Shown here: positions 1-64,000 of the stretch, one piece after another
Layout: every line of letters begins with the position of its first letter
Numbering within the stretch: the stretch's first letter is position 1
Sequence record: NC_100331.1
From: Escherichia phage vB_EcoS_HASG4
Length of the DNA stretch: 64,000 nt
Reading direction: 5' to 3' (one strand)
Position numbers and translations under genes: made by a program
Notes under the pieces: model-generated
Database searches by the model: none
What the model saw: the letters and a program-made list of their open reading frames with translations, nothing else
What the model was told of the DNA's origin: nothing

Positions 1-57
1 ATTTTTGCTGCTACGGGTGATTATTCTCGTCTTGAGGGGGTTGGTTATCCTAGCATT

Positions 58-303
58 ATGGGTAATTGGGTGGAAACTAATTTAGATGTTAATCCATATA
101 ATTCTGATTATGAAGATGAAGAAGAGGTACGGAATAACATTGAATTTGTATATAAAAGAATCTTAAGTATCTATGAGTATCAGGGCAGCCCTACTGAGTA
201 TGTGGATATTACTGAAGTAGCTAAGAAGCGCCTTAAATACGTTTATGCCAATTTTTCAAATGAAGACCTGGAAACAGTTGCAGTGGAGTTTAATAATGAC
301 TAA
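58..303 (+). CDS. hypothetical small early protein (81 aa)
   Basis: Intact ORF; stop overlaps the next start in an ATGA-type junction typical of compact phage operons. No recognisable motif. Confidence 0.35.
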   Translation: MGNWVETNLDVNPYNSDYEDEEEVRNNIEFVYKRILSIYEYQGSPTEYVDITEVAKKRLKYVYANFSNEDLETVAVEFNND

Positions 304-502
304 GAATGTGAAACACCTTAAATATCGCTTAATCTATAACGGACGTATGGAAACAGAAGAGCTAGCTCAATTAGCTATTAACTCTAATGAGGTTATGGTG
401 CGTGCGCTAGCAATTGAAAAGTTGCGGGCTTCTTATGAAAGTCGTATTATGGAACTAGAGGAGAAACTTTATGGCATTCTCGAAGCCGATGCTGCCCGAT
501 AA
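296..502 (+). CDS. hypothetical small early protein (about 69 aa)
   Basis: ATG at 296-298 overlaps the upstream stop at 301-303; the track's longer 245 start is probably an over-extension. Confidence 0.3.
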   Translation: MTKNVKHLKYRLIYNGRMETEELAQLAINSNEVMVRALAIEKLRASYESRIMELEEKLYGILEADAAR

Positions 503-692
503 TGGCTTAAATGCTGCACTGGAAAATGCATTGATGCAGCAGTGGGAGGCTGGATATAAGGATGGGGTTGAATCTTGTGCAAAAATAATGGATATTATGG
601 CTAATTCTGTAGTTGGGAAAGCCCATCCAGAAGTATCTGATATACTCCATAACCTTAGTAAAAACTTCAGAGAACAGGTGAAAAATGCGTAG
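471..692 (+). CDS. hypothetical small early protein
   Basis: Intact ORF; start uncertain (alternative ATG at 489). Stop overlaps the SIR2 start. Confidence 0.3.
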   Translation: MAFSKPMLPDNGLNAALENALMQQWEAGYKDGVESCAKIMDIMANSVVGKAHPEVSDILHNLSKNFREQVKNA

Positions 693-1506
693 ATTAATTA
701 TTATTAGCGGTGCAGGTTTGAGTGTTGAAAGTGGTGTACGAGCCTTCCGTACTGATACTGCTAGTGGTAAAGCATTGTGGGATGATTATGACTTAGAAGA
801 GGTATGTAATATTCATGCCTTTCGTGGTAATTTTTATCATAAAACTCATATGTTTTACAACAAGCGTCGTGAAGAGCTAAAAACTGTTGAACCCAATCTT
901 GCACACTTGCGTATTGGTGAATGGTATAAGAAATATCCAGGTCAAGTAGTAAACTTGACTACCAACGTTGATGACCTTATTGAGCGTGCTGGAGTACCAA
1001 AAGAAGACATACTCCATATTCATGGGTACCTGAAAGAAATTATCGTAGAGCACGCATTCGACCAGACACATGATATTATTGATATTGGATATAGTTCTAT
1101 TGACCCCGATGACTTTGACTGGGTTAAACCTAATGTAATTTTCTTTGGGGAACATGCTCCAGCGTACAAAACAATGTATGAGATTTTTGATGGCATTACC
1201 AGTCAAGATATGATCATTGTGGTTGGTTGCTCTAACCAAGTAATTAACTTCTACTGGGAATTATTTCCTGTTCTTAATCTGACTGCTGCAAAACTTATGG
1301 TAGTTAACTACTATGATAGTGCCCTAGCAGCGGAACCAGGCTATCAAGGTATGACTCGTAGTGAGATGTACCAGTTGGAAGAACGTGGGATCCCTTACTG
1401 GAGTAAAGGTGCGGTGGATGCTTTTAGTGACCCGGGTTTTATTGCTCGTGTAGAAGCTCATCTAGAGGGTAGACCTTATATGCCGGGGAAACAAATATGT
1501 CCATAA
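685..1506 (+). CDS. SIR2-family protein (sirtuin-like NAD-binding fold, no zinc-binding CxxC pairs)
   Basis: N-terminal ISGAGLSVESGVRAFR matches the sirtuin GAGISxESGIPxFR motif; TTNVDDL matches TQNIDxLH; HIHG carries the catalytic His; VIFFGE and VVGCS match later sirtuin motifs. No CxxC...CxxC zinc module seen. Confidence 0.7.
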   Translation: MRRLIIISGAGLSVESGVRAFRTDTASGKALWDDYDLEEVCNIHAFRGNFYHKTHMFYNKRREELKTVEPNLAHLRIGEWYKKYPGQVVNLTTNVDDLIERAGVPKEDILHIHGYLKEIIVEHAFDQTHDIIDIGYSSIDPDDFDWVKPNVIFFGEHAPAYKTMYEIFDGITSQDMIIVVGCSNQVINFYWELFPVLNLTAAKLMVVNYYDSALAAEPGYQGMTRSEMYQLEERGIPYWSKGAVDAFSDPGFIARVEAHLEGRPYMPGKQICP

Positions 1507-1679
1507 TTAAATCTGTGTATACACACCCTGATGATATATTTGTATGGGCGGACGGTAGTTGGTGCTATCGCTGTGAGCTGTGGGAAATGGACTATAAATC
1601 CGATGACTATGGTGTCATATATGTTGATACGGTTGAGTATGATACGTTCTTAGAAAGGGACAAAAGTGGAAATAAGTAA
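1497..1679 (+). CDS. hypothetical small protein (60 aa, Cys/Trp-rich)
   Basis: ORF with overlapping start/stop to both neighbours; no motif recognised. Confidence 0.3.
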   Translation: MSIIKSVYTHPDDIFVWADGSWCYRCELWEMDYKSDDYGVIYVDTVEYDTFLERDKSGNK

Positions 1680-2172
1680 TACTCCGATTATTTTTCTAGA
1701 CATTGATGGAGTGCTCAATTCGAGCATCTCCCACCATCATGCACCTGATGATGAAAAGATTTTCTTTGGAAGTGACTGGGTTTTCAAACCGCTTCTCAAG
1801 GCTTTTCAGGACTTTATTCGTCCTTCTCCGATAATGATTGTTGGAGTATCCTCATGGTTCTCTGTCAGGAATGAGGTGGAGAACGTTCACATTATGACCG
1901 GATTAGGTCTTATCGATCGTTTTCTAGGTACAACGGATTTTACGGGGGGTGGATTATCTAGGGGTAATTCTGTTCTTCGTTTCGTTGAAAAGCATAAGCT
2001 CAAACATTGGTGTGTGCTGGATGACGCTGGTGCTATGATGTATCAGTATCCAACAGTTATAGTCAATGGTAGGACTGGGATAAATCTTCAAGATTTAAAA
2101 GCTGTTAGCTATATGCTAGAATTTAGCCCAGATCTTGAAATGTGTAAATCCTTACAACAATTTAAGGTGTAA
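1666..2172 (+). CDS. putative HAD-superfamily hydrolase/phosphatase-like protein
   Basis: N-terminal IIFLDIDGVLN resembles HAD motif I (hhhhDxDGxL); later motifs not clearly identified. Confidence 0.4.
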   Translation: MEISNTPIIFLDIDGVLNSSISHHHAPDDEKIFFGSDWVFKPLLKAFQDFIRPSPIMIVGVSSWFSVRNEVENVHIMTGLGLIDRFLGTTDFTGGGLSRGNSVLRFVEKHKLKHWCVLDDAGAMMYQYPTVIVNGRTGINLQDLKAVSYMLEFSPDLEMCKSLQQFKV

Positions 2173-2174
2173 AT

Positions 2175-2603
2175 ATGTTCAATAATGTATTCTCTAAAGA
2201 AGCTAACCCAATTTTGGTTAACTTTTGGCGTACTCTCCCGGCTAGCCTGTATAATGAGGCTATTAACTCCTTGAAAATATGGTGTGAGAATAACGAAATC
2301 TCCTTTGCTTTTAAAGATGATATTGATGAGGCTCCCTGTATTGGTTTAATTGTTCAGGTAGAGGAGGGTCTTGAAGAAATTGTCGGCTGGAAAGAGTTAG
2401 ATGAAATGGGCTTAGTTTTTGCGTTAAACTATAAGCTGTTTATGCCTGCTAAGCATCGCCTCGTTGTTAACTATAAAACTAGTGAATCTCCTGGTTTTCA
2501 GGTTAATGAACGTTACGGTTGGTCTTACTCACCGGAAGAAGTGAATGAGGGGATTCAGAAACTTCGACGTTTCGGGTATATGATCCCAGGTTTAACTGCT
2601 TAA
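2175..2603 (+). CDS. hypothetical protein, paralog 1 of a tandem pair
   Basis: Shares clear similarity with the next ORF (e.g. CIGLIVQVEEG...ELDEMGLVFALNYKLFMPAKHRL vs CVGVFLSGYA...ELSAMGLIVALNFSLFHPRGLAI). Confidence 0.5.
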   Translation: MFNNVFSKEANPILVNFWRTLPASLYNEAINSLKIWCENNEISFAFKDDIDEAPCIGLIVQVEEGLEEIVGWKELDEMGLVFALNYKLFMPAKHRLVVNYKTSESPGFQVNERYGWSYSPEEVNEGIQKLRRFGYMIPGLTA

Positions 2604-2612
2604 GGAGGCAGA

Positions 2613-3005
2613 ATGGAACAAGTATATTGGCGTCAGATTGACCCTAGTTTGGTGAAACGTGCGGAGAAGCTGCTACAACGTTGGTTGGGGGTAAGACAAG
2701 CCTCCTTCACTTTTCCGGAGCAGCAAATAGACGATCCTTGTGTTGGTGTTTTCCTATCAGGCTACGCTAGGGAATGGGAATTGGATTGGAATGAATTGTC
2801 TGCTATGGGTTTAATTGTTGCACTAAATTTCTCTTTGTTCCATCCCCGTGGTTTGGCCATATGTCGTGTGCCTGATGACGGTTGTTCGCCCCATCTTTTA
2901 CAGATGGAAGATGATATTTGGGAGTACACTCCAGATATTCTCAAAGAAGCTAAAGAACAATTAAATCGTGTTGGAATCTATGTTCTGGGGCTAAATGATG
3001 AATAA
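2613..3005 (+). CDS. hypothetical protein, paralog 2 of a tandem pair
   Basis: See paralog 1; GGAGG-like SD (aaggaggcagaATG) upstream. Confidence 0.5.
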   Translation: MEQVYWRQIDPSLVKRAEKLLQRWLGVRQASFTFPEQQIDDPCVGVFLSGYAREWELDWNELSAMGLIVALNFSLFHPRGLAICRVPDDGCSPHLLQMEDDIWEYTPDILKEAKEQLNRVGIYVLGLNDE

Positions 3006-3192
3006 GGGATTTTGGAAAATAAAAGGTAAAATTTCTAAGTGGAATACTACAGGGAAAATTAGTAAGTCTCTAGAGATAGAGATAGCTAGAATGTTTACTG
3101 ATCCTGATTTTGATATAGGAAAACTAAGTAAAATAGATGCTAAAAAAGTAGATAAGTATATAGAAGAGATTAGAAGTATTTTAAGTGTCTAA
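2995..3192 (+). CDS. hypothetical small lysine-rich protein
   Basis: ORF followed by an intrinsic terminator-like hairpin; internal KISK repeats. Confidence 0.3.
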   Translation: MMNKGFWKIKGKISKWNTTGKISKSLEIEIARMFTDPDFDIGKLSKIDAKKVDKYIEEIRSILSV

Positions 3193-3199
3193 TACACAT

Positions 3200-3226
3200 A
3201 ACCGAGTCATTTTGGCTCGGTTTTAT
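3200..3226 (+). terminator. rho-independent terminator-like hairpin
   Basis: AACCGAG-loop-CTCGGTT followed by TTTT, directly after the stop at 3192. Confidence 0.5.
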
Positions 3227-3264
3227 CCGTACTCAAGACCAATGATAGCATTCTCTTTAAAAAT

Positions 3265-3320
3265 TTACTTGCACGATGCTCAAAATCTTGATATAATAGT
3301 TATATTGAATTGAGAGACAT
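3265..3320 (+). promoter_or_regulatory. strong early promoter (sigma70-type, T5-like family)
   Basis: TTGCAC-N17-TGaTATAAT with TATAAT at 3292-3297, then downstream AATTGAGAG box as at the other family members. Confidence 0.5.
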
Positions 3321-3796
3321 TAGTAAAAATTGATTTTGCTAATTTTTCTTGTTTACAATCCGCGATACGGAACAGTTAGGCTGCCCCATTAAGGGTTGTT
3401 TTAACTGTTACGTGTTAGTTTTTAAACAAATAATTAATAGAATACTTAGCGATCTACACCCCGTAGGAACCCTGGTAAGGCCTCGAAGCAACCTAGTGTG
3501 AGGTGGTTGTGAAGTGAGACGGGAAGAGTGAAAAACTCTGAGAAGTGATGACGTAAGGTATACTGCATCTAGTATGAGCTAGTACATGAAGCATTAGGTG
3601 AGCAAATCTGGCTTAGCGGCCATCCTCAAGGATTTGTGCGGTATAGTGAAGCGGCAGTGTAGCGTGAAAGTGGAAGTTGCCACCCCACTTCAGTATTTGC
3701 AATTAATTTGTTGAGAAATTGACAGTAACAGTTGTTCTATTCTTTCTGAATAGTCCTAAAGAAAACTTATTTCATTTCCAACACAGGAGTATTGTT

Positions 3797-6586
3797 GTGT
3801 TTTCAATCCTACAAGGTCATGCAGGATTTCATCGCGATTTAGCCACAGGCAATTGGCGAGAAGTTAAAGCAGAAGACTATCTTTTTGCTAAAAGATTTTC
3901 CTCAAAGCATCCTGAAGGTAAACCAGCTTCAATGCCCTTCAAGTTTGATGTAATTGACGAAATTGATCCTCAAACCCTAGTAGAAATGCTTCCTCTTATG
4001 AGACGTTTAACGTCTGACCCTCATATCGTTGCGGTACGAGGTCGATGTCTTGCACCTAAAAATAATGTGCGACGTAAGAAGGGCAACTTTAATGTATCTA
4101 ATCCAAGTCATATAATCGCAATGGATGTGGATGGTATTGTAGATACAGGAGGTTGTAACAAGTTTGATCTTGTTGGTATGGCTCGACATATTATTAGGAT
4201 GTTAAATAGTATTAGTGAGGATATGTTTCCTCTTGATGCAGGGTTTATTGCTCATGCATCATCTTCGGCTGGCCTAAAACCAGGTATCCGAATGCACTTA
4301 ATACTAGAATCTAATGTTAAAGTTACACAGGGTCAGATCAAGTTCTTATTTACATCTATCAACGAAAGTAGTAGACAAAAGTATGGCTTTGATATTGCCG
4401 ACTTAGCTTATTACTCCTCCGTACAGCTTCATTACTTTGCAGATCCTTTATTTATTGATGGTATAGTCGATCCGTTTAAAGCGGAGGGTGCTTCACGTCT
4501 GGTATTTGTTAAGGGTTCGAAGGTAAATTTGCCTAATAATCTAGTTGACTATGAAACAACTAGAGGTGAGTTTAAGGAGGAGTTCTATTCTTTACTCGAC
4601 CAAATTAAAGGTAAAAAAGCTGCCTCTGATAAAGTAGAGGAAACTATCAGCGAACTAGAAGAAGCTGAGGATGGAGTGTATCTACGTATTATTCCAAAGC
4701 TATATCACCGAGCGCTAGAGGATGGAGTAGATTTTGGTTGGCTAGAAAAAGAAATCCGCCCAGCTTTATCAGAATATATTGCAACTAAAGATAATAGCCG
4801 TAATATTCAGGATTATTTCAATAACGGACGGAAGCAGGCATTAAAAGCCTTTGTGAATAACTCTAAGCGTGAGATCCCTGAAGTATTAAAAGGTATCCCC
4901 CTTAAAAAGCTAGAAACTAATTCACTAGAGACCGACAACTTCTTGAAATTAAATACTGTACCACCAGAAGGTTATATGACTTTTGTAAAAGCAAGTCTAG
5001 GTACAGGTAAAACTACGGCGGTTGTGCGTTGGTTAGATTCAGGAGTTATTAAGGGTAATTTCTTAGCAATTACCAATACTCGAGCACTGGTATCTTCAAA
5101 TGCTAAGAAATTTAGTGCAGGACAATATGATAAGTCTGTAGATATGCTTAATTTTAAGCGTGGTGCTATTGACCGTATGTCCACAACTATTCACTCTTTG
5201 CATAAGTTCAAGAGTTTTATTGGTCAAATTGATGCAATCTTTATCGATGAATGTGATGCAGTAATGAATGACCTATTATTCGCCCCAGTTGTTAAGCAAC
5301 GTCGTGAGTGTATTCAGGTTCTTCGTGATATTCTTGCAACTGCAAAAATCATTATACTATCAGATGGTGATATTAGTGCTGAAACAATTGAAGCATATGG
5401 TTCTTTAATTGAGTTCGATAAACCAGTAGCATTTTACAATCATCACCGTAAAATGCTGTCAAAAGCTCATGCTTATGAGTTCCCTGATGAGTCCAGTATT
5501 TGGGTTGCACTTCAGACTTCTCTAGAGATGGGTGAGAAATCTATTCTAGTATCTGATTGTGGCCCTGATGAGCTTAATGAGAAGGGTATGGCACTACGTC
5601 GTAATACGGGTGCATTAGTTAAGGAAATCCATTCAAACTCTACCTCAGATGTGGATATTCGACGTATTCTGGATTACACAACTAATGAGTTAATTGATCA
5701 ACAAATTGATTGCTTATTATGTAGTCCATCCGTAACGAGTGGAGTTGACTTCAACTATTTTGATAACGTATTTGTTATTACTAGAACCAGTAATCAAGCG
5801 CCAAACATGCGTTTCCAAGCAATCAGGCGCGACCGTGGTGCTCAGAATATCTATTATTTTATTGATAAATCCACTAGTGGATTCTCCGCAGGTTCTGAAC
5901 AGTATAACATTGATGAGGGTTGGCTGGAGTTAGCACAGCAATTATACGCACGTCGCAGGGAGCTGGAATCTAGGAACTATACTAGTACTTTACGTTATTA
6001 CTTGCTTGATCAGGGTGCAACTATTGATATTTTCAGCGAAAGCTGGGGAACTATTGAAGGTGCTGGTAAAGAGTACACAGAAGAGCGAATTAAAGCTATT
6101 CTACATTCAACTCCGGATTATTGTGCTCCACGTCATGCGGATGCGTATGAAGCTAAGCTACTTCTTGTTCGCTATTATCATCTTGAGTCTATTAAAGATG
6201 TAACAGTTGAGCATGTTGAACAATATATCAAGGATAAACCGAATGATCGAGCAGCATTCTTCCATAAAATGCACGCGATGTTCTGGGAAGATATTAAGAA
6301 GTGTTCAAATGTCACTATCAAACCTTTCATAGAAGCTCTGAAAGGTAAGAAGAAAGATTTCTTCCTTAAAACAGGTCAGAGTGCTAACCCAAAATATGCG
6401 AGAATGTATCTTGGTATGATGGGTATTGGTAAGGATATGAACACTGAAAATATTGTAGACTGGTACAGAACCTATTGTAAAATCGAGTGTATGCCAATTC
6501 CTTATAAGTTCATGACTGACGAGGAAAAACATATGCATGATGAAGCAATGTCAGAGCTAGGTGCTAGAAATGACAGTGAAGAATAA
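3797..6586 (+). CDS. large ATPase, helicase-like (Walker A GTGKTT, Walker B IDECD); possible replication-initiation/origin-binding helicase
   Basis: Long ORF; likely GTG start at 3797 with AGGAG 6 nt upstream (track start 3719 is TTG). Motifs KASLGTGKTTAV and IFIDECDAV; N-terminal region has an IIAMDVDG acidic motif. Confidence 0.6.
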   Translation: MFSILQGHAGFHRDLATGNWREVKAEDYLFAKRFSSKHPEGKPASMPFKFDVIDEIDPQTLVEMLPLMRRLTSDPHIVAVRGRCLAPKNNVRRKKGNFNVSNPSHIIAMDVDGIVDTGGCNKFDLVGMARHIIRMLNSISEDMFPLDAGFIAHASSSAGLKPGIRMHLILESNVKVTQGQIKFLFTSINESSRQKYGFDIADLAYYSSVQLHYFADPLFIDGIVDPFKAEGASRLVFVKGSKVNLPNNLVDYETTRGEFKEEFYSLLDQIKGKKAASDKVEETISELEEAEDGVYLRIIPKLYHRALEDGVDFGWLEKEIRPALSEYIATKDNSRNIQDYFNNGRKQALKAFVNNSKREIPEVLKGIPLKKLETNSLETDNFLKLNTVPPEGYMTFVKASLGTGKTTAVVRWLDSGVIKGNFLAITNTRALVSSNAKKFSAGQYDKSVDMLNFKRGAIDRMSTTIHSLHKFKSFIGQIDAIFIDECDAVMNDLLFAPVVKQRRECIQVLRDILATAKIIILSDGDISAETIEAYGSLIEFDKPVAFYNHHRKMLSKAHAYEFPDESSIWVALQTSLEMGEKSILVSDCGPDELNEKGMALRRNTGALVKEIHSNSTSDVDIRRILDYTTNELIDQQIDCLLCSPSVTSGVDFNYFDNVFVITRTSNQAPNMRFQAIRRDRGAQNIYYFIDKSTSGFSAGSEQYNIDEGWLELAQQLYARRRELESRNYTSTLRYYLLDQGATIDIFSESWGTIEGAGKEYTEERIKAILHSTPDYCAPRHADAYEAKLLLVRYYHLESIKDVTVEHVEQYIKDKPNDRAAFFHKMHAMFWEDIKKCSNVTIKPFIEALKGKKKDFFLKTGQSANPKYARMYLGMMGIGKDMNTENIVDWYRTYCKIECMPIPYKFMTDEEKHMHDEAMSELGARNDSEE

Positions 6587-6803
6587 AAAATGGGAAACAA
6601 GGAAGTTTCCAGTAAAAGAGCGTAAAGTTCCTGTTTATGATACTTCGGAGAAGCTATGTAGGGTGGTACCGCACAGATTAGCTGGCATCCCTAACATATC
6701 CGAATGGTTACTTAAACAACGGAGGACTAGCGTATCCCTTCGCATAGGGTTTGAGTTAGATAAAGTATATGCTGAACTTTCTTCTTTGCTCAAGGAATCG
6801 TAA
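6561..6803 (+). CDS. hypothetical small protein (uncertain)
   Basis: ORF overlapping the end of the large ATPase gene; no motif; could be spurious. Confidence 0.2.
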   Translation: MLEMTVKNKKWETRKFPVKERKVPVYDTSEKLCRVVPHRLAGIPNISEWLLKQRRTSVSLRIGFELDKVYAELSSLLKES

Positions 6804-6804
6804 A

Positions 6805-6865
6805 AATTTATTTGCATAGTTCAAAAAATTTCTGTATAATAGATTCATAAATTTGAGAGAGGAGT
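6805..6865 (+). promoter_or_regulatory. strong early promoter (T5-like family)
   Basis: TTGCAT-N17-TATAAT (6833-6838), TG adjacent, then TTCATAAATTTGAGAGAGGAG leading into the ATG at 6872. Confidence 0.55.
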
Positions 6866-6871
6866 TTAAAT

Positions 6872-7576
6872 ATGGCCGGTTCTCGCAGAAAGAAACATAT
6901 CCATGAAATCCCGGATGAAGTCTTTAAAAAGGTTATAGAGCATCTGGAGAACGGTGGTACCAAGAAAGCAGCTTGTGAAATGATCGGCGTATCATCCAAT
7001 CCGACTATGGAAAGGATGATAGAAGAGTGGCAAGATCGCCAAATTCAAGTTGCCGAGATGAAGAAAAAGAAACGTGGTACACTCATTGAAGGTATTGAGT
7101 TGGCCAACGTTATTGAACAATATCTATCTGGTGATTCTTTTGAAGAGATTGCCGATCGTAATTACCGCTCTGTAGCAATGGTTAAATCTGTTCTGGAACG
7201 CTATGGCGCTCTGCTTCGTTTGAATGATATTGTAGATCCATTGAATCCACCAATTATTCCTGATGATGCTGTAGCAGAAGAATTTGAGGTTGGAGAACTT
7301 GTTTGGGTTCCTGGATACCAGTGTATCGGTGAAATCAAAAAAGCAATGGATAATCCTGTTGGTTGCTATCGTGTATGGCTTCTATCGGAAGGCAAACAAC
7401 AGAACGTTCATTATATGAATTATGAGCTGGCTTCTGTTAAACATCTGGAAAAGTTAGGGGTAGACGTAAAATCTCTGGGGTACAAATGGACTCGGGAAGA
7501 AGTCATTACGTTGATTAACGAAGCTGTTAAGGCTGCCTTGAAACTTGATAAAGAAAAAGGAAAACGCCGTGAGTAA
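6872..7576 (+). CDS. putative DNA-binding protein (HTH-like N-terminus)
   Basis: N-terminal GGTKKAACEMIGVSSNPTMERMIEEW looks like a helix-turn-helix; basic C-terminus. Position is consistent with a T5 D5-type DNA-binding protein (from memory, unverified). Confidence 0.45.
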   Translation: MAGSRRKKHIHEIPDEVFKKVIEHLENGGTKKAACEMIGVSSNPTMERMIEEWQDRQIQVAEMKKKKRGTLIEGIELANVIEQYLSGDSFEEIADRNYRSVAMVKSVLERYGALLRLNDIVDPLNPPIIPDDAVAEEFEVGELVWVPGYQCIGEIKKAMDNPVGCYRVWLLSEGKQQNVHYMNYELASVKHLEKLGVDVKSLGYKWTREEVITLINEAVKAALKLDKEKGKRRE

Positions 7577-7820
7577 GCTAACAGATTTGCTTAAAGATGG
7601 GGAAGTAAAGACTCTGTATCGTAGAAGCTGGGATAATGATAATACTGGCTTAGTATTACTAACTCTAGATGCTGACTCAGATGTAGTTACTCAGCATACC
7701 TGGGTAGCTGGCAATTATCCGTATAGCGAGGTTGTCACATTAACAGTATGCGAAGCTATTGCGGACGATTGGGAGGTTGCCAGCATCGATGATATGCTCG
7801 CTGTTGGCCTGGTGGAGTAA
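7569..7820 (+). CDS. hypothetical protein
   Basis: ORF; plausible GTG start at 7569 with AAGGA 8 nt upstream (track start 7545 is TTG). Confidence 0.3.
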   Translation: MSKLTDLLKDGEVKTLYRRSWDNDNTGLVLLTLDADSDVVTQHTWVAGNYPYSEVVTLTVCEAIADDWEVASIDDMLAVGLVE

Positions 7821-7835
7821 CTGCAGAAAAATTTC

Positions 7836-7895
7836 AGTTGCTTAATCCTACAATTCTTGATATAATATTCTCATAGTTTGAAAGAACTATTCTGT
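7836..7895 (+). promoter_or_regulatory. strong early promoter (T5-like family)
   Basis: TTGCTT-N17-TGaTATAAT (7861-7866), then TTCTCATAGTTTGAAAG. Confidence 0.5.
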
Positions 7896-7923
7896 TTAAT
7901 TCTTAATTAAGGAAATATAAAAT

Positions 7924-8334
7924 ATGACTACTCCAACTCAGTGGACTGATGAACTGTTCGAAAAAATGTCTTCCGAATATGTTGCTCGTATGGAGCAATT
8001 CCCAGAGGATGAACGTCCGGGTGTTAGCATGGAAATTGTTAGCGAAATTGCCCAGGAAAATGGTGTAACTCCGAACGGTTTTCGTATGAAGCTGACTAAA
8101 GCAGGTTTGTATATTAAGAAAGCTGCTGGTTCTACTTCTAAATCTAGCGCATCTACTGGAGAAAAAGCTTCCGGTGGTTCTCGTACCTCCAAAGCTCAAG
8201 CCCATGCCGATCTTCGTTCAGCATTCTCTGATGCTGGCCTAGCACCAGATTTTCTGGATGATGCAATTATCGACAAACTGACCGGTAAAGCGGCTGCTCA
8301 TCTGGCAGAAGCAATCCGAGCTATCACTAAGTAA
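7924..8334 (+). CDS. hypothetical protein with host-optimal codon usage (probably highly expressed)
   Basis: Intact ORF rich in ggt/tct/gct/cgt/ctg codons, unlike the AT-rich neighbours; Ser/Ala-rich linker. Confidence 0.5.
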   Translation: MTTPTQWTDELFEKMSSEYVARMEQFPEDERPGVSMEIVSEIAQENGVTPNGFRMKLTKAGLYIKKAAGSTSKSSASTGEKASGGSRTSKAQAHADLRSAFSDAGLAPDFLDDAIIDKLTGKAAAHLAEAIRAITK

Positions 8335-8370
8335 TTTTTAGATAAATCCACCAACAAAAGGAACACAGTT

Positions 8371-8667
8371 ATGACCAAAGCTGAAATTATCGCACAATGT
8401 GAAAAATTTGGTGAGTTTTATCTTCATTACGAGAAACTTCGTCAGAAAGGAACCACGTACCTCCAGGGTACAATGGAATTTGATCCAGCCCAAGATAAAT
8501 ATCTGGCTGAACGTATTAAACGTGAACGTATTCGTAAAGCGAAAGATGATGAAATCCTTGTCTTCTCTCGTACTAATGATAGCTTCCGTTTTATTCCTGT
8601 CGAGAAGGTCCGTCGTGTGACTAGCCTCCAATCAGAGTTAGATCGTGCTTCTCCAGTAGGCCGATAA
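8371..8667 (+). CDS. hypothetical protein
   Basis: Intact ORF followed by a terminator; basic region RIKRERIRKAKDDE. Confidence 0.45.
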   Translation: MTKAEIIAQCEKFGEFYLHYEKLRQKGTTYLQGTMEFDPAQDKYLAERIKRERIRKAKDDEILVFSRTNDSFRFIPVEKVRRVTSLQSELDRASPVGR

Positions 8668-8677
8668 GAAACCAATT

Positions 8678-8700
8678 AGCCCCTATATGGGGCTTTTTGT
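8678..8700 (+). terminator. rho-independent terminator
   Basis: AGCCCCTATATGGGGCT followed by TTTTT. Confidence 0.6.
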
Positions 8701-8717
8701 GTATTTGGGATATGTAA

Positions 8718-9026
8718 ATGAGCGAACAGGTAAATCAAAACTATGAAGGACACGTTGATGACCAGTCCATCATACTTTGGGAGAAGGAGGGAGAACAAGT
8801 AAGATTAACAGTATCTGAATTTCGTGGGAATCTATACATGGGTATTCGTTACTGGCTTCTTGATATTAATGATGAATGGTTTCCAACGAAATCTGGCTTC
8901 TCTTTTCCTTACACCCTAGAAACAACATCACAGCTTTTCTATGCGTTTACTCAGATTCTTAGCGAATCTGAGGTTTTACATGAAGTACAGAAACGAGCTG
9001 AAGAACTCAAAGCCAAGAATGCCTAG
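8718..9026 (+). CDS. putative PC4/YdbC-like ssDNA-binding protein
   Basis: Pattern RLTVSEFRGNLYMGIRYWLLD...WFPTKSGFSFP resembles the PC4-fold signature; size about 100 aa. Confidence 0.4.
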   Translation: MSEQVNQNYEGHVDDQSIILWEKEGEQVRLTVSEFRGNLYMGIRYWLLDINDEWFPTKSGFSFPYTLETTSQLFYAFTQILSESEVLHEVQKRAEELKAKNA

Positions 9027-9042
9027 TTCTTGGCTTTTTCTT
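9010..9042 (+). terminator. terminator-like hairpin overlapping the stop codon
   Basis: AGCCAAGAA-tgcctag-TTCTTGGCT followed by TTTTTC. Confidence 0.5.
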
Positions 9043-9052
9043 TATAAATGTA

Positions 9053-9110
9053 TTTGCTTTCAACTCAGTTTTGTTATATAATATTTATATAAATTAATGA
9101 GAGGGTTGCA
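9053..9110 (+). promoter_or_regulatory. strong early promoter (T5-like family)
   Basis: TTGCTT-N17-TATAAT (9077-9082), then ATTTATATAAATTAATGAGAGGG. Confidence 0.5.
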
Positions 9111-9112
9111 AA

Positions 9113-9385
9113 GTGAAAAAGATAAATATAAGTACACTTAAACCTTTTCCATATATCGGACAGCCTCTCATACTCATGTGGGAGGAAAAGATTAATGGGG
9201 AAAAGTATACTAAAACTAGAATTGGATATAAACTGATTTCACTTTATTACGAAAAAGAAGTATTAATAGCTGAAATATACTCTCCATTATCGGGCAGGCT
9301 AGTAAAAACTACATATTTGCATCTTTGCAAAAATTATACGTGGCACGGATCTACCAGACAACCCACGTACTATGAGGCAGAATAA
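9113..9385 (+). CDS. hypothetical protein
   Basis: ORF with GTG start right after the promoter/SD; no motif. Confidence 0.3.
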   Translation: MKKINISTLKPFPYIGQPLILMWEEKINGEKYTKTRIGYKLISLYYEKEVLIAEIYSPLSGRLVKTTYLHLCKNYTWHGSTRQPTYYEAE

Positions 9386-10357
9386 ATGACCAATGTAAAA
9401 GAATTTATTAAACGCTGTCAAGAAGCATATTATCAGGGTATGTCTTTAATCTCTGATGAGGAGTATGATTGCCTGGTAAAACGCTTCCCGTTAGAAGAAG
9501 AGATCGGGCCTAAGGGCGATATTCCACATCTGTATCGTATGTATTCTTTACAGAAAGTTTATTATAATCGTGGAGATAAACCCCCATTTAACCCATTAGG
9601 TCAGGTAGAAACTGACAAGTTAGATGGTTGTGCGATTTCTCTATTATATATTAATGGCGAATTTGTTCAAGCACTAACTCGTGGTAATGGTATTCTAGGG
9701 AATGATGTCACAAGCAACGTAAGACTGCTGAATATCCCTAAAAAGATTTCCCAAAAAGTACCAACTCAAATCACTGGTGAAGTTCTAATTACAAAAGAAG
9801 TAGAAAATAAACGTAACTTTGCCTCTGGTGCTATTAACCTCAAAGATAGCGATGATTTCGTACAACGTATCGGGGAAGGCGGTTTAATCTTCGTTGCATA
9901 CGGTATCCAGTGTTCTGCCGAATCTGTAGGTATTACAGAATCGTATTTAAAAGATATGCTTTGGCTAGAGAATGAGAACTTCTTAACAGTTGTTAATGTG
10001 CGTTCCTTCTTTAAATGGATTCCGACTGACGGTAAAGTTGTTCGTATTAATGACAACAACAAATTCTTCCGTGAGGGCTGGACAAATAAATTCCCTCGTG
10101 GAGCATTCGCCATTAAAGAGGATGAAGAAGGCGAAATTACAACTCTTACTAAAGTTGAGTGGCAGGTAGGGGCTTCTGGTAAAGTAACTCCAGTTGGCTA
10201 TTTCGAACCGGTAATTATTGATGATGCTACAATTGTTAAAGCGACTCTTAATAACGTTGATTATATTAACTCTCTCGATCTAGAGATCGGTTGCCAGATT
10301 CGAGTGATTCGTGCTGGTGGTGTAATCCCGTGTATAGTAGAGCGAGTATACGATTAA
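9386..10357 (+). CDS. NAD-dependent DNA ligase, N-terminal (adenylation/OB) subunit
   Basis: ETDKLDGCAIS carries the KxDG adenylation-lysine motif of LigA-type ligases; length fits the nucleotidyltransferase plus OB domains only. Confidence 0.75.
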   Translation: MTNVKEFIKRCQEAYYQGMSLISDEEYDCLVKRFPLEEEIGPKGDIPHLYRMYSLQKVYYNRGDKPPFNPLGQVETDKLDGCAISLLYINGEFVQALTRGNGILGNDVTSNVRLLNIPKKISQKVPTQITGEVLITKEVENKRNFASGAINLKDSDDFVQRIGEGGLIFVAYGIQCSAESVGITESYLKDMLWLENENFLTVVNVRSFFKWIPTDGKVVRINDNNKFFREGWTNKFPRGAFAIKEDEEGEITTLTKVEWQVGASGKVTPVGYFEPVIIDDATIVKATLNNVDYINSLDLEIGCQIRVIRAGGVIPCIVERVYD

Positions 10358-10407
10358 TACATAACCCTTTGCTACCCATCTACCATATCGGAATTATAAA
10401 GTGGTTA

Positions 10408-10436
10408 TTGACATTTTCGCCGCTTAGGTATATACT
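10408..10436 (+). promoter_or_regulatory. consensus sigma70 promoter
   Basis: TTGACA (10408-10413), 17-nt spacer, TATACT (10431-10436). Confidence 0.55.
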
Positions 10437-10500
10437 ATTATCATTCAGTTGAGGGATAGAAAGTTATGGCGAGGGTAAGCAAAGTTAGTTAAAATTGTAG

Positions 10501-10556
10501 TTGCTAAATGCTTAAATACTTGCTATAATATTTATATAAATTGATAAGGAAGAAAT
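10501..10556 (+). promoter_or_regulatory. strong early promoter (T5-like family, extended -10)
   Basis: TTGCTA-N17-TGcTATAAT (10524-10529), then ATTTATATAAATTGATAAGGAAG. Confidence 0.55.
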
Positions 10557-10559
10557 TTG

Positions 10560-11339
10560 ATGAAAATCGAAATTCCAACACAATGTCCCTCTTGTGGTTC
10601 TAAGCTAGATCTTGTCAACGGACAATTATTCTGTCGTAATAAGTCCAACTGTCCAGCGCAATCAAGCAAGTTAATTGAGAACTTCTGTTCAAAAATGAAG
10701 TTAAAGGGCTTTGGCCCAAAAACTATTGAGAAGCTGGAGCTGACGAAGATTTCAGAACTATTTTACCTAACCGAAGAAGATTTGGTTAGAGCCGTGGGTA
10801 GCAAGGTTGCCGCTAAGTTAATTAGCGAATTAAATACTAAAGTTCGCGGAGACATTGACTTTGGTTCAGTTCTCGGTTCTTTAGGAATCCCTCTAATTGG
10901 AGAAGTTGCAGCAAAGAAACTATCCCAAAATTGCACTAGCTTCCATGATGTGAAGGCTGACGGCAAGGCTGGAGAAAATTACAAAGCCTGGCTAAATTCC
11001 CCACAAGGCAAGGATGTTATTGAACTACCGTGGAAATTTTCAACTGGTGTTAAGGGCACTAAAGCTGACGTCATCATTACAGATGAATTAGTTGCCCAGC
11101 CAAATGGAATCGCGGTATGTATTACCGGATCTTTGCAAGATTTTGCAAATCGAACGGATGCAACAAACTATTTAGAAGGTCTAGGATATACGGTTAAGAA
11201 ATCCGTTACCAAAGACGTCAAATACCTAATCTGTGAGGATGAATCGAAGCGTTCTTCCTCATCTTATAAGAAAGCCGAAACGAATGGGATAGAAATCCTG
11301 TCGATTAAAGAACTATTGGAGAAAAATAATAATGTCTAA
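10560..11339 (+). CDS. NAD-dependent DNA ligase, C-terminal subunit (zinc finger, HhH, BRCT-like)
   Basis: CPSCGSKLDLVNGQLFCRNKSNCPAQ is the LigA C4 zinc finger; downstream G-hairpin-G-like segments; ATG at 10560 with AAGGAAG SD. Confidence 0.75.
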   Translation: MKIEIPTQCPSCGSKLDLVNGQLFCRNKSNCPAQSSKLIENFCSKMKLKGFGPKTIEKLELTKISELFYLTEEDLVRAVGSKVAAKLISELNTKVRGDIDFGSVLGSLGIPLIGEVAAKKLSQNCTSFHDVKADGKAGENYKAWLNSPQGKDVIELPWKFSTGVKGTKADVIITDELVAQPNGIAVCITGSLQDFANRTDATNYLEGLGYTVKKSVTKDVKYLICEDESKRSSSSYKKAETNGIEILSIKELLEKNNNV

Positions 11340-12099
11340 ACTGAACTGGAACGTAGAAGGTGTAACCGAGTCTCTGAAAGCAAAAGCCACTGCTCTGGGT
11401 GTTTCTGTAATCTCTCAAGAACAAGTAGCTGCTATCGCTGCTGAACTGGCTGCTGAAACCGGCAAAGATGTTACTGCTCGCTCTGTTGGCTCTAAACTGC
11501 GTAAAGAAGGTTTTGAAGTACAAAAAGCTAACGAAGTACAGAAATCTCCGTGGACTCCTGAGCAGGAAGCTGAACTGGTTGATTTCCTGAATGCTCATGC
11601 TGGTCAGTATACCTATGCTGAAATCGCTGCTGCTGTAGCTGGTGGTCAGTTCGGTGCTAAACAGGTACAGGGTAAGATCCTGAGTCTGGAAATGACCGCT
11701 TCTGTTAAGCCAACCGAAAAAGCTGCTGCTGTTCGTTCCTTCACTCCGGATGAAGAAACTGATTTTGTTAATCAGGTTGTTGCTGGTGCTACTATTGAAG
11801 CTATCGCTGCTCACTTCGGTCGTAATATCAAGCAGATCCGTGGTAAAGCTCTGAGCCTGCTTCGTGAAGGTCGTATCGCTGCTATGCCGGTACAGGAAAC
11901 CTCAAGTGCTAAAACTCGTGAAGATCTGTTAGAAGGTCTGGATCTGGTTAACATGACTGTTGCTGAGATCGCTGAGAAAACTGGTAAATCTGAGCGCGGT
12001 GTTAAATCTATGCTGTCTCGTCGTGGTCTGGTTGCTAAGGACTATGATGGTGCCGCTAAGCGTGCTAAACTGGATGCAAAAGCTGCGGCTGCTGAATAA
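11332..12099 (+). CDS. internally repeated HTH-like protein with host-optimal codon usage
   Basis: Four repeats of an xTxAEIAxxxGxxxxxVxxKxLSxxxxG-type unit; strong bias to ctg/gct/ggt/cgt codons; followed by a terminator. Confidence 0.55.
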   Translation: MSKLNWNVEGVTESLKAKATALGVSVISQEQVAAIAAELAAETGKDVTARSVGSKLRKEGFEVQKANEVQKSPWTPEQEAELVDFLNAHAGQYTYAEIAAAVAGGQFGAKQVQGKILSLEMTASVKPTEKAAAVRSFTPDEETDFVNQVVAGATIEAIAAHFGRNIKQIRGKALSLLREGRIAAMPVQETSSAKTREDLLEGLDLVNMTVAEIAEKTGKSERGVKSMLSRRGLVAKDYDGAAKRAKLDAKAAAAE

Positions 12100-12116
12100 T
12101 CTGGTAAATTAAACCT

Positions 12117-12150
12117 AAGGGGAGGGGGCTATGCTCCTTCCCCTTTTTGC
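12117..12150 (+). terminator. rho-independent terminator-like hairpin
   Basis: AAGGGGAGGGGG-ctatgc-TCCTTCCCCTT followed by TTTTG; overlaps the track's 12131 start, so that start is unlikely. Confidence 0.5.
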
Positions 12151-12181
12151 ATTTAGAAGGCACGAAAGCGTGCAAAGGAGA

Positions 12182-13654
12182 ATGACCTTGTTTAACGTGC
12201 AAGCTGTAGTGTTGAAGATGCTTCTAGCTTCCGAACAGAAGCAAATAGCATTGGAAACATTCTCAAAACTGCATAAAGATCATTTTAATGACGCTTTCTC
12301 CTCAATTTACCAAGCCGTCCAGAATTATTATAAAAAATATAACACAATGCCGTCCATTGACGCACTTATGCTTGAAGCTAATAGGAACGCCCGCCTTTCT
12401 CAAGCTCTAGTCGTCTTAGCTAACACTCAAATTCCAGAAGTGAGCATGGAACAGGCACTTGAAGTCCTAGAGGCCGAATATACACAGGATTTATTCCTGA
12501 AGCTTCTAGAAACAGACGTGCTTCAAGATTTAACAATGCTGGATCAGGGAGAAATTCTCAACCGAGTTGCCTCCCTTCACTTAAAATTAGAAGAGAAAGT
12601 AACGAATACTGGAAAAGTATTCAACGCAGATAACATGCGTATTTTCCAGAGAGAAGAAGATACCAAACTGAATTTAATCGCTCTTGGTATTTGTAATGAG
12701 TTCGACGCTCAAATTGGTTTAGCTCGCACAGAAACGTTACTGCTTGGTGGTTGGCGTGGTACTGGTAAATCCATTATCTGTTCAAACATACAGGTTCAGC
12801 AATATTTGAATGGAGATATTGCTCCATACTTCTCAATTGAGATGAAAGAACATGAAGTATTTAGACGTAATCTAGCCATGTTAGCTGGTGTATCAGCACT
12901 AGCAATGCGTAATAATACTCTAGAAGGTGCAGCTCTGTTGAGATTAGCCAGAACTAGAGCTAGGATGTTTAACGGTGGTGAAGAGCTTTTCGATAACTTT
13001 GTTAAACAGTACACAATGGCTAAGATGAGTGATTTCTACGATATGGAGAGTAAGCTAATAGAGGGATATGAACTACATACTCCTATGATTATCGTTTATG
13101 ACCCTGAACTGTCCATTACAACAGTTGATGTAGAATTAAATAAATTAGTTGCTAGATATGGTGATAAAGTTACAGTAGCTTTACTGGACTATATTAACCA
13201 AACCCGACTTCCAGATTCTAAAACCATTGATATGTATGACTGGAAAGAACAGATGGTTGTTAGCTCGTCTTTCAAATCCATCTGCCAGAAACATAACGTG
13301 GCTGGTGTAGCTCCTTACCAGATCGATCAAGATGGTAGAACACGTATGTCAAAGGGGATTCTTGATTCCGCAGACATGGCTGCTAATCTTAATGCTGCAA
13401 AAGCCGATAATGGTCAAGGTGCTATTATGTTTGACTTCGTTAAGACTCGTTCTTCTGATAGCGTGAAGTTTATGCCTAAGATGAACTGGGAAACCTTGCG
13501 GATGGATAACACTACCAACCTAGCAATGGAAGATATATCTCAAATGGAAGCTGAGTTCGTTATCCCTATTGAGAAGGATAAGCCGGCTCAACCTAAACGT
13601 GCTAAGAAAGACAAAACTGAAAATTCAACAGGTGAACAGGCCAGCGATATATGA
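12182..13654 (+). CDS. DnaB-like replicative DNA helicase
   Basis: Walker A GGWRGTGKS; H2-like motif VALLDYINQ; RecA-like C-terminal domain. Start uncertain (ATG 12182 or 12218). Confidence 0.65.
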   Translation: MTLFNVQAVVLKMLLASEQKQIALETFSKLHKDHFNDAFSSIYQAVQNYYKKYNTMPSIDALMLEANRNARLSQALVVLANTQIPEVSMEQALEVLEAEYTQDLFLKLLETDVLQDLTMLDQGEILNRVASLHLKLEEKVTNTGKVFNADNMRIFQREEDTKLNLIALGICNEFDAQIGLARTETLLLGGWRGTGKSIICSNIQVQQYLNGDIAPYFSIEMKEHEVFRRNLAMLAGVSALAMRNNTLEGAALLRLARTRARMFNGGEELFDNFVKQYTMAKMSDFYDMESKLIEGYELHTPMIIVYDPELSITTVDVELNKLVARYGDKVTVALLDYINQTRLPDSKTIDMYDWKEQMVVSSSFKSICQKHNVAGVAPYQIDQDGRTRMSKGILDSADMAANLNAAKADNGQGAIMFDFVKTRSSDSVKFMPKMNWETLRMDNTTNLAMEDISQMEAEFVIPIEKDKPAQPKRAKKDKTENSTGEQASDI

Positions 13655-14541
13655 GTAGAATAACAGAACTACTTGATCTGAAAGGCATTGAATATAAAGA
13701 CACAGGTGGGGACATCCTCATCTGTTGTCTCAATCCAGATCATGACGATAAACACCCAAGTTTGCGTATTGATCCTGAAACAGGTATTATGCACTGCTTG
13801 AGTTGTGGCTTCGGTAAAGGTATACCGAGCATTTACCATTATTTTAATGAGACTCAGTACAGACAGTCCCCAAGACTATCGCAGGTACGTAAAAAGATTT
13901 CAGAGATTAGGAATGGATCAACGAATCTTGCAATTCCTGAATCTGCTTACCTTTTCGAAGGTGATTTCCGAGGTATAAGTTCTAAGACCTTGAAGAAATA
14001 TTTTGCTTTCCAACACCAAGCAGACTGGGAAGGCAGAATTGTATTCCCAATCACAGATGCTGTTGGACGCAATATCCTATTTTTGGGTCGTTCTATAAAC
14101 AGTTCTGCCCCTCCTAAATACTTAGTAAAACCAAAACAAGTTTCACCACCTATTTTCCCTGTACGATATAATACTCCAGTTCTTATTCTAGTTGAAGGTA
14201 TCTTTGATATGCTGAACCTAGAGGATAATGGTATAGACTATGCTTCTTGCTGCTTTGGTACACATCAGTTCACTTCAGATAACATTGCAGATAAGTTCAG
14301 TCCTTATATTATTGCTGGTGTAAAAGTTGTTGTTATCTTACTAGATAATGATGCTTCTGGTAATAAAGCTGCACAAGCATTGGCTAAGCTAATTCGTACA
14401 AAAACGCGTTTAACACCTGTAGTTGCTAACTTTCTCCTGCCTGAAGGTAAAGATCCAGGTGATTTAAACAAAGATGAAATTGATATGTTAGCAAAACGTA
14501 TTGAAATTTTAGTTGCTGAATCGCTTAAAGATTTGGTATAA
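13651..14541 (+). CDS. DnaG-like DNA primase (zinc ribbon plus Toprim)
   Basis: CCLNPDHDDKHPSLRIDPETGIMHCLSCGFGKG is a CHC2-type zinc motif; ILVEGIFDMLNL and LLDNDASG are Toprim-like. Confidence 0.7.
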   Translation: MSRITELLDLKGIEYKDTGGDILICCLNPDHDDKHPSLRIDPETGIMHCLSCGFGKGIPSIYHYFNETQYRQSPRLSQVRKKISEIRNGSTNLAIPESAYLFEGDFRGISSKTLKKYFAFQHQADWEGRIVFPITDAVGRNILFLGRSINSSAPPKYLVKPKQVSPPIFPVRYNTPVLILVEGIFDMLNLEDNGIDYASCCFGTHQFTSDNIADKFSPYIIAGVKVVVILLDNDASGNKAAQALAKLIRTKTRLTPVVANFLLPEGKDPGDLNKDEIDMLAKRIEILVAESLKDLV

Positions 14542-14560
14542 TATATTGGTAAGTTAGAGA
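14513..14560 (+). promoter_or_regulatory. strong early promoter (extended -10) inside the 3' end of the primase gene
   Basis: TTGCTG-N18-TGgTATAAT (14537-14542), then ATATTGGTAAGTTAGAGAAG; placed to drive the polymerase gene. Confidence 0.5.
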
Positions 14561-14603
14561 AGAAACACTGAAGTTATACTTACTTACCAAGAGGAGATTA
14601 AAT

Positions 14604-17171
14604 TTGAAAATCGCAGTAGTTGATAAAGCTCTAAATAACACTCGTTACGATAAACATTTCCAGCTATACGGCGAGGAAGTTGATGTATTCCATATGTGTA
14701 ACGAGAAGTTATCTGGTCGTTTGCTTAAAAAGCACATTACTATTGGAACACCAGAAAACCCATTTGATCCGAATGATTATGATTTTGTTATACTAGTAGG
14801 TGCTGAACCTTTCCTGTATTTCGCAGGTAAGAAAGGCATTGGTGACTATACTGGTAAACGTGTAGAGTATAATGGATATGCTAACTGGATTGCGAGTATC
14901 AGCCCAGCCCAGCTACACTTTAAGCCTGAAATGAAACCAGTTTTCGATGCAACAGTAGAGAATATCCACGATATTATCAATGGTCGTGAGAAGATTGCAA
15001 AAGCTGGTGATTACCGTCCTATTACTGACCCTGACGAGGCGGAAGAATATATCAAGATGGTGTATAATATGGTTATCGGACCTGTCGCATTCGACTCCGA
15101 AACCTCAGCACTATACTGTCGAGATGGTTATCTGCTTGGTGTTTCTATGTCTCACCAAGAATATCAGGGTGTATATATCGATTCTGATTGTCTCACAGAG
15201 GTTGCAGTATATTATCTCCAGAAAATTCTGGATAGTGAAAATCACATTATTGTTTTTCACAACCTGAAGTTTGATATGCACTTTTATAAGTACCATTTGG
15301 GACTTACCTTTGATAAAGCACATAAAGAACGTAGGCTCCATGATACTATGTTGCAGCATTATGTTCTAGATGAACGTCGTGGTACTCATGGCTTGAAATC
15401 TCTAGCAATGAAGTATACCGATATGGGTGACTATGACTTTGAACTAGATAAGTTCAAGGAGGATTACTGCAAAGCACATAAAATCAAGAAGGAAGATTTC
15501 ACCTATGATTTAATTCCGTTTGATATTATGTGGCCATATGCTGCGAAAGATACAGATGCTACCATACGTTTGCACAACTTCTTTTTACCAAAAATTGAGA
15601 AGAATGAAAAACTTTGTAGTCTGTACTACGATGTTTTGATGCCTGGTTGCGTATTCTTGCAACGTGTTGAGGATCGTGGAGTACCTATTTCTATTGATCG
15701 TTTGAAAGAAGCTCAGTATCAGTTAACTCATAACCTGAATAAAGCCCGTGAGAAACTGTACACTTATCCAGAAGTTAAACAGCTAGAACAAGATCAGAAT
15801 GAAGCATTTAACCCAAACTCTGTTAAGCAACTTCGTGTTCTTCTGTTCGATTATGTTGGTTTGACTCCAACTGGTAAATTAACAGATACTGGTGCAGATT
15901 CTACGGATGCAGAAGCTCTGAATGAACTGGCTACGCAGCATCCAATTGCTAAAACTCTGTTAGAGATTCGTAAGCTGACTAAGCTAATCTCTACTTATGT
16001 TGAGAAGATTCTTCTGAGTATTGATGCGGATGGTTGCATTCGTACTGGTTTCCACGAACACATGACTACTTCTGGTCGTCTAAGTTCTTCTGGTAAACTG
16101 AACCTGCAACAGTTACCTCGTGATGAATCTATTATTAAGGGTTGTGTAGTTGCACCACCTGGATACCGTGTAATCGCATGGGACTTAACAACTGCGGAAG
16201 TTTATTATGCTGCTGTTCTATCTGGTGATAGAAATATGCAACAGGTATTTATCAACATGAGAAATGAACCTGATAAATACCCTGACTTCCACTCTAACAT
16301 CGCACACATGGTATTTAAGCTCCAATGCGAACCTCGTGATGTTAAAAAGTTATTTCCAGCTCTGCGTCAAGCAGCTAAAGCAATCACCTTTGGTATTCTG
16401 TATGGTTCTGGCCCAGCTAAAGTAGCTCATTCTGTTAACGAAGCTCTTCTGGAACAGGCTGCTAAGACAGGCGAACCGTTTGTAGAGTGTACTGTTGCAG
16501 ATGCTAAAGAGTACATTGAAACTTACTTCGGTCAGTTCCCGCAGCTTAAGCGTTGGATTGATAAGTGCCACGATCAGATCAAGAATCATGGATTTATCTA
16601 TAGTCACTTTGGTCGTAAACGTCGTCTGCATAATATCCACTCCGAAGACCGTGGTGTTCAGGGTGAAGAAATCCGTTCTGGATTTAACGCAATCATTCAG
16701 TCTGCTTCTTCTGATAGCCTCCTTTTAGGTGCGGTAGATGCAGATAATGAGATCATTTCTCTTGGCTTAGAACAAGAGATGAAGATTGTTATGCTGGTTC
16801 ATGACTCCGTAGTTGCTATTGTTCGTGAGGATTTGATCGACCAATACAATGAAATCCTGATTCGTAATATTCAGAAAGACCGTGGTATCAGTATTCCTGG
16901 CTGTCCGATTGGTATTGATTCAGATTCTGAAGCTGGAGGTTCTCGTGACTATTCTTGTGGTAAGATGAAGAAACAGCACCCATCAATCGCTTGTATTGAT
17001 GATGATGAATATACTCGTTACGTTAAAGAAATGCTACTTGACGCAGAGTTCGAGTATAAGAAACTAGCTGCAATGGATAAAGAGCATCCAGATCATAGCA
17101 AATACAAGGATGATAAGTTTATTGCTGTATGTAAAGATCTGGATAACGTGAAAAGGATTCTTGGTGCTTAA
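14604..17171 (+). CDS. DNA polymerase, family A, with 3'-5' exonuclease domain
   Basis: Exo motifs FDSETSALY, HNLKFDMHF, YAAKDTDA; polymerase motifs RQAAKAITFGILYGSG and LVHDSVV; TTG start with GAGGAG SD; 855 aa, the size I recall for T5 polymerase. Confidence 0.9.
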   Translation: MKIAVVDKALNNTRYDKHFQLYGEEVDVFHMCNEKLSGRLLKKHITIGTPENPFDPNDYDFVILVGAEPFLYFAGKKGIGDYTGKRVEYNGYANWIASISPAQLHFKPEMKPVFDATVENIHDIINGREKIAKAGDYRPITDPDEAEEYIKMVYNMVIGPVAFDSETSALYCRDGYLLGVSMSHQEYQGVYIDSDCLTEVAVYYLQKILDSENHIIVFHNLKFDMHFYKYHLGLTFDKAHKERRLHDTMLQHYVLDERRGTHGLKSLAMKYTDMGDYDFELDKFKEDYCKAHKIKKEDFTYDLIPFDIMWPYAAKDTDATIRLHNFFLPKIEKNEKLCSLYYDVLMPGCVFLQRVEDRGVPISIDRLKEAQYQLTHNLNKAREKLYTYPEVKQLEQDQNEAFNPNSVKQLRVLLFDYVGLTPTGKLTDTGADSTDAEALNELATQHPIAKTLLEIRKLTKLISTYVEKILLSIDADGCIRTGFHEHMTTSGRLSSSGKLNLQQLPRDESIIKGCVVAPPGYRVIAWDLTTAEVYYAAVLSGDRNMQQVFINMRNEPDKYPDFHSNIAHMVFKLQCEPRDVKKLFPALRQAAKAITFGILYGSGPAKVAHSVNEALLEQAAKTGEPFVECTVADAKEYIETYFGQFPQLKRWIDKCHDQIKNHGFIYSHFGRKRRLHNIHSEDRGVQGEEIRSGFNAIIQSASSDSLLLGAVDADNEIISLGLEQEMKIVMLVHDSVVAIVREDLIDQYNEILIRNIQKDRGISIPGCPIGIDSDSEAGGSRDYSCGKMKKQHPSIACIDDDEYTRYVKEMLLDAEFEYKKLAAMDKEHPDHSKYKDDKFIAVCKDLDNVKRILGA

Positions 17172-17661
17172 TTTCAAATTGCCCGTCTATGCGTTACGGG
17201 CGTTTGTATCAATTGAGCAAGAAGGTGATTATTCCGTAATTACAACAAGATATAATAAATATGTGCTAGATAACAGGAAGTTGCCTGGCACGTTTTCTCA
17301 ACGTAGGCTTATTCTATTTGAGAAACGGAAAGAATTACCATACAAGCTCTATCCTATTAGAGGTAGAATATCAATGTTGTCTCAATTAGTTGGGTCAAAG
17401 CGTAACCAATTTATAGATTCTGATGGAAATCTTATTAATTGGAAGAAAACTACGTTCTATGACGTTGTCACCTCTAAAGTTTTGCATTCAGCTAGAATTT
17501 ATAATGGAAAATACCAATGCTATGTGGCTAAAGTCCCTTATCCATTTGTATTATCCTACGTTCCAGCTTACATAAGCTATATTCTGGTAAATAATAGCCC
17601 TGTTATTTACCAAGTCCATCAAGAGGAGCCTGAAATTCCTAGACTTAGAATAAAATTATGA
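17161..17661 (+). CDS. hypothetical protein (start uncertain)
   Basis: ORF; the N-terminal part overlaps a terminator-like hairpin, so the real start may be an internal ATG (about 17374). Confidence 0.3.
   Translation: MVLNFKLPVYALRAFVSIEQEGDYSVITTRYNKYVLDNRKLPGTFSQRRLILFEKRKELPYKLYPIRGRISMLSQLVGSKRNQFIDSDGNLINWKKTTFYDVVTSKVLHSARIYNGKYQCYVAKVPYPFVLSYVPAYISYILVNNSPVIYQVHQEEPEIPRLRIKL
17181..17207 (+). terminator. terminator-like hairpin just after the polymerase stop
   Basis: GCCCGT-ctatgcgtt-ACGGGC followed by GTTTGT; lies inside the track's 17161 ORF. Confidence 0.4.
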
Positions 17662-19010
17662 AGGTTGTTATATCTAATAAAGCCTATTTCAAGCCCGATG
17701 ATGAACTTTGGGATTATTGTAGTAAGCAAACCACTTATCACATAGAGACAATGACTAGTAAATACCCTATTATGTATAAGAATAGTGGTGTTGTTGCCAA
17801 AGAGATTAAGTGGATTCCTATTACGCGTCTGGACTTACTAGATGCTAAAGGAGTAAAATACGAATTAGTCGATAAACGCACATTAGCACCGGTAGATATA
17901 CCAAAACCGTCGTTTAAACTGCGTAAAGAAGATCAGCTTCCAATATATGAAGAATGCGATGATACCTGCATTATTAATGGTAAGCCTGGATTTGGTAAAA
18001 CTATCCTAGCCCTTGCACTTGCGTATAAATTTGGCCAGAAAACTTTGGTAATCTGTACGAATACATCCATTCGTGAAATGTGGGCGGCAGAAGTTCGTAA
18101 ATGGTTTGGGTTTGAACCGGGCATCATAGGTTCTGGGAAATACAATATTGATCCACCAATTGTAGTTAGTAATATTCAAACAGTGAATAAACATGCGAAT
18201 AATCTTTCTAAAGTATTCGGTACTGTTATAGTTGATGAAGTTCACCATTGTGTGGCTACAACTTTCACTAATTTCCTAGAAATATCCTGTGCTCGCTATA
18301 AAATTGGACTATCTGGTACACTAAAACGAAAAGATGGTTTACAAGTTATGTTCAAAGATTTCTTTGGATATAAGATATTTAGCCCACCGGTTAATAATAC
18401 TGTTGCACCTACAATCCATAGGTACTCCGTGCCTGTTGAGCTATCAGGAAACCAAAACGTACCATGGGCATTACGTGCTAATGATGTGTATAACCATCCT
18501 GAATATCGAGAGACTATTATAAACCTAGCACATTTATATGTGAATATGGGACATAAGGTACTCATTGTAAGTGATAGAACAGAGTTAATCCAAACAGTAC
18601 TAGAAGCACTATCTCAGCGAGAAGTCACAACCTATGAGATTATTGGCGCAACCCCCTTAGATGACCGATTAAAAATTCAGGAAGACATAGCAAAAGGTGG
18701 CCCTTGTGTACTTGCAGCAGCTCAAAGTATCTTCTCTGAAGGTATTTCCCTTAATGAGCTATCTTGTTTAATAATGGGAAGCCTCATTAATAATGAATCT
18801 CTCATTGAACAGCTTGCAGGCCGTGTTCAACGTATTGTCGATGGTAAACTCGACCCTATTGTTGTAGATCTAATTATGAAAGGTGGCACTGGACTAAGAC
18901 AGGCTTCTGGACGTATGGCAGTATATCGTAACAACGGGTGGAAAACTATTACTATGACTCCGGAGAAAGCAGTTCAATTAGCTAAAATTGCATTTGGCAA
19001 CAGCTCATAA
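17658..19010 (+). CDS. SF2 DNA helicase (D10-like)
   Basis: Walker A GKPGFGKT, DEVH box (IVDEVHH), helicase C-terminal domain; 450 aa, the size I recall for T5 D10. Confidence 0.75.
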   Translation: MKVVISNKAYFKPDDELWDYCSKQTTYHIETMTSKYPIMYKNSGVVAKEIKWIPITRLDLLDAKGVKYELVDKRTLAPVDIPKPSFKLRKEDQLPIYEECDDTCIINGKPGFGKTILALALAYKFGQKTLVICTNTSIREMWAAEVRKWFGFEPGIIGSGKYNIDPPIVVSNIQTVNKHANNLSKVFGTVIVDEVHHCVATTFTNFLEISCARYKIGLSGTLKRKDGLQVMFKDFFGYKIFSPPVNNTVAPTIHRYSVPVELSGNQNVPWALRANDVYNHPEYRETIINLAHLYVNMGHKVLIVSDRTELIQTVLEALSQREVTTYEIIGATPLDDRLKIQEDIAKGGPCVLAAAQSIFSEGISLNELSCLIMGSLINNESLIEQLAGRVQRIVDGKLDPIVVDLIMKGGTGLRQASGRMAVYRNNGWKTITMTPEKAVQLAKIAFGNSS

Positions 19011-19050
19011 ATGATGTATAATATATACATAAATTTGAGAGAGAAAGTTT
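19000..19050 (+). promoter_or_regulatory. strong early promoter (T5-like family)
   Basis: TGTATAAT with TATAAT at 19017-19022, then ATATACATAAATTTGAGAGAG. Confidence 0.5.
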
Positions 19051-19093
19051 CGGATTGATAAGAAAGTCCGAAGCAGAAAAATAAAAATTTTAG

Positions 19094-19150
19094 TTGCTAA
19101 ATTCTCTCGAAATCTAGTATAATATATACATAAATTCGAGGAGAAAACAA
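19094..19150 (+). promoter_or_regulatory. strong early promoter (T5-like family)
   Basis: TTGCTA-N18-TATAAT (19118-19123), then ATATACATAAATTCGAGGAG. Confidence 0.5.
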
Positions 19151-19230
19151 AAATTAAATTCTTCGATTATGAAAAGCTATACTTACTAGCTAGAGGAAAT
19201 TCCGACCTAATTATTAAGCTATTCAAAAGA

Positions 19231-19515
19231 ATGCTTACCGAGCCTGATGCTCACCAATTGTTGGTCGGTTCCTCATTCATTTTGAATGAATCAACAATAG
19301 TTGATAATCCAAATAAATTGTCTAATAGACAACTGGCAGAATATCTAGGAATTTTAAGTCTACGAAATTATGCCGAATACAAGTTTACAAACGATCCTAG
19401 TTTGGACATACAATATGTTCCAGTATGGATACCACGTTTAGTAATCGACACTAACCCACTAATCGCAATTAACAAATCGAAATTAATCTTTAAAGAGGAA
19501 ATAAAATATGGCTAA
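19231..19515 (+). CDS. hypothetical protein
   Basis: ORF between promoter and the next gene; no motif. Confidence 0.3.
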   Translation: MLTEPDAHQLLVGSSFILNESTIVDNPNKLSNRQLAEYLGILSLRNYAEYKFTNDPSLDIQYVPVWIPRLVIDTNPLIAINKSKLIFKEEIKYG

Positions 19516-20281
19516 GTCTTGGGGCGAAACTACTGGCGGTTCTAACGATAAAATCGAATTCCTGAAGTTCAACAACGGTATCACTCGTGTTCGTATCGTT
19601 TCTGGTGTTCTTCCACGTTATGTATATTGGCTGACTAATAAAGAGGGTAGCGTAGCTCCTTTCGAATGTCTCCGTTTTAACCGTGACAAAGAGAGCTTTG
19701 TTCGTGGTAAAGCTGATCCGGTTCATGAGATGGGCTTCTTTGAGAAAGAGCTGGATAAAGATGGTAATCGTGTTCCGCTGAAACCGAAGAAAAACTATAT
19801 CGCCTTTGTTATTGACCGTTCTGATAACAAACTGAAAGTAATGGAAGTCAAGGCTACTATTCTGAAAGGCATCCAGTCTATCATGAAGCAGTTGAACCTG
19901 GCAACTCCGTTTGATATTGATATTTCTATCGAGAAAAAAGGTAAAGGTTTCGATACTGAGTATGATGTACAGCAGATTGCTGCTATGCAGTTCCAGATTA
20001 AGCTGCAAGATCCTAACAGTGCGGAATCTAAGCAATATGCTGCGGATGTAGATCTGATCGGTGAAGCTATGTGTGATGAAGATGGCGACATCATTAAGTT
20101 CGAAAAAGTTCCTTCTCTGGAACAAACCTATCCGGTTCCTACCTATGAAGAGCAGAAAGAAGCAATTCTAGCCTTCATGGAAGGTCGTGAGAATAAAGAT
20201 GATGATGCCAAATCTGGTAATAGCAATGCAGGTTCCCAGAAAGGTATTGACTCAGAAGCTGCAAGCGATCTGGACGACTAA
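19508..20281 (+). CDS. abundant early protein with acidic C-terminal tail; possible ssDNA-binding protein
   Basis: Host-optimal codon usage; C-terminus GIDSEAASDLDD is acidic as in SSB tails; followed by a strong terminator. Function is inferred, not shown. Confidence 0.4.
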   Translation: MAKSWGETTGGSNDKIEFLKFNNGITRVRIVSGVLPRYVYWLTNKEGSVAPFECLRFNRDKESFVRGKADPVHEMGFFEKELDKDGNRVPLKPKKNYIAFVIDRSDNKLKVMEVKATILKGIQSIMKQLNLATPFDIDISIEKKGKGFDTEYDVQQIAAMQFQIKLQDPNSAESKQYAADVDLIGEAMCDEDGDIIKFEKVPSLEQTYPVPTYEEQKEAILAFMEGRENKDDDAKSGNSNAGSQKGIDSEAASDLDD

Positions 20282-20287
20282 TAAATA

Positions 20288-20312
20288 GAGGGGCTTCGGC
20301 CCCTTTCTTTTT
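20288..20312 (+). terminator. rho-independent terminator
   Basis: GAGGGGC-ttcg-GCCCCT followed by TTCTTTTT. Confidence 0.65.
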
Positions 20313-20317
20313 AACCA

Positions 20318-21295
20318 ATGAGAATATTATTTAGTGCTGATCATCATATCAAACTAGGACAAGATAAAGTTCCAAAGGAATGGCAGAAGCGTCGTTTCCT
20401 GATGCTAGGAGAACGGTTAAATGATATATTCCATAATCATAACTGTGATCTTCATATTGCTGGTGGTGATATTCTTGATGTTGCCGACCCGTCGTCAGAA
20501 GAAATAGAACTGCTTGAACAGTTCATGTCAAGACTTGACCACCCAGGTAAAATCTTTACTGGAAATCATGAAATGTTAACTAAAACGATTTCATGTCTAT
20601 ATCATTATGCAGGAGTTATTAATAAGGTAACGAGTGGTAAGTGGGAAGTAATTACCAAACCATATCGTTCCCCTGAATTTGATATTGTTCCGTATGATGA
20701 GATCCATAAATCCAAATGGAAACCGTCTGAATCAAAACTATGTTTCACGCATGTTCGTGGTGAAATCCCTCCACATGTAAAACCAGAAATTGATCTAACT
20801 AAGTATAACTGTTATGATACTGTAATTGCTGGCGATTTACATTCTTATACTAATAGCCAGACTATCGGATCTACTAGACTTCTCTACCCAGGGTCTCCAT
20901 TAACTACAACGTTCCATAGAGAACGCACAAAAGGTACAAATGGTTGCTTTATCGTTGATACCGACACATTAAAAGTAGAATGGATTGAACTAGGTGATTT
21001 ACCACAACTGATTCGTAAAACAATCGGAGCCGGTGAAGAGATGGAACCTAGTGATTATGATCGTGTAGTCTATGAAGTTACTGGTGACGTTGTTCAATTA
21101 AAGTCTATCAAAGACTCTGATTTATTAGATAAGAAGATTAACCATCGAGTTACTAAAGACGCTAAGTTAAATCTTGTTGATCTTGATATGTTAGGTGAAC
21201 TTGAACTTTACTTCCGTGAAGTCGAGAAGCTATCTCAAGGCGACATTGATAGAATCTTGGCTAGAGCTGCGAAATATGTCAAAGATTACAATTAA
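20318..21295 (+). CDS. SbcD/Mre11-like metallophosphoesterase nuclease subunit
   Basis: Calcineurin-like motifs DHH (FSADHHI), GD (AGGDILD), GNHE (FTGNHEM), GDLHS. Confidence 0.8.
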   Translation: MRILFSADHHIKLGQDKVPKEWQKRRFLMLGERLNDIFHNHNCDLHIAGGDILDVADPSSEEIELLEQFMSRLDHPGKIFTGNHEMLTKTISCLYHYAGVINKVTSGKWEVITKPYRSPEFDIVPYDEIHKSKWKPSESKLCFTHVRGEIPPHVKPEIDLTKYNCYDTVIAGDLHSYTNSQTIGSTRLLYPGSPLTTTFHRERTKGTNGCFIVDTDTLKVEWIELGDLPQLIRKTIGAGEEMEPSDYDRVVYEVTGDVVQLKSIKDSDLLDKKINHRVTKDAKLNLVDLDMLGELELYFREVEKLSQGDIDRILARAAKYVKDYN

Positions 21296-23114
21296 GACAC
21301 TAAAATTTAGTAACGTTATGTCTTACGGTAAGGACATCGTAATTCATTTCGATAAGAATCCAGTTACTCAACTAATTGGTGGCAATGGGCTAGGGAAATC
21401 CACCATCGCTACTGTTATCGAGGAATTGTTTTATAACAAGAACTCACGTGGTATTAAGAAGGATGCTCTATTCTCTTGGAATGCCCCTAAGAAAGAATAT
21501 GATATGCACGCTTATTTCTCGAAAGATGATGATGAGTATGAGCTGCATAAAGTAGTTAAGTCAACTGCTAAAGTAACGTTGATTAAGAATGGGGAAGATA
21601 TTAGTGGACATACGGCAACCCAAACATACAAGATGATTGAAGAGATTATGGGTGGTGACTTTCAAACATTCACCAAACTGATTTATCAATCAGTGGGTTC
21701 CAACCTAGATTTTCTAAAAGCAACAGATGCAACACGTAAGGCTTTTCTTGTTAATTTGTTCAATCAAGAACAATACAAAGAAATGTCGGAAACTGTTAAG
21801 GCTGACCGTAAAGAAATAGCAAATACCTTAAATAATTTGCAGGGCCAAATGGCTGTAATTACGAAAATTCTTAATGGAAAAAATAATCTAGGAACTTTGC
21901 AGGAACCTGTAGAAATACCGGAGTTTGATGAAGAGCCATTAGCACAAGAACTTACTGAATCGAAAATTAAGGCGGCATTAGCCAAGTCTCAAGAGGCTAA
22001 TATTACTAAGTTGCGTAATTTGGACAAAGCTGTACAAGTTGCCGAACAATCTTTCGAACCTTTCAAAAATTTGCCCGCGCCCACCGACCAAAATGAAGAG
22101 ATCTCAAGTGTTACACGTGACCTAACGATTGTGACCTCACGTGCGAGCGAAGTTAAGAAACGTTATCAGAAGTTCAAGCAAGAGGCTTCAAATACTGAAT
22201 GCCCTACTTGCGGTACTCATCTGGATACAACTGCTGCTCAAAAAGCAATGGATATGGCTAGAATAGAATATGATCCTTTGTTCAAAGAGAAGCAATCTCT
22301 TGAAGCTAAGCTAGAACAGTTGAAGAAAGAACAACTTGAGTACGTTGCGTATACTAGAGCAAAGGATGCTTTGGATAAAGCAGTGGTAGCTAGAGACGAG
22401 TTCAAAAATTCAATGAGTGATGCTTCTTTTGAAGAACTCAATGTGCAAATCCTACAGGTGCAAATCCGACAATTAGAACAGGAAATCGCTGATGGCCGCT
22501 CTAAGGTTGCAATTGCTAAAGAGCATAATGCAAATGTCGAATTAGCCAATGCAAAATATAAAGCGAAACTAGAACAGATTGAGAAAGCTGAGGCAGAAAT
22601 GTCTGAGATTACTTCCAAACTGGATGAGGTATCAGAAGCTGTTGCTGATCTCGATATTCTGATTGCTGCTTTGAAAAATCTGGTGGGATATAAACTAGAG
22701 CATAGTGTGAAAGTATTTGAAGAACTAATTAATAAATACCTTTCTATTATGACTGGTGGTAAATTTGCACTTGGATTTGAACTTGATGAAACAAAATTAC
22801 AAGTAGTAATCTTCAATGATGGAAACCGTACCAGTATGGAGAATTGCTCTACTGGTCAGCAAAGTCGAATCAACTTAGCAACTCTGTTAGCTATTCGAAT
22901 GCTACTAACATCTATTAGTAAAGTTAATATTAATCTTCTATTCCTTGATGAAGTAATTAGCTTTATTGATACAAAAGGACTTGATACTCTAGTTGAATTA
23001 TTAAATGAGGAAGAAAGCCTAAATTCTATCATTGTTTCTCACGGGCATACGCATCCATTAGCCCATAAGATTACTGTTAAAAAAGATGCAGAAGGATTTT
23101 CCTACTTAGAATAA
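21276..23114 (+). CDS. SbcC/Rad50-like ATPase subunit
   Basis: Walker A GGNGLGKST; long coiled coil with a CPTCG zinc hook; D-loop/Walker B LLFLDEVISFID. Start set to the ATG at 21276, overlapping the upstream gene by 20 nt. Confidence 0.8.
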   Translation: MSKITIKTLKFSNVMSYGKDIVIHFDKNPVTQLIGGNGLGKSTIATVIEELFYNKNSRGIKKDALFSWNAPKKEYDMHAYFSKDDDEYELHKVVKSTAKVTLIKNGEDISGHTATQTYKMIEEIMGGDFQTFTKLIYQSVGSNLDFLKATDATRKAFLVNLFNQEQYKEMSETVKADRKEIANTLNNLQGQMAVITKILNGKNNLGTLQEPVEIPEFDEEPLAQELTESKIKAALAKSQEANITKLRNLDKAVQVAEQSFEPFKNLPAPTDQNEEISSVTRDLTIVTSRASEVKKRYQKFKQEASNTECPTCGTHLDTTAAQKAMDMARIEYDPLFKEKQSLEAKLEQLKKEQLEYVAYTRAKDALDKAVVARDEFKNSMSDASFEELNVQILQVQIRQLEQEIADGRSKVAIAKEHNANVELANAKYKAKLEQIEKAEAEMSEITSKLDEVSEAVADLDILIAALKNLVGYKLEHSVKVFEELINKYLSIMTGGKFALGFELDETKLQVVIFNDGNRTSMENCSTGQQSRINLATLLAIRMLLTSISKVNINLLFLDEVISFIDTKGLDTLVELLNEEESLNSIIVSHGHTHPLAHKITVKKDAEGFSYLE

Positions 23115-23117
23115 AAC

Positions 23118-23600
23118 ATGGCTGTAGATAGTAGAGAGAAAGGTAAACGTGGTGAATATCAGGTAAGAGATATTTTACGTGAACGTACGGGTCTTGAGTG
23201 GGAACGTGTTCCTGGTTCTGGTGCTTTTGGCCAGAGCCACGGACTAAAAGGTGACATCTACCTTCCACCACAAAGCGGACACATTAGTAAATACTGCTTC
23301 GAAGTTAAGTGGTATAAAGATGATAATATATCAAGTAATTTATTTAATGTTGGTGAATCCACTCTAGAGAAGTGGTGGCAGCAGTGCTCACGTGAAGGTG
23401 AGCAGATGAACTCCAAACCTGCATTAATATTCAAAAAAGACAGAGGACAGTGGTTAATAGCTTTAGATAGCTCAGACCCGATGGTTGACAACTTAATGAG
23501 TCGTACCCATATGGTGTTAAATAAGAAAGACATGGAAATCGTAATTGGTTTATTTGAGCCGTGGCTACATCATGCATCTGTTGAGGACTTAATTAAATAA
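23118..23600 (+). CDS. putative PD-(D/E)xK nuclease, Holliday-junction-resolvase-like
   Basis: Pattern E...GSG...GDIY...FEVKW is compatible with an Hjc-type PD-(D/E)xK core. Confidence 0.45.
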   Translation: MAVDSREKGKRGEYQVRDILRERTGLEWERVPGSGAFGQSHGLKGDIYLPPQSGHISKYCFEVKWYKDDNISSNLFNVGESTLEKWWQQCSREGEQMNSKPALIFKKDRGQWLIALDSSDPMVDNLMSRTHMVLNKKDMEIVIGLFEPWLHHASVEDLIK

Positions 23601-24475
23601 TGAGTAAATCCTGGGGAAAATTTATTGAAGAAGAGGAAGCTGAAATGGCTTCCCGTCGTAACCTAATGATTGTCGATGGAACTAACTTAGGCTTTCGCTT
23701 CAAGCATAACAATAGTAAAAAACCATTTGCCTCAAGTTATGTTTCCACTATTCAATCTCTTGCAAAATCTTATTCTGCTAGAACTACAATAGTTTTAGGA
23801 GATAAAGGGAAGTCTGCATTCCGCTTAGAGCATTTACCTGAGTATAAGGGTAATCGAGATGAGAAATACTCACAGCGTACGGAAGAGGAGAAAGTGTTAG
23901 ATGAGCAGTTCTTCGAGTATTTGAAAGATGCTTTCGAATTATGTGAAACTACATTCCCAACTTTCACTATTCGTGGGGTAGAAGCAGACGATATGGCAGC
24001 TTATATTGTTAAGCTGATTGGGCATCTATATGATCACGTTTGGCTAATTTCTACCGATGGTGACTGGGATACCTTATTAACTGATAAAGTTTCTCGCTTC
24101 TCTTTTACAACACGTCGTGAATATCATCTTCGTGATATGTACGAGCATCATAATGTTGACGATGTAGAGCAGTTTATCTCTCTGAAAGCGATTATGGGTG
24201 ATTTAGGGGATAATATCCGTGGTGTCGAGGGTATTGGGGCAAAACGCGGGTATAATGTTATTCGTGAATTTGGTAATGTTCTGGATATTATTGATCAGCT
24301 TCCACTGCCTGGAAAACAGAAATATATACAGAATTTAAATGCTTCGGAAGAATTGCTTTATCGAAACCTAATTCTGGTTGATTTACCTACCTACTGTGTG
24401 GATGCTATTGCTGCTGTAGGTCAAGATGTATTAGATAAGTTTACAAAAGATATTTTGGAGATTGCAGAACAATGA
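23600..24475 (+). CDS. D15: 5'-3' exonuclease / flap endonuclease (T5 D15-type)
   Basis: N-terminus MSKSWGKFIEEEE...NLMIVDGTNLGFRFKH and GVEADDMAAY are FEN-family motifs; sequence closely matches what I recall of T5 5'-exonuclease; 291 aa. Confidence 0.9.
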   Translation: MSKSWGKFIEEEEAEMASRRNLMIVDGTNLGFRFKHNNSKKPFASSYVSTIQSLAKSYSARTTIVLGDKGKSAFRLEHLPEYKGNRDEKYSQRTEEEKVLDEQFFEYLKDAFELCETTFPTFTIRGVEADDMAAYIVKLIGHLYDHVWLISTDGDWDTLLTDKVSRFSFTTRREYHLRDMYEHHNVDDVEQFISLKAIMGDLGDNIRGVEGIGAKRGYNVIREFGNVLDIIDQLPLPGKQKYIQNLNASEELLYRNLILVDLPTYCVDAIAAVGQDVLDKFTKDILEIAEQ

Positions 24476-24918
24476 TTAAAATTAAATTAACTCATCCAGA
24501 TTGTATGCCTAAGATTGGTTCCGAAGATGCCGCAGGTATGGATCTACGAGCATTCTTTGGTACTAACCCTGCTGCAGATTTACGTGCTATTGCACCAGGC
24601 AAATCCCTAATGATTGACACCGGTGTCGCGGTAGAAATTCCGCGAGGTTGGTTTGGTTTGGTAGTTCCTCGTAGTTCTTTAGGTAAACGTCATTTGATGA
24701 TTGCAAATACCGCAGGAGTGATCGACTCAGACTATCGTGGTACTATTAAGATGAACCTTTATAACTACGGTTCTGAAATACAAACTCTGGAAAATTTCGA
24801 AAGACTTTGTCAGTTAGTAGTAGTACCGCACTACTCAACACATAATTTTAAAATCGTTGACAAACTAGAGGAGACTATTCGTGGAGAAGGTGGATTTGGA
24901 AGCTCAGGAAGTAAGTAA
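24472..24918 (+). CDS. dut: dUTPase
   Basis: dUTPase motifs AAGMDLRA, VVPRSSLG, GVIDSDYRG, RGEGGFGSSG. Confidence 0.85.
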   Translation: MIKIKLTHPDCMPKIGSEDAAGMDLRAFFGTNPAADLRAIAPGKSLMIDTGVAVEIPRGWFGLVVPRSSLGKRHLMIANTAGVIDSDYRGTIKMNLYNYGSEIQTLENFERLCQLVVVPHYSTHNFKIVDKLEETIRGEGGFGSSGSK

Positions 24919-25144
24919 TTTTGTTGATCCTAATATGGTAGGTATTGATACTAATATGCCAACCTATCAGATTAAAACTACTGAACCAGAAAAGTTTGTG
25001 CTAAGAACAGATAAAGAAGGTAATGTTACTTTCTGGGATCCTGAAGGTTTTGTAGAGCTTTGTACTAATACAGATAATGAGCAGTTAAAATTACTACTAA
25101 CTATTTATAATCTTGGTATTATAGAAGGTTGTAGAAGCGAATAA
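24881..25144 (+). CDS. hypothetical protein (start uncertain)
   Basis: ORF overlapping the dut end; alternative ATG at 24935; followed by the bidirectional terminator. Confidence 0.3.
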   Translation: MEKVDLEAQEVSNFVDPNMVGIDTNMPTYQIKTTEPEKFVLRTDKEGNVTFWDPEGFVELCTNTDNEQLKLLLTIYNLGIIEGCRSE

Positions 25145-25147
25145 TAG

Positions 25148-25188
25148 AAAAACCCCAGTGGATTTTGTCCACTGGGGTTTCTTTTAGC
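25148..25188. terminator. bidirectional rho-independent terminator between convergent early and late genes
   Basis: AACCCCAGTGGA-ttttgt-CCACTGGGGTT flanked by A-run upstream and T-run downstream, so U-tracts follow on both strands. Confidence 0.65.
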
Positions 25189-25190
25189 TA

Positions 25191-28100
25191 TTATCTATTT
25201 GCTAGTAGAGAGTTAACTACTAACGTTAGATCTGCAATTTGCTTTTTAAGATCAGATACTTCTGATTCTAGAGCTGTGATCCTGCTATCAGATTCCTTGC
25301 TTACCTGAACTAGCAACCCTGTAACAGCTCCATAATCTACAGAATAGAAACGCTCTTCACCCATAAGTGGTTCCCCATCTACAGTAGCGCCTGCCAATTC
25401 TGTATATCTAGTGAAGCCACTTATTGCTTCTGGAAGAACTTCCATTACTTCTTGGGCAATCACCCCGGCGTATGGCATATCATCATCCTTAAAATTATAG
25501 GTATATCCGCTAATTTTTCGGATAGATTGGGTTGCGTTTGGTATCTCCTGTATATTTTTCTTTAGATCCCTATCAGAAGTTTGATTAAACGCCCTTGCCT
25601 CAGCATTTCCGTTTATATTGAATACTCTACTTCCGTCAGAGTTTTCTTGAGCATACCATAAATATCCATTGTCAAGCTTACACTCAACAACAGTTGGTCT
25701 TCCGGTAGTGTTACCCCAAAGAAGAATAGATCCATTTCTAGCAGCAGTCATGTTATTCTCATATTTGAATTCACGACCGTTACTTCTTCTAACAGAAACA
25801 CCACTACCATCAACAAATATTCCACCGTTATAGCTGGGTGTTCTTAGTACAATATTATCAGAAACAGTAAAGTATGCTCCGACCATTTCGTTGCTAAGAG
25901 TAACACTCTTAGAAGAATCAGTCTTTCCAAAAAGCCACATTCTAGTATTATTAGCAGTTCTACCTGCTAAATAACCACTTTCAGAAGTATCATTAACACT
26001 AGATTTTAGGGTTAATGCCTCTCCATTTTTATATATAAAAATAGGGACTTTAAAATCAGCATATTGATCTGTAATTATACGATTCCATGCACCTATAGTG
26101 CCAGATTCAATACTTCTCAGATAATATCTATTACCCCTACCGGCTAGTTGAGTAGCATAGTTACCACTAAAACCTATATGTACACCACCAAAAACAACAT
26201 TGTTTTCAGGACTATTAACTTGACCCGCAATACCATAAAACTTATTGACAGTGTTATGTTGTGTATTCCAGTCTACACCAGTAGAAGATAAAATACCAGA
26301 AGGAGCTGAAAAGGTTCCATCCTTATTGAAGTTAAAGAATTTATGACTAGCAGAACTACTCATATCCCTAACAATAATTTGTCCTGCTTCCTCTGTTGCC
26401 CTAAACTCACTTTGTCCTACTATGGCATCGGCACTATTTACCAGTTGAGATGTGTACGTATTTTTTGTTACAGCATCACCTCTAGCAGAAAAACTATTAG
26501 CACCAACAACACTACCATTAAAAGTAAAAGAAGGTGCAGTAGCAGAAAAAGCATCTCCAGTACTAAGGTTATTAGTTAGAGCAAAATTAGGAGATAATCC
26601 AGAACGGAATGGATGATTAGAGTAAAAACCAGAACCACCACCAGTAAAGTTTAGAATATTACTCACATTACCTTCTGCGTTCCCATCACCCGCATCTGTT
26701 ACTCCGAATTTAAATTTAACCCCATTAGTCCCTAATACATAGTCTTCAGTAGGAACATTTATAACAACCTTAGGATCTGTCATAACATGTACAGGGAATG
26801 CTTTGTAGTGTACATAAACTGCTATATGCTGAGCATAGTCTTTATTACTACCTTTTATACATAGAATACCTAATTCTCTAGGATCATAAGCAGTAAATAC
26901 CCCATATGCTATATTAATACTATCACTCCAACCACCACATGTTACATATCCAGAAAAGACATTATTGTTCATTTCATGTGATGCAGATCTACCCGGAGTA
27001 CGCACAGATATAGGTACTGGCAGAACACCATTACCATTAGTACCTCCGGTGTAAAATATAACTGGATAATATTTTCCATCTACAGCACCAGCAGGTGCAT
27101 TGATAGTCTGGTAAGCACCCATAAATCCTGTAGTAGGTATTCCTAGATTTTGTTGAGTTGTGTTAAGATTTCTAACAGCTATAGTATCTGCATTCAGTTC
27201 ATTAGGTACTAATAGTTGACCATTATTCTTAAACTGGAAGGTCTTATACGAGGGGCCAGTATCCTCCCCCATAATCTGTAGAGTTGCAGCCGCAACCCCC
27301 TCAGCAAGTTTCTCTGGGTATAAGCGCATACGTACCCTTTGAGTACCATCTGTAGCTCTTAGATAGCTATTAATAATACCGCCGGCAGCTACAGTACTAT
27401 CACTATATCCAGTTAAAGCCAAACCAGCAAATAAAGGAGCATGTTGAGAACCTAGTTCTATAAGCTGTCTACAATAACTAGGATCGTAGCTATTAAGAAT
27501 AGACCCCCAAGGAGACCACGTTGAAGTACCTGGGTTATAGCTACGTTCATATATTCTATTAGAACTAAAGGTAATGTATATCTGACAACATCCTGGGGTT
27601 CCATTAGCACTATTTTGTAGTACCATTAAGTTTCCAGCTTCTTGAATAGGGTAATTACGGGCTGTAGTTGCATTAGCTGATAGGCTCTGGTAGTAGAAAC
27701 CTGCGTAATCACCATTAAGGTCATTCAAGTTCTGTCCTGTTAAGGTAGAAAATCTACGGTACATTACTTCTAGATTTCTACGCGCATCAGAAGTATTATT
27801 ACCGCCAGTACCACCATGGGATACGTCTAGTGGAATCCACCTTTTTTCTGTGTCACTATATGCTCCCCAAGAATTGTCAGTAAGTCCTAGACGCATAGTC
27901 TTAGAAGCATTGTAAACCCAGGTTTCGCTTCCCCACTGATCTAACCTATCAATCTTCAAGTTTACTTTAGAAGTAGCTACATCTGACAAGCTTATGGCAT
28001 TACCTATAAAATTTCCATTAATCTGAAAGTTTCCATCAATACTTAATCCTGCGTACTTATTAGTATTAGTATCTGATTGTAGGTGTATAGTAACCCATTC

Positions 28101-29267
28101 TTTGTTATCGCCACGTACTTCGGAGTACAACCTGTAGCGTGCCCTCTGTGCACCTGAACTATTGTTTAAATATCCGCTTATAATACCAGAGGCTGCTTGG
28201 GCATTATCGGACACATTTACTAAATTAACATTCGCAAATTGAGGGTTATTGAGCGCTCCTAGACCAATTCTAGTTCTGTATGCATCAGAGGATTCAGGTG
28301 CGTAAAAGGCAGACCATGTAGACCATACAGATTTGGCAGAATCATACCACCTAGAAAAATAGTAGTCTTGTGTATTATATGGTCTATATATTTGGTGACA
28401 ACCATCTACTGTATTAGCAGCATTTTTTATTACCTCCAGTGATCCTGCTGCTCTAACTGGATAACCTTTTTCTGCTGTAGCAAGGGCATTAGCGGACTGA
28501 TAATAAAAACCGGCCTGACCCCCTCTAAGAGTATCTAAATTAGTATCATCTAGGTTTACTCTTGATTGATGGAATACTTCTAGATTAAGGCGAGCGGCAG
28601 ATTTATTAGGTATATCATCTAAATTTTGGGATTTAGAAAGAAAATTACTAGGAGCAACTATATCCGCATATTCCTTAGCCTTTAACTCGCTAGCCTTTGC
28701 ATTGGTCTCAGAAGTTTTAGCTGCTATTTCACCAGCCTTTGCCTTAGTTTCTGAAGTTTTAGCAGCAGATGCAGACGCAGCAGCATTAGTTTCTGAGGTT
28801 TTTGCTGCTGAAGCAGATGCAGCCGCAGCAGCTTTACTACTATTAGCATTAGTCTCAGAAGTTTTAGCAGCTGTCTCACTAGCTTTTGCATTGGTTTCTG
28901 AAGTTTTAGCAGCTGTTTCACTAGCTTTTGCATTGGTTTCTGAAGTTTTTGCAGCTTTAGCACTATTAGCAGAAGCAGTAGCAGAAGAAGCAGACTGAGT
29001 TGCAGATTGCTGGGAAGATGCTGCAGAAATTTCTGCCTCATTCTCAGAATCTTTAGCATTTAGTTCTGATTGCTTTGCATTGATTTCTGATTGTTTAGCT
29101 GCTGCAGCTGATGCTTTAGAGGATTCTATTGCAGTAGTTAGCTCACCAGCAGTGATAGAACTAATAGAATTAGAAAGCACAACTGTATACTTAGGATATT
29201 TACTTGCAGTTATACTATTCTGGTCCATAGTGACCATTTGCTGTAGAATTATTTTAGTTATAGCCAT
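25191..29267 (-). CDS. ltf: L-shaped tail fibre protein (pb1-like) with C-terminal intramolecular chaperone domain
   Basis: 1358 aa; C-terminal SDRDLKKNIQEI...GYTYNFK is the autoproteolytic chaperone signature (S74-like); N-terminal AKTSETNAKASETAAK tandem repeats. Confidence 0.8.
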   Translation of the reverse strand: MAITKIILQQMVTMDQNSITASKYPKYTVVLSNSISSITAGELTTAIESSKASAAAAKQSEINAKQSELNAKDSENEAEISAASSQQSATQSASSATASANSAKAAKTSETNAKASETAAKTSETNAKASETAAKTSETNANSSKAAAAASASAAKTSETNAAASASAAKTSETKAKAGEIAAKTSETNAKASELKAKEYADIVAPSNFLSKSQNLDDIPNKSAARLNLEVFHQSRVNLDDTNLDTLRGGQAGFYYQSANALATAEKGYPVRAAGSLEVIKNAANTVDGCHQIYRPYNTQDYYFSRWYDSAKSVWSTWSAFYAPESSDAYRTRIGLGALNNPQFANVNLVNVSDNAQAASGIISGYLNNSSGAQRARYRLYSEVRGDNKEWVTIHLQSDTNTNKYAGLSIDGNFQINGNFIGNAISLSDVATSKVNLKIDRLDQWGSETWVYNASKTMRLGLTDNSWGAYSDTEKRWIPLDVSHGGTGGNNTSDARRNLEVMYRRFSTLTGQNLNDLNGDYAGFYYQSLSANATTARNYPIQEAGNLMVLQNSANGTPGCCQIYITFSSNRIYERSYNPGTSTWSPWGSILNSYDPSYCRQLIELGSQHAPLFAGLALTGYSDSTVAAGGIINSYLRATDGTQRVRMRLYPEKLAEGVAAATLQIMGEDTGPSYKTFQFKNNGQLLVPNELNADTIAVRNLNTTQQNLGIPTTGFMGAYQTINAPAGAVDGKYYPVIFYTGGTNGNGVLPVPISVRTPGRSASHEMNNNVFSGYVTCGGWSDSINIAYGVFTAYDPRELGILCIKGSNKDYAQHIAVYVHYKAFPVHVMTDPKVVINVPTEDYVLGTNGVKFKFGVTDAGDGNAEGNVSNILNFTGGGSGFYSNHPFRSGLSPNFALTNNLSTGDAFSATAPSFTFNGSVVGANSFSARGDAVTKNTYTSQLVNSADAIVGQSEFRATEEAGQIIVRDMSSSASHKFFNFNKDGTFSAPSGILSSTGVDWNTQHNTVNKFYGIAGQVNSPENNVVFGGVHIGFSGNYATQLAGRGNRYYLRSIESGTIGAWNRIITDQYADFKVPIFIYKNGEALTLKSSVNDTSESGYLAGRTANNTRMWLFGKTDSSKSVTLSNEMVGAYFTVSDNIVLRTPSYNGGIFVDGSGVSVRRSNGREFKYENNMTAARNGSILLWGNTTGRPTVVECKLDNGYLWYAQENSDGSRVFNINGNAEARAFNQTSDRDLKKNIQEIPNATQSIRKISGYTYNFKDDDMPYAGVIAQEVMEVLPEAISGFTRYTELAGATVDGEPLMGEERFYSVDYGAVTGLLVQVSKESDSRITALESEVSDLKKQIADLTLVVNSLLANR

Positions 29268-29689
29268 TATTGAGTTACCCCATCACTAATATAAACTTTG
29301 CCTTCCATAATACGGAAAGAACTAGCAGCACTACCAACAGCTGTTCTAGTAATAATTACATCATAGTATCCAGCCAATCTCTGTCTAGGGTTATATCTAT
29401 CTCTTTCTTTGGATGCTTTGGAAGCAATAGTAGTTACAGCACTAACGGGTAGACTTATAGATGCTACACCTTGCTTCGCATCAACAATAGATGTAGTAAA
29501 AGATGCTAAAGTTTCAGCTCCATCTTCTAAACTACTTTTAATATTTCCTCTAAGAGAGAAGCCAGTAAGATCTACTGGCTTAGATGTAGCAGGATAAACA
29601 CTATCATCTACATCCATAAATTGCATAAGTAAACCATAAGGTACGTTCTCATCTACTACTAAATCAATAACTCTATTTTCTGTACTCAT
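29267..29689 (-). CDS. small tail/collar protein (p132-like by position)
   Basis: 140-aa ORF between the pb4-like and fibre genes; start overlaps the fibre gene's end. Confidence 0.4.
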
Positions 29690-29693
29690 TATT

Positions 29694-31796
29694 TTACCTT
29701 ATATGGATATACCCGTTTTGCAGGTCTATCTTCATTTTGTAAGATCCCTCTGGGTTAGAGGATAGTGCTGCTGCACGATCATATATAATATTTACACCAA
29801 TTTGTGATAAGAAAGCATTGTTAGCAACAATTTTACTAGCAGTTACCGTGCCATTAACTATCATATCCCCATGTAAAACCATTGCAGGGCTAGCCCATGC
29901 TGAACCATTCCACTGCCTAGTAAACGCTGTTCCCGGTGCTCCACTTTTATACTCGGTTAATACATCATATTTAACAGGACCAGTACCAAAGTTAGATGTA
30001 AAAAACGCATTAGCCTGAGAATCATTCCATGCCGTTAAATTAGCAATAGCAAGAGAGTACATTCCAGGACCACGTTGCCCATTATCACCTGGGCGTCCAT
30101 CAGCTCCTGGCCTACCATCTGCTCCGGGTCGTCCATCTACCCCTTCTGTACCACTCCATTGAACTACGTCTGACCAACTAGTTCCAGATACTAATTGATT
30201 AGTAACTGGGTCTAAAGTACCAGTAGAACAATAAATATTCTGAGTATTAGACGTTCTATTCGGTGGAGTCTTTGACCAACCAGAAGGTGGGTATGCAGGA
30301 CTTGTTGGTTTAGCAGGTAATGAAGTACCTAGAGTATAAATAAATACTGTTTGCTTACCTTGTATACCTGTTGCTATATCGATGTCACCGTTAGGTGTAC
30401 CAATTACAACCCCACTAGAGATTCTTAATGTATCACCATCATAACGTATATACTGAGTAGCATTACCAATATCCAGTTTTGGCTTCGCAGTAGCATTATC
30501 CATGCCCATCCAGATACCCGATTTTGTATCACCCCAGGTTTTACCCTGAGTATAGATTGCTGGGTTATCTTGACCGGTTAAATTAGTCATGACAAAGTTA
30601 GCAGCATTAATAGTTTTAGTTATTACACTTCCATCAACGTTAACTATCTTTTTAATAGGGTCGAAAGATATTGGTGCTTTTCCTTCAGCATCTAGAAGAC
30701 CTATATTAATAGCACCGGTGGCGGCATCTATTAGGAAGGTTTGTTTCCAGGTAGATCCATCTTTGACCTTACCCTTAATGTACGCGTAATTTACTTCTAT
30801 ACCAGTTTCATTAACAAAATTATTGTCTAACGGTGTACTCTCATTTAATATAAATGTCTGTACTGCGGAATCAGTAACATCTTGAGCATCTGGTCCCCAG
30901 GCAATAGATGACACTTTAAATTTATGCTCTACTTTCCATGGGAATGATATAATTGTTGCCGATTGGGCAGCCCCCACGTTGATTTTTTGTGCCTTAGTCC
31001 ATCCAGTTCTAGCAAACTCTGCTGAATCTATATAGGATAGAACGAATTCACGAACATTAGCACCTGCACCTCTATTCCAATCCCACTGAACACGAAGATC
31101 ATAGCGTTCTTTACCGTCAGCTATACGTGCTGCTTTGAATTCAATATTAGTAGGTGCGGTAGGAGGAACAAAATTATAGTTAACTTCAAAAACAGTAGGA
31201 TACTCATAGTATCCAGACGAATCAATAGTAACACCGTCTGGTAGGCTTATTTGACCAGAAATTCTTACTTTATAGAACCCGATTGGCACACCACCAAACA
31301 TAATAGTTGGCATCAACGCACCAACATAATATTTAACCCATGGATTATCGGCATTAGAATTATTTTTTAATTCTATAGTACAATAATCAGCTTCTCCTGT
31401 AGTATCTATATAAACTATTGGCGCTCCAACACCTACGTCTACAGGTTCTGATTCACACCTAGCACCTGTAATTCTAGGTGCTGACTTCATTTTAAAAGTT
31501 TGTTTATCAGATAGATTAATACCTATCTGAGCATTAAGCAGTTCAGAGTCTATTATAGAATCATAAAATGCACCCTGAACTTCATAAGTTGTTGTAGGTT
31601 TTAGATTATTAATAGTTACAGAGAAGGTATCAACTCCAGTAAAATCTCTACGAGTAACATTGCTACCTTCTTTAAGCCAAAAAGACCTGCCTATAACGTC
31701 ATAATCAGAGTAGATAGAATGCTGGATATACGCCAACGTATATCCAGTTAAGACGCTATTTAGGACCATTTTAGCTGGTGCATTATTTGAAATCAT
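29694..31796 (-). CDS. tail tip protein (pb4-like) with short collagen-like Gly-X-Y tract
   Basis: 700 aa; [27 protein letters not shown] triplet repeat; position between hub and fibre. Confidence 0.55.
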
Positions 31797-34646
31797 TTAA
31801 ATAGTAGCCCAACCAACAGATTGCTCACCATTTTCCCCCTCTGCTCTAATCCTAAATCGTAGTTTACGATTAATTCCTAAAGCACCGGAGTTTAATAGTG
31901 CAAAATCCGCCTTATTATATGTTAATAGATAGTCATAGGTATAGGCATCCTCTATCCTAATACTACGAAGCATTCTATCCCGAGAATCATGTATTTCTAG
32001 AGTGTAATAGATTTCTGGAATTATTTCTTCCTCAGGTATCTTATCCCAAGCAAGTTTCACATCTGGACCAACAAATTCGGTTACATCTCCAGAAGCTGTA
32101 TTAATTACTCTGAAGTTACTAACTACACTCAAGTTTCTAGCAGAGTTAAGATCCACGGAAAGAGTAACAGGAGAGCTACGTCTACCATTAATATCAACAG
32201 CACGTAGTTCAAAAATAGCTAAACCAGCAGGCTCACCTATAATCTCCTGAATCATCCTTTCATTAGGATTATTCTCTAATTGCTGAATTATATAAGGATC
32301 TACATGACCGGAATGGGCTATAGAATAATACACTACGTTATTAGTAAGACTAGGTAGCCAAGATAGTTCCCCATTTTTACCTATAGCACCTATCATACCA
32401 CCAGGAGTTGGTGTATACTTAAAGTCTCTAGGAGGAAGGACATTATTACTAATATCTGGAATATCATTACCACTGTTATCCACTTGATCAGAGTTGATAA
32501 ATACATCTTCACCATACTCTTGTAGTGTTAAGTTAATCTTACCATCACGAGTATTTTCTACTTCATCTACTAGGAAGAACTTGTCTTTCCACCCATAACG
32601 CTCATAAGTAAAAGCAATCGGATCATTTGGCTCTATACCAACGAACTTATATGGTACTGAGAAACTAAGTGTACGTGAGTATCTAGATTTTTTAAGCTCT
32701 CTATCTGCGTAACTACGAGCAGTGTAGTAGTTAGTAATATTTGCAAAAGATAGCTGAAGTTTTTTATCTAAACCCTTATCCTGTTCTTTAAACTTAGAAT
32801 TGTAGAATGTAATAGAGTTTGTTTTCCAGCTTAGTGCAGGATCTACTAGAGATGCTTGTACTGAGTTAAACTTATTTCTACCAGTAGTATCAGATAAGTC
32901 TAAGTCCCCATAAGTATCTAGAAAACTTATATTCAAAGGAGTTGTAGAGTGCTTCTCTACAGTTATTCTATACTCACCAGATAAGTTATTTATAGCTCCG
33001 CCAAAAGAATCCAGTACTCCTTGAACATTTTTAAATACTGATTCGGAGGTATCTAATATAGTGTTTAACTGAACTACTTGGCGATGTTCAGAAATAGAAT
33101 CACTCCAACCAACATATCTCCAATATGGTTGCCAGCTAACCTGATAAGACTCATCAATTATATCTAGAATTTTTGCTTCTGATATAATCTTTTGTAGTGG
33201 GAACTGATCTAGAGTTATATTAGCTCCATAACGTTCAGAGGTTAGATAGTCCATAAGCTGCCAGATACCGTTAAGGCTAGTTTTATCAGCTTTAACAGAT
33301 CCATCCGAACTATATACTTTGACTTTCTTACCTTGTACTTCAGCACTAATTTCTGGAATTTCAGTTCTATTCTCATTAATAGTAAATCTAACTACAGCGT
33401 AGGCTGTGTCTAAGAGCTTATAACGAGAATCCCAGTATTCTGGTCCATTGCCATTTTGGTTCTGTAAATAGAAACCTTTTCTTTTAGCAATATCCACTAA
33501 TACTTGAGCTGCTGTCTGGTCTGGTTTGCCATGAAAAGTCCATATTCTTATGTCACCATTACCATCATTATACTTATACTCCTGACCATGAACAGAAGGT
33601 TGAGACGTGCTTGTACCAGCAGCTAGTCTATGCATTGTATCACCCACTAGTTTCTTACGACCGAAGCAGGTTCTAGCATTGGAATCTGTTTCATCGAAAC
33701 AGATCATTGGGCTGTCCCCAATATAGAAATCTAGGAATCCGTCAATTTCTCCTTCCGAAAACGCATAGACTACATACACTATATTAGGGTTATTTAGCTC
33801 AGTATCTGCAAAAATAGGGATACCAGGAATTTTCTGAACTCCATATACAACAGGTATAAATTTAGCAGCTAAGTTAAAGTCTAGGTCAACTTCTTTAGTT
33901 ACAGTCTCATAATACTTTTTAAGACTGTAACTTCTTGATAGACCAAAGAGTTTCTTCTTGGACTGAAGTTTATAACGCTCTTCTTTTACTTGATATTTAG
34001 CTAATATAGTGGTACTTTTATTAGAATGAAAGAAGCCATAGTCTTCCTGATATTCAGGACGTTTAGCACCATTAGAAGGCTGTAATTGTCCATTAACAAC
34101 TTCAAGTCCTCGGTGAGAAGCATCATCGGTATAACGACCGTTTACTCTATCAAAGTCATAGAACTGGTTAGAACAGTTCCATGTTATAACAGAAGTTCCT
34201 ATACCAGAAGTACTAACATTATCCTTTATTCCACCTCCAGTAATTTTACCACGAAAGAATAGTAAAGGCCCGTTAGTATCAGGATCTACAGGAAGAATAT
34301 TACCTTCTTCATCAATTATAGCTTGATGTATAGTGATAGTTCTATCTAAGAAAGATACCCCATTTTGAACTAGTTTTAATACTTCATCTTCTGCTGTACC
34401 AGTTATGGTAAAAGATAGGCTACCAATAGATAGTTCACGATTTTGTTTATGAGAGCCGATACTTTTTACTTTACCAGATCTATACAAGATTCCATTATAA
34501 GTAATATCTCTAAAGTAGTCAGTTAAATAAATATAAGTAGCAGCAGAGCCTGATGAACTAGGAAGCTCTAAAGCTATAAGACAAGCTGTTTTTAGCTTGT
34601 CATGAGTATTAAGATATGTTTTAGCACTATCGAGTATCTGCTTCAT
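31797..34646 (-). CDS. baseplate hub protein (pb3-like)
   Basis: 949 aa large tail protein directly downstream of tape measure and distal tail protein; size matches what I recall for T5 pb3. Confidence 0.6.
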   Translation of the reverse strand: MKQILDSAKTYLNTHDKLKTACLIALELPSSSGSAATYIYLTDYFRDITYNGILYRSGKVKSIGSHKQNRELSIGSLSFTITGTAEDEVLKLVQNGVSFLDRTITIHQAIIDEEGNILPVDPDTNGPLLFFRGKITGGGIKDNVSTSGIGTSVITWNCSNQFYDFDRVNGRYTDDASHRGLEVVNGQLQPSNGAKRPEYQEDYGFFHSNKSTTILAKYQVKEERYKLQSKKKLFGLSRSYSLKKYYETVTKEVDLDFNLAAKFIPVVYGVQKIPGIPIFADTELNNPNIVYVVYAFSEGEIDGFLDFYIGDSPMICFDETDSNARTCFGRKKLVGDTMHRLAAGTSTSQPSVHGQEYKYNDGNGDIRIWTFHGKPDQTAAQVLVDIAKRKGFYLQNQNGNGPEYWDSRYKLLDTAYAVVRFTINENRTEIPEISAEVQGKKVKVYSSDGSVKADKTSLNGIWQLMDYLTSERYGANITLDQFPLQKIISEAKILDIIDESYQVSWQPYWRYVGWSDSISEHRQVVQLNTILDTSESVFKNVQGVLDSFGGAINNLSGEYRITVEKHSTTPLNISFLDTYGDLDLSDTTGRNKFNSVQASLVDPALSWKTNSITFYNSKFKEQDKGLDKKLQLSFANITNYYTARSYADRELKKSRYSRTLSFSVPYKFVGIEPNDPIAFTYERYGWKDKFFLVDEVENTRDGKINLTLQEYGEDVFINSDQVDNSGNDIPDISNNVLPPRDFKYTPTPGGMIGAIGKNGELSWLPSLTNNVVYYSIAHSGHVDPYIIQQLENNPNERMIQEIIGEPAGLAIFELRAVDINGRRSSPVTLSVDLNSARNLSVVSNFRVINTASGDVTEFVGPDVKLAWDKIPEEEIIPEIYYTLEIHDSRDRMLRSIRIEDAYTYDYLLTYNKADFALLNSGALGINRKLRFRIRAEGENGEQSVGWATI

Positions 34647-35257
34647 AGACTTTCCCTCAAGGAAAGTGAAATACCAGAGTAAGTACCATTGTTATTTAAT
34701 GTAGAACCAAAAGAATCAGCATTCATTAGCTTAGTTCTAAATAAGATACCATTAAAAACTGGTTTTTCACTACCCGTAGTAGTAATAAATAGGTCAGGAT
34801 ATAAGGATAAGTTCCATACATTTCCTGAGCTAGTAAAATTTGTTATTTTATAGACTTTTGGGTGGTTGGATAATTTAAATAGATCTCCAGCTTTTGGTAG
34901 TCCTGTTAAGGTTCCATTAGTATTTAGTATAATCTGGGAACCTTTCTGTCCGGCTGGTATAGTAACACTTTTAGTATCACCACGTACTCTAAATGCTTCA
35001 TACTGAGGTAGAAGTACTTCTAGATAATCTCCAGTTCTTTTATATTCTAAAATTTTAGAATCTAGGAACGCATATTCATCTGGGAAAAGTTCCGGGTATG
35101 AGATATTAATTCCCCAGTATTGAGCAGATATTTTAACCTCTTTGACTTTACCATTAGGTAATTCATCACGAATCATAGGGTCATTATCTACTACGTTGAC
35201 GCTTTCAAAACCTAACCCTGGGTACTCTGGGTTCGTGTATGGATCTGGTAGTCTCAT
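34643..35257 (-). CDS. distal tail protein (Dit-like)
   Basis: 204 aa ORF immediately downstream of the tape measure gene, the usual Dit position. Confidence 0.5.
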   Translation of the reverse strand: MRLPDPYTNPEYPGLGFESVNVVDNDPMIRDELPNGKVKEVKISAQYWGINISYPELFPDEYAFLDSKILEYKRTGDYLEVLLPQYEAFRVRGDTKSVTIPAGQKGSQIILNTNGTLTGLPKAGDLFKLSNHPKVYKITNFTSSGNVWNLSLYPDLFITTTGSEKPVFNGILFRTKLMNADSFGSTLNNNGTYSGISLSLRESL

Positions 35258-35330
35258 AGTTAATTTCTCCTCTTTAATAACAATATTATAATAGTATTGG
35301 AAAATTTTATCAAGAAATTTTTATTTTTCC

Positions 35331-35351
35331 ATAAAGAAAAGGAGGACATAA
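35331..35351 (-). terminator. hairpin downstream of tape measure gene, part of a conserved hairpin-plus-motif element
   Basis: On the - strand GGAGGACT-ttat-GTCCTCC followed by TTTTCTTTATGGAAAAATAAAAAT. Confidence 0.45.
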
Positions 35352-35366
35352 AGTCCTCCTCCAATA

Positions 35367-38300
35367 TTACATATTACCAAGAGATTTAAGGGTGGATCCA
35401 TTCTCATTAAGAGCCAGTTCCACGGCATCTCTTAAAGCAGTGCTGTTATTCGATGCAAAATCTCTAAAGCTAGCAGCATCCATTGTGCTAATATTCAGAA
35501 TGATTGGTCTTCCAGAGGTAGTCTTTGATCCATCGGAAAGCTGATCATTAGGTGTAGCTTTCATAGGAACCATGGGAGTAATTACCTCGGTACCGTGCTC
35601 ACCCATTTGATAGCTTACTCCAGGGTACATCATACCGCCTTCCGCACGTGGAACAAAGGAGTTAGCATTACCGATACCTTTATCACCACGTAGGTAGGAT
35701 AATTCTCCTGAGCTAGCCTGCATAGATACATCAACGTTCTTCTGTCGTTCACCTAGAGTTAAATACTGAGTAGTATCTGCTCCAGAGTCAGCGATAGAAG
35801 ACATACCAGATGCAGAAGATGCCTGAGCAAGAGCTAGTGCACCTGCCAAACCTGCCGCCACCATTAGAGGAATAGAGAACGGATATGGTACAGCTGTTGC
35901 TGCTTGCATTACTGCTACTGCTGTCTGAATGATAATCTGTTTCTTAGCTGCATCCTGTTGAATTTTAAGCTTTTCAGCTTCTAATTTCTTCAGTTTAGCT
36001 TTAGATGCCTCAGATTTACCATCACGCTTCTGTTCTGCGGCAATAGCCTGATCAATTGCACTAACCTGCTGACTAGTACTATATTGAATCATAGAAGCCA
36101 CAGTTTGCATACCAGAAGCAATCATAGACGTAGTATCTAAAGATCCCTGAGAGAATTGAATCATAGAGTTGGTTAAATTACCCATACTCTGAGCCACAGC
36201 GGTTGCTTCAGAATTTAATTCAGACAGCTTAGAGATTGCCTGATCATAAGAAGCCATTCTATTTTGCATATCAGCAAAATCTTTATCTTCTCCAGATAAC
36301 CCCGTTGTAGGAGTGTACACAGCACCCACAGAGGATCCTACCTGTTGTTGCATTTGAGCATTACGTTGCGCTGTTAAAGCAGACATTTGAGCCCTTGTCT
36401 TAGCTATTTCAGCATTCCAGCGCATCTGCTCATTAGCATTACCTTTAGTAAGTTCCTTCATCTGAGTATAAAAATCTAGCTGCATTTCCATTTTCTGCAT
36501 TTCCCCAGCCAGAGGGAACATGGAAGTTAGTGTATTTTCAAAGGCTTCTTGCCTTTTGCGGGTCATTTCAGCTTGCTGATCTTGGCGGAATTTCCAGATT
36601 TCACGCTCTATCTGTGCTTGAGCACGCCTAGATTGTTCAGCCTCTTTTTGTTTATCAGCTTGTTTTGTATACCATTCGTACTTCTCTTTTTCAATGGTCA
36701 ATTCAAGATTTAACTGTGCTAGACGATACTGAGTATCTGTCATAGTACGGTTATTTAAGAGAGCTATCTCACGATCTACACCAAGAATTTTATCTGTGTA
36801 ATCCTTGACCTTCTTCTGAGCTTCCATACCCTGATTGGTAAGTTTAAGTTTCTCCAGCTGAATTTTTTCAATTTCTTTCTCAACAGCTTTATTTCCCTGG
36901 TTTGTTTGAAGAACGCGGCGTAAAGCAGTTTCTTGCTCTTCTAACTGTTGCAACTCTAAACGTCTACCAGCTTCCTGAGCTTTTTCCTTATCCTTAGTTT
37001 GATTATACACATCAGCTATTTTCTGTTGAACTGCTAACTGATTTTTAGTTTCATTACCCGTTAGTTTAACGTACTCGGATAAGGCTTGGGAAGCAGTTTT
37101 CATCTCAGATAAGGTGTTAAACCCTAAGTTGAGACTTTTAACATACTCATCCGCACTCTTACCAGTTCCTGCGGAGAGAGATTCTACATTTCTAATTACC
37201 TCTTCAAAAGTTGCACTAGTTTTAGCAGCGGTATCTGTACTACTAGCTATATTTTGAAAGTCATTAGCTAAGTCACTAGCAGTTTTCTTAGTCTGATTAT
37301 ATGCTTTTTGTTGTTCAGTTAGTCCTTTTAATACAGTAGAGTTAAAATCGTATACAGCATCAGGATCAGTAGTATCTCTCTGTAGATTAATCTGTTTCTG
37401 AAACTCTGGATTAGCCTTTGCAGCAGCAGCCCCAGCAGCTTGATACGCTGATTTCCAAGCATTGAGGTTCTCTGTAGAATCCTCTACTTCCTTACCGAGT
37501 CTAGTTACTTGTAGACCCATAGCTGCGGTTTCTTCTACAAACTTTTTATTAGCTTCGGAAGCACCCGCGGCTGCAAGACCAACAGGAATACCTTCACCAA
37601 CTTGACGTATAGCTAGTTTTGTATAGAAATCTGCTTGTTCCATTCGTTTATCGAACTCAGATTTTAGCTTATTACGCTTATCAAGAGATTCCTTATACAT
37701 ATCTAGAGCTTTATTATAGCCTTCTTCAGAAGCAGCTAAACTTAAAGCAACAGCACCAACGTTGGTAGGGTCTATTTGTCTATTAGTTTTTTCTTGAGCC
37801 CTAGCTGCCTCAGCAGATATAGAAGCCTGAGATGTATAAAATACTGTGTTGATAGCATCAATTACTGGCCCTAAATACTTAGCAGCAGCTTGTTGTATTT
37901 TTCTTAGTGCAGCATCTGCATTAGCAGCAAATTGCTCCCATGGAGTTGCACGTAGTACTTCATCTAGGTATCCAAACCGTTTAGTAGATTCAGCAATTAC
38001 CGCATTAGCATATGCTTGTTGTTTCTGGAAAGTGGTAAGGCTATTAATATTATATGTTATACCTGTGTTTGCAGCATTTAACTGTTTAACGTAATCAGCA
38101 TAAGCATCGTTAAGACGAATAGTAACACCAAGTTCATCCAGAAGTTCGATTTCTTGTTTAGATACACCCTTAATTACACGGTTAAGTGCATCAGTCATAT
38201 CAACTCCAAGAACAGCAGCAGCACGACGAGCTACTAAACCAAATTTATTGAGTTGTTCGGCATCAAATCCATAAGCGGACGCTGAGGATGCTTGCCTCAT

Positions 38301-39050
38301 AGCTTCTTCAAAAGAGATTGCATAGCCAGCTGCCTCTTGCAGTGATCTAGCAAGGGACTGAACAGGAGTACCTGTCTGAGTACCTACTATAACACCAAAT
38401 TTTTCTAGACGATTTAGCTGGTCACCTAGTTTAAGTTGTTCGAATGCAGATTGCAAAACGAAGATGTTGGAAGCAAGAGCTGCATACATAATAGGTAAAC
38501 TACCACCTATCTTAGCCATTGCTGCAAAATCACGAGTTGCACCGCGTGCTGAACCAGAAGTATTACCAATAGCTCTAGAGGCTCTACCAGCGGCACCAGC
38601 AGTATCATTAAAACCTCTAGCTGTACCGCCTAAAACTCTATTGGTATCATACAATCTATCTTGAACTTTTTCTGTTGCAGCTGCAACATCATTACCCATT
38701 GCTTTAACAGATCTAGAAACTCCGTCGAATCCAATCTCTAGTTTATCTGTTACTTCAATAAGTTGGATAGCCAGGTAATCTAGCTTATCACCAATACCAT
38801 CAATGGATTTAGTGATACCAGCCATACCCCTACTAGCTTGCATTTTAGTAAGACTTTTCGCTGCCCTATCCGCTGCCCTCTCAATGGAGTAAAGGGTTTT
38901 GGGCATTTTACCTAACTGCTCATTTGTCAGTTCGGAAGCAGCAGCAGCGTTTTCTAACGCATCAGATACGTTTTCAATAGACTTTGCAGTACGAGTTGCC
39001 CCCTTCTGTTTAACGTCTATTAATAATTCTCGTATTAGCTTATCAGTCAT
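35367..39050 (-). CDS. tail tape measure protein
   Basis: 1227 aa, extensively coiled-coil with Gly/Ala-rich hydrophobic segment, C-terminal region after tail tube and chaperone genes. Confidence 0.8.
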   Translation of the reverse strand: MTDKLIRELLIDVKQKGATRTAKSIENVSDALENAAAASELTNEQLGKMPKTLYSIERAADRAAKSLTKMQASRGMAGITKSIDGIGDKLDYLAIQLIEVTDKLEIGFDGVSRSVKAMGNDVAAATEKVQDRLYDTNRVLGGTARGFNDTAGAAGRASRAIGNTSGSARGATRDFAAMAKIGGSLPIMYAALASNIFVLQSAFEQLKLGDQLNRLEKFGVIVGTQTGTPVQSLARSLQEAAGYAISFEEAMRQASSASAYGFDAEQLNKFGLVARRAAAVLGVDMTDALNRVIKGVSKQEIELLDELGVTIRLNDAYADYVKQLNAANTGITYNINSLTTFQKQQAYANAVIAESTKRFGYLDEVLRATPWEQFAANADAALRKIQQAAAKYLGPVIDAINTVFYTSQASISAEAARAQEKTNRQIDPTNVGAVALSLAASEEGYNKALDMYKESLDKRNKLKSEFDKRMEQADFYTKLAIRQVGEGIPVGLAAAGASEANKKFVEETAAMGLQVTRLGKEVEDSTENLNAWKSAYQAAGAAAAKANPEFQKQINLQRDTTDPDAVYDFNSTVLKGLTEQQKAYNQTKKTASDLANDFQNIASSTDTAAKTSATFEEVIRNVESLSAGTGKSADEYVKSLNLGFNTLSEMKTASQALSEYVKLTGNETKNQLAVQQKIADVYNQTKDKEKAQEAGRRLELQQLEEQETALRRVLQTNQGNKAVEKEIEKIQLEKLKLTNQGMEAQKKVKDYTDKILGVDREIALLNNRTMTDTQYRLAQLNLELTIEKEKYEWYTKQADKQKEAEQSRRAQAQIEREIWKFRQDQQAEMTRKRQEAFENTLTSMFPLAGEMQKMEMQLDFYTQMKELTKGNANEQMRWNAEIAKTRAQMSALTAQRNAQMQQQVGSSVGAVYTPTTGLSGEDKDFADMQNRMASYDQAISKLSELNSEATAVAQSMGNLTNSMIQFSQGSLDTTSMIASGMQTVASMIQYSTSQQVSAIDQAIAAEQKRDGKSEASKAKLKKLEAEKLKIQQDAAKKQIIIQTAVAVMQAATAVPYPFSIPLMVAAGLAGALALAQASSASGMSSIADSGADTTQYLTLGERQKNVDVSMQASSGELSYLRGDKGIGNANSFVPRAEGGMMYPGVSYQMGEHGTEVITPMVPMKATPNDQLSDGSKTTSGRPIILNISTMDAASFRDFASNNSTALRDAVELALNENGSTLKSLGNM

Positions 39051-39072
39051 GTTTTATTTTCCCAATAAAAAA

Positions 39073-39097
39073 GGCTCTGGGCAAATCACCCAGAGCC
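39073..39097 (-). terminator. hairpin immediately upstream of the tape measure start, part of a conserved element
   Basis: On the - strand GGCTCTGGG-tgatttg-CCCAGAGCC followed by TTTTTTATTGGGAAAATAAAAC then ATG. Confidence 0.45.
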
Positions 39098-39132
39098 AAG
39101 CCTCATCGTGGAACGCCCATTGGAGGAAACTT

Positions 39133-39501
39133 TTATCGTGCACGAGATTTAGCATGTGGCTTAACGTTAGGAATCCTTCCGTTTTGCGGCTTATGCTTCT
39201 CAGCACGTTTACGTGCAGCATCTACAGCTTTAGCATCAAATATATTGATGATGTGTAGAACAAATTCTTTTTCTATAGGATCAGTAATCCCATAAATATC
39301 AAATAAAACACCTAGAGCTGCTTTATCTTTACCTATAAAGATAGGAAAGTCACCAGGTATGAAACAGTCAATTAGACTATTATAAATATTCATACTAATA
39401 GCTACAATAGGTGGAAAATCTTCAAGTTCAACAGGCATAGCCTTAGGATCAGGTTCTATACCCATTGATTCACAAAGTATTAAATATTGTTGTTTAGTCA
39501 T
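39133..39501 (-). CDS. putative tail assembly chaperone (second of two)
   Basis: Small acidic ORF between tail tube-side genes and tape measure, the usual chaperone position. Confidence 0.35.
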   Translation of the reverse strand: MTKQQYLILCESMGIEPDPKAMPVELEDFPPIVAISMNIYNSLIDCFIPGDFPIFIGKDKAALGVLFDIYGITDPIEKEFVLHIINIFDAKAVDAARKRAEKHKPQNGRIPNVKPHAKSRAR

Positions 39502-39562
39502 TTTAGATGCTGAGCTTTTAATACACTTATCTGCAAAATCAGCAACAGCATCTAGTAATTCT

Positions 39563-39967
39563 TTACGCTTTTGAGCTACGAAAAGTGTCTAAATGGAACA
39601 CTGTCTGGTTGATCCAAGAATCAAACGCAGCAGAGTTCTGCATAAGCATTACAGCATTATCACGACTAAATGGAACTTCAGTAGCAGGATCAGCATCCGT
39701 CTCAATCAGCATGAGTTTTTCAACGTCACCCACAGTCAAACCAGTCCAACCTTTAATAGCAGCATCAACAAATGCTTCAATGAACTTATCATCATCCTGT
39801 ACCTGAATCAAAGTACCATTAACCCACTCATCACGCTTAGCAGAAGTGATAACTCGTTTAGAAGTAGCACGAGACATATAATTAAGCTCTAGCTTAAAGT
39901 TAGGCATACCTGGGTATGAAAGGGTAACAGTGCGAGTTTCTAGGGTAATATCTTTTAAGTTAATCAT
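39563..39967 (-). CDS. putative tail assembly chaperone (first of two)
   Basis: Small ORF upstream of tape measure; position-based call. Confidence 0.35.
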   Translation of the reverse strand: MINLKDITLETRTVTLSYPGMPNFKLELNYMSRATSKRVITSAKRDEWVNGTLIQVQDDDKFIEAFVDAAIKGWTGLTVGDVEKLMLIETDADPATEVPFSRDNAVMLMQNSAAFDSWINQTVFHLDTFRSSKA

Positions 39968-40860
39968 TATTTTCTTTCTCCAAAGAAGTTTATTTCTACA
40001 GGATCTGAATCAGCAGTAGGTATTACATCATACTCTACCTGATACAAATCTGAGAAGTTTAGGCGTTTTGAAATACGTGCTAAAGGGAATGTTATAGAAA
40101 CATATTTATTTTTAATAATTAGGGGAGTTCTTGTTTCAGGGTCTAGATTCAAGAACTTATCTCCTACCAATCTCTTAACGTAATAGAAAGCTAGCGTTGC
40201 TGAAGCATTCATCTCATTGACATAAGCCCGTTTATTAGTATAAACTTTATTTATATCAAATATACTTCTATCTTCTCTCCAAGAACATTGTTGCTGGAAG
40301 GACATAGATGCTGAGACTAATGCAGGCAATGGTGCGCTATTAGTATACACAGCTGGAGGACTATATGGTAGTACCTCACCTTGTGTAATCGTATATCCAT
40401 CACGGAAAGTAGATACCTCAGAGAATTTTCCAGACTCAATACCAACATTTAGGATCGGTATACTCTTATCTAGAGAAAAATCAACTGTTGATACATAACA
40501 GTTTTCGAAATAAATACAGCTATTATGATTAATAATATACATATTGAACATAATAGGTTCAATATTGGGAGTATTTCTTGGCAAAAATAAAGAATTTCCC
40601 TCACGCGTGAATCCCATCCAATCAAAGAAGTTAGATTCAATAAGCGTAGTACTGAAATTTATTGCCAATGAAATAGATGAAGGATCTTGAGCATTAATAA
40701 TAGAGTCTGCATAGTTGGTACGATTATGAATAGTACGTCTAAGAGTTTTAAACTCTTGAAAAGACGTACTAGCATCATAGTTAGAGAGGGCATCGAAATG
40801 ATACCCTCTACCATCATACTCAACAACTATTTTAGACTCTCGCATGAGAGAATAAAACAT
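39967..40860 (-). CDS. tail protein (possibly p140-like)
   Basis: 297-aa ORF between tail tube and chaperone genes; no motif. Confidence 0.4.
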   Translation of the reverse strand: MFYSLMRESKIVVEYDGRGYHFDALSNYDASTSFQEFKTLRRTIHNRTNYADSIINAQDPSSISLAINFSTTLIESNFFDWMGFTREGNSLFLPRNTPNIEPIMFNMYIINHNSCIYFENCYVSTVDFSLDKSIPILNVGIESGKFSEVSTFRDGYTITQGEVLPYSPPAVYTNSAPLPALVSASMSFQQQCSWREDRSIFDINKVYTNKRAYVNEMNASATLAFYYVKRLVGDKFLNLDPETRTPLIIKNKYVSITFPLARISKRLNFSDLYQVEYDVIPTADSDPVEINFFGERK

Positions 40861-40864
40861 TTAA

Positions 40865-42259
40865 TTAACCACCTGCTGTTACAGTAATCTGTTTAGTGCC
40901 TTTAACTCCAGAACCATCTTTAGCAGTAGCTTCTACGGTTACTACACCAGTTTTACTAGCATCCGCTGTTAACAGTCCTGTTGCATTGATAGTAGCTGCA
41001 TCACCGGCAGTGATAGCCCAAGTAACTTCCTTATTCTTTGCAGAAGAAGGAGTAACTTCAACACTCATTTGAAGAGTAGCCGAATTGTTTACTGTAGTAG
41101 CATCACCAGCAGATTTAACAGTAATTGCGGTTACAGCATCAATAGCACCATTACCATTAACAATCAAGTTATTAATAGTTGTTTTGGTGTATTTACTAGA
41201 GAAGCCTAAGTAACCCTCATCACCAGCATCCAGCTCTGATGGAATAGCCTTAAACTCTACTGAAGTACCAAGTACATCATCAGTCTCAATCGTAGGAATA
41301 TTAACGTGTGCCTGTTTAGCTACCAGAATAGCTGCAGGACGTTCTTCATCATATTCACCACCAAGTACTAGAGCGATTTCGAAGCGGTTAACTACTTTCA
41401 GAGTTTTGACAAGATCTTTATACAGTTCCATAGAACCAAGAGATTTATCATTCAGATAAGCAGTCAATGAACCAGTTAATTCAAAAGCACCAGTAAAGGA
41501 ACCGATCGGAATATTAACACGTGACATTACATTAGGTGTTAGATAAGTAATGTTGTTATTAATAGTAAAAGTACCACCAGTAATAGGTATATCATAAGAT
41601 TTATTGGTATCCATGTCCTTGATCTTCAAGATCGTTAGTTTGTTCTTAATATAAGAACCCTGGATAGTCATATAAGTTTCATCATCAATACCTATTTCAT
41701 CTGGGTCAAATGGTTGCTCATCCAGTGGGATTAGCTGATTACCATTACCAGACCAAGTTACACGGCCAATATCTTCAATATCAACGTTAACTTCTGCCTG
41801 ATTAATCTGACAGGAATCGATATAACTCCATGCTTTATCAGTCAGAATATAAATATGTAGCATTGCCAACTCGTGATAAGAGTTATCTTTGAAGTTAACC
41901 ATGAAGTTAGCTTCGTTATTGTGTGCCCCTGTATCACCTTCTAGGTTAAGAGCTTTACCGCTAGAAAGTGCATGCCATAACATATAGTCAGGAACAATTT
42001 GTTTGCTAGTAGTTTTATCCTTGTATGGCAGGATATAAGTAGAAAAACTCCACTCAGCCGCATTCAAGGAATCGTTAAAACGTTTAGAACCACGAGTAGG
42101 ACGCGGACCAGCTTCGTTAACAGTAATATCTGTTGAGTTACTGTCCTGACCCCAAGAAATATCATCCTGAACTAGAATCTCTTGCGTGTTGGTCTTATTG
42201 TGACCAGTCTTAACCGTAGACACGAAGATTCGAGTATTACGTAATAGTTGTAAAGACAT
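40865..42259 (-). CDS. major tail tube protein (pb6-like) with C-terminal Ig-like domain
   Basis: 464 aa; C-terminal ITVKSAGDATTVNNSATLQMSVEVTP...VTVEATAKDGSGVKGTKQITV resembles a bacterial Ig-like (BIG2-type) domain; AGGAG SD. Confidence 0.7.
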   Translation of the reverse strand: MSLQLLRNTRIFVSTVKTGHNKTNTQEILVQDDISWGQDSNSTDITVNEAGPRPTRGSKRFNDSLNAAEWSFSTYILPYKDKTTSKQIVPDYMLWHALSSGKALNLEGDTGAHNNEANFMVNFKDNSYHELAMLHIYILTDKAWSYIDSCQINQAEVNVDIEDIGRVTWSGNGNQLIPLDEQPFDPDEIGIDDETYMTIQGSYIKNKLTILKIKDMDTNKSYDIPITGGTFTINNNITYLTPNVMSRVNIPIGSFTGAFELTGSLTAYLNDKSLGSMELYKDLVKTLKVVNRFEIALVLGGEYDEERPAAILVAKQAHVNIPTIETDDVLGTSVEFKAIPSELDAGDEGYLGFSSKYTKTTINNLIVNGNGAIDAVTAITVKSAGDATTVNNSATLQMSVEVTPSSAKNKEVTWAITAGDAATINATGLLTADASKTGVVTVEATAKDGSGVKGTKQITVTAGG

Positions 42260-42285
42260 TTAATTATTTTCTCCTAATCTGTAAC

Positions 42286-42771
42286 TTATCTGCGAAGTGA
42301 CCTACGTGGAGGCTGATACCTCACTGTTACATTTATTTCTGCTAAACCATATGGGGCCAGTAGACCCTCATCTGTACTAACTGATGTAATGATCATATCA
42401 GTTGCCTCACATGGGAAGGTCGATCCATTAGGTTTACTAACAGTATATTCTAAATTTCCACCTGTGTCAATAACGGTTTTTATATCCGCTACGAGTTTTT
42501 CAAGTTGCTCTTGAATGTCTGTTTTCTCTTTATCGTACACCAGGATTGGAAGTTCTAAAAACATCCACTGTTGGCCTGAAGGAAGATACTGCCCAGTTTC
42601 AGTTCCGATATGAACTGCTACATAAGGAAACTCTCGTATTTCCTCAAATTTATAAGTTTGACGAGAAACGTTTCCATATAAGTTATTAAAATATTCGTCA
42701 GGTTGAGAACCATCCATTTGTTTAGAGATTCGGTCAACCATAGCTTGTGCAATACTTGTTCTATGGTCCAT
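42286..42771 (-). CDS. tail terminator-like protein
   Basis: 161-aa ORF directly upstream of the tail tube gene. Confidence 0.45.
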   Translation of the reverse strand: MDHRTSIAQAMVDRISKQMDGSQPDEYFNNLYGNVSRQTYKFEEIREFPYVAVHIGTETGQYLPSGQQWMFLELPILVYDKEKTDIQEQLEKLVADIKTVIDTGGNLEYTVSKPNGSTFPCEATDMIITSVSTDEGLLAPYGLAEINVTVRYQPPRRSLRR

Positions 42772-42774
42772 TTA

Positions 42775-43542
42775 CTAGGTTCCTTGATTAACCTTAATTT
42801 TATATCTGGAGTGAATTAGGTCTCTTGCAGCTTTTGCTATAGCCTCACCAATAAGTTTTTGTGGGTTTCTAGCGCCAGGATACGGTCGTAGGGATAATCT
42901 TCTATATGTAGATACTGCTGGGTTGAATACAGAATATGGACGAGTCATATAATTATATGTTACGTTTAATTCAGGAGAGCCTTTACTGGTTTCAGAATCA
43001 CGAAGCATAACATCTTTAATTTTTAAAGAGTTTGCAAAGCGACCAGTTCTAAACTTTAATGGTGCTCCAGCTTTTTTCATATCCTTTATTAAGTATTCTT
43101 TAGCAACTATCTCTAGTATAATCTTCATATTGCTGTTAGACACGAAACGTCCGGAAGCACCTGTTACTGCACCAGAATATCCATCTTCAACATCACTAGG
43201 ATCACCAAAGTTTACCTGCACTCTACCAGTAGAACGTTTTTTACCTACTGAGGATTTTTTACCAGCGGTTGCTTGTATTAGATTCTCCAGAGCACCTAAA
43301 TCTCCAGAAAGATCTAAACTAGAGGATACAGCTTTTAGTATAGAAGCTGTTCTAATGTTAAGGAGATCTTGTGATACCGGTTTTGAAAACTTAAAAGATA
43401 CTTGAGCAACAGTACCATCTCTGGTAGGGTCTTTTAACCCTGTTTCAACAGAGTATACAACAGTATTCTTATTATTTTCAGATCGGCTTGCAGTATCTAG
43501 CTGCTCTTTAATAATTTGTCTAGCTAGATCAGAAAGAGACAT
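42775..43542 (-). CDS. hypothetical head/tail joining protein
   Basis: 255-aa ORF in the connector region between head and tail genes. Confidence 0.35.
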   Translation of the reverse strand: MSLSDLARQIIKEQLDTASRSENNKNTVVYSVETGLKDPTRDGTVAQVSFKFSKPVSQDLLNIRTASILKAVSSSLDLSGDLGALENLIQATAGKKSSVGKKRSTGRVQVNFGDPSDVEDGYSGAVTGASGRFVSNSNMKIILEIVAKEYLIKDMKKAGAPLKFRTGRFANSLKIKDVMLRDSETSKGSPELNVTYNYMTRPYSVFNPAVSTYRRLSLRPYPGARNPQKLIGEAIAKAARDLIHSRYKIKVNQGT

Positions 43543-44054
43543 TATACTCTCCTATATACTTCAATAATAGTACGAATATGCTCTGGAATACCAGATTTAG
43601 TGTTATTGAAGGTTACTGTTTCACCACCAATTGTTTTAGCTTGGCGATAATCTTGTTTGTGCCAATGATCTACTAGCATACATGCTGCAAGTTTGAGATC
43701 TTCAGGAATTGGGTTAAATCCACCTTGTGTGTACTCTACATCCATATAACCTTCTGGAGGACTAAATTTAAGAAGTATAACCCCATCAGAATACAACTTA
43801 TACTGTTCGGGATCTATCTCCTTATCATTAATAGTCATTTTGGTTACTGAAGTAGCTGAGGGAGAACTTAAAAAGTATTTTTTTCGAGTAGGTTTTGTAT
43901 TGATTAACTGGTCTACCGCATCAGCATCATCCATACCTAAAAGGCTAGTAATCAGCGCATTGGCAGCAGTAATCATCATCTCTACTCCAGATTCTAGTTC
44001 AGGTCGTTTTAACCCGCCGTATAATCTATAGTCTTCAGCTGTGATTATTTGCAT
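43542..44054 (-). CDS. head completion/connector protein (putative)
   Basis: 170-aa ORF immediately downstream of the major capsid gene; start preceded by the conserved hairpin-plus-motif element. Confidence 0.4.
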   Translation of the reverse strand: MQIITAEDYRLYGGLKRPELESGVEMMITAANALITSLLGMDDADAVDQLINTKPTRKKYFLSSPSATSVTKMTINDKEIDPEQYKLYSDGVILLKFSPPEGYMDVEYTQGGFNPIPEDLKLAACMLVDHWHKQDYRQAKTIGGETVTFNNTKSGIPEHIRTIIEVYRRV

Positions 44055-44073
44055 TTATTTTTCCCAATAAAAA

Positions 44074-44093
44074 AGGAGAGCCGAAGCTCTCCT
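44074..44093 (-). terminator. rho-independent terminator after the major capsid gene, part of a conserved element
   Basis: On the - strand AGGAGAGC-ttcg-GCTCTCCT followed by TTTTTTATTGGGAAAAATAAATG. Confidence 0.55.
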
Positions 44094-44113
44094 TATCGGC
44101 TGAAAAGCCTGTA

Positions 44114-45490
44114 TTAAGCGGTAGCGTAAGCACCGGATACAACACCATTACTAAAGTAACGTTGCAGGTTAACACGCTGAGTAACGTAATACGCATCACG
44201 CTGTTTACCAGCTTGGCGCTCACGTTCAACAGTGACAGCGCGCTGACGTGGCATTACGAAGTTATCTTTATAAACGATAACTGCGAACTCTTTCTCAGCC
44301 GCTTTAGCTGGGAAGTACTCAGAAACTACAACCGGCAGACCATAAATACGACCAACCTGACCTTGCAGTTTAACAGCATCGTTACCAACCTGTGCAACAT
44401 CCTGCCATTCTTCATCTTCCAGAAGGTCATAGTAAGCATCCATAGATACAATCAGTACCAGTTTGCTCAGTTTCAGACCATGACGACCCAGTTTACGACG
44501 CAGTTTAGAGATAGTTTTAGCAGTTACTAGAACAGAACCATCAGCTTTAGCTTCGGTAGTAACTTTAGCACCATCATCTTCAGCCAGTTTCAACAGACCT
44601 TTCGGCTTACCAGTACCATCACCAGTCATGAAAGCTTCTTCGATAGAAACAGCGTGTGCTTCGATCAGACGCTTACGTAGCAGTGGCAGCAGGGAGAAGA
44701 TTGCATCTTCTTCAGTTTCATCAGTAATGAAGGACTTAGCAGCCAGTTTGTAGGTTTTAAAACTAATTTCAGTTAATGTACCTTTAACTTCGTTACCAAC
44801 AGTAGCATCAGTACCGTAGGAACCAGCATCTACCCAAGTAGCTTTTCCAGCTTCAGGTTCAACCAGCATAGTAAGAATTTTGCTGGACATTGGCAGTTCA
44901 TCGAACAGTGCACCAACTACTAACTCTTTCTGCAGGTCACGAAGGATACGGGTAGAGAAAATAGTTTCGTAGTTTTCACTGGAAACCTGTACAGAGGAAG
45001 AAGTATTAACAGCTTTAACGTGGGCCTTACCATGTTCAGTTTCAAATACGTCCTTCTCCATCATATAAGACAAGAGAACTAGTTTTTCAACTTCATCTTC
45101 AAAAGCTTCCTGAGTACCATATAGTGCTTTAGCTACGCTATCACCGACGAATGAGCGGCCTTCACGAGCTGCTAGCAGAGATTTAATTTCATCCTGAAGA
45201 CCAACAATAGTTTCCTGCTGCTTTTCTACAGTCTGTGCAAACAGTTCTGCGCTCTTTTTAGATTTTTCATCCAGGGACTTAACCAGTTCCAGAGCTTGTT
45301 CCAGTTTCTGACGATCTTCGCCAACTGCTTTAGAAACCAAGTCATTCATACGAGCCAGTTCTTTTTCTTCCTGCTCTTTACGCATACGTTCAGCTTCCTG
45401 AGCTTTCTGAGCAGCGGTCAGACCTTCCAGAGATTTAGCCAGATCACCCAGACCAAGTTCTTCTTTCAGCTTATTAATATCAATAGTCAT
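44114..45490 (-). CDS. major capsid protein precursor (HK97-fold)
   Basis: 458 aa; N-terminal coiled-coil scaffold-like delta domain (MTIDINKLKEELG...ELARMND) followed by a capsid core; GGAG SD; adjacent to protease. Confidence 0.8.
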   Translation of the reverse strand: MTIDINKLKEELGLGDLAKSLEGLTAAQKAQEAERMRKEQEEKELARMNDLVSKAVGEDRQKLEQALELVKSLDEKSKKSAELFAQTVEKQQETIVGLQDEIKSLLAAREGRSFVGDSVAKALYGTQEAFEDEVEKLVLLSYMMEKDVFETEHGKAHVKAVNTSSSVQVSSENYETIFSTRILRDLQKELVVGALFDELPMSSKILTMLVEPEAGKATWVDAGSYGTDATVGNEVKGTLTEISFKTYKLAAKSFITDETEEDAIFSLLPLLRKRLIEAHAVSIEEAFMTGDGTGKPKGLLKLAEDDGAKVTTEAKADGSVLVTAKTISKLRRKLGRHGLKLSKLVLIVSMDAYYDLLEDEEWQDVAQVGNDAVKLQGQVGRIYGLPVVVSEYFPAKAAEKEFAVIVYKDNFVMPRQRAVTVERERQAGKQRDAYYVTQRVNLQRYFSNGVVSGAYATA

Positions 45491-45507
45491 TTTTAAATAA
45501 TTCTCCG

Positions 45508-46140
45508 TTATTCTTTAACGTAGCCTAAAGCTATCGCAAGTTTTTCTAGTTCAGAAAGATTACGTTCTTGAGCTGGGACAGCTTTAGAACTTATTGCAGT
45601 AAAAGATTTACGCCATTCAGTATAATCATGACCATTCATGCTCTTAGCGAGATTGAATGTTGAGTCCTGATTACAAGGTACAGAAACTACCGAGACTTCG
45701 TATAGTTCTAAATCTTTAATAATAAATATATCAGTAGCTTCATCCCACTCTGCATCTAGGCAGCGGAATCCGATACTAAAAGTTTTCAGTACACCGTTTT
45801 TAATTAGCGAAAAGATAGCCGGATCAGAACTTTCATAGATCTCGCATTCTATTTCGAGACCCATTTCAGTAGGGTTAAGATCAATACACTTACCGATTGG
45901 ACGACGATGATCGTGTCCGAAAAGAATAATCGGGTTTTTCATGTAGTTAGTAAGTGCATTAGACGTTTTCCACGCAGAAGCAGGAATTACATCACCAGCG
46001 CGATCTTTACTAATTGTATTAGCGAATCCACGGATTTTTACAACACCTTCTTTGGATTCGCTATCAATAGATTTAATATAAGCATCTAAATGAACGGGTG
46101 CTGATTTTAACTTGTTATAGTCAATAGCAGCTTGTGTCAT
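45508..46140 (-). CDS. prohead protease (HK97-type)
   Basis: 210 aa; ILFGHDHRRPIGK resembles the S78 protease core; located between decoration and capsid genes. Confidence 0.6.
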   Translation of the reverse strand: MTQAAIDYNKLKSAPVHLDAYIKSIDSESKEGVVKIRGFANTISKDRAGDVIPASAWKTSNALTNYMKNPIILFGHDHRRPIGKCIDLNPTEMGLEIECEIYESSDPAIFSLIKNGVLKTFSIGFRCLDAEWDEATDIFIIKDLELYEVSVVSVPCNQDSTFNLAKSMNGHDYTEWRKSFTAISSKAVPAQERNLSELEKLAIALGYVKE

Positions 46141-46143
46141 TTA

Positions 46144-46638
46144 TTAGCCTCCAGGAACAGTAGGATTAACTGTCACAGCACATGTAGTAGAGTCCTTGCT
46201 TACTTGCTTACTATCTGTTACAGTTACTTTATAGGCTCCAGAGTCCCCCGTAGCTGCTGCAGGCTTAGTATATGTAGCTCCTGATGCTTCCGGAATAGGG
46301 GAACCATCTTTAGTCCATGCATAAGTATATGGACCAGTACCACCAGTTGCAGTAACAGAGAGTGTTAATGCTGCTCCCTCTTCAACTGACATGCTAGTAG
46401 TTAAATCTTTAGAAAGAGTTAACGGTGGAGCCGGTGGAGCCGGAGGAACTGCTTTACCATAAGCCTCTACAAATTTCTTCCATACTTTACGGTTAGTATG
46501 CGCAGATGAAAGTCCTAGTTCTCTACGCAGAAAAGCATAGCTAGGAACATATTTATGCGCAGCAACCGTAGCAAAGAAGATATGAGATTCTGGCAGTTTT
46601 TCACCAAAAATGGTCTTTAGACCACTATAATCAATCAT
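46144..46638 (-). CDS. capsid decoration protein with C-terminal Ig-like domain
   Basis: 164 aa; LTLSVTATGGTGPYTYAWTKDGSPI...YKVTVTDSKQVSKDSTTCAVTV is an Ig-like fold signature. Confidence 0.55.
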   Translation of the reverse strand: MIDYSGLKTIFGEKLPESHIFFATVAAHKYVPSYAFLRRELGLSSAHTNRKVWKKFVEAYGKAVPPAPPAPPLTLSKDLTTSMSVEEGAALTLSVTATGGTGPYTYAWTKDGSPIPEASGATYTKPAAATGDSGAYKVTVTDSKQVSKDSTTCAVTVNPTVPGG

Positions 46639-46640
46639 TC

Positions 46641-47387
46641 TTAATCTCCCTCGGTGGAACCTTTAGGTCTACCACCTTCTTGACCAGATACACCTGTTGC
46701 AGAACCAGCGACGTTAGCAGGAATACGGATCTTATTCATCTGCTCATCATCTAAAGGCTCAAGGTTCAGCTCTGAACGAGCTTCGTTACCGGTTATAATA
46801 CCATTATTAACCAATGAGGTTAAATGTTTAGCCTCTGCTTCTTTATCTGGTGTTAATGCTGCGACTTCCTTAGTATTAGGAGTGATCTTATAACCAAAAA
46901 AGAAAGTAAGAGAACTAGTCAGTTTGTTCAGCATAGGAATGATGGTCATATAATAGAACAATTCGATGTTTGGTCGAATATTCGCATTATTACCACCATC
47001 AAGCAGTACTTGCGGAACTCCAAAGGCTAGACAAATAGATTTATTAAATCCTTCGATGTCTTCCTTAAAGTCTAGATCTTTAAAAGAGGATATTTGGGAG
47101 TACGGTTTAGCTTTCATACCACCATCTAGAATCAGGACAGAAGACTGACCCGTACTAGGATTATAATCGAGTTGTAATTCTTCTTGTTTACGCTCACGCA
47201 ATTTCTTGTTCAGGATTTCATCCGTTTCAAGAATAAGACCAATCACGGTTCCGTTATCGAGGAATTTCTCTTTAAAGTTAAGCATCTTAGAACGCTTCTC
47301 AAGAGAATCAATAACAGTAGCAACACGAGATTGTCCAGAAATTTGAGAATTTGTGCCACACACGATGTGCTTATATCCATGAATGGA
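46641..47387 (-). CDS. portal protein, C-terminal in-frame portion; 5' part lies in two other frames up to 47658
   Basis: Portal-like C-terminus (...NGIITGNEARSELNLEPL...) in one frame from 47387; plausible coding continues upstream in a second frame (47602-47372) and a third (ATG 47658 to stop 47584). Confidence 0.55.
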   Translation of the reverse strand, partial: SIHGYKHIVCGTNSQISGQSRVATVIDSLEKRSKMLNFKEKFLDNGTVIGLILETDEILNKKLRERKQEELQLDYNPSTGQSSVLILDGGMKAKPYSQISSFKDLDFKEDIEGFNKSICLAFGVPQVLLDGGNNANIRPNIELFYYMTIIPMLNKLTSSLTFFFGYKITPNTKEVAALTPDKEAEAKHLTSLVNNGIITGNEARSELNLEPLDDEQMNKIRIPANVAGSATGVSGQEGGRPKGSTEGD

Positions 47388-47657
47388 TTAGGTCGTACAT
47401 TTAAGAGAGTGTCTAGAGTCTTTGTCTTGATGCCATTGGCATACGTGACAATATTATATTTATCTCCGACAGTATAAGAACACTCCGCCGCACTATCTAT
47501 AACCATATTAGCAGTTCTATTGAGAATCTCAATCTTGCTATAGGCTTGTCCAGTGGTAAAAAGGCTTACGGTTAGTGCGATGACTAACTGGTTCCATGTC
47601 TCTTATAATACGTTGACCCGGATTTAAACTTTTCAGTAATCCAGCTTTTTAAACCCA

Positions 47658-48110
47658 TTATAAGAACCTTGCGAATCCTGATTTTATTTCAGTCTTGACT
47701 TGTGTCTTTTCTTGAGGATTCTGTAATTTGTCTTTCTGCTTTTGAACCCACGCTTTTTGCTTATTAGCAGAAAATAATGGAGGTTCTTTCGTGTAAACCT
47801 TATGTAATAGTTGGTGATGGTGCTGGCACAATGTTACCACGTCCCTAACTAACTCATGCTCATATTTCTTGTAGAATGCTTCCCTATTTGAAAGGACGAT
47901 ATTCTCATCAGTGAAATCCAGCTGGAGTTCTTTAGCAAATTTTTTTATTAGCTGAGATATAGTATGATAATGGTGAAGTTCTAGGTCTTCACTACTACCA
48001 CATATAGCACAGCAACCATCCTTACTATACCTAGATTTTATACCATCCCTCATTATGGAAATGGCATCACGTTTGTACTTAGTATTAGTGGCCATAATCC
48101 TCCAATCCAA
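47658..48110 (-). CDS. HNH endonuclease
   Basis: CCAICG...LELHHYH...N...LCQHHHQLLH is an HNH motif; stop overlaps the portal ATG in a TAATG junction. Confidence 0.7.
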   Translation of the reverse strand: MDWRIMATNTKYKRDAISIMRDGIKSRYSKDGCCAICGSSEDLELHHYHTISQLIKKFAKELQLDFTDENIVLSNREAFYKKYEHELVRDVVTLCQHHHQLLHKVYTKEPPLFSANKQKAWVQKQKDKLQNPQEKTQVKTEIKSGFARFL

Positions 48111-48759
48111 AGCTACTTAGAAAGATTACTATATCCTCAGGAGCAACATTAAAAAATTCCGTGCTTCCTGTAAAATTAGAAAACCCACAGTTTTTATTAT
48201 AATATTCTCTGTGAACTTCCTTTTCTAAATCTAAAGCAGTCTCTCTATCTGGCAGATGATACATGGTGAACAAGTGTAGGTCAGAAAATCCAGATTCTCT
48301 TTTAACTTCATTCAGCCGTTTCTCAGGGTATAAGCTTATGCCTACTTTAGTACCACTAGAGGAGGACATGATATAGAGGAATCCGCCATTCTCCCACTTA
48401 AGAGAACAATAAGGACATCTCTTACCTTGAGTCAATCCATCTAAGGTAATGAAACAGTCATGCCCATTATTGCAGCGTAGATGTAGTTTTGTTTTAGCAT
48501 TAGTATAGCTGCTTAACAGAGTATACCCTATATTAGATATTCTGTTACTAACTTCATCTAACGATATTGTATTATTGGAGCAGTGTGGACAACCTCTCCT
48601 CATATGGAGTATAGAATGTGGTGTTGCTTCCCAAACGTGTGCTCTCTGGCATTTAAATACTGTTTTTGTACGTTGGTTTACATATTCACCGACAATTTGG
48701 ATTCCACGATCAGCTAATCTAATATTTATATCTTTTATTGTTAGCTTTTGTCGACCCAT
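48085..48759 (-). CDS. T5orf172-domain (GIY-YIG-like) protein with N-terminal zinc-finger-like region
   Basis: GGFLYIMSSSSGTKVGISLYPEKRL...GSTEFF matches the T5orf172 pattern; N-terminal CPHCS; AGGAG SD. Confidence 0.6.
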   Translation of the reverse strand: MGRQKLTIKDINIRLADRGIQIVGEYVNQRTKTVFKCQRAHVWEATPHSILHMRRGCPHCSNNTISLDEVSNRISNIGYTLLSSYTNAKTKLHLRCNNGHDCFITLDGLTQGKRCPYCSLKWENGGFLYIMSSSSGTKVGISLYPEKRLNEVKRESGFSDLHLFTMYHLPDRETALDLEKEVHREYYNKNCGFSNFTGSTEFFNVAPEDIVIFLSSFGLEDYGH

Positions 48760-48930
48760 AGAATCTCCTACACCTCATGTAGAGCATTAATTTTTCTTGT
48801 TTACGTTCTATTATGGGAGAAGTTCTCCCGATCAATGAATATAGTATACATAATCGTATCGAATTTGTAAAGGGGATTTTAAAATGCAGGAATGGGATAC
48901 CAACTGAGTAGTATCCCATCCTATACTTAT

Positions 48931-50247
48931 TTATTTACCACGGGAAATAGAGTAAATTCCATAGCGCAGCGCATCACAAAGGTGAGAGTTAGCATCATGA
49001 CGTGGTTTTTCACGCGATAATTTCTCTTCACCTTCTTGGAAGTCCCACTTATAGTTCTGCAATGCATGAATTAAGGAGGAACATGAGGCATCCACAATAA
49101 TCTTACCCTGCTGGAATAACGCTTGCAAGCATGCTAGACCATCTAGGACAGATTTTTTAGCTGGAGCCGATGCAATTTCATGCTCATAAGCTAAGTCCTG
49201 GCGGAACTGAGCTGCTGCAGAGTCAACAAAAATACGATCAACTTTATAACGATCTATACAATGCTGAATATAAGCAGCATGCTGAGCTGTAGTTTTCTCC
49301 GCCTGCTGGTATTCTTCTAATACATAGTAAGTATCCGTATCGTAATGATATTTAATAGTAAGAACTGCTGTAGGGTCACGATAACCAACGTCAATACCAA
49401 GCAACGTTTCGAATGCTTCATCATCTTTAAAGAAGTGACGCATACCTTTGAGGTCTTTAACATGATCGATAGCATTAAAGGTATCAAAGATCTGGCCTTC
49501 GAATACAGAGAAGTCAGCCTCGTATTCCTGGCGGAAGTAGTTTTTACTAACTGTACGACGTGCTTCCTCAATGTCATTCAGATCAGCACGAGGATTATCA
49601 CGGTATGTACCATGAATAGACACCCAGTTAGGCAACGTATCATCAAATCCGTAGGCGTAAAACTCTTTAAACCAGTTACCTCCACGAGGTGTGGAAATAA
49701 ATAGAGCTTTAGAATTAGGTTTATCTAGAGTAGGACGCAGCTGAACCCTAAAAGCATCACCACCCACATCGGAAATTGCCGCCTCGTCAAAGATGATAAA
49801 ATCATACGAACGTCCAACTGCGGAGTCAGCCTGAGCCGCGGAAGCTAGTTTAAATAGAGAACCATTAGCTAACTCAATCTCTTTATCTTTAGCGTTTTCA
49901 CGTTCGGTTTGTAGACCATACTTCTTAATAAGACCACGAATCTGAGACCATCCGATATTGGCCAGTGAGTAGTTAGGGGCAACTACTAGTACCTTCACAT
50001 TAGGTTCCAGCAATTTTAGGAACCCAAGTGTATACGCTATAAAAGATTTACCTACACGACGTGATACACACGCCGTTACAAAACGATGTCTAGGGTCTTC
50101 TAGGGCATTGATAATTGCTATTTGAGGGCCGTTAGGTGTAATACCCTCTTGTGCTAATATTCCAGAAACAGGTAGACGGAAGAAACGTTTGTCTATTCCG
50201 AAATCAATAACATCTACTGTATTAACATAGGGTCTTGATACTTCCAT
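48931..50247 (-). CDS. terminase large subunit
   Basis: Walker A VSRRVGKS, Walker B DFIIFDEAA, C-terminal RNaseH-like nuclease region; 438 aa. Confidence 0.85.
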   Translation of the reverse strand: MEVSRPYVNTVDVIDFGIDKRFFRLPVSGILAQEGITPNGPQIAIINALEDPRHRFVTACVSRRVGKSFIAYTLGFLKLLEPNVKVLVVAPNYSLANIGWSQIRGLIKKYGLQTERENAKDKEIELANGSLFKLASAAQADSAVGRSYDFIIFDEAAISDVGGDAFRVQLRPTLDKPNSKALFISTPRGGNWFKEFYAYGFDDTLPNWVSIHGTYRDNPRADLNDIEEARRTVSKNYFRQEYEADFSVFEGQIFDTFNAIDHVKDLKGMRHFFKDDEAFETLLGIDVGYRDPTAVLTIKYHYDTDTYYVLEEYQQAEKTTAQHAAYIQHCIDRYKVDRIFVDSAAAQFRQDLAYEHEIASAPAKKSVLDGLACLQALFQQGKIIVDASCSSLIHALQNYKWDFQEGEEKLSREKPRHDANSHLCDALRYGIYSISRGK

Positions 50248-50729
50248 TACTTTTTACCTCCAGTAGCTAGGGAAGTAATTAAGTCCATGTAGTTTTGGTC
50301 CCCAGCTCCAGCAATAATGTTATTCTGGATATTGGTCTGATTAGCAGGAGCACGGACAGCAGCTTTAGCTTTTTCTAACTCCACCATCATCTTCATCTCT
50401 TCCATCTTCATCTTGTGTGCTTTCCAGAGAATATCCATAATATCCTGGTCAGAACCCATGCCAGTTTCTTCTAGCTCCTCTAGTTTACGTTTAATAACTT
50501 CATCTAGAACACCGAACAAACGATCTCTGTTACGGAATCCACTCTCCATAAAAATATCATTTAAGTAGTTCTTAACTTCACTACGATTCATAATATCTCG
50601 GAAAGCAATTTCGGACATTCCAAGACTACGTGCGGCAGAAGGCACATCACTGCCACACTGTAAATAAGCTTCAATCACATCCATCCCTTCAGGGGACATA
50701 AGATCTGGTACTAAAACATCATTTGCCAT
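50247..50729 (-). CDS. putative terminase small subunit / DNA-binding protein
   Basis: 160-aa ORF immediately upstream of and overlapping the large terminase start; HTH-like [20 protein letters not shown]. Confidence 0.4.
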
Positions 50730-50739
50730 ATTTCCTCCT

Positions 50740-52500
50740 TTAGGTAAGGCGTTGAACTGTTACTCGTAGTCTCGGTAAGAAAACTGCTGAACCTAAACTA
50801 ACGTGTAGTATAACACCTAATTCTGCATTACCATTACCAAGATTTTTTATTGTATATATAAAACTGTTTCTACTAAAAGCTCCGCTATCTGGGGTATATT
50901 TATAAGCAGAGGTAGTATGGAAAGGTACTAACTTTCCGGGAGGAAGAACTAAAATTTGATGAAATATAGCATCTCCTCCTGTATAACTTTGTGATTTTCT
51001 TCCTTGCACCTGAAAAACACTACCATTCCACGTATTTACTGGTAACCCAGCAACATTAAGGTTACCCGATAATATTTCACTAGTTAATATAACAGTAGAG
51101 TTATTATTTGGCAGACCTAATCCAACTGTTGCTAGGGGTTTATAAACATTACCCGTGCCTGGGTATGTCGGAGTAATATCGTTACCAATATAGGCGCTAG
51201 CCACATTACCAGATAATAGGCGTAAAGGTACTGATGAAGGTCCCCAGACAACACCATTCTCATTACCAATAGTATTATTATTAGAGTTTACATACCAAGT
51301 TTTACTAGCAGAGAACTTATAAATACTAAGTTGTGCTCTTGTACCACTATAGTTGACGGGTGCCCAGATAGATCCTTTATTGGAACATACAAATTCACAT
51401 CTTCCAGTAGTATCCCCAAACACCCCACCATGAGCAGCGTTTACTCCAATATACTCCATATCAGCACGAGAAGTTAGATTTCCTAAAGCATTCTGGTTAA
51501 TAAACTTCCAACCAGTAGTAGATAACTTAACCCCCTTAATAGTAAAGTTGGACGGAGAAATTATTATATCAGAACCCGTGAAAGGGTTACTAGAAACAGA
51601 CATACCACCGTTAGAATACCTTAGGTTCAGTACATACCATATAACTTTTGTAGGTGTTACTCCGTAGCCATCTTGAACTATTTTTGTATTAGCTGATTGA
51701 CTTACTAACTTAGTAGTAGAGCCTCTACAAACATATCTATACCCCCCATCACTAAAGTGCTGTACTATATTGCTAGGAATTGTTTGTTTGTATCCAGCAT
51801 ATCCCCTAATGTTAGAATTACATACATAAAACCAGTTATGGCCACGTTTACCAGCCCCCATTGGAGCCATCCAGTTAGGATCCCAATAGTACGTATCACC
51901 TGAAGATATAGGAACAGAAGTACTTCCTATAGGATACCCTAGTTGTTTGAAGGTTTCAGCTACAGTAGCACCTACAGGTGCACCACCCCCTGGTCTTACA
52001 ACACCATGGTAAGTACTATGTAGTACAGTACCACCTGTACCACTCCTAGCTATAGATTCTTCATGCCCTAGGGAACTATTATAGGAATAAGTACCTGAAG
52101 CTAGACTATTACCAAAAGCAAATCCAGCAGTTTGACTTAAACTAGCAAATGATCTAAAAGGGTCGGCCTGGGTGGAGGAAAGAAATTGCCCAACTTGAGA
52201 TTGAGTACCATTCAAAAAACCACGATGAGTACCATTAACTTCTATAGCTGTTAGTATAACCCTACCAGGATCATTGCTCTTTAGGTTAGCTATTACAGAA
52301 GGCATTTGGCATACAAAGAACCCATTACCCGCATTACTTAATGCACTCTCATAAGTGCTTTCTACTAATACGAAGGGCATATCAGAATGAAAAATAGTAT
52401 TAGTACTAGGGTTTTTATGAGCATTAATATCTCCACCACTAGCAGTATTTAGTGATAATACAGTTTTACCATCACTATATTTTCCAGCGAAAAAACCCAT
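50740..52500 (-). CDS. receptor-binding tail protein (pb5-like)
   Basis: 586-aa ORF divergent from the llp-like lipoprotein gene, the T5-type RBP/Llp arrangement as I recall it. Confidence 0.5.
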
Positions 52501-52525
52501 ATAATCTCCTATTATAAAAATGTAT

Positions 52526-52585
52526 TTGCTTTTATCTCTCTATTTTGCTATAATAGACTCATAAATTAGAAATGGAGAGATAAAT
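52526..52585 (+). promoter_or_regulatory. strong promoter for the lipoprotein gene (T5-like family)
   Basis: TTGCTT-N17-TGcTATAAT (52549-52554), then AGACTCATAAATTAGAAATGGAGAG. Confidence 0.5.
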
Positions 52586-52852
52586 ATGAAAAAGTTTGTG
52601 ATTGCACTAGTTGCCGCAGTTATGTTATCTGGTTGTGCACCAGCCCCCAAACCATTTTGTACGGGGTTTGTAAAATCTTTTGGTGGTGCGGGAGAGGAAC
52701 ATTACGGCCTCAAGGTTCAAAAAGTTCGTATTAAGGGAGATCGCTTTCCAGTAGTACAGCTCCGTACTAAATTTGGGTGGTGGGATCTCAGTCAGTTTGA
52801 TCTTAAATATGGTGATTGTAAATTTAAACTAGAGCAATCTAATTACCTGTAA
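52586..52852 (+). CDS. llp: lipoprotein, Llp-like (receptor-blocking superinfection exclusion)
   Basis: Signal peptide plus lipobox MKKFVIALVAAVMLSGC; small size; adjacent and divergent to the RBP gene. Confidence 0.6.
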   Translation: MKKFVIALVAAVMLSGCAPAPKPFCTGFVKSFGGAGEEHYGLKVQKVRIKGDRFPVVQLRTKFGWWDLSQFDLKYGDCKFKLEQSNYL

Positions 52853-53028
52853 TTAGTATAAAGCAAAAAGACATCCAAGTAAACTAAATTTTTTATTTCT
52901 TGGATGGTGTACTGGCAGAAACCACTATATGAGAAAAGTTGAAGTCCTTCTAGGAGTTCACAGGCACGGTTGGTTGTGCACAAATTACAGAATATTTCAA
53001 ATACCACATTTATAGGAGCATGAAAGAT

Positions 53029-53157
53029 ATGTCAAACAAAAGAAAGAGCAGACGTGGAGAAGTGTATGAGAGTTGGATAAATAGTTTTGGGTTCGGAACT
53101 ATCCTATTCTTTATTTTCGTAGGCTTTTGGTTAGCAGCTATGGCGGGGTGGATTTAA
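53029..53157 (+). CDS. small membrane protein 1 (42 aa)
   Basis: TAGGAG SD 10 nt upstream; basic N-terminus then one hydrophobic helix; stop overlaps next start (TAATG). Confidence 0.35.
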   Translation: MSNKRKSRRGEVYESWINSFGFGTILFFIFVGFWLAAMAGWI

Positions 53158-53264
53158 TGGAATGGGTAATTATTGCACTACTAGGGATTGTGATTATTGG
53201 GCAATGTATTTTAGATAATCACTTAGCTAGAATTGAGACCTTATTATTGGAGAAACGTAAATGA
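53157..53264 (+). CDS. small membrane protein 2 (35 aa)
   Basis: One hydrophobic helix (MEWVIIALLGIVIIG); overlapping stop/start with both neighbours. Confidence 0.3.
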   Translation: MEWVIIALLGIVIIGQCILDNHLARIETLLLEKRK

Positions 53265-53455
53265 TGGAAGTGGCAGCTACACTAATAGTAATACTAGTCT
53301 GGGCAATTTTCATTGTTTCTTATACCGCGTATGTTCGCCTAAAAACTCTAGAGGCCCAGGTAAAGCAGCAACAATTTGCTATAGAAAAATTAGTAGAACT
53401 GCAACGTTGTGATAGTACCCGTATTCTGCAAATTGAGAGGGAATTAGATGTTTAG
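53261..53455 (+). CDS. small membrane protein 3 (64 aa)
   Basis: N-terminal TM helix then coiled-coil-like tail; overlaps neighbours. Confidence 0.35.
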   Translation: MMEVAATLIVILVWAIFIVSYTAYVRLKTLEAQVKQQQFAIEKLVELQRCDSTRILQIERELDV

Positions 53456-53693
53456 TATTATAATTGCTTTTATTATCGGGATACTCGCGGGAGTTTTCGG
53501 AATGACTGCGGCAATCAATAAGCATCGTAAATATATTGCGGAAGTATCGCGGGAGATTGCGGAAAGGGAGCGGAAGTTTGACGAGAAACGTGCGGAGTTT
53601 GAGCGGGAGTGGTCGGATGGTTCTCGGGCGTCGCGGAAGAGGTTTCGTGAGTTCAGACCAGAACACAGGTTTGATGACCCTTCTATGCGCTAA
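53448..53693 (+). CDS. small membrane protein 4 (81 aa)
   Basis: N-terminal TM helix then highly charged Arg/Glu-rich tail (REIAERERKFDEKRAEFEREW). Confidence 0.35.
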   Translation: MFSIIIAFIIGILAGVFGMTAAINKHRKYIAEVSREIAERERKFDEKRAEFEREWSDGSRASRKRFREFRPEHRFDDPSMR

Positions 53694-53858
53694 TTGGGAA
53701 ATCTCGAAATTTCATAAGATTACACATGGAGGTGTGCTCACTGCCTCCGGCGGAAATACTTAGTCTGCTAACCGCCACCCTCCGTTACTATTACCATGCT
53801 AACTGTTTCACCCTGCAACCATTTTAATTGCAAGGTGAAACAATTTCAACTTTAATTG

Positions 53859-54593
53859 TTAGGCAACTTTTAATTTCTCAATATATTGTTGCGGGCTGCA
53901 ACTATATTCTGCGCGTTCTTCCTCGGTCATACTTTCCCAACATAATTGCAGGCGGTCGGCTAGAAATTGATAATCATTATCATCCTCAAGAGATTCATCA
54001 ATAAAGGTTTCACCTATCAATGTAACCCCAATCGATAGAATATCGTTAATAGCTTGCGCGTCCAGCGTTTTAAATCCGTATGATGCCGCCGCTGATAGTA
54101 CGCCTTTATGATCATCAATCATCGTAAAATCAGCGTTAGGATATAACTGTTTAAATAGCTCAAAATAATGGCTTTTATAAATAGCGTCTTTACTGTGGTA
54201 TATTTCGCTAACTTTATCAGCTTCAAAATATTTGTGTAGTGTATCGCGGGAAAACACGCGGATATTGCTTTTATCACGACCGCGCAAGCCTTGTTTGCGC
54301 AAGAAATAATAATCCGACTTGCTCATCAATCGAGCGGTGCAAATAATGTTTAACGTGTTAACGTCATTCATGCACTGGCGCATATATGTAACAAGCGGCA
54401 ATAGTGTATCTTGCATTATTAAATCATGTTTGCAGGCTTCATTTTTATACTTATTTAAATCTAAATTGCCCTCACTATCAAAGCAAGGCGCTACACGATG
54501 GAAAGAGTTAATGATAGTGCCATCCAGATCCCAAATCATGACGCGGGAAATATGTGGGAAGCTGCGGGAAATATTCATAATAGCTTTATTCAT
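53859..54593 (-). CDS. dmp: HAD-family 5'-deoxyribonucleotidase (dmp-like)
   Basis: N-terminal MIWDLDGTIINS carries HAD motif I DxDGT; 244 aa, the size I recall for T5 Dmp. Confidence 0.6.
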   Translation of the reverse strand: MNKAIMNISRSFPHISRVMIWDLDGTIINSFHRVAPCFDSEGNLDLNKYKNEACKHDLIMQDTLLPLVTYMRQCMNDVNTLNIICTARLMSKSDYYFLRKQGLRGRDKSNIRVFSRDTLHKYFEADKVSEIYHSKDAIYKSHYFELFKQLYPNADFTMIDDHKGVLSAAASYGFKTLDAQAINDILSIGVTLIGETFIDESLEDDNDYQFLADRLQLCWESMTEEERAEYSCSPQQYIEKLKVA

Positions 54594-54672
54594 TTGTTAC
54601 GTTCTCCATTAAAGGGATTAGATTAATTCAGCATTACCCGCTATTTATAAGCGGGTAATAATAAATTAACTA

Positions 54673-55068
54673 TTAAAGACCATAAGCCAACGCATCAGCG
54701 ATAAAACTAACATCCTCACCGGATACGCTGGAACGAATCCCGGCACAAGTATATACCTTTGCGCTGATCAATTGATCATCGAGGCAAGCGGGGCAAGGCG
54801 CAACCACTGCGAAAGCTAAACCGGATTTTACCGCGTCAATAATAATTGTTTCCTGCTTCATCGTGTCAACATAAACACCTTTTGCTTTAATATGGCTGGT
54901 TAGTTTACCTTGCATATATGCAAACGTTGTAACTTGCATTGCATCATTGAAATCTAACAATTCATCAATAACGTGCCCCGCCTCGACGTGGTAACGTTCA
55001 CCATTAGAATAAACCAGAACAATGGAAGACTGAGCGCGGTCAAATGGAATGCGATTAGATTTAGCCAT
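54673..55068 (-). CDS. hypothetical protein
   Basis: Intact ORF with the conserved leader upstream; contains HVE and PCPAC but with non-canonical spacing. Confidence 0.4.
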   Translation of the reverse strand: MAKSNRIPFDRAQSSIVLVYSNGERYHVEAGHVIDELLDFNDAMQVTTFAYMQGKLTSHIKAKGVYVDTMKQETIIIDAVKSGLAFAVVAPCPACLDDQLISAKVYTCAGIRSSVSGEDVSFIADALAYGL

Positions 55069-55105
55069 GTTTATAACTCCAGTTAGTTTAATAAGGGGGT
55101 TTAAT

Positions 55106-55363
55106 TTACTTGATAATAATCTGCATTTGATATGGCGTTAATTCACCATTTACGGGTAAATTATTATCACTCAACCACTCATAAAAAGCGTCATCATCGT
55201 CAAAGGGAACAATATCATTATCACGATAATCGACCGTAATAATCCCATCTGTATTAGTTTTGGCGGCTAGGATAGGTCCGAAGCTGTAAACTTTATCGGA
55301 TTCCATTTCATCCGGTGAAATAAATGCTTTTTCGTCCAGCGTTTTGGGTAATGTAACTTTCAT
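55106..55363 (-). CDS. hypothetical acidic protein
   Basis: 85-aa ORF, Asp-rich. Confidence 0.35.
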   Translation of the reverse strand: MKVTLPKTLDEKAFISPDEMESDKVYSFGPILAAKTNTDGIITVDYRDNDIVPFDDDDAFYEWLSDNNLPVNGELTPYQMQIIIK

Positions 55364-55420
55364 TCTAATTTAGCTCCTGTAATAGCGGCTATATTTCAAG
55401 CCGCTAGGGGAATAATTTAA

Positions 55421-57085
55421 TTACGCGAAAAATTTACCATTCTTAAAGTCAATCAAGGTGCGCTGACCGTTTGCATAGGTAATAACATGCGTTTGTGTCC
55501 AGCTTGACGCGCCAACGTTATAACCCATGTCCAGACTACCAGACACGCCAGCGGTGTATACGCCGCCGTAAATACTGGCGGTATGAGTGTGCCCCGTGTT
55601 TAATTTGCCCAATTTCTTAAACTGTTTCGGATTGCCACGGCTGCCGTTTATGCCGTTGTGACCGTGTACGCCGCATTCAATGCCTGCAATCTTGAAAGAT
55701 TGATCAGTGGTCAGAAAAATAGCGTTAAACTCACAACCTGCAACCTTACGCAGCGCATAATCTAGCACGTTGAAAGTATCGTCTTTTTCTGCAATAGCTC
55801 CATAAATCGCAGCATTAAGGCGGTGATATAGTTCCGCGTTTGCTGGGTCGTCTTTAATGTTAGCATTACGATCATCCAGCCAACGGGATAGCGCCAAATC
55901 GTGGTTTGATTCAACAATGATCGTTTGAGCAAAATCGCGCTCCATCGATTCCAGCACGCGCCCGGTATCGATAAGATCATCCAGAACTTTATCACGTCCG
56001 GCGGCGTATTGTTTCGCTAGGAATACACCGGAGGCACGATTATGATGATTGCGTGATGTAAAATCATGCACGTCATGGACGAATTGATATTTTGGCTTGA
56101 GAATATCAAGCAAGCTATTTTCCCCAGCCCATGATGCAACGGCGCAAGCGTCATCCAATTTTTCGGCGTGGACGTCGCCATATTGTAAACCTAAAACGTG
56201 CCCCGATGTTTCATAGCATCCGGCGGGAGTAGCGCAAACATTCAGATCATAAAATACGCCGCTTTCATCCATCGTTTCAAGCTGGCGAACAAAAAATTCT
56301 CCGTCTTCGTCGAACTCGACAATAAGCGCACCGAAGTTATGCAGCGCCTCGGCCTTTTGTCCTGCTTTCTGCTGGATGTAGTTTTTTAACGTTGCCGTTC
56401 CGGTTGAATACATACGGCGCACAATTTCACCTTTTAAAGCTGGCACGCTTTCAGCGGTAATTTTAGCCGCTCCGATTGCCAGACCTTCGAGATTAAGCGC
56501 GGTTGCAGTTTCAGCGAATCCAGAAAGCGGATAATCTGCGGTGGGCAAAACATTAATTTCAGCCATGAAAGCAAAACGGCGATTGTTTAAAAATACGTTT
56601 TTGCTGCAAATATATTTATCAAACGCAGAATCATATTTGATTCCGTCTGCCCCTTCCCCATTTTGAAAACCGTTTTTATTATAAATATACTTAGAAACAA
56701 GCAAATCAGCGCCAATAAATTGGGCATATTGTTCAAGCGAGGCTAAAAAGTTTTTATGCGGGAAAGTATTATTCTGAATCGATGTAATAATAAAGCGTTT
56801 GCCTTGTTTTACTTCCCATTGCTCCACCGTGCTAGAAATAACTCCAGCGGCTTCAGGGCGGTCATCGTTTTTTATGGCTTTTGCTGTTTTTGCCGCTTTT
56901 GGTTTCGCTGGTTTATTTGCTTCCAACCAGTCGCAGATAGCGGTCGAGTGTTTTGTAGTATCGTATACCGCTTTTGATATATCGTCGCAGACTTCCAGTT
57001 TAGTAGCGCGCAGACGTTTACCATAGAAATTAAAGTCAGCGGCAAGGTTGAGAATCTGGGCTTGTTTTTCTGCGGAAATAATCAT
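55421..57085 (-). CDS. A1: A1-like pre-early protein, calcineurin-like metallophosphoesterase
   Basis: Phosphoesterase-type motifs GDVH, SNHD, GHTHT; 554 aa, close to what I recall for T5 A1; conserved leader upstream. Confidence 0.6.
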   Translation of the reverse strand: MIISAEKQAQILNLAADFNFYGKRLRATKLEVCDDISKAVYDTTKHSTAICDWLEANKPAKPKAAKTAKAIKNDDRPEAAGVISSTVEQWEVKQGKRFIITSIQNNTFPHKNFLASLEQYAQFIGADLLVSKYIYNKNGFQNGEGADGIKYDSAFDKYICSKNVFLNNRRFAFMAEINVLPTADYPLSGFAETATALNLEGLAIGAAKITAESVPALKGEIVRRMYSTGTATLKNYIQQKAGQKAEALHNFGALIVEFDEDGEFFVRQLETMDESGVFYDLNVCATPAGCYETSGHVLGLQYGDVHAEKLDDACAVASWAGENSLLDILKPKYQFVHDVHDFTSRNHHNRASGVFLAKQYAAGRDKVLDDLIDTGRVLESMERDFAQTIIVESNHDLALSRWLDDRNANIKDDPANAELYHRLNAAIYGAIAEKDDTFNVLDYALRKVAGCEFNAIFLTTDQSFKIAGIECGVHGHNGINGSRGNPKQFKKLGKLNTGHTHTASIYGGVYTAGVSGSLDMGYNVGASSWTQTHVITYANGQRTLIDFKNGKFFA

Positions 57086-57183
57086 GGTAATAAAACTCCA
57101 TTAAAGGGATTAAAAAACGTTTGTTATTGGCAAATATTGCCAAATATAACGCCTATTATTTGAGGCGTTATAATTTGCAATAT

Positions 57184-57399
57184 TTAACTAATCGGCATCA
57201 GGCTAGAACTAACACCACAAGCAACGGCGGCAATAAAACAAATAAGACCTAAACGCTTTGCTAACTTAGATTTACGTTTAAAATAATATGAATCCAGATC
57301 ATTTTGGAAATAAGCAAACAATAACGAGGCCGCTACAATAAATAATCCTAGAATGAGGGATTCAGTAGGGTAAAAGATCATTTTAATAACTCCAGTCAA
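57184..57399 (-). CDS. small membrane protein (two hydrophobic segments)
   Basis: 71-aa ORF between the A2-like and A1-like genes. Confidence 0.35.
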   Translation of the reverse strand: MTGVIKMIFYPTESLILGLFIVAASLLFAYFQNDLDSYYFKRKSKLAKRLGLICFIAAVACGVSSSLMPIS

Positions 57400-57437
57400 A
57401 GGAAATTATAGTGGGGAGTATTCCCCACTAATTAAAT

Positions 57438-57845
57438 TTATTCACCTGCGGCCTGTTTTACTTCATCGGCAACGCCCAATAGTTGCGCCACGGCGTCCAA
57501 CGTTTCTAATTTTGCGCTTTCCAGTGATGCCAGATCGTCAACGTCTTTGATAATACCGGAATCGATGGCATGTTTTGCAATAACGCGCACATAATGCGCT
57601 TTGCGGATAGAACTGCCGCCGCCAACCTTGCGAGGTTTATCGCTTTTCTGATACGCTTTCGCGCTGGTCAATTTTGAGCGAACGGACACGGGAGAAGCCG
57701 CACCTACTGCTTTCGCGATCTCTTTCAAGCCGTCGCTATTTGCGAAATCTAAACCGTTTTCATTGATTAGCTGCTGATACATGGTAACAGCCTGCTGGGT
57801 GTTTTCTTCATTCCAAGAAAATTTTACGGTTTTAACGTTAGTCAT
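57438..57845 (-). CDS. A2: A2-like pre-early protein
   Basis: 135-aa ORF immediately upstream of the A1-like gene; size and position match T5 A2 as I recall it. Confidence 0.45.
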   Translation of the reverse strand: MTNVKTVKFSWNEENTQQAVTMYQQLINENGLDFANSDGLKEIAKAVGAASPVSVRSKLTSAKAYQKSDKPRKVGGGSSIRKAHYVRVIAKHAIDSGIIKDVDDLASLESAKLETLDAVAQLLGVADEVKQAAGE

Positions 57846-57943
57846 GGTAAAAACTCCTATTAGTTTAATTTAAGGGATAAGATTAACATAATGTTAATCG
57901 TTATATACCCCGAACTACTGGGGTATATAAAGTTAACACTAAA

Positions 57944-58195
57944 TTACAAAACAGCTTCCCATTTTTCGTTGCGTTGAACAACCTTTACAACATCGCCGGA
58001 TTTAACGCGAACGCTAAAAACGGTTTTGCCGTTGTTACTGCGTTCCGTTTCAGCGTATACCGCGTCGATTGTATCGAACGGCATAAGCGCCGCACCTTTA
58101 ATGCGTTCGGCCTTTCCGGTTAACTCATCCGTTTTAGTAACGAAAGGAATAAAAACGGATTGACCAATTTTTGGCGCGGTAATAACGTTTTGCAT
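57944..58195 (-). CDS. hypothetical protein
   Basis: 83-aa ORF with the conserved leader and AGGAG SD. Confidence 0.4.
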   Translation of the reverse strand: MQNVITAPKIGQSVFIPFVTKTDELTGKAERIKGAALMPFDTIDAVYAETERSNNGKTVFSVRVKSGDVVKVVQRNEKWEAVL

Positions 58196-58422
58196 AGTAT
58201 AAACTCCTAGTTATTTGGGGATTATTCCGCATTACCTGCTAGAAGGTAGCAGGTAATAAGTAACAATCCGCTCGCCAGTTTAACCAATTTAAAGAACTCC
58301 ACGTAGGCCGCTATATCCCAGTTAGGGGGCGGGATGCATTATGGTAAGCACCGACCGTCAAATTTTATCAAGTTATCGCTCTTATCGAACTGAGTACATC
58401 TTAAAACCTATCGGCTAGGTTG

Positions 58423-58626
58423 TCAAACGGTTTTTTGCAATTTTTTATGATTTTCTTTCAAGTCAATCATAATATTTCGCCAGATCATTTCTAGACCTTG
58501 CTGGCGACCTCTCTTGTACTGCGTGAATCGGTATTTTACCGATCTTTGCGCTACTGTCAACAAATTTTTTGTTTTGCTATCTAGTGCCTTAATAGGCTTG
58601 CCAGTGATCAATAAAGTTTGTTTCAT
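58423..58626 (-). CDS. hypothetical small basic protein (uncertain)
   Basis: 67-aa ORF inside the large intergenic region; weak SD. Confidence 0.2.
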   Translation of the reverse strand: MKQTLLITGKPIKALDSKTKNLLTVAQRSVKYRFTQYKRGRQQGLEMIWRNIMIDLKENHKKLQKTV

Positions 58627-59256
58627 ATCGTCGATTCCTTATAATAGATAAGTTTACCGCCGATAGGCTTTAAGATGTACCCAATTTTTAAAGAGCGTGG
58701 CGGTAAACTTCCCGCCGTGTAGTTCGTCATTGCCGCCCTACGTGATAAATAATAGGGGATTCCCGAAAATGGCGCAACCTTATTTTTGTAAAGAAACGTA
58801 AAGACAAAATTCACCGGACGGCGTGCGGTGACGGCCTAAAATTAAAAGAAACGGGCGCGCGAATACCACAAAACAAAGCAAATAGGCAAGTAATTTTTTC
58901 ATTTATATTTGCTTTCCCCTACTTGACAAAATCTAAAAAGCTCGTGGTAGCGATAAACGGCTTATCCCCTTATGATGGGATGGCTAAAAACTTTATTGCG
59001 TTCTAGGGCGTTTTAGGCGGCTCATTTTCGATTTAACAAATATCTAACAAAAGCAAAATTGAAAAATAGTTGAAAAAGGTCTTGACTTTTAAAAATCAAG
59101 GGGCATTGCATTAATTTATAAAATAAATTAATTGACTTTTATTTGTTGTTGTGTATTAGAAAGATAGCAAACTAATAATTACTAGAATGATAATCATGCT
59201 GGTGGATTGTAACGGCTTAAATTATTAGCAGACTACTAATCCCGGAAAATCTCATT

Positions 59257-59310
59257 AGCCAACTAACTGTTTCATAAGTTATAATATACATATAAATTAA
59301 TGAGAAATAA
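59257..59310 (+). promoter_or_regulatory. promoter-like element of the T5 family (weak -35)
   Basis: GTTATAAT with TATAAT at 59280-59285, then ATACATATAAATTAATGAGAAA. Confidence 0.35.
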
Positions 59311-59419
59311 TAATTATAAGAAAACGTAACCGATAGGAATAATAACTATAAAAATAATCACTACTATAATAATAACTATAAGAAACTATCGGCCTAAGTG
59401 AGAACCACTATCATTTAAG

Positions 59420-59440
59420 TTATCCACAAAGTTATCCACA
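59420..59440 (+). promoter_or_regulatory. two perfect DnaA boxes (TTATCCACA) in direct repeat
   Basis: TTATCCACA at 59420-59428 and 59432-59440, just downstream of an AT-rich repeat tract. Confidence 0.6.
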
Positions 59441-59794
59441 GCACTTTTTGACTTGACACGATATGCGGCGATACAAGGACTTTTGCTCAGACTTACCCAC
59501 AGGTTATCCTACTGTATAAATATACAAGGTAAAAAGATAGTGTTAACAACTGCAATCAATTTTAAGCGGCCTAAATCGCTTTCTAACGAGCAAAACGCTG
59601 TAGGGTAATATTAAAGTAAAGCCTCAACGTGTCGGCCTGGTGGCTTCGCCGTGTTTTGCTCTTTACTATACCGCTGCGCGGTTAGCATAAAAATAAGCGT
59701 TAGGCAAGGAAAATAAAAAGGTAAAATAATATTTGCCCCTAGAAAGAAAATACCTTTATCATTCACTCACCGATTAACGAGGGAGGCCGAACAA

Positions 59795-60787
59795 ATGAGG
59801 CTTTATAAACCAGATAACGCAACCGTCTTAAAAGGTGCATTGCGCAACCTGCTGGATGGTAGCAGAACAACCAGCATTAAACATTTTGTTTTCAATATTG
59901 AAACACTTCATCGTAATTTTCTTGATGATTACGATGCTTATAATATGAATAGTTTTCTACCGTTATATAATCAAGGGGCAACGCTTGTTTTATATAATCA
60001 GGAATCTCACTTGCTTACTAGTCGAGGGCCAGATACTGATTTTATTATAGTGAAAGGCAGTACAGTAAAAGCCTATGATGCGGGGGCGGGCTTAGAAGTT
60101 TTCACGATAGAAAATTATGAGCCTTATGATAAGGATCTTTATGACGTAGAAAATTTTCTCGATTCATTTTGGCGTTATTTATCAATTGGGTGGAATCGGT
60201 CGGATTATGACGGGTATCGTTTTGCGGCTGTAATGGCTTTTGATGATAACGGTAATTTTTTGTTACCGTCGGAATTATACCCGTATGTATATAATGATTT
60301 AATAGAGGAGGCTGGTTTTACTTTCTGGAAAGATGAAGATCAGCCTATTGACAATATAGAAAACCATGCTGTAAATTCTAACACTCAAAGCGTTAACACT
60401 CAAACTACTGAAAACAAAGGAAAAAATACCATGACCAAGATCGCTAATATCGTTGCCGCTAATAAATCCGCTGTTGTAAATGCTGCAAAACTGGAAGCGG
60501 GTAAAATTGCACTGACTCAAATCACGAAAGTAGCGGCTAAAAAAGCGCCGTTTATGATTAAAGGTTATATTGATACGCCGATTGGTCGTGTAGTGATCGC
60601 TAACCTATTGAGTGTAGCGGTTGACCAGTACGCCCCAACTAACCAAAAGGCAAAAGCGGTAGCAGGCGCGGCTATGGAAGCGGCAATGCTGGAAATGGTG
60701 CAAAGTTTTAACATCGCTGAAATGATTGATGAAATGGTAAAAGGTATCGATATTTCTACTTTTACCACTAACACCGAAAGCGAGTAA
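59795..60787 (+). CDS. hypothetical protein
   Basis: 330-aa ORF with GAGG SD; first gene of a rightward cluster. Confidence 0.45.
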   Translation: MRLYKPDNATVLKGALRNLLDGSRTTSIKHFVFNIETLHRNFLDDYDAYNMNSFLPLYNQGATLVLYNQESHLLTSRGPDTDFIIVKGSTVKAYDAGAGLEVFTIENYEPYDKDLYDVENFLDSFWRYLSIGWNRSDYDGYRFAAVMAFDDNGNFLLPSELYPYVYNDLIEEAGFTFWKDEDQPIDNIENHAVNSNTQSVNTQTTENKGKNTMTKIANIVAANKSAVVNAAKLEAGKIALTQITKVAAKKAPFMIKGYIDTPIGRVVIANLLSVAVDQYAPTNQKAKAVAGAAMEAAMLEMVQSFNIAEMIDEMVKGIDISTFTTNTESE

Positions 60788-60852
60788 TAATATTTAGCGG
60801 GGATTATTTCCCCGCTTTACTATTCCCTTGTTAACTAATAGGAGGCTAACTA

Positions 60853-61347
60853 ATGGCTGAGGAAAAATACGGCTTCTCGCTAGGGGAAGTGAGCACGGCT
60901 AAACACGATATGATCATTTTAGTTGATTGTCATACTGGCTATTGCGGGGAAGGGAACACCGAAGAATATTTTGTTCCTGCTGGTACGGATCTGGACGCTT
61001 TAGCTCACGAAATGGCTATGGATAATGCTTCTCGTTTTGGCAGCGATGGCTATGAAGACGAGGATACTGGCGAATGGTATGAAAATGAAAACGTATACGC
61101 AAGTCTTTATCATTATCAGTTAAGTAAATCCGGCACATATGTAAATGGCGGCGATCCTATTAATTCCGTTGTGAAATTAATTATTAAATATGGTGGCGTC
61201 GAGATAATTGATAACAAAGCGGTAATATATGCAAACCGATTAAAACAGCTTGTTTATATTCCTGATAATACCCGATGGGAGGAATACGCTGTTTTGCATG
61301 ACGAATTGAAACGATGTTTCAATATTGAAGCCCTACAAGTAGTCTAA
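60853..61347 (+). CDS. hypothetical acidic protein
   Basis: 164-aa ORF with AGGAGG SD; Asp/Glu-rich. Confidence 0.45.
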   Translation: MAEEKYGFSLGEVSTAKHDMIILVDCHTGYCGEGNTEEYFVPAGTDLDALAHEMAMDNASRFGSDGYEDEDTGEWYENENVYASLYHYQLSKSGTYVNGGDPINSVVKLIIKYGGVEIIDNKAVIYANRLKQLVYIPDNTRWEEYAVLHDELKRCFNIEALQVV

Positions 61348-61452
61348 TGTAAAGTTTTGTAAAGGTCGCCTTTTATGGTGGCCTTTTTTGTTATAATGCC
61401 TTTACACCAAAACGGTGGATTGAAAATTTTCCCAAAAATTTGGAGGCTTAAA

Positions 61453-61683
61453 ATGGTTGCATACTCTTCTGCTAGTCATCTGTTTACCGCGCAAGGCTGG
61501 GTATCTAATCGCGTCATTATTCATGAAATGGTGCAGGAGTTCGGCATTGCTAAAACGTATAATACCATTCAGGAACTATATAACGCCGATAAAATCGATC
61601 AGCAAACGGCTGGCTTTTTGCTGGATACCCTGAAAGCTGAACATTGCACTAAAAAGCAAGCTGCAAAAATTGTCTTAATGTAA
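61453..61683 (+). CDS. hypothetical protein
   Basis: Internal ATG at 61453 with GGAGG SD; the track's 61375 start lacks an SD. Confidence 0.4.
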   Translation: MVAYSSASHLFTAQGWVSNRVIIHEMVQEFGIAKTYNTIQELYNADKIDQQTAGFLLDTLKAEHCTKKQAAKIVLM

Positions 61684-61736
61684 TTAATAACGGGGGGGGG
61701 GTATTATATCCCCCGATAACTAGGAGGCTATCACAA

Positions 61737-61886
61737 ATGGTTATTTTTCGAGCTATTTTAGCGGGTATCTTGGGCGCTATTTTATCGTTATTTGCAATAG
61801 CTTTCGGTGTTCACGCCGTTATTATCGGCGCGGGTATCGCCGCATTTTCTTATCTGCTGGGCTGCATGACTAGTAAAGGAGAATAA
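61737..61886 (+). CDS. small membrane protein (49 aa)
   Basis: TAGGAGG SD 9 nt upstream; two hydrophobic segments; preceded by a G10 tract. Confidence 0.4.
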   Translation: MVIFRAILAGILGAILSLFAIAFGVHAVIIGAGIAAFSYLLGCMTSKGE

Positions 61887-61888
61887 AA

Positions 61889-62101
61889 ATGATTCGTAAC
61901 GTTTCCCTTGCACGTTCGAAAGGCTTTAGGCTGGTGGACGTTAACACGTTCGAGCGTGAAGATTGTAAAATCGAATATGTAGCACGTAACAAAAATGCCT
62001 TTCGTGTTACTGAGAAAAAATTCGACAAGCGCGGCAACGTGATCGCTGAAACAGTTAAACATTTTGCCACCTTTTATGCTGCGTTTCGTGGGGTATTATA
62101 A
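61889..62101 (+). CDS. hypothetical protein
   Basis: 70-aa ORF with GGAG SD, immediately after the previous stop. Confidence 0.4.
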   Translation: MIRNVSLARSKGFRLVDVNTFEREDCKIEYVARNKNAFRVTEKKFDKRGNVIAETVKHFATFYAAFRGVL

Positions 62102-62102
62102 A

Positions 62103-62447
62103 ATGGTTATTTATGAAGGCAACCGCTTTGTTACTAATTGCCGTCCGGCATTACTAGCAAACTACTTAAATCAGCTTTCCCCAGCTTATAAGGGCGTTAT
62201 TAATATTTATGAGGGCAAGGCGCATTATAAAATCAATGCGGTCGTTGCCCGTGAACTAGCGTTTCAATTTTTGACCTTTGCATCTTGTGACGTTCAGGTC
62301 ATGGGTGAGGCATTAATTGCAGAAAATGAAGATGATTTTATTAATATTTTCCGCAAGATATGCACCGAGCGCCTGATCATGAAAGGCGCTTATATTCAAT
62401 CCACTGCGGATAGTATTGAAACAGCGTTTCGAAAGGTGGCACAATGA
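62103..62447 (+). CDS. hypothetical protein
   Basis: ATG at 62103 directly after the upstream stop; 114 aa. Confidence 0.4.
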   Translation: MVIYEGNRFVTNCRPALLANYLNQLSPAYKGVINIYEGKAHYKINAVVARELAFQFLTFASCDVQVMGEALIAENEDDFINIFRKICTERLIMKGAYIQSTADSIETAFRKVAQ

Positions 62448-62602
62448 AAAAGTTTTTAATAGCTGGTATGTTTCCTTTGTTGCCTTATGTAATTTGCTGG
62501 GCTTTATATGCTCATGGTGCTAGTGTTCCCGGTGTGGCTTCATTTGGTGTATCGGCTGGTTTTCTAACCGGACTATTGGCAAGCGTATATTTACGCAAAT
62601 AA
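62444..62602 (+). CDS. small membrane protein (52 aa)
   Basis: ATG overlapping the upstream stop; two hydrophobic segments. Confidence 0.35.
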   Translation: MKKFLIAGMFPLLPYVICWALYAHGASVPGVASFGVSAGFLTGLLASVYLRK

Positions 62603-62620
62603 TTAATAACGGGAGTTATT

Positions 62621-62824
62621 ATGAGCAATAAAATTATTGTAACCAAAATCAGTACAATGGTTGATGTTTTTTACGTGCCCGATACGCCGGAGAATCGGCA
62701 AGCGGTTGAGCGTGGCGAGTATGATAAAGTGATTTATGATCACGATGGTTATTATCAGCATTTGGCGGATTCCTACGGGGAGGAGGAAAAAATCACGCAT
62801 CGACTACCGGAGGAGGATTTATGA
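62621..62824 (+). CDS. hypothetical protein
   Basis: 67-aa ORF with GGGAG SD. Confidence 0.4.
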   Translation: MSNKIIVTKISTMVDVFYVPDTPENRQAVERGEYDKVIYDHDGYYQHLADSYGEEEKITHRLPEEDL

Positions 62825-62925
62825 AACGATGGTTTAATCACTGGTATAAACGGTTTTTAGTACGCCGTCGCAAGTCTAGGCATCAAGATGAGTGGAGGGA
62901 GTGGGCAAAGCGTAACGGTTGCCCA
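62821..62925 (+). CDS. hypothetical small basic protein (uncertain)
   Basis: 34-aa Arg/Trp-rich ORF overlapping the previous stop. Confidence 0.2.
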
Positions 62926-62975
62926 CTACTATAATAATCACGGGGCGCAACTAGTAAGAAGTGCCCCCAATTCTC

Positions 62976-62996
62976 AAATGAGAATCATTCTCATTT
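62976..62996. repeat. perfect 21-bp palindrome AAATGAGAATCATTCTCATTT
   Basis: Read directly; the two 10-bp arms are exact reverse complements around a central C. Confidence 0.8.
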
Positions 62997-63190
62997 GACC
63001 GCGCCCGCGATGATTAGCCTGCTAATGGTTAGGGTGTTACGTGTCGCCTTGTGTGATCGTTAGCGTGCTAACTAATTTTCAAGCCTCCTCCAATTTTCCC
63101 CTTGTTTTAGTATCCCCGCCAAAATTAAACGCGTTAGAATGCGATTCAGGACGTTTTAAGCCTATATTAGAATTATTCACTGCATAGGAA

Positions 63191-63210
63191 TACTGTATAT
63201 TTATACAGTA
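63191..63210. promoter_or_regulatory. LexA-box-like palindrome TACTGTATATTTATACAGTA
   Basis: Fits CTGT-N8-ACAG with an all-AT spacer; one mismatch to TACTGTATATATATACAGTA. Confidence 0.5.
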
Positions 63211-63222
63211 GAATAACCTGGG

Positions 63223-63301
63223 GATAAGTCTGTGGATAACGCTTCAAAATGGCTAGGGTTCTGTCAAGTCAAATCGTGCTGTTGATAAGTCTGTGGATAA
63301 C
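63223..63301. repeat. exact 18-bp direct repeat GATAAGTCTGTGGATAAC x2, each with a DnaA box (TGTGGATAA)
   Basis: Copies at 63223-63240 and 63284-63301. Confidence 0.75.
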
Positions 63302-63332
63302 TTAAATAACAGTGTTTCTCACTTCCGTTTTT

Positions 63333-63500
63333 AAATGCGAATCATTATCATTCGCATTTCACTAGCTAACCGATAATCACTCCACTTTTTAAATGAGAAT
63401 CATTTCACTTCTTGAATAGTTCTCATTCCCTTTCTTAAATGCAAATCATTATCATTCGCATTTCACTTTTTAAATGAGATTGATTCTCATTATCATTCGC
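63333..63500. repeat. cluster of palindromes built from AAATG(C/A)GAAT half-sites
   Basis: AAATGCGAATCATTATCATTCGCATTT (63333-63359), AAATGAGAA...TTCTCATT (63391-63427), AAATGCAAATCATTATCATTCGCATTT (63437-63463), AAATGAGATTGATTCTCATT (63472-63491). Confidence 0.75.
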
Positions 63501-63533
63501 ATTCAGGCGAGCAAGGCAATTGCCCTGCGCTTT

Positions 63534-63757
63534 TGTGCAAATCCGACATTTGCCCCCATGGATTACGCGTGGGCATGTATGTGCGAATCCGACAATTTTT
63601 GGTAGTGTGCAAATCCGACCCGAAAAATTTTTATAGTGTGCGAATCCGACAATGAATTTTCCTAAAAACTCCAGCAATCACGAACTGCGTTCGAATCCTG
63701 TGGAATTAGCTAGAGTATGTGCAAATCCGACATGTGTTGAGCTGTGCGAATCCGACA
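63534..63757. repeat. six direct 15-bp iterons TGTGC(G/A)AATCCGAC(A/C)
   Basis: Copies start at 63534, 63580, 63606, 63637, 63718, 63743; spacings 46, 26, 31, 81, 25 bp; a degenerate copy (CGTTCGAATCC) near 63690. Confidence 0.8.
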
Positions 63758-64000
63758 AGATTTTTGTGACTTCGATTGGAGGGTGTGTGATTGTATAGGT
63801 TTGAGGAGAAGATGAGAGAGCGAGAGAAATTTTGGGACTAGAAGGATGTGGGCGCAAGATTGGTGCGGAGCACCTGATTTGCGGGGATTTTGGGGGAGAG
63901 TTGAGATAATTTGGGAAGATTTGAGATAGGTGCAGAAAAAGTAAAATTTTATTAGCTAAATGGAGCAAAATAGCTTGACAAGTGAAAATTCTTGTGGCTC

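Follow-up and report, generated by a model that had tools for sequence, protein, structure and literature searches.

A two-gene locus that very probably encodes a heterodimeric NAD+-dependent DNA ligase in a T5-like Escherichia phage, with tandem early promoters in the inter-subunit spacer

The NAD+-dependent DNA ligase LigA of Escherichia coli (2OWO) is a single 671-aa chain composed of six modules: domain Ia, nucleotidyltransferase (NTase), OB fold, zinc finger, HhH, and BRCT. In phage T5, the enzyme is distributed over two proteins, LigA and LigB (AAU05253/AAU05254; dnlj1/dnlj2), for which Wang et al. 2005 is the source of the term 'split NAD+-dependent DNA ligase'. Sealing of the genomic nicks has been assigned to this pair of subunits (PMC4319617). 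Orthologues from Providencia phage PR1, a member of the genus Priunavirus, are represented by two PDB entries, 9HU3 and 9I5I, which were released in January and February 2026 under the title 'PR1 phage heterodimeric DNA ligase in complex with 21-mer nicked DNA'. Here, we describe the corresponding locus in a 64,000-nt stretch of DNA (henceforth termed the window) from Escherichia phage vB_EcoS_HASG4 (NC_100331.1). The window is 100% identical to Escherichia phage vB_EcoS_EASG3 and belongs to a T5-like Tequintavirus.

The locus shares with T5 its gene order, the 202-nt spacer between the two ligase genes, and both promoters within this spacer, with protein identities of 99% for subunit A and 97% for subunit B. 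Differences are at strain level; a 90-aa ORF upstream of ligA in the window (9113-9385) is missing from T5. The split ligase and its spacer promoters are already known, and nothing is added here for T5 itself: the split has been annotated since 2004-2005, GenBank records give names to the promoters, and a structure of an orthologous heterodimer on DNA followed in 2026. For the window, we conclude that the locus very probably encodes a heterodimeric, NAD+-dependent DNA ligase as known from T5-like phages (Demerecviridae), with the spacer acting as a working regulatory module. The features on which the analysis is built are as follows.

9054-9082, + strand: T5-type early promoter (TTGCTT-17-TATAAT) ahead of ORF 9113-9385 and ligA, followed by a 'repeat b' downstream element
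9386-10357, + strand: ligA, ligase subunit A (323 aa; domain Ia, nucleotidyltransferase, OB fold)
10358-10397, + strand: left stretch of the spacer, higher in diversity (pi 0.03-0.05 versus about 0.003 in the remaining spacer)
10388-10462, + strand: promoter 1, homologue of T5 P-K 28b (T5P36), with TTGACA at 10408-10413, N17, and TATACT at 10431-10436
10466-10492, + strand: mini-ORF of 8 codons (MARVSKVS, then stop) with an SD-like GAGGGA ahead, between promoters 1 and 2
10481-10555, + strand: promoter 2, homologue of T5 P-K 28a (T5P37), with TTGCTA at 10501-10506, N17, and TG-n-TATAAT (TATAAT at 10524-10529)
10560-11339, + strand: ligB, ligase subunit B (259 aa; C4 zinc finger, HhH, BRCT)
11332-12099, + strand: D5-like DNA-binding/transcription-factor gene with matches to HTH and sigma-70 region 4, called 'D5 protein' in relatives
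12117-12145, + strand: intrinsic terminator (13-bp stem, then a T run) closing the ligB-D5 unit, annotated in the source record

A preliminary description of this DNA had assigned an adenylation/OB half and a zinc-finger/HhH/BRCT half to separate ORFs, and the Pfam domains indeed divide cleanly between 9386-10357 and 10560-11339. The first of these, ligA, matches DNA_ligase_aden (PF01653, E 1.2e-23) and DNA_ligase_OB (PF03120, E 3.8e-22). Its adenylation motif I reads K78-L-D-G81, with K78 aligned to K115 of E. coli LigA, and the motif V lysine K244 aligns to K314; both the KxDG motif and K244 are invariant across the compared subunit A sequences. The NMN-binding motif of domain Ia (Y22, D32, Y35, and D36 in E. 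coli) is found in the phage protein as AYYQG...ISDEEYD, giving Y15, D24, Y27, and D28, of which Y15 and D28 are invariant among 34 sequences; this stretch also aligns to the Ia segment of 1V9P. Relative to E. coli LigA, the NTase domain of the phage protein is trimmed, and Arg220 takes the place of the motif IV residue K290 in ligA, with Arg throughout the clade, a swap that would appear conservative from the alignment. Residues 214-320 align to the OB fold of 2OWO (284-390), and the ligA stop comes 3 residues past the last OB residue alignable to the E. coli enzyme. An AF2 model of the protein (pLDDT 89.4) finds its best fold matches in chain A of 9I5I and 9HU3.

Complementary to this, ligB, which begins at ATG 10560 (with an alternative TTG at 10557), supplies the remaining modules. 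The four zinc-finger cysteines C9, C12, C25, and C31, the first of them 8 residues past the start, are all invariant and line up with those of the E. coli finger. Residues 3-122 correspond to the zinc finger and HhH of 2OWO (402-529, E 6.6e-11), and residues 169-253 align to 585-666. Among Pfam profiles, BRCT (PF00533) is recovered with E 8.8e-8 (32.7 bits versus a cut-off of 21.3), while the HhH match (PF12826) is weak, its 24.5 bits falling under the cut-off of 27. Together, the two phage proteins carry the six modules of E. coli LigA in order, including the motif I lysine and the four cysteines, in 582 aa over two chains versus 671 aa in one. The split falls in the flexible linker that joins OB fold and zinc finger, with all ligase residues retained. 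Nucleotide diversity in ligA amounts to 0.030/0.013/0.155 at codon positions 1/2/3, and in ligB to 0.093 at third versus 0.015 at second positions. Since second-position diversity is far below third-position diversity, both halves are under purifying selection.

Comparison of the junction in related phages, as the preliminary description had suggested, revealed a split at one and the same OB|zinc-finger linker in 92/92 related loci, which range from 99% down to 38% identity; in each of them, A and B are neighboring genes on one strand, with A first. The layout is common to 427 of 446 matching phage records, many of which name the two genes as ligase subunits A and B. Termini of both subunits align across 7 genera, with D5 downstream, and the top 33 subunit A cluster representatives measure 304-339 aa. 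The split clade includes uncultivated phages, and most of its distant members have short A-B gaps of 65-120 nt. In addition, compact relatives exist in fused form (555-586 aa, approximately the length of A and B combined). These one-chain ligases (P0034, P0042, P0054, and others) are 38-46% identical to subunit A and run straight into a subunit-B-like Zn/HhH/BRCT half (e.g., ...IIPKIINVLSSGTGRIIAPTECPSC...) through an OB-Zn linker of 10-18 residues, which in P0042 reads NVLSSGTGRIIAPTE. In a neighbour-joining tree built from 106 subunit-A-type sequences, the topology is star-like, and split forms are interspersed among fused ones. Some 'split' bacterial-type ligases of 376-401 aa are probably truncated gene calls. 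ZJUN2 (H26) carries an extra 193 nt upstream of ligA, outside the spacer, and a frameshift inside ligA of IME178 produces three 'ligase' ORFs.

The last example illustrates that sequencing errors or pseudogenes occur among relatives, and a single ligase gene broken by such an error or by a recent inactivating mutation might in principle also underlie the arrangement in the window. The halves, however, are separated by 202 nt that encode no ligase and contain stops in all frames, hundreds of genomes sequenced independently show an identical layout, purifying selection acts on both halves, and the orthologous PR1 pair has been solved as a heterodimer. An artefact or pseudogene is therefore refuted by the comparative data and has next to no likelihood left. 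An assembly artefact was likewise rejected, given the recurrence of the layout across the phage records and all 92 loci.

The spacer itself (10358-10559; 31% GC) conforms to the non-coding stretch of about 200 bp that had been described from the sequence, with at least 4 stop codons in each forward frame and with ligA and ligB in different frames. The two promoters proposed to lie within it, one TTGACA-N17-TATACT and one of the T5 family, are present on the coding strand, and the T5 record features P-K 28b and P-K 28a (also T5P36 and T5P37), from the strong T5 early promoter family, map onto these sites with 98.5% identity. In a promoter scan, promoter 1 reached 11/12 consensus matches, a value attained by only 7 sites in the 64-kb window (shuffles 3.1 +/- 1.7) and by only 2 on the + strand; promoter 2 (TTGCTA-17-TATAAT) reached 10/12, plus the TG ahead of its -10 element. 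Promoter 2 further contains an exact match to the shared 'repeat b' downstream element (10524-10548; 'repeat b copy 5' in T5), and the ligB Shine-Dalgarno AAGGAAG (10546-10552) lies inside the promoter 2 block. From consensus matches and GenBank annotation, transcription would start near 10443 from promoter 1 and near 10536 from promoter 2, and both promoters are predicted to be active in this phage. Literature searches for a T5 transcription-start map and for the promoter names PK28a and PK28b retrieved nothing relevant.

Conservation of this region is pronounced. Promoter 1 is retained at 98.5-99% identity across about 430 phage records, and approximately 160 of the 202 nt are made up of the two tiled promoters, which are nearly invariant (pi 0.002-0.004 versus a median of 0.064). 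Among the 4 windows of 100 nt that vary least in a 12.8-kb alignment, 3 fall in the promoter block, with the lowest diversity within the promoter 2 stretch, which indicates a functional module rather than debris. A tandem-promoter layout persists in other genera, including Klebsiella and Providencia phages and further lineages; in the PR1 spacer (loci L041 and L045), it is retained within 192 nt, with a different inter-promoter sequence. Conservation of the mini-ORF, which is absent or different in four loci (L008, L039, L040, and L041), stops at close relatives, and it is therefore probably incidental. The leader RNA transcribed from promoter 1 folds better than shuffles (z -3.5), but relatives further away do not keep the fold shape (z -0.8 to -2.75), and the fold overlaps promoter 2, so we do not claim an RNA element.

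Downstream, the first 8 nt of D5 overlap the end of ligB, which places ligB and D5 in one transcription unit; the ligB-D5 order also occurs in Proteus, Vibrio, and Klebsiella phages. The tandem sigma-70 early promoters P-K 28b and P-K 28a would start this unit. In turn, ligA would be the last gene of the preceding unit, driven by the T5-type promoter at 9054-9082 and separated from it by the 90-aa ORF. The T5 counterpart of this promoter, at equal relative position, is annotated as 'putative early promoter T5P35 / repeat b copy 4', and the window has a repeat-b-like element with 2 mismatches at 9077. A terminator scan predicted none between ligA and ligB. With the end of ligA free of a terminator, three promoters are expected to drive ligB and one to drive ligA, from which we infer an excess of subunit B over subunit A.

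Introns, inteins, and translational bypassing occur in DNA-metabolism genes of T-even and other phages. With these precedents, and with the leader RNA folding better than shuffles, a one-chain product might be considered, formed by removal or bypass of the spacer through a group I intron, a split intein, or translational bypassing. Several observations argue against it: a search of the region 10250-10700 against Rfam gave nothing at E<=1, group I introns tend to be longer than 202 nt, and each gene carries its own signals, a stop for ligA and an SD and ATG for ligB. The ligase alignments extend to residue 320 of 323 in A and begin at residue 3 in B, and therefore leave no room for intein halves. 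Moreover, other lineages accommodate whole genes in the gap, and the PR1 entries contain two separate chains named as heterodimeric. Taken together, a one-chain product is exceedingly improbable.

The proposal of a two-subunit ligase, by comparison, agrees with the T5 annotation of subunits A and B and with the PR1 orthologues solved as a heterodimer on nicked DNA, the split point and the domains per chain being shared with the window. The window halves match the chains of 9HU3 and 9I5I with E 3.7e-103 for A and E 1.1e-80 for B ('DNA ligase subunit B'), at identities of 52-57%; chain B of 9HU3 is 100% identical in sequence to Providencia phage PR1/PSTCR5. The titles and chains of the two entries constitute the evidence for the PR1 heterodimer, and searches for literature on 9HU3, on the PR1 phage heterodimeric ligase, and on two-subunit NAD+ phage ligases returned nothing relevant. 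By analogy with this orthologue, the proteins of the present phage may be expected to form an active heterodimer. Subunit A (domain Ia, adenylyltransferase, OB) would transfer AMP from NAD+ onto Lys78, and subunit B (zinc finger, HhH, BRCT) would provide the DNA-clamping half that is C-terminal in one-chain LigA. Assembled non-covalently on nicked DNA, the two would seal Okazaki-fragment nicks as well as nicks in the phage genome.

Alternatively, subunit A might act as a self-sufficient minimal ligase, with B serving a separate role, e.g., scaffolding proteins of replication or transcription through its BRCT and HhH domains, and being co-expressed with D5 instead of working as a ligase subunit. 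Minimal ligases that lack extra DNA-binding domains are known (PMC6144786), and ligB lies outside the ligA transcription unit and is translationally coupled to D5, both of which would fit independent halves. On the other hand, LigN truncated at its C-terminus to Ia, adenylation, and OB domains, i.e., a LigA-type enzyme devoid of Zn, HhH, and BRCT, self-adenylates without performing ligation (PMC1684257). The PR1 A and B chains also occur together on nicked DNA, and adjacency and order of the two genes are kept in 92/92 loci. We consider independent roles very unlikely, and the heterodimer remains our preferred reading.

The preliminary description had further interpreted the spacer as a possible remnant of an intron or homing element since lost. 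As an account of the spacer, this finds no support: the split is clade-wide, Rfam gives no match, and most of the spacer consists of nearly invariant tiled promoters whose tandem layout is kept in other genera. A weaker form of the idea is that a mobile gene, such as a free-standing homing endonuclease, anciently split a one-chain ligase at the OB|zinc-finger linker, with the spacer or its left 40 nt as the remainder. Such an origin concerns history and is compatible with present-day heterodimer function. Phage Aeh1 reportedly offers a precedent for gene splitting by a mobile element, with its nrdA split by mobE: there, an essential DNA-metabolism enzyme is said to be divided at a domain boundary into products that reassemble. 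A resident endonuclease is also found at the ligase locus of Salmonella phages SP3 and RUS_R2, where a GIY-YIG homing endonuclease gene sits behind the ligA stop and ahead of the promoter block. In SP3, the insertion of about 590 nt holds a 218-aa GIY-YIG ORF (PF01541, E 1.1e-5). Identity falls to 69-75% in the last 216 nt of SP3 ligA, beside the endonuclease, a tract that on sequence grounds looks like the product of co-conversion. The last 10 codons of the endonuclease match 10367-10396 of the window spacer (E 0.055 versus 251 nt; 10 residues). Further in favor of a mobile origin, the compact fused relatives are about as long as both halves summed, and the gap is an insertion hotspot, which elsewhere houses NADAR (Proteus phage Stubb), DprA-like (Vibrio phages), and radical SAM (L050) genes.

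Opposing this, the endonuclease occurs in just 3/436 T5-like records, and no other homologues of the SP3 protein were found in the phage collection; its presence therefore looks recent and derived. None was found in the gaps of the remaining 90 loci, and unlike the Aeh1 case, the ligA-ligB gap is endonuclease-free in nearly all members, holding promoters or unrelated cargo instead. Most of the distant relatives have short gaps, the 10-codon match is explained equally well by an endonuclease ORF reading into resident DNA, and the interleaving of split and fused forms in the tree does not fix the ancestral state. Apart from the 10-residue match to the endonuclease tail, the window spacer contains no remnants of gap cargo, and no gap cargo genes were found elsewhere in the 64-kb window. 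On balance, we regard an ancient mobile-gene origin of the split as doubtful.

For the window, the value of these observations lies in its correct annotation as a split ligase with a promoter-bearing spacer. Beyond this, the fused compact relatives could be used as natural controls for split-versus-fused experiments, and the comparison shows a split point that is invariant across a wide clade and an inter-subunit gap that acts as a variable cargo slot. More speculatively, and with a low probability in our estimate, the ligA-ligB gap may be an insertion slot of long standing, perhaps created by a mobile gene, whose cargo would relate to NAD+/ADP-ribose conflict (NADAR, DprA-like/SLOG-type, radical SAM). 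If so, cargo genes would be co-expressed with an NAD+-consuming ligase, and in T5 proper a strong tandem promoter would occupy the slot and set the excess of subunit B over subunit A.

We compared positions 9100-11500 with phage records and found 100% identity to Escherichia phage vB_EcoS_EASG3 (MK373799, Tequintavirus, Demerecviridae) and 95-97% identity to hundreds of T5-like phages; 446 records matched, 427 of them with at least 80% query coverage. The source record labels both ligase ORFs 'putative DNA ligase'. The features of the region are as follows.

9054-9082, + strand: third T5-type promoter, ahead of the ORF at 9113 and ligA
9113-9385, + strand: 90-aa ORF between this promoter and ligA, no Pfam match
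9386-10357, + strand: ligA half, 323 aa (ORF list)
10408-10436, + strand: promoter 1, TTGACA-17-TATACT (promoter scan, 11/12)
10466-10492, + strand: mini-ORF of 8 codons (MARVSKVS*) between the promoters, SD-like GAGGGA 10 nt before it
10501-10529, + strand: promoter 2, TTGCTA-17-TATAAT with TG before the -10 (promoter scan)
10557/10560-11339, + strand: ligB half, 260/259 aa (ORF list)
12117-12145, + strand: strong predicted terminator after the D5-like gene
9077, 10524 and 59280, + strand: 25-nt T5 'repeat b' element, TATAATATTTATATAAATTGATAAG, comprising the -10 hexamer and initial transcribed region

The preliminary description of two separate ORFs, one with adenylation and OB domains and one with zinc finger, HhH and BRCT, parted by a non-coding spacer, proved exact to the base when set against the ORF list, Pfam and the stops in all frames. 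Pfam assigns an adenylation domain (E 1.2e-23) and an OB domain (E 3.8e-22) to the first ORF and a BRCT domain (E 8.8e-8) with a weak HhH match to the second, and the zinc-finger cysteines of ligB (C9, C12, C25, C31) show no variation across seven genera. The spacer is 202 nt long at 31% GC, has at least four stops in every forward frame, and separates genes in different reading frames. T5 differs in lacking the 90-aa ORF, its ligA coming straight after the promoter. Phage ZJUN2 carries a different extra ORF of 66 aa at the same place; the upstream junction of ligA is thus variable too.

When aligned with E. coli LigA (2OWO), the A half places K78 at the adenylation lysine K115, K244 at K314, and residues 214-320 on OB residues 284-390. 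Alignment of the B half begins at its residue 3, first with E. coli 402-529 (zinc finger and HhH) and then, through residues 169-253, with 585-666 (BRCT). These alignments locate the break in a short linker, around E. coli 391-401, with nothing missing, and, since they reach near both ends, leave no room for intein halves. One-chain relatives retain an intact linker, for example ...IRSGEIIPKIINVLSSGTGRIIAPTECPSC.... All domain Ia residues for NAD+ use are there (Y15, D24, Y27, D28). At the position of the motif IV lysine (E. coli K290), ligA has arginine, R220 (codon 220, 10043-10045), as do the enzyme of Providencia phage PR1 and 34 of 34 aligned split-type relatives.

A PDB sequence search with both halves returned entries 9HU3 and 9I5I, in which the A half corresponds to chain A ('DNA ligase (NAD(+))', 339 aa; E 3.7e-103) and the B half to chain B ('DNA ligase subunit B', 248 aa; E 1.1e-80). 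Chain B shows 100% identity to the sequence in Providencia phages PR1 and PSTCR5. The same entries were the best fold matches of an AlphaFold model of the A half (pLDDT 89.4). One entry, released 2026-01-14, is titled 'PR1 phage heterodimeric DNA ligase in complex with 21-mer nicked DNA containing phage nick sequence', and the second, released 2026-02-18, has an equivalent title with '(random sequence)'. By analogy with this orthologue, solved as a heterodimer, the HASG4 enzyme should likewise be a two-subunit ligase, as had been proposed; two ligase subunits were already listed in a 2013 paper (PMC3632103). A one-chain NAD+ ligase cut down to Ia, adenylation and OB domains self-adenylates and cannot ligate (PMC1684257), behaviour that matches a division of labour in which A would perform the chemistry and B would grip the DNA.

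T5-like phages are already known for their split ligase. Comparing the ligase junction across relatives, we found the break at the OB end in all 92 loci (12 from GenBank and 80 from IMG/VR, 99% to 38% identity): ligA stops 0-16 codons past the OB alignment, ligB follows on the same strand, and none of the 92 encodes a fused ligase. A tblastn query of the two halves joined found 1169 phage records, among which the sampled Demerecviridae matches were all two-piece; matches with no more than 30% identity, from jumbo phages and others, were one-piece. Among 1.84 billion cluster representatives searched, the 33 top-ranked sequences (42-64% identity) were without exception 304-339 aa long, and from rank 34 onward came compact fused ligases of 555-586 aa with 38-46% identity to subunit A. 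Such compact one-chain NAD+ ligases (cluster representatives P0034, P0042, P0054, P0055, P0061, P0063, P0064 and P0069) are about as long as A and B summed and match subunit A as closely as more distant split forms do; a neighbour-joining tree was star-like, with split and fused forms intermixed. In Escherichia phage IME178 (NC_104190; L012:601-1571 in our set of loci), a frameshift cuts ligA into two ORFs, through a sequencing error or recent pseudogene formation, and the record has three 'DNA ligase' genes.

Both promoters claimed for the spacer were found by the scan, and T5 records annotate the same sites as 'promoter P-K 28b' and 'promoter P-K 28a', alternatively as 'putative early promoter T5P36' and 'T5P37' with 'repeat b copy 5'; these features project onto 10388-10462 and 10481-10555. 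The promoter and two-subunit readings are both correct and both documented before. Promoter sites at a 9/12 threshold are not above chance in this A+T-rich DNA; at 11/12 the 64-kb window holds seven (shuffles 3.1 +/- 1.7), only two of them on the + strand. 'Repeat b', with three copies in the window, all on the + strand, marks a family of near-identical early promoters. The tandem layout (TTGACA-17-TATAMT, ~60 nt, TTGCnn-17-TATAAT and the ligB ribosome-binding site) is retained in Klebsiella, Providencia and two other lineages, with diverged intervening sequence. The scan predicts no terminator in the ligA-ligB interval, and 8 nt of ligB are shared with the D5-like gene. Promoter layout, overlap and terminator positions together mark the spacer as the place where one transcription unit gives way to the next rather than as debris.

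Codon-position diversity (positions 1/2/3) across 29 distinct T5-like sequences is 0.030/0.013/0.155 in ligA and 0.033/0.015/0.093 in ligB, a pattern that points to purifying selection on both proteins. The whole spacer has a pi of 0.012, and 10398 to 10559 is almost without variation because two 75-nt T5 promoter features tile nearly all of it. When 25 phages were aligned over 12.8 kb, three of the four lowest-diversity 100-nt windows fell in the promoter block (pi 0.0016-0.0039 versus a median of 0.064). The leader RNA predicted from promoter 1 (10443-10562, + strand; -26.1 kcal/mol, z -3.5) pairs 10463-10473 with promoter 2, at its hexamer spacer and -10, with several G-U pairs; close relatives keep this fold via one-sided changes, and distant ones have other folds (z -0.8 to -2.75). 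Around the A/T tract that precedes the promoter 2 -35, every lineage has an inverted repeat, which may just reflect that an A/T-rich upstream (UP-type) promoter element is symmetric. In other genera the SD-like G-rich motif recurs after promoter 1, but the mini-ORF does not.

The further suggestion that the spacer is the scar of a lost intron or homing element is unsupported for the present spacer: the region has no Rfam match, and its near-invariant promoter block is a transcription-unit boundary. Salmonella phages SP3 (MG387042) and vB_Sen_SG_WM_RUS_R2 do carry a GIY-YIG ORF between the ligA stop and the promoter block.

L037:5184-5840 (SP3 locus): GIY-YIG ORF, 218 aa, PF01541 (E 1.1e-5), inserted at window ~10358-10365

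Its ATG overlaps the ligA stop, the insertion occurs in only 3 of 436 records, and the SP3 ORF has no other homologues in the phage collection. Over its final 216 nt, SP3 ligA has 69-75% identity to the window, and over the remainder 94-98%, save the first 108 nt, which vary in T5-like phages generally. Other T5-like phages likewise match those 216 nt at 69-75%, where 95-99% is usual; on these identities, the 216-nt stretch resembles a co-conversion tract. The ORF ends in DNA homologous to the endonuclease-free spacer (LLTPSTISEL versus ...CYPSTISEL* at window 10367-10396). Endonuclease-free spacers could accordingly be deletion derivatives, but the distribution of the endonuclease instead favours read-through of the ORF tail into resident DNA.

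In other Demerecviridae lineages, the ligA/ligB gap is a cargo slot (L005:1592-2209, L006:1816-2388, L007:2221-2781, L043:5281-5844 and L050:564-1568). Proteus phage Stubb has a gene there for a NADAR-domain protein (E 1.6e-31). Vibrio phages have one for a DprA-like protein (phrog_768), accompanied by small ORFs, and one environmental contig encodes a radical SAM protein. A crAss001_48-like small protein and several small uncharacterised ORFs also occur in the slot, and no homing endonuclease is among the gap genes of these lineages. NADAR, and possibly DprA-like proteins, belong to the NAD+/ADP-ribose-linked domain families surveyed in PMC9503650, and their genes beside an NAD+-dependent ligase form a suggestive pairing. 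The split itself possibly arose anciently by insertion of a mobile gene.

Follow-up and report, generated by a model that had tools for sequence, protein, structure and literature searches.

Four predicted helix-turn-helix modules in D5, a codon-adapted early protein of a T5-like bacteriophage

Introduction

The histone-like protein p6 of the Bacillus phage phi29 is a highly abundant early binder of double-stranded DNA that both replication and the early-to-late transcription switch require, much like D5 of bacteriophage T5; it acts by assembling with the phage genome into a nucleoprotein complex (PMC4974454). No relationship of sequence or fold was detected between D5 and p6, nor between D5 and HU/IHF, H-NS or Fis, and D5 differs from p6 as a 27-kDa monomer with four predicted helix-turn-helix (HTH) modules in each chain. 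With respect to architecture, counterparts are found in the Myb/SANT/homeodomain-like arrays of c-Myb (R1R2R3), SNAPc4, Cdc5/Cef1 and the bipartite domain of Tc3 transposase, to which D5 shows 13-21% identity. The modelled three-helix fold of D5 could be superposed on Myb repeats, whereas a Pfam search with Myb_DNA-binding (PF00249) reached 17.6 bits on residues 71-100, below the cut-off of 24.4. Unlike these arrays, D5 is a phage protein with units of approximately 60 residues and conserved linkers, and it lacks the regularly spaced tryptophans of Myb repeats, having only W6 and W74 at the starts of units. The DNA-binding domain of GcrA from Caulobacter (PDB 5yiu) is a single domain of 49 residues as opposed to an array; the GcrA Pfam family was absent from the Pfam matches of D5 at E ≤ 1, and homology to it is not established.

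For T5 or its close relatives, DNA binding by D5, its requirement for replication and late transcription, its part in shutoff, its monomeric state, its toxicity, and its high levels of mRNA and protein have all been reported. The T5 reference record lists D5 as a 'DNA-binding protein' needed for DNA replication and late transcription, with a role in the shutoff of expression, and the classical paper on it, as cited in PMC12630848, is that of McCorquodale et al. (1979, J Virol 29:322). The 'phage-encoded DNA binding protein' of the DRT4 paper was considered as a further account of D5 and ruled out; its subject is T5 ORF55.

Because D5 is a textbook T5 gene, the biological claim examined here is not new; its biology is already known. 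The value of the case is methodological: in a preliminary description, a reader without tools deduced from codons and internal repeats alone that the protein is abundant, multivalent and DNA-binding, an interpretation that is supported below, and also rightly chose D3 and D11, the region's two other DNA-binding proteins made in bulk.

The D5 gene and its transcription unit

The window analysed is a stretch of 64,000 nucleotides of Escherichia phage vB_EcoS_HASG4 (NC_100331.1). An open reading frame on its (+) strand at 11332-12099 begins with ATG and encodes 255 residues plus a stop, confirming the protein as first described. By sequence, the source is a T5-like phage (Tequintavirus) and the gene is its D5, the long-known D5 gene of phage T5 (T5.118, YP_006946.1) in a sister phage. 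Protein alignment gave 254 of 255 identical residues over equal lengths; the sole substitution, S25 in the window protein for D25 in T5, would not be expected to change function. A profile search matched residues 1-253 to PHROG 323, 'transcriptional regulator, D5-like' (E=1.4e-71). Location agrees with this full-length similarity, as the gene occupies the interval between ligB and the replicative helicase gene (D6) in the early replication module; T5 D5 lies between the same two genes, with an identical upstream promoter region and the same terminator context, and the ligB-D5-helicase order is found also in Vibrio phage Chester and Proteus phage PM135.

Homologues were present in 901 phage records, 889 of which cover at least 80% of D5, and the host genera listed are those of T5-like phages; where annotated, the homologues go by the names D5, D5-like or (late gene) transcription factor. 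A search of 1.84 billion representatives, in a library that carries neither names nor genomic context, returned 492 matches at E ≤ 1e-3, and the best 50 or so of these are full-length proteins of 233-262 residues. Named sources of homologues are phages, except for partial fragments labelled Enterococcus.

D5 appears to lie in a short unit comprising strong early promoters, ligB, D5 and a terminator. A consensus scan located a sigma-70 promoter, TTGACA-17-TATACT (11 of 12 matches), at 10408-10436 (+) and a second, TTGCTA-17-TATAAT with a TG extension, at 10501-10529 (+), equivalent to the T5 early promoters P-K28b and P-K28a, respectively; the interval 10358-10562 is 100% identical to that annotated with both promoters in T5. 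The upstream gene of the unit, ligB (10560-11339, +), codes for subunit B of the NAD-dependent DNA ligase; its stop and the start of D5 overlap by 8 nt. A Shine-Dalgarno sequence for D5, GGAG, can be read at 11318-11321 (+), 10 nt upstream of the ATG. Directly 3' of D5 is an intrinsic terminator (12117-12145, +) with a 13-bp G+C-rich stem, a 3-nt loop and a T-run, predicted at -25.5 kcal/mol; the annotations of MK373799 and phage BB1 also record it as a terminator. In RNA-seq of the Tequintavirus Bas33, TPM increases approximately 5-fold between ligA and ligB and another 2-fold between ligB and the D5 position, and then drops approximately 20-fold at the junction equivalent to the D5 terminator. 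As a strong terminator closes the unit, the downstream helicase gene would be expressed far less.

Codon usage and abundance

The preliminary description had D5 using host-preferred codons unlike most of its neighbors, and the codon adaptation index (CAI) of each gene bears this out. ORFs were called directly from the window, since the annotation coordinates of MK373799 shift after approximately 21.3 kb owing to an indel, and 72 greedily called ORFs were scored with E. coli relative-adaptiveness weights (Sharp and Li, 1987). The CAI of D5, 0.721, was the highest of the 72, the median for the window being 0.256, and lay at z=+16.6 relative to its own amino acid sequence resampled with window-wide synonymous usage; its Nc was 30.4. 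Leucine is encoded by CTG in 17 of 19 instances (12% elsewhere), isoleucine by ATC in 9 of 10 (20% elsewhere) and alanine by GCT in 39 of 44, while rare codons account for none of the 254 codons (8.4% elsewhere). The adjoining genes on the same strand are unbiased, with the helicase at 0.254 and ligB at only 0.236; the bias of D5 is therefore gene-specific rather than operon-wide.

Comparable values were reached only by the major capsid gene (44114-45490; CAI 0.612, rank 2) and by the two genes that had been named as sharing the codon bias of D5, only the capsid gene ranking between them and D5. The first, at 19508-20281 (+; CAI 0.55, rank 3), encodes the 257-residue single-strand DNA-binding protein D11, identical to its T5 counterpart at 254 of 257 residues and matching the SSB family PHROG 1607 (E=7e-106); a search of the PDB by sequence returned no relative of it. 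The second, at 7924-8334 (+; CAI 0.537, rank 4), encodes the 136-residue 'DNA binding protein' D3, identical to T5 D3 at 135 of 136 residues. With a DNA-binding protein and an SSB as its companions, the codon bias of D5 thus picks out the early region's three stoichiometric DNA-binding proteins. By the host-independent Nc, the three top places among the 37 genes of the Vibrio phage Chester locus go to D5, D3 and D11, in that order, and D5 is first of 30 in Proteus phage PM135; the recurrence of the bias in a distant Vibrio T5-like phage is a small addition of the present analysis.

Codons preferred by the host could instead record the origin of a gene, whether by recent acquisition from an enterobacterial host, local base composition or strand bias, rather than its expression. 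The GC3 of D5, however, is phage-like at 0.31, similar to the rest of the phage and far below that of typical E. coli genes. Moreover, the unbiased ligB and helicase genes lie on the same strand, the bias targets the codon subset of highly expressed genes (CTG, ATC, GCT, CGT and GGT), and D5 is the most biased gene by Nc in the distant Vibrio and Proteus phages as well. The distribution of homologues, with its phage sources, and the RNA and protein measurements described below likewise speak against an origin effect, which is effectively refuted and to which almost no probability is assigned.

In the portion of the Bas33 RNA-seq table covered here, which lies outside the pre-early genes, the gene at the D5 position (bas33_0040, 768 nt) had the highest TPM among phage genes at 20 min (22,868/16,641), compared with 5,136/3,009 for the major capsid, 10,850 for ligB, 10,586 for D3 and 4,996 for D11; the D5, D3 and D11 rows were assigned by gene length and order, not by sequence, since product names for D5, D3, a single-stranded DNA-binding protein or the major capsid were not found in the supplement. 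Label-free proteomics of phage phiR2-01 placed D5 in the top ('major') spectral-count class. Within the extent of these sources, the early claim of a very abundant protein is upheld.

Architecture of D5

The protein had also been described as four similar HTH-like units of about 35 residues. The number stands but the length does not: the units span 59-68 residues with a period of approximately 60, and about 35 residues correspond only to the conserved HTH core of each. D5 contains 17% alanine, and it might be argued that repeats in so helix-prone a composition are illusory and that the protein is one helical domain; indeed, the single sequence showed modest self-similarity, with a best off-diagonal local score of 56 (z=3.4) that 1 of 200 shuffles also reached, and the self-comparison mode of hhalign gave no off-diagonal matches. 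A 40-sequence family alignment was split into the four units, which were compared profile against profile together with 40 column-shuffled controls that retain composition. All six unit pairs scored above the maximum of the controls, with P=6.5e-9 for U2-U3 over 54-56 columns, 3.2e-5 for U1-U3, 3.4e-5 for U1-U4, 2e-4 for U3-U4, 6e-4 for U1-U2 and 0.011 for U2-U4, and the repeats thus hold up statistically. Given also that the structural model consists of three separate three-helix bundles and a two-helix HTH (unit 4), that each type of unit resembles independent HTH families, and that relatives with 5-10 copies of the unit exist, a single helical domain is highly improbable.

The AlphaFold2 model (pLDDT 92, pTM 0.49), on which a model of the Vibrio D5 superposes with TM 0.71-0.74, presents D5 as four probable Myb/homeodomain-like HTH modules followed by a conserved C-terminal helix; a pTM of 0.49 does not establish how the modules are arranged relative to one another. 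Unit 1 (11332-11535, +; residues 1-68) has predicted helices at 11-22, 29-43 and 49-58, with RSVGSKLRK in helix 3. Those of unit 2 (11536-11730, +; residues 69-133) lie at 76-88, 95-101 and 109-118, with KQVQGKILSL in helix 3, and those of unit 3 (11731-11907, +; residues 134-192) at 139-150, 155-162 and 166-178, with KQIRGKALSLLRE in helix 3. Unit 4 (11908-12048, +; residues 193-239) is without a predicted first helix and has helices at 210-217 and 221-231, its helix 3 carrying ERGVKSMLSRRG. Short conserved linkers join the modules. The basic, Ala/Lys-rich C-terminal segment (12049-12096, +; residues 240-255, GAAKRAKLDAKAAAAE) is helical at 240-254 in the model; in the family alignment, D237 and G240 are invariant, and A241, R244, K246 and D248 nearly so.

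Searches of the PDB by sequence found no related chain, the best being a weak match of unit 1 to a designed engrailed homeodomain (E=6e-4), and Foldseek with the whole chain gave no PDB match at E ≤ 1e-3. On units 1-3 the Pfam families HTH_23 (at residues 151-184 in unit 3), HTH_28, Myb and HTH_33 all remained under their cut-offs. Pfam PF26822, precomputed on D5 and D3 homologues, was not reproduced by the Pfam search made here and was left out of the evidence.

The net charge of helix 3 is +3, +1, +4 and +4 in units 1-4, respectively. The protein as a whole has a pI of 6.8, with K+R and D+E both at 34, and such an overall lack of basic charge is atypical of a protein that only coats DNA. From the missing first helix of unit 4 and the weak charge of helix 3 in unit 2, it would seem that not all of the units need bind DNA.

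The N-terminal domain of D3 is probably a single unit of the D5 type. Comparison of the D3 and D5 profiles gave a probability of 87% (P=3.9e-6), identifying the D3 N-terminus as homologous to D5 unit 1, and the D3 model has helices at 9-24, 28-45 and 50-59; this too is a small addition of the present analysis. Plain BLASTP of D3 against D5 was not significant (E=0.13), the link being made by profile comparison only.

Proposed role of D5

The T5 identity, the four-unit architecture, the expression signals and the codon bias, which two distant relatives share, are established here, and in combination with the earlier reports they make it very probable that D5 is a near-stoichiometric early protein, a monomer of four HTH modules that coats phage double-stranded DNA for replication and for the early-to-late switch. 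D5 would be needed in amounts close to stoichiometric with phage DNA, and its expression would be maximised at every level, through the strong early promoters P-K28b and P-K28a, its own Shine-Dalgarno sequence, preferred codons and a strong terminator. Each module would insert its basic helix 3 into the major groove, such that a single molecule would grip several successive grooves and numerous molecules would coat the DNA. The coat would then sustain phage DNA replication and reprogram the template, turning early transcription off and enabling late transcription. We infer the coating itself, the placement of all four modules on DNA, and coating as the cause of the effects on replication and transcription; cooperative, non-specific coating is suggested by database annotation. 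The T5 annotation and the four HTH modules thus support the original proposal of a multivalent DNA-binding protein for nucleoid remodelling or transcription control.

D5 could alternatively act mainly as a sequence-specific factor for late-gene transcription, either an activator or an adaptor resembling sigma, in which one or two modules read late promoters and the others contact RNA polymerase. Many records name it 'late gene transcription factor' or 'putative transcription factor D5', the T5 annotation has it needed for late transcription, and residues 204-230 in unit 4 score 28.8 bits with Pfam Sigma70_r4_2 (PF08281), above the cut-off of 25.7. This last match covers only the HTH part of sigma-70 region 4 (profile positions 23-49 of 54); of the other regions, Pfam detected no region 2 and only 20.7 bits for region 3, under its cut-off of 25.3, and hence D5 is not filed as a sigma factor. 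Furthermore, a site-specific regulator rarely needs the top mRNA level and codon adaptation of a genome, exceeding those of the major capsid gene, D5 shares its signature with the bulk proteins D11 and D3, and DNA replication also requires D5 according to the T5 annotation. A mainly site-specific role is accordingly considered unlikely, but transcription-factor and DNA-coating roles are not mutually exclusive.

Sensing of D5 by retrons

A 2026 preprint reported that a type IX retron is triggered by D5, describing an HTH fold and a predicted interaction with msDNA that is supported by remodelling of the retron complex in mass photometry. In that study, D5 was a monomer of 26 kDa and was toxic when expressed alone, and two independent escapers of retron-Kva2 were mutated in D5 and D3, respectively. 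It is tentatively suggested that D5, with four units, and D3, with one unit and a second small domain, are paralogues derived from one HTH module, that together with D11 they form a bulk, phage-specific 'chromatin' set in which the number of modules sets coating, and that the same module is sensed by type IX retrons; a single retron-sensed module in both proteins would explain why escapers are mutated in D5 and D3. A further and less likely possibility is that D5 accompanies the packaged genome in certain T5-like phages, a hint of which is its classing as 'major virion-associated' in phiR2-01. For work on D5 and retrons, it is useful that D5 appears as an array of four modules, not a single HTH, and that D3, mutated in the second escaper, seems to carry the module of D5.

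The D5 escape mutations reported in the preprint are G53D, W74* and G232D. The W74* escaper still formed plaques, which is awkward for an essential D5, unless a mixed population or suppression of the stop accounts for it. All three mutations fall at residues that are nearly invariant in the D5 family alignment: G53D in helix 3 of unit 1, W74* at the start of unit 2, and G232D just past helix 3 of unit 4.

Identity and Genomic Setting of D5

The D5 gene occupies 11332-12099 on the plus strand, where an ATG-initiated ORF encodes 255 aa; its first 8 nt overlap the 3' end of the preceding gene, and a Shine-Dalgarno sequence (GGAG) lies 10 nt 5' of the ATG on the same strand. Across 10500-12700 the sequence matches Escherichia phage vB_EcoS_EASG3 at 100% identity and more than 400 T5-like phages at 95-99%, and this near-identity identifies the window as the early replication region of a Tequintavirus together with its late region. 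The ORF is labeled 'D5 protein', 'DNA-binding protein D5' or 'putative transcription factor' in the matching records. In the T5 reference genome, D5 (T5.118) is located 3' of ligB and of promoters P-K28b and P-K28a, and is annotated as a DNA-binding protein needed for DNA replication and late transcription, with a role in expression shutoff; the classical reference for the protein is McCorquodale et al. With 254 of 255 residues identical to T5 D5, the gene product was judged to be what the preliminary description had taken it for, an abundant multivalent DNA-binding protein; the finding is real, correctly interpreted and already known.

The ligA-ligB interval (205 nt, containing both promoters) is 100% identical to that of T5, and D5 is followed at 12117-12145 by a terminator hairpin with a 13-bp G+C-rich stem and a T-run. 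For the downstream D6 helicase, the annotated ATG (12131) falls within the loop of this hairpin; other in-frame starts are a GTG at 12170 and an ATG at 12182. An indel near 21.3 kb puts the window out of register with the EASG3 record. D13 (SbcC/Rad50-like; 21276-23114) is a single intact 612-aa ORF in the window, as in T5; MK373799, a record that is nearly identical elsewhere, divides it into two CDS, which suggests that this record differs by a frameshift or in its sequencing.

Codon Usage of D5 and Its Companions

The codon adaptation index (CAI) was calculated for 72 non-overlapping ORFs called in the window using E. coli relative-adaptiveness weights (Sharp and Li, 1987), with Wright's Nc serving as a second measure independent of a host reference. 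D5 ranked first of the 72 (CAI 0.721; window median 0.256), 16.6 SD above the value for its own amino acid sequence encoded by window-average synonymous usage, confirming the host-preferred codons proposed for it, and its Nc was 30.4. Since its same-strand neighbors have unremarkable values (ligB, 0.236; helicase, 0.254), the bias cannot be put down to strand or regional composition. Leu is encoded by CTG at 17 of 19 positions (12% elsewhere), Ile by ATC at 9 of 10 (20% elsewhere) and Ala by GCT at 39 of 44, while rare codons account for 0 of 254 (8.4% elsewhere); GC3 is 0.31, similar to the remaining phage genes. The bias reflects selection for those codons that highly expressed host genes favor, and not a host-like composition. 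A 169-aa antisense ORF inside D5 (11305-11814, minus strand) is most likely a by-product of this strong sense-strand bias.

Behind the major capsid gene (CAI 0.612), ranks 3 and 4 were held by 19508-20281 (0.55) and 7924-8334 (0.537), the two genes for which the same bias had been claimed. The first is D11, a single-strand DNA-binding protein 3' of P31A/B (254/257 residues identical to T5 D11), and the second is D3, a 'DNA binding protein' 3' of promoter P-N26 (135/136 identical to T5 D3); the shared bias thus singles out the early region's three DNA-binding proteins. Distant relatives show it too: D5 (48% identity), D3 and D11 rank 1, 2 and 3 by Nc among 37 genes at the Vibrio phage Chester locus, and D5 ranks first of 30 in Proteus phage PM135. 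Two amino acids are exempt from the optimization in D5, D3 and D11, respectively: Asp (GAC 1/9, 1/8 and 6/24) and Tyr (TAC 0/3, 0/2 and 0/7). Both belong to NAY codon boxes, decoded by queuosine-modified tRNAs.

Repeat Architecture and Predicted Structure

Self-alignment of the single D5 sequence gave its best off-diagonal match between residues 73-135 and 137-195 (score 56, z = 3.4, attained in 1 of 200 shuffles), a signal that is suggestive only. From 759 homologues at E<=1e-3, 40 diverse ones (50-80% identity) were aligned, and the alignment was split into units U1 to U4 (1-68, 69-133, 134-192 and 193-255) for profile-profile comparison. P values were 6.5e-9 for U2-U3, 3.2e-5 for U1-U3, 3.4e-5 for U1-U4, 2e-4 for U3-U4, 6e-4 for U1-U2 and 0.011 for U2-U4. 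As all six pairs outscored the best of 40 controls made by shuffling the columns of one unit, the repeat is real. The four similar helix-turn-helix (HTH)-like units described earlier thereby stand, but not their length of about 35 residues: the period is about 60 aa, with about 35 aa representing the conserved core formed by helix 2, the turn and helix 3. The units share the pattern [W/F]-[T/N]-x-[E/D]-E ... G ... [IV]-[AE]-x-IA ... G-[RK]-x ... [KR]-x-[VI]-x-G-K-x-L-S.

An AlphaFold2 model built on the 40-sequence alignment (mean pLDDT 91.8, pTM 0.49) suggests confident modules whose mutual arrangement is less certain. Predicted helices span residues 11-22, 29-43 and 49-58 in U1, 76-88, 95-101 and 109-118 in U2, and 139-150, 155-162 and 166-178 in U3; U4 (210-217 and 221-231) lacks a predicted first helix, and a terminal helix covers 240-254. 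The net charges of the third helices of U1 to U4 are +3, +1, +4 and +4, and D5 overall is neutral (pI 6.8). No sequence relatives were found among PDB chains and Foldseek returned no whole-chain match at E<=1e-3, its weak top matches being tandem HTH or winged-helix arrays throughout; among viral predicted structures, a D5 from a Vibrio phage superposes end to end (TM 0.71-0.74). In agreement with the predicted structure, Pfam Sigma70_r4_2 exceeded its cut-off on U4, and HTH_23, HTH_28, Myb and HTH_33 matched the remaining units under theirs.

The N-terminal domain of D3 (aa 1-72) is homologous to U1 (11332-11535), as supported by profile comparison and matching predicted helices. The single D3 sequence aligned in register with U1 of the D5 profile (P=1.1e-4), and profile against profile placed D3 1-72 on D5 1-69 (probability 87%, P=3.9e-6), a relationship not shown by BLASTP alone. 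The D3 model has helices at 9-24, 28-45 and 50-59, followed by a disordered linker and then another helical domain. An unannotated ORF in PM135 (approximately 16090-16530; MAFEWTDEAF...KLTGKFAQHLADVL), between the annotated helicase gene and the next gene, is a clear D3 homologue.

Abundance and Proposed Function

In the Tequintavirus Bas33 RNA-seq data (20 min; PMC13250531, Dataset S1), where the genes were assigned by length and order and not by sequence, a 768-nt gene adjoining the 780-nt ligB and 972-nt ligA equivalents had TPM values of 22,868 and 16,641, the highest of the phage genes outside the pre-early set in two parts of the table. The corresponding values were 10,850 for ligB, 10,586 for the 411-nt D3 equivalent, 4,996 for the 774-nt D11 equivalent and 5,136 for the major capsid gene. 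Immediately 3' of the D5 equivalent, TPM falls to approximately 860-1,100 (bas33_0039 and the helicase-length bas33_0038), consistent with the terminator. By label-free proteomics of the T5-like Yersinia phage phiR2-01, D5 was the sole non-structural member of the top spectral-count class, beside the major tail, tape-measure, head and portal proteins. Together, the Bas33 transcript levels, within those two parts of the table, and the phiR2-01 spectral counts favor a very abundant protein over one of low abundance. The phiR2-01 orthologue, Gp110, is also listed among 'major virion-associated proteins'; D5 is not a T5 virion protein, and its presence there could mean that this abundant DNA-binding protein was carried over or that it truly associates with packaged DNA.

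The main rival explanation, that D5 is a site-specific late transcription factor, fits this expression level poorly, and may coexist with the DNA-binding reading. The best-supported reading has four parts: a short promoter-ligB-D5-terminator unit would provide bulk production of D5; the protein would bind phage double-stranded DNA via several of its four HTH modules; and the resulting nucleoprotein state would be required both for continued replication and for the early-to-late transcription switch. Purified D5 is reported to bind duplex DNA cooperatively. Functionally, D5 resembles p6 of phi29, without homology.

According to a July 2026 preprint, the type IX retron-Kva2 is naturally triggered by T5 D5 (255 residues), a 26-kDa monomer, toxic alone, that remodels the retron complex (mass photometry) and carries an HTH motif predicted by AlphaFold3 to engage the msDNA stem-loop; the tandem four-unit architecture is not mentioned there. 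One escape phage described there carried D5 G53D, W74*, V149I and G232D, and a second carried D3 E30Q and G85D. In the 40-sequence alignment G53, W74 and G232 are nearly invariant, as are both E30 and G85 of D3.

Breadth of the D5 Family

Searched exhaustively with the D5 profile, 1.84 billion representatives yielded only 492 proteins at E<=1e-3, and among the best 50 or so of these, most were 233-262 aa with end-to-end coverage. In five proteins of 289-692 aa (P0311, P0303, P0309, P0298 and P0245), the D5 profile matched up to nine separate stretches, and their sequences suggest roughly 5-10 D5-type HTH units in tandem; P0298 may also possess a putative sigma-like N-terminal region. Three partial D5/D3 proteins (P0019, P0038 and P0151), 99-100% identical to the T5 versions and deposited as Enterococcus faecalis, are probably phage contamination of assemblies.

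Follow-up and report, generated by a model that had tools for sequence, protein, structure and literature searches.

In the Escherichia coli rpsU-dnaG-rpoD operon, terminator T1 precedes dnaG, which has a poor ribosome-binding site (RBS), and an attenuator is also found in rplL-rpoB. Among phages, T7 has the T-phi terminator after gene 10, and f1/M13 has a terminator after gene VIII and before gene III. AU-rich and U-rich translational enhancers are reportedly recognised by ribosomal protein S1. For T5, promoter PG25 was reported by Gentz and Bujard in 1985 (as cited in AY303686), late transcripts from PG25 have been detected by primer extension (PMC7472727), and T5-type promoters have an A-rich block at -43 (PMC3326045).

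The window (the whole 64,000-nt stretch of Escherichia phage vB_EcoS_HASG4 DNA that was analysed) comes from a T5-like phage and contains three sites at which a hairpin is followed by a U-run and a box (Table 1). These sites are real, non-random and conserved across the Demerecviridae. They are ordinary terminators, not one novel element: sites 2 and 3 abut the weak RBS of low-copy virion genes, and site 1 abuts a known late promoter. The three sites probably act as Rho-independent terminators and divide the cluster of late structural genes into units of expression; the "box" is then whatever adjoins each of them.

The combination of a terminator with a weak RBS is of an already known kind. 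Sites 2 and 3 resemble rpsU-dnaG-rpoD in having an operon-internal Rho-independent terminator, no promoter after it and a weak downstream RBS, which would give unequal protein amounts. They differ in that the phage RBS starts at the base after the U-tract and in that a phage structural-gene cluster has two such arrangements sharing 21 nt. As in T7 and f1, a leaky or strong intrinsic terminator follows the gene of the most abundant virion protein, and minor virion proteins would come from fewer transcripts. However, T7 relies on a phage-encoded RNA polymerase and on a terminator of class I, whereas T5-like phages use the host sigma-70 polymerase, and f1 gene III has its own weak promoter, whereas the adaptor gene p144 has none. 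Site 1 does not differ from T5 PG25, being PG25 itself; sites 2 and 3 share only an A-rich 11-mer with it and lack promoter hexamers. Similar to the S1 enhancers, sites 2 and 3 have a U-rich tract 5' of a weak Shine-Dalgarno sequence (SD) and then an A-rich spacer, and the box alone is predicted to be unstructured, but the phage tract is first of all the terminator U-tract and its enhancer role is putative.

Table 1. Features of the three sites and their surroundings. Positions are those of the window; all site coordinates are on the minus strand.
Feature	Position	Strand	Remarks
Site 1 terminator hairpin (GGA)GGAGGAC-TTTAT-GTCCTCC	35341..35362 (core 35359-35341)	-	-12.1 kcal/mol; annotated in MK373799, AY303686 and AKFV33
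Site 1 U-tract TTTTCTTTAT	35331..35340	-	adjoins hairpin
Site 1 box segment GGAAAAATAAAAA	35318-35330	-	after U-tract TTTTCTTTAT
Late promoter PG25: A-rich block GGAAAAATAAAAATTTC (35330-35314), -35 TTGATA (35313-35308), 17-nt spacer, -10 TATAAT (35290-35285)	35285..35330	-	11/12 hexamer positions
Strong SD AAAGAGGAG of distal tail protein pb9	35267..35275	-	-9.1 kcal/mol
Distal tail protein pb9 gene	34643..35257	-	first gene after PG25
Tape measure protein pb2 gene	35367..39050	-	ATG at 39050
Site 2 initiation region of pb2, GGGAAAATAAAAC: weak SD GGGA (39063-39060) and spacer AAATAAAAC	39051..39063	-	-4.2 kcal/mol
Site 2 U-tract TTTTTTATT	39064..39072	-	T5 endonuclease insertion starts immediately 3' of tract
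Site 2 terminator hairpin GGCTCTGGG-TGATTTG-CCCAGAGCC	39073..39097	-	-19.1 kcal/mol; annotated terminator
Conserved non-coding element AAGTTTCCTCCAATGGGCGTTCCACGATGAGGCTT, 35 nt	39098..39132	-	between T-ORF stop and site 2 hairpin
Chaperone T-ORF	39133..39501	-	precedes site 2 hairpin, which starts 35 nt past T-ORF stop
Intragenic promoter-like site TTGACA-N17-TATACT	42442..42470	-	11/12; ~210 nt upstream of tail tube gene pb6
Adaptor p144 gene, 170 aa	43542..44054	-	ATG at 44054
Site 3 initiation region of p144, GGGAAAAATAA: weak SD GGGA (44065-44062) and A-rich spacer AAAATAA	44055..44065	-	SD:anti-SD -4.2 kcal/mol
Site 3 U-tract TTTTTTATT	44066..44074	-	kept in all relatives having the site 3 hairpin
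Site 3 terminator hairpin GGAGAGC-TTCG-GCTCTCC (cUUCGg tetraloop)	44075..44092	-	-11.1 kcal/mol; terminator in MK373799
Small conserved hairpin GGCTTTTCAGCC (44109-44098) and CCGATAA (44099-44093)	44093..44109	-	upstream of site 3 terminator

Anatomy of the three sites

The three hairpins had GC-rich stems of 7-11 bp and loops of 3-7 nt, and on the transcribed strand a U-rich tract lay directly 3' of each stem, sites 2 and 3 both having TTTTTTATT and site 1 having TTTTCTTTAT. Set against the criteria for intrinsic terminators (stem of at least 5 bp, loop of 3-8 nt, adjoining U-rich tract of 7-9 nt), no sequence feature was missing from any of them. All three were gene-oriented and stood just past stop codons: the site 1 hairpin started 4-7 nt past the pb2 stop (TAA 35369-35367) and the site 3 hairpin about 21-22 nt past the stop of the major capsid protein (TAA 44116-44114). 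Extended to 35362, the site 1 hairpin slightly exceeded the range given in the original prediction. The terminators were recovered by two scans and are annotated in the phage's own GenBank record (MK373799, all three hairpins) and in T5, AKFV33 and Spivey. The hairpins of the three sites differed from each other in sequence, each being kept between phages but not between sites.

The recurrence of hairpin, U-run and box at three minus-strand sites, as first described, was borne out by the coordinates and by chance tests. With up to three mismatches, the 19-mer box had 3 matches in the window against 0.18 expected, and 0/100 shuffles reached 3; a degenerate 13-mer had 7 matches against 2.3 expected. 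The box was absent from the first 50 kb of the genome, and in the 114 kb of genome examined a pattern of T-rich tract, GG(G)A, A-rich tract and ATG had no further site beyond sites 2 and 3.

Near identity of the box at all three sites held for sites 2 and 3 only. There the box was composite, consisting of the terminator U-tract (TTTTTTATT), a weak SD (GGGA) and an A-rich spacer to the ATG, AAA(A)TAA(AAC). Both boxes ran straight into the ATG of the tape measure and 170-aa genes, as had been noted. The accompanying claim that no canonical SD was present was right in that GGGA is weak; at -4.2 kcal/mol, against -5.4 to -9.3 kcal/mol for other late genes, these were the weakest among late genes with an RBS. 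GGGA is nevertheless SD-like and at a normal distance from the ATG (7 nt at site 3 and 9 nt at site 2, within the usual 5-10 nt). Site 1 had only the 11-mer GGAAAAATAAA in common with the other two, and what lay downstream of it was a promoter instead of an ATG. The A-rich part of the box at site 1 is the upstream A-tract of PG25; the -35 carries the annotation promoter G25 in AY303686, and from GGAAAAATAAAAATTTC through TTGATA-17-TATAAT the sequence was the same as in T5 (L017).

Conservation and substitution among relatives

In 10 lineages, Vibrio phages among them, each of the three positions retained the hairpin architecture. Intergenic identity to distant enterobacterial relatives was 75-83%, against 56-76% for flanking coding DNA. 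The site 3 hairpin was the same in every enterobacterial relative seen, its stem being invariant in enterics; L020 had an A..T at the base, and Vibrio phages carried different, equivalent hairpins. Upstream of it, the small hairpin retained a GGC..GCC stem and had variable loops. At site 2, stem changes were compensatory in Spivey, Kamaji, KKP_3711, L052 and phi3, as judged by eye since MAFFT misaligned the arms. The variants, which included G-C to A-T and other double changes, were CCTAGGG/CCCTAGG in Spivey, GAG/CTC in KKP, a basal A..T in Kamaji and L032, and TAG/CTA in L052; none was disrupted. The 35-nt element before this hairpin is non-coding, because it carried indels of 1-2 nt among relatives. 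Within it, a hairpin CCUCC...GAGG was predicted in several relatives.

Conservation of the motif across T5-like genomes, on which the original prediction depended, was wide: TTTTTTATTGGGAAAA(A)TAAA did not differ between the two sites and scarcely varied across Tequintavirus, Epseptimavirus and Priunavirus, with flanking genes differing by 10-40%. This identity, 21-23 bases between sites 2 and 3, exceeds what the need for a weak SD alone would explain and is a point against the reading of a terminator with a weak SD.

In some relatives GGGA was swapped for canonical SDs. The replacements at site 3 were GGAGG, AGAGG, AGGAGG, TAGGA, GGGT or GGA, and at site 2 AGGTGA or AGGAG was found (KKP_3711, L052, phi3). 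Right after the U-tract, SD-like motifs were GGAGG and AGGAG (phi3), AGAGG (L032), AGGTGA (L052), TAGGA (L005/L027) and GGGT/GGA (others); farther from it were AGGAGG (70E34-3) and AGGTGA in KKP_3711, where GGGA was lost (GTCT). In the annotations of T5 pb2 and of Spivey, AGGA, GGGT and GGA are given as RBS, pb2 having AGGA in T5 (AY303686) and GGA in Spivey. In Vibrio relatives the corresponding places carry strong SDs; thus, the family as a whole does not require weak initiation.

A homing-endonuclease gene was inserted right after TTTTTTATT in two phages, T5 and IrisVonRoten; in T5 it lies exactly between TTTTTTATT and GGGA. The terminator was kept, and pb2 uses AGGA with an ATGA overlap instead. 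Homologous endonuclease genes were inserted at both intergenic regions. Because this insertion splits the box and canonical SDs replace GGGA in relatives, the box is separable and is not a single shared module. At site 1, both PG25 hexamers were retained in relatives; the GGAAAAATAAA string was lost in Spivey, Kamaji, PSTCR5 and the Vibrio phages, which kept the A-rich block and the promoter. Of the proposed shared terminator-reinitiation module, then, the terminators stand, annotated and conserved, and the single box does not, being composite, replaceable, split in T5 and part of PG25 at site 1.

Promoters, copy numbers and a proposed mechanism

No sigma-70 promoter match of at least 9/12 was found at 44065-44020 or 39063-39020, and the gap between terminator stem and ATG (22 nt at site 2 and 20 nt at site 3) is too small for a promoter. 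The genes after sites 2 and 3 are without promoters of their own, and their expression would therefore have to come from read-through RNA. The promoter-like site upstream of pb6, which fills in the operon layout, lies inside the tail-terminator gene; five other genera have both of its hexamers between -199 and -211, with differing spacers.

Virion copies are 775 for the capsid protein, 12 for adaptor p144 and 120 for the tail tube protein (PMC11313276). Both promoter-less terminators fall at the largest copy-number drops: capsid to p144, and tail tube to tape measure. Taken together, the terminator features, their conservation, their placement at the copy drops and the promoter-less downstream genes make a role in setting late protein ratios, as was originally suggested, plausible. 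Partial termination, read-through and their effect on protein ratios are what we infer from these features. In the literature on T5-like phages, no Term-seq or 3' RACE, transcript ends, termination efficiencies or translation rates were found for the sites.

The proposed mechanism is as follows. Hairpin and U-tract UUUUUUAUU would halt part of the RNA polymerases past the capsid gene (site 3) and past the tail tube and chaperone genes (site 2). Polymerases that read through would make the sole mRNA for the next cistron, whose RBS starts at the base after the U-tract with weak GGGA, an A-rich spacer of 7-9 nt and AUG. The U-rich and A-rich flanks may aid 30S/S1 binding, and at site 3 pairing of AUUGG with CCGAU upstream of the hairpin could further throttle initiation. 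The outcome would be little p144 and little tape measure protein beside abundant capsid and tail tube. At site 1 the terminator would close the tape-measure transcript, and PG25, with its -43/UP-like A-rich block, would restart transcription for the tail-tip genes, the first of which has a strong SD. A hairpin of -19 kcal/mol with a perfect U-tract right before an essential gene implies substantial, putative read-through, which is a point against this explanation.

Other readings of the shared box

An SD-sequestering switch, which would add to the terminator reading and not replace it, is possible though rather unlikely. AUUGG would pair upstream in the read-through RNA and partly bury the RBS; its partner would be CCGAUAA in the case of site 3, and in that of site 2 CCAAU/UUUCC from the conserved element. 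Conservation would reflect this pairing. CCGATAA is complementary to TTATTGG of the box, and the minimum free energy fold of site 3 lengthened the terminator stem via CCGAUA:UAUUGG (-19.3 against -11.1 kcal/mol for the core). As read from the sequence, UUUCC-UC-CAAU at site 2 is complementary to AUUG-GGAAA. In longer read-through RNA AUUGG was predicted to be paired in many relatives, and mostly paired in the phage analysed here, Spivey, PSTCR5, phi3 and L032. However, both partners are nearly invariant and hence give no covariation to test; the site 2 partner varied by phage, lying upstream in some and in downstream coding sequence in others; and RNAalifold gave no consistent long-range pair. 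Helices for the box alone were weak (-1.5 to -2.8 kcal/mol) and no better than shuffles, 73/200 of which were as good as the box at -1.5 kcal/mol.

It is fairly improbable that the identity of the box at sites 2 and 3, and its conservation, are mainly historical, with no box-specific function beyond terminator and RBS. The source would be duplication of one cassette of terminator and RBS, recombination at the conserved intergenic junctions of a mosaic genome, or both. The higher conservation of the intergenic modules than of flanking genes fits such a history, as do the homologous endonuclease genes at both regions. Additionally, the pb9 alleles form classes of ~77%, ~90% and 97-100% identity although the intergenic region in front of them hardly varies, and within lineages the two sites vary together, enterics having GGGA/GGGA and phi3 GGAGG/AGGAG. 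Against it, the two hairpins have unrelated sequences, a stretch of 21-23 nt is short for recombination, and because conservation reaches Providencia and Serratia phages, purifying selection is implied irrespective of the origin.

A specific site for a trans-acting factor (a phage or host translational repressor resembling T4 RegA, Hfq on U-/A-rich tracts or an antitermination factor) that co-regulates exactly these two low-copy genes is improbable. It would account for the near invariance across genera with diverging flanks, which goes beyond weak-SD selection alone, and the spacer AAAAAUAAA forms three ARN triplets, presumably a putative motif of the Hfq distal-face type. A RegA-like regulon would have the motif at the start sites of several genes; the box is present just twice in 114 kb and hence marks no regulon. 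It was also freely swapped for ordinary SDs in relatives and for an unrelated RBS in viable T5, and no candidate regulator for the box was identified. Similarly doubtful is that the invariant UUAUUGGGAAAA(A)UAAA goes beyond U-tract and weak SD and is read by a late phage protein, Hfq or S1 coupling terminator read-through to translation of the first downstream cistron. Such a control, to which the 35-nt element would also belong, would dose adaptor and tape measure proteins jointly.

RNase E commonly acts at an AU-rich unstructured segment beside a stable stem-loop, and the box was predicted to be unstructured, AU-rich and so placed. Cleavage of the hairpins and the single-stranded box by RNase E or RNase III, giving stable upstream mRNAs and a downstream cistron inactivated or activated, is very unlikely all the same. 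Stems of 7-10 bp are too short for RNase III, a GC-rich stem with a U-tract straight behind it is typical of intrinsic termination, and the box sequence is replaceable. No Rfam covariance model matched at or above its gathering score (best 27.8 against 45 and 19.4 against 111, E at least 0.7). With no long duplex and no structure within the box either, the RNA-processing part of the original prediction was not upheld.

Finally, it is hardly credible that at sites 2 and 3, as at site 1, the box serves as upstream element to a promoter, here one located in the initial codons of the next gene. The 11-mer matches the PG25 A-rich block and TTGGGA has 4/6 of a -35 hexamer, but there is no -10 hexamer at 16-18 nt and no match of at least 9/12, the transcript would start inside the gene, and phages differ at the wobble positions of the downstream codons.

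Hairpins of the late region and their conservation

The stretch queried, 34800-45000, was 100% identical to Escherichia phage vB_EcoS_EASG3 (MK373799.1; Tequintavirus, Demerecviridae); window positions were obtained by subtracting 56560 from positions in that record. All late structural genes in the region were encoded on the - strand, and the 170-aa protein corresponds to the T5 adaptor p144, likewise 170 residues long.

Features of the late region and associated sites (window positions)
Feature	Position	Strand	Remark
Portal, then protease		-	First in late gene order
Major capsid protein	44114..45490	-	
Small hairpin GGCTTTTCAGCC	44093-44109	-	Just before site 3 terminator
Site 3	44055-44092	-	Precedes p144
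170-aa gene (p144)	43542..44054	-	Followed by tail completion, tail terminator
Near-consensus sigma-70 promoter TTGACA-N17-TATACT	42442-42470	-	Inside tail terminator gene, about 210 nt before pb6
Tail tube pb6, then p140	40865..42259 (pb6)	-	
First chaperone ORF (134 aa)	39563..39967	-	
Second chaperone ORF (122 aa)	39133..39501	-	
35-nt non-coding element AAGTTTCCTCCAATGGGCGTTCCACGATGAGGCTT	39098-39132	-	Between second chaperone ORF stop and site 2 terminator
Site 2	39051-39097	-	Precedes pb2
Tape measure pb2	35367..39050	-	
Site 1	35318-35362	-	Precedes pb9
Mini-ORF ATG GAA AAA TAA	35321-35332	-	In site 1 box
Distal tail protein pb9, then baseplate hub pb3	34643..35257 (pb9)	-	
Terminator-GGGA-ATG arrangement	8679-8720	+	Early region

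The three sites, each a hairpin, a U-tract and a box (U-tract end, GG(G)A and A-rich stretch), were present as originally described. The 19-mer box, allowing up to three mismatches, matched three times in the window versus 0.18 expected, and 0 of 100 shuffles reached three. About seven convincing terminator-like sites occurred in the window and only these three carried the box; all three hairpins are labelled 'putative transcriptional terminator' in the GenBank record. The genome's first 50 kb lacked the box, and the 114 kb examined contained no further T-rich/GG(G)A/A-rich/ATG site; additional matches to a degenerate 13-mer (3012, 21875, 40579, 55599) adjoined neither terminators nor start codons. 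A regulon of box-bearing genes was rejected, as neither the window nor the first 50 kb held more copies. Rfam comparison of the sites gave no match near threshold.

Hairpin, U-tract and box varied hardly at all among 29 T5-like contigs from IMG/VR, and identity over the initial 90 nt of the genes that follow fell to 75-90%. The hairpin and U-tract occurred again at the same three positions in distant Demerecviridae members: Klebsiella phage Spivey, Serratia phage Kamaji, Providencia phage PSTCR5, Enterobacter phage KKP_3711 (KKP), two contigs, and Vibrio phages phi 3 and 70E34-3. Against four enterobacterial relatives, intergenic regions were 75-83% identical and flanking coding DNA 56-76%. 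The hairpin and U-tract were kept family-wide, with the box itself replaced in several relatives. The Vibrio relatives have strong Shine-Dalgarno sequences (SDs) at these places; the family-wide constant is the terminator and not the weak SD.

Substitutions in the site 2 stem were paired among relatives and disruptive in none (Spivey, GGCCTAGGG/CCCTAGGCC; KKP, ..GAG/CTC..; Kamaji and contig L032, A..T at the base; contig L052, ..TAG../..CTA..), indicating that the hairpins are real RNA structures under selection. These compensatory changes were taken directly from the sequences and not from a formal covariation count; RNAalifold on MAFFT alignments of site 2 misaligned the arms, and its consensus (-2.6 kcal/mol) missed even the terminator. 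Judged by sequence, the hairpins have every attribute of intrinsic terminators: stem, U-tract and placement after stop codons. The literature searched on T5 late transcript ends, Term-seq and RNA-seq contained nothing that maps 3' ends. A metagenome scan anchored on the 35-nt element upstream of site 2 returned 43 matches, 37 of them chance matches in GC-rich coding DNA; the six T5-like matches all had the same module and so added no diversity.

Contig L008 (IMG/VR 2974619798, T5-like pork29) had a site 3 U-tract of 13 T, located upstream of position 10001; the expansion is either homopolymer slippage or a sequencing artefact. The early region contained a fourth terminator-GGGA-ATG arrangement, GCCCCTATATGGGGC TTTTTGTGTATTTGGGATATGTAAATG, of the same design and different sequence.

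The second chaperone ORF lacked an SD (-0.1 kcal/mol), and the AKFV33 annotators recorded 'No ribosome-binding site'. Its frame is open across a 26-nt overlap with the end of the first ORF (ACU UUU CGU AGC UCA AAA GCG UAA), at +1 (or -2) and not the usual -1; the pair (39133-39967) is presumably made by a programmed frameshift of unusual direction.

Composition of the box and the promoter at site 1

At sites 2 and 3 the box is composite, on three lines of evidence. Among relatives, an SD-like motif replaced GGGA, mostly at the position right after the U-tract, and independent annotators marked AGGA (T5 pb2) and GGGT and GGA (Spivey) as ribosome-binding sites (RBSs).

Sequences between U-tract and start codon in T5-like phages and contigs (L handles)
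Source	Site 3	Site 2
Tequintavirus / Epseptimavirus	GGGAAAAATAA-ATG	GGGAAAA(A)TAAA(AC)-ATG
PSTCR5	GGGAAAAATAA-ATG	GGAAAAATATA-ATG
Spivey	GGGTAAAAT-ATG	GGAAAAAATC-ATG
L005/L027	TTAGGAAAAATAA-ATG	As Tequintavirus
L032	AGAGGTATATA-ATG	GGAAAAATT-ATG
phi 3	GGAGGTAATAAA-ATG	AGGAGAAAACTCATA-ATG
70E34-3	AGGAGGTAAGAA-ATG	Junction differs (extra ORF between)
L052	GGGTAAAATAA-ATG	AGGTGAAATTCAT-ATG
KKP_3711	ATGGGTACTAC-ATG	GTCT..., then separate AGGTGAATA-ATG

In T5 and phage IrisVonRoten, a homing-endonuclease gene (T5.141) was inserted exactly after ...CCCAGAGCCTTTTTTATT. The upstream element, hairpin and U-tract were all retained, GGGAAAAATAAAAC was lost, and pb2 started at AGGAAAACATTAG-ATG, whose ATG forms an ATGA overlap with the stop codon of the endonuclease gene. 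This insertion splits the box into a U-tract that is part of the terminator and a remainder that is part of the start of the gene. The earlier statement that a canonical SD is missing held in part: GGGA is weak (-4.2 kcal/mol; other late genes, -5.4 to -9.3 kcal/mol) but still SD-like and normally spaced, 7 and 9 nt from the ATG.

No meaningful structure was predicted for the box alone. A U-tract/A-tract hairpin (UUUUAUU/AAUAAAA) was rejected at -1.5 kcal/mol, with 73 of 200 shuffles folding as well. No hexamer pair was found within the box of sites 2 and 3, and a promoter there was likewise rejected.

Homing-endonuclease-like genes adjoined both terminators, at 835-1587 of locus L070 (T5 NC_005859 gene T5.141) and 9376-9948 of L020. 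The two were homologous (36% identity, E 3e-35); in L020, L022 and L027 the insertion followed the capsid gene and preceded the site 3 hairpins.

Site 1 was ordered as hairpin, TTTTCTTTAT, GGAAAAATAAAAATTTC, promoter TTGATA-17-TATAAT (11/12 hexamer positions), strong SD (AAAGAGGAG) and pb9. The T5 sequence is identical here, and in AY303686 (T5) the TTGA is labelled as the -35 of promoter G25. Primer extension showed PG25 transcripts at 30 min after infection, accumulating thereafter (PMC7472727), and an A-rich block around -43 is typical of T5-type promoters (PMC3326045). More distant relatives lacked the string GGAAAAATAAA at site 1 and kept an A-rich block and the promoter hexamers. Because the A-rich stretch at site 1 is part of the promoter, the likeness to sites 2 and 3 is confined to an A-rich 11-mer with a different job. 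With SD-like replacements in relatives, the T5 insertion and a promoter at site 1, the originally predicted single reinitiation or processing module was not upheld.

The mini-ORF between the site 1 terminator and the PG25 -35 hexamer is probably meaningless. The first 90 nt of pb9 (loci L003-L031) formed identity classes of about 77%, about 90% and 97-100%. These classes occurred in phages that are close in other respects, and the terminator-promoter region in front of pb9 was almost the same in all, which suggests that the intergenic region is a recombination junction.

Proposed operon layout and protein ratios

The gap from terminator to ATG was 22 nt at site 2 and 20 nt at site 3, with no promoter match. 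With neither room for nor match to a promoter, we infer that p144 and pb2, both essential, are translated from read-through transcripts and that termination at these sites is partial. Tape measure protein is present in a few copies per virion. The virion contains 775 copies of capsid protein, 12 of adaptor p144, 6 of tail terminator, 120 of tail tube, 3 of p140, 6 of pb9 and 3 of pb3 (PMC11313276). The two promoter-less terminators thus fall at the two largest copy-number drops.

Five other genera, represented by Spivey, Kamaji, PSTCR5, KKP_3711 and Vibrio 70E34-3, kept both hexamers of the putative intragenic promoter before pb6 at -199 to -211, with a differing spacer. The late region would then read: portal, protease and capsid; terminator; adaptor, tail completion and tail terminator; promoter; tail tube, p140 and chaperones; terminator; tape measure; terminator; PG25; tail tip. 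As to the prediction that these sites set late protein ratios, the terminators do stand at copy-number steps, and the layout indicates that they probably shape those ratios.

Other terminators in this genome were followed by promoters or ordinary SDs at similar short distances, making the terminator running into an RBS a recurring design. In the rpsU-dnaG-rpoD operon an internal terminator and a poor RBS precede dnaG, and sites 2 and 3 would work alike. Similar terminators follow the major coat genes of T7 (T-phi) and f1/M13. The arrangement is of a known kind, without new principle; its parts are already annotated (terminators, PG25) or ordinary (RBS), and what is new is limited to its conservation across the family, the twin 21-mer and its location at stoichiometric steps. 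If true, it would provide a simple map of T5-like virion stoichiometry via host RNA polymerase alone, with strong units for capsid and tail tube, terminator plus weak RBS for adaptor and tape measure, and a terminator-promoter pair before the tail tip genes. Such a map would serve in annotating several hundred (~840 here) Demerecviridae genomes and in engineering T5-like therapeutic phages, e.g., in choosing payload insertion points without upsetting ratios.

Twin box sequences and the upstream element

Still unusual is the extreme degree to which 21 bases at two sites, and the 35-nt element before the tape measure terminator, are conserved. Selection for a weak SD does not explain 21-23 nt identical at two sites and stable across genera; shared origin, concerted change of sites 2 and 3, or a trans-acting factor reading the box may each do so. 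Site 3 has CCGAUAA immediately 5' of its hairpin, complementary to UUAUUGG; the stem extended in this way was the predicted minimum (-19.3 vs -11.1 kcal/mol). For most relatives, predicted folds of read-through RNA had AUUGG mostly paired, and both sides of the site 3 pairing were invariant. In these folding models the pairing may explain part of the box conservation at site 3; at site 2 the predicted AUUGG partner was inconsistent between phages. The 5' arm of the site 2 terminator could also pair with UCCAAUGGGC as an antiterminator, an option dismissed as too weak against -19 kcal/mol and without visible regulatory logic.

In relatives, the small hairpin before the site 3 terminator kept its GGC/GCC stem and had variable loops. 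Because its 3' arm shares bases with CCGATAA, and CCGATAA is complementary to TTATTGG beyond the terminator, the RNA may adopt either of two pairings.

The 35-nt element had no Rfam match. It was conserved in Spivey, Kamaji, PSTCR5, KKP_3711 and L052 and recognisable in Vibrio phi 3; indels of 1-2 nt in KKP_3711 mark it as non-coding. It contained CCUCC (anti-SD sequence) and two copies of UUCC, the complement of GGAA in the box, and a CCUCC...GAGG hairpin was predicted in several relatives.

Follow-up and report, generated by a model that had tools for sequence, protein, structure and literature searches.

Record-specific lesions in the portal gene of the T5-like phage vB_EcoS_HASG4 are most likely an artefact of sequencing, assembly or finishing

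The fragmented portal gene in the genome record of Escherichia phage vB_EcoS_HASG4 is an ordinary orthologue of T5 pb7 that carries record-specific damage, and it presents no new biological feature. We analyzed a 64,000-nt stretch of this record (NC_100331.1; hereafter the window), in which the portal region occupies positions 46641-47658 of the minus strand and is interrupted by two single-nucleotide insertions and a 196-nt deletion. All three lesions are private to the window. We infer that they most likely originated during sequencing, assembly or finishing of the genome; the main competing explanation, a recently inactivated gene in the sequenced DNA itself, is less probable and is weighed below together with the weaker alternatives.

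The window belongs to a Tequintavirus (T5-like phage) and shows ~99.9% identity to Escherichia phage vB_EcoS_EASG3 (MK373799), with 99.945% identity over positions 1-47364 in a comparison of the whole window. No closer record than EASG3 is present in the 'phages' collection, and the second-best phage record reaches ~94.6% identity over 24 kb only. In the alignment, the end of the window (64000) pairs with the final base (120715) of the EASG3 record; because these last bases coincide, the window is the rightmost 64 kb of its genome, whose deposited sequence has the same terminus as EASG3. The portal region lies at its conserved T5 position on the minus strand. Upstream of it are the large terminase gene (48931-50247), a T5orf172-type endonuclease gene (48085-48759) and an intact HNH gene of 145 aa (47658-48095); downstream are the intact pb10 head-decoration gene (46144-46638), which falls within a small patch of mosaicism against EASG3, the prohead protease gene (45508-46140) and the major capsid protein gene (44114-45490), all on the minus strand. 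The order of these genes is the same in T5, as is the TAATG overlap at the portal start. Among the ORFs of at least 100 aa in the window, the portal is the sole real gene broken relative to EASG3, and the intactness of all the others is as expected of the genome of a viable phage.

The interval between terminase and portal holds two endonuclease genes (window 47658-48759), with the end of the T5orf172-type gene overlapping the start of the HNH gene by 11 nt. The product of 48085-48759 is of the T5orf172/MUG113 type, with CapR and treble-clef zinc-finger domains. The HNH protein is labelled PF26848 (Phage_T5_Nicking_endo) in the precomputed Pfam annotation of the collection, and gives no match in our local copy of Pfam.

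Six-frame translation and tblastn with the EASG3 portal resolve the portal coding sequence into four pieces in three frames of the minus strand, which share 99.6-100% identity with the EASG3 portal. The first piece (47658-47629) comprises codons 1-10 (MGLKSWITEK) and is identical to nt 1-30 of the EASG3 portal gene. Its ATG overlaps the stop codon of the HNH gene as TAATG, and translation from it meets a stop codon at 47586-47584, after 24 codons. The second piece (47627-47559) comprises codons 11-33, LNPGQRIIRDMEPVSHRTNRKPF, and the third (47557-47366) codons 34-97 (TTGQAYSK...FMDIST), the latter 100% identical to EASG3. The fourth piece (47363-46641) comprises codons 164-403 and the stop codon, is 99.6% identical to EASG3, and spans the end of the N-terminal wing segment, the stem, the clip, the second wing segment and the crown. 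These 240 aa match Pfam PF04860 (Phage_portal) significantly, with 118.7 bits against a cut-off of 39.1, over profile positions 125-321 of 321; the intact EASG3 portal scores 172.9 bits over positions 7-321. A preliminary description of the region, made from the DNA letters and their open reading frames, saw much of this correctly: portal coding spread over three frames at 46641-47658, an ATG at 47658 within a TAATG junction with the HNH gene, a stop of that frame at 47584, and an ORF open from 47387 down to 46641. It recognized two breaks where there are three, having merged the first two pieces and overlooked the second (47627-47559).

We defined the lesions by a three-way DNA alignment of the window, EASG3 and T5, together with the whole-window comparison with EASG3. 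The first lesion (47626-47628, minus strand) reads TTT where EASG3 has TT and T5 and the Salmonella phage GSP044 have CT; this single added T moves the reading frame by +1. At the second (47558-47562, minus strand), TTTTT stands against TTTT in the relatives, and again one extra T causes a +1 shift. Between 47365 and 47364 (minus strand) lies the third, a blunt deletion of 196 nt that takes out nt 293-488 of the portal coding sequence, hits codons 98-163 (F98-Y163) in the N-terminal wing domain and also alters the frame. The frame changes had been read as two 1-nt losses, but the alignment identifies the upstream pair as 1-nt gains (TT to TTT, TTTT to TTTTT) and the remaining break as a loss of 196 nt. 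Single-nucleotide corrections near 47590 and 47375, proposed as a way to recover one polypeptide, consequently fail: one extra T has to be taken out at each of two sites and the 196 nt put back in.

The downstream break had also been attributed to a slippage-prone GT repeat. The string ATCGTGTGTGGCAC is indeed found at 47366-47353, but the break there is the 196-nt deletion and the tract itself is unchanged and unslipped. The GTGTGTG tract (47357-47363, minus strand) encodes codons V164-C165-G166, does not differ among the window, EASG3, T5 and GSP044, and adjoins the right end of the deletion by happenstance only; in 10 further contigs the alignment picks up directly past the 196-nt gap.

Neither microhomology nor a flanking direct repeat occurs at the deletion ends, nor does an inverted repeat or bridging hairpin join them, and the fold z-score is -0.95. 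Replication slippage or a hairpin as the mechanism of deletion was rejected on these grounds; a blunt deletion of this kind is unlike replication slippage and fits two ends that have been abutted. The lesions are also strongly clustered. With three mosaic patches set aside (46048-46658, ~55.3-57.8 kb and ~59.0-59.4 kb), only five indels separate the window from EASG3, and three of these fall within 263 nt in the portal gene. Such clustering has a simulated P of ~5.6e-4 under uniform placement, and as it goes beyond chance it indicates one local cause. Both 1-nt insertions are located on one side of the deletion junction, within 262 nt, and the opposite side is clean. Substitutions relative to EASG3 are lacking altogether in 47364-47700, and the remainder of the portal gene has a single one, at 46658, where the window carries the T5 base. 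With no substitutions around the lesions there is no evolutionary decay, and we reject long-term pseudogene decay with its relaxed constraint as their explanation.

The portal gene is an orthologue of T5 pb7, which is already known and has solved structures. The EASG3 portal aligns end to end with T5 pb7 (PDB 9ilp/9imv; DT57C 8hqo; PF04860, HK97-family portal), and the solved portals of T5 (9ilp) and DT57C (8hqo), with 403 and 405 aa, respectively, align to its residues 1-403. Because these alignments begin at EASG3 residue 1, the portal start is the ATG at 47658 and not a codon downstream, which excludes the earlier suggestion that the portal might truly start at the in-frame segment. In the cryo-EM model of the T5 portal, the wing domain comprises residues 11-175 and 278-336 (PMC11313276), and the limits of the wing in the DT57C portal are similar (PMC10713586). 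Of its 165 residues, the N-terminal wing segment has lost 66 in the window. EASG3 has an intact portal of 403 aa, whereas the portal of the window shows no uninterrupted ORF of ~403 aa with a full wing domain: its frame is broken by two 1-nt insertions and it lacks the 196 nt that bear on codons 98-163. With 66 codons lost and the frame altered by the deletion itself, frameshifting is unable to restore the full portal. No full-length pb7 can be produced from the sequence as written, and no combination of ribosomal frameshifts rescues it.

The relatives consistently have the undamaged form of the gene. The lesions are absent from ~430 phage records. With the intact EASG3 gene as the query, a contiguous portal is found in 431 of 440 phage records; with the window as the query, 417 phage records cover the region, and the best 30 of them have a span 185-194 nt longer than that of the window. 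An identical HNH protein is encoded on 23 contigs, of which 10 were fetched. In each of the ten, an intact portal gene for 403 or 405 aa starts at the same TAATG overlap, and all ten hold the 196 nt and have neither extra T. The deletion junction has 0 matches in IMG/VR, in a set of one genome per GTDB species and in the JGI metagenomes. Both insertion contexts likewise have 0 matches in IMG/VR, where the native TTTT context of the second site is found on 24 contigs. We also searched the complete genomes of E. coli for a sibling with the same lesions and obtained no match, and the exact 240-aa portal fragment is not on record in a large protein collection.

We favor an artefact because the phage cannot do without its portal, the remainder of the genome has the appearance of that of a viable phage, and faults of the same kind occur in the deposits of relatives. 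As an essential structural protein, the portal forms the dodecameric DNA channel (PMC11313276). While the terminally redundant genome was being closed or re-oriented, a low-coverage, error-prone end of a contig or read may have been abutted to another without overlap. The actual phage would then possess an intact portal of 403 aa, and the region would be unremarkable. Comparable faults are found in the deposits of two plaque-forming relatives. One is the Tequintavirus GSP044 (OP394141), whose portal is broken by two blunt deletions in an otherwise ordinary genome. These deletions, of 59 nt and 56 nt relative to T5, lie at other positions and are not accompanied by 1-nt insertions, and they represent an unrelated event. 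The GSP044 portal (1201-2302 of OP394141), from a record designated a 'complete genome', is annotated as two 'portal protein' CDS, and GSP044 has no T5orf172/HNH endonuclease pair upstream of the portal. The other is EASG3 itself, in which 4 nt are missing from the D13 gene.

The missing EASG3 nucleotides, TTGC, are present in both the window and T5. In the window they correspond to positions 22071-22074, in a D13/SbcC-like ORF at 21195-23114 (plus strand), and in EASG3 D13 is annotated as two CDS. In the window and T5 the TTGC lies directly 5' of CCGCGC (window 22071-22080), and the CCCGCGC motif by it is designated 'major single-stranded nick 4, 64.7%' in the T5 record AY587007. The private 4-nt lesion of EASG3 at this nick site may be a nick-associated sequencing artefact. 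We considered the same origin for the portal lesions and found it unsupported: there is no GCGC anywhere in the portal gene, so the nick idea does not explain them. Nick-type CCGCGC motifs number 12 in the window against 6.25 expected (window 54280-63004), with 10 of the 12 in the last 10 kb, the terminal-repeat part.

Several features of the record speak against an artefact. The remaining 64 kb is very clean, with only two other indels relative to EASG3 outside the mosaic patches, which shows that the sequencing as a whole was not prone to error. Base-calling errors do not take the form of a 196-nt deletion; misassembly in a de Bruijn graph needs a k-mer common to both ends, and none is present. 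Nor does TT to TTT belong to the classic long-homopolymer errors, and the homopolymer signature is in any case weak evidence, since ~43% of random insertions lengthen a neighboring base anyway. It is because of the clean remainder, the atypical blunt deletion and the weak homopolymer signature that the opposite explanation keeps a substantial minority share of the probability.

According to that explanation, the lesions are real in the sequenced DNA and the genome is a recently inactivated, portal-null one, which we consider possible but distinctly less probable than an artefact. It could be a defective or cheater sub-population accompanied by co-infecting wild type, a mutant grown on a complementing host, or the result of a single error-prone repair event at a double-strand break in the portal gene, with the deletion accompanied by nearby polymerase errors to one side. 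The clustering of three of the five indels points to a single local cause under this explanation too, and the blunt junction without microhomology, together with the one-sided 1-nt insertions, matches end-joining-like repair. The otherwise high quality of the sequence speaks against random sequencing error, and most assemblers would hardly yield a blunt 196-nt deletion without supporting reads. Against these points stands the indispensability of the portal: a portal-null genome is unable to plaque alone, tblastn with the EASG3 portal reveals no second copy of the gene within the window, and the lost 196 nt occur nowhere else in it. Moreover, no other record or contig has any of the three lesions, and there is no sign of the allele persisting or spreading; nor is an assembled consensus normally taken over by a defective minority. 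A natural 'cheater', replicated and packaged through the portal of a wild-type co-infector and abundant enough in the lysate to become the consensus, appears improbable. Of the options raised in the preliminary description, assembly error and a pseudogenised portal thus survive in broad terms, as an artefact and a recent inactivating mutation, and slippage control and recoding do not.

Expression of the portal through programmed frameshifts at the two T runs, slippage at GTGTGTG or both, with dosage set by frameshifting or phase variation, is scarcely credible. The breaks lie near simple tracts, and inspection of the CC-UUU-UU-AC run at 47558-47562 indicates that tRNA-Phe could in principle re-pair after a +1 slip. 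Even with both frameshifts, however, the 196 nt with 66 wing-domain codons would be absent, and the deletion changes the frame as well. The shifts are found in no homologue, so conservation, the hallmark of programmed recoding, fails. Inspection of the sequence reveals no stop or rare codon and no obvious stimulator at either site; the U5 run (47558-47562) precedes a UAC codon, and the first site (AAG UUU AAA) would re-pair poorly. Transcriptional slippage requires longer runs than three or five T. Among the relatives examined, the (GT)3G tract does not vary in length, and the equal number of GT units does not fit a phase-variable repeat. The likeness to the -1 frameshift of the lambda G/GT tail chaperone is superficial and limited to a structural gene that continues in another frame. 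Programmed frameshifts are conserved across relatives, have defined slippery sites and give a complete product; in the portal of the window, the shifts are shared by no homologue and lead to no complete product.

Equally implausible is a functional portal made from the downstream ORF alone (240 aa from GTG 47363, or from a later ATG), with the upstream pieces as a dispensable leader: although this ORF by itself exceeds the Pfam Phage_portal threshold, its match is confined to profile positions 125-321 of 321, the T5 and DT57C structures are of portals of 403 and 405 aa with T5 residues 11-175 forming the larger part of the wing domain, the TAATG-overlap start is present in all relatives fetched (10/10 contigs), GTG 47363 is not preceded by a Shine-Dalgarno-like sequence, and promoter-like matches that might serve an N-truncated portal are near chance level.

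Beyond the portal, the window differs from EASG3 mainly in mosaic patches, which affect the pb10 gene and the terminal-repeat region. The patch at 46048-46658 takes in the pb10 gene together with the 3'-terminal bases of the portal gene. It contains 18 substitutions relative to EASG3 in ~610 nt, against 4 in the other ~47 kb of the alignment, a pattern that resembles an exchange of alleles by recombination. A look-up of the exact pb10 protein in the large protein collection gave no entry. The divergent patches of the terminal repeat are found at 55312-57826 (~200 substitutions) and 59020-59367 (~43), with many small indels, and include a 19-nt insertion at 59349-59367. An A1-like ORF of 554 aa (55421-57085) is intact despite the divergent patch. 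A run of 10 G at ~61692-61701, compared with 9 in EASG3, is the sole indel outside the mosaic patches besides the portal lesions and TTGC. The long tail-fibre gene, an orthologue of EASG3_00160, contains tandem repeats at 28699-28978 with periods of 21, 42 and 147 nt and 78-92% matches.

The importance of the finding lies mainly in quality control. Automated annotation of this record would yield either a pseudogene or two to three 'portal' fragments, and a reader risks mistaking the frame changes for recoding. Nothing here points toward a helper-dependent defective phage. Were sequencing reads to confirm the lesions, the genome would belong to such a phage and would hold modest interest for research on cheating in populations of lytic phages.
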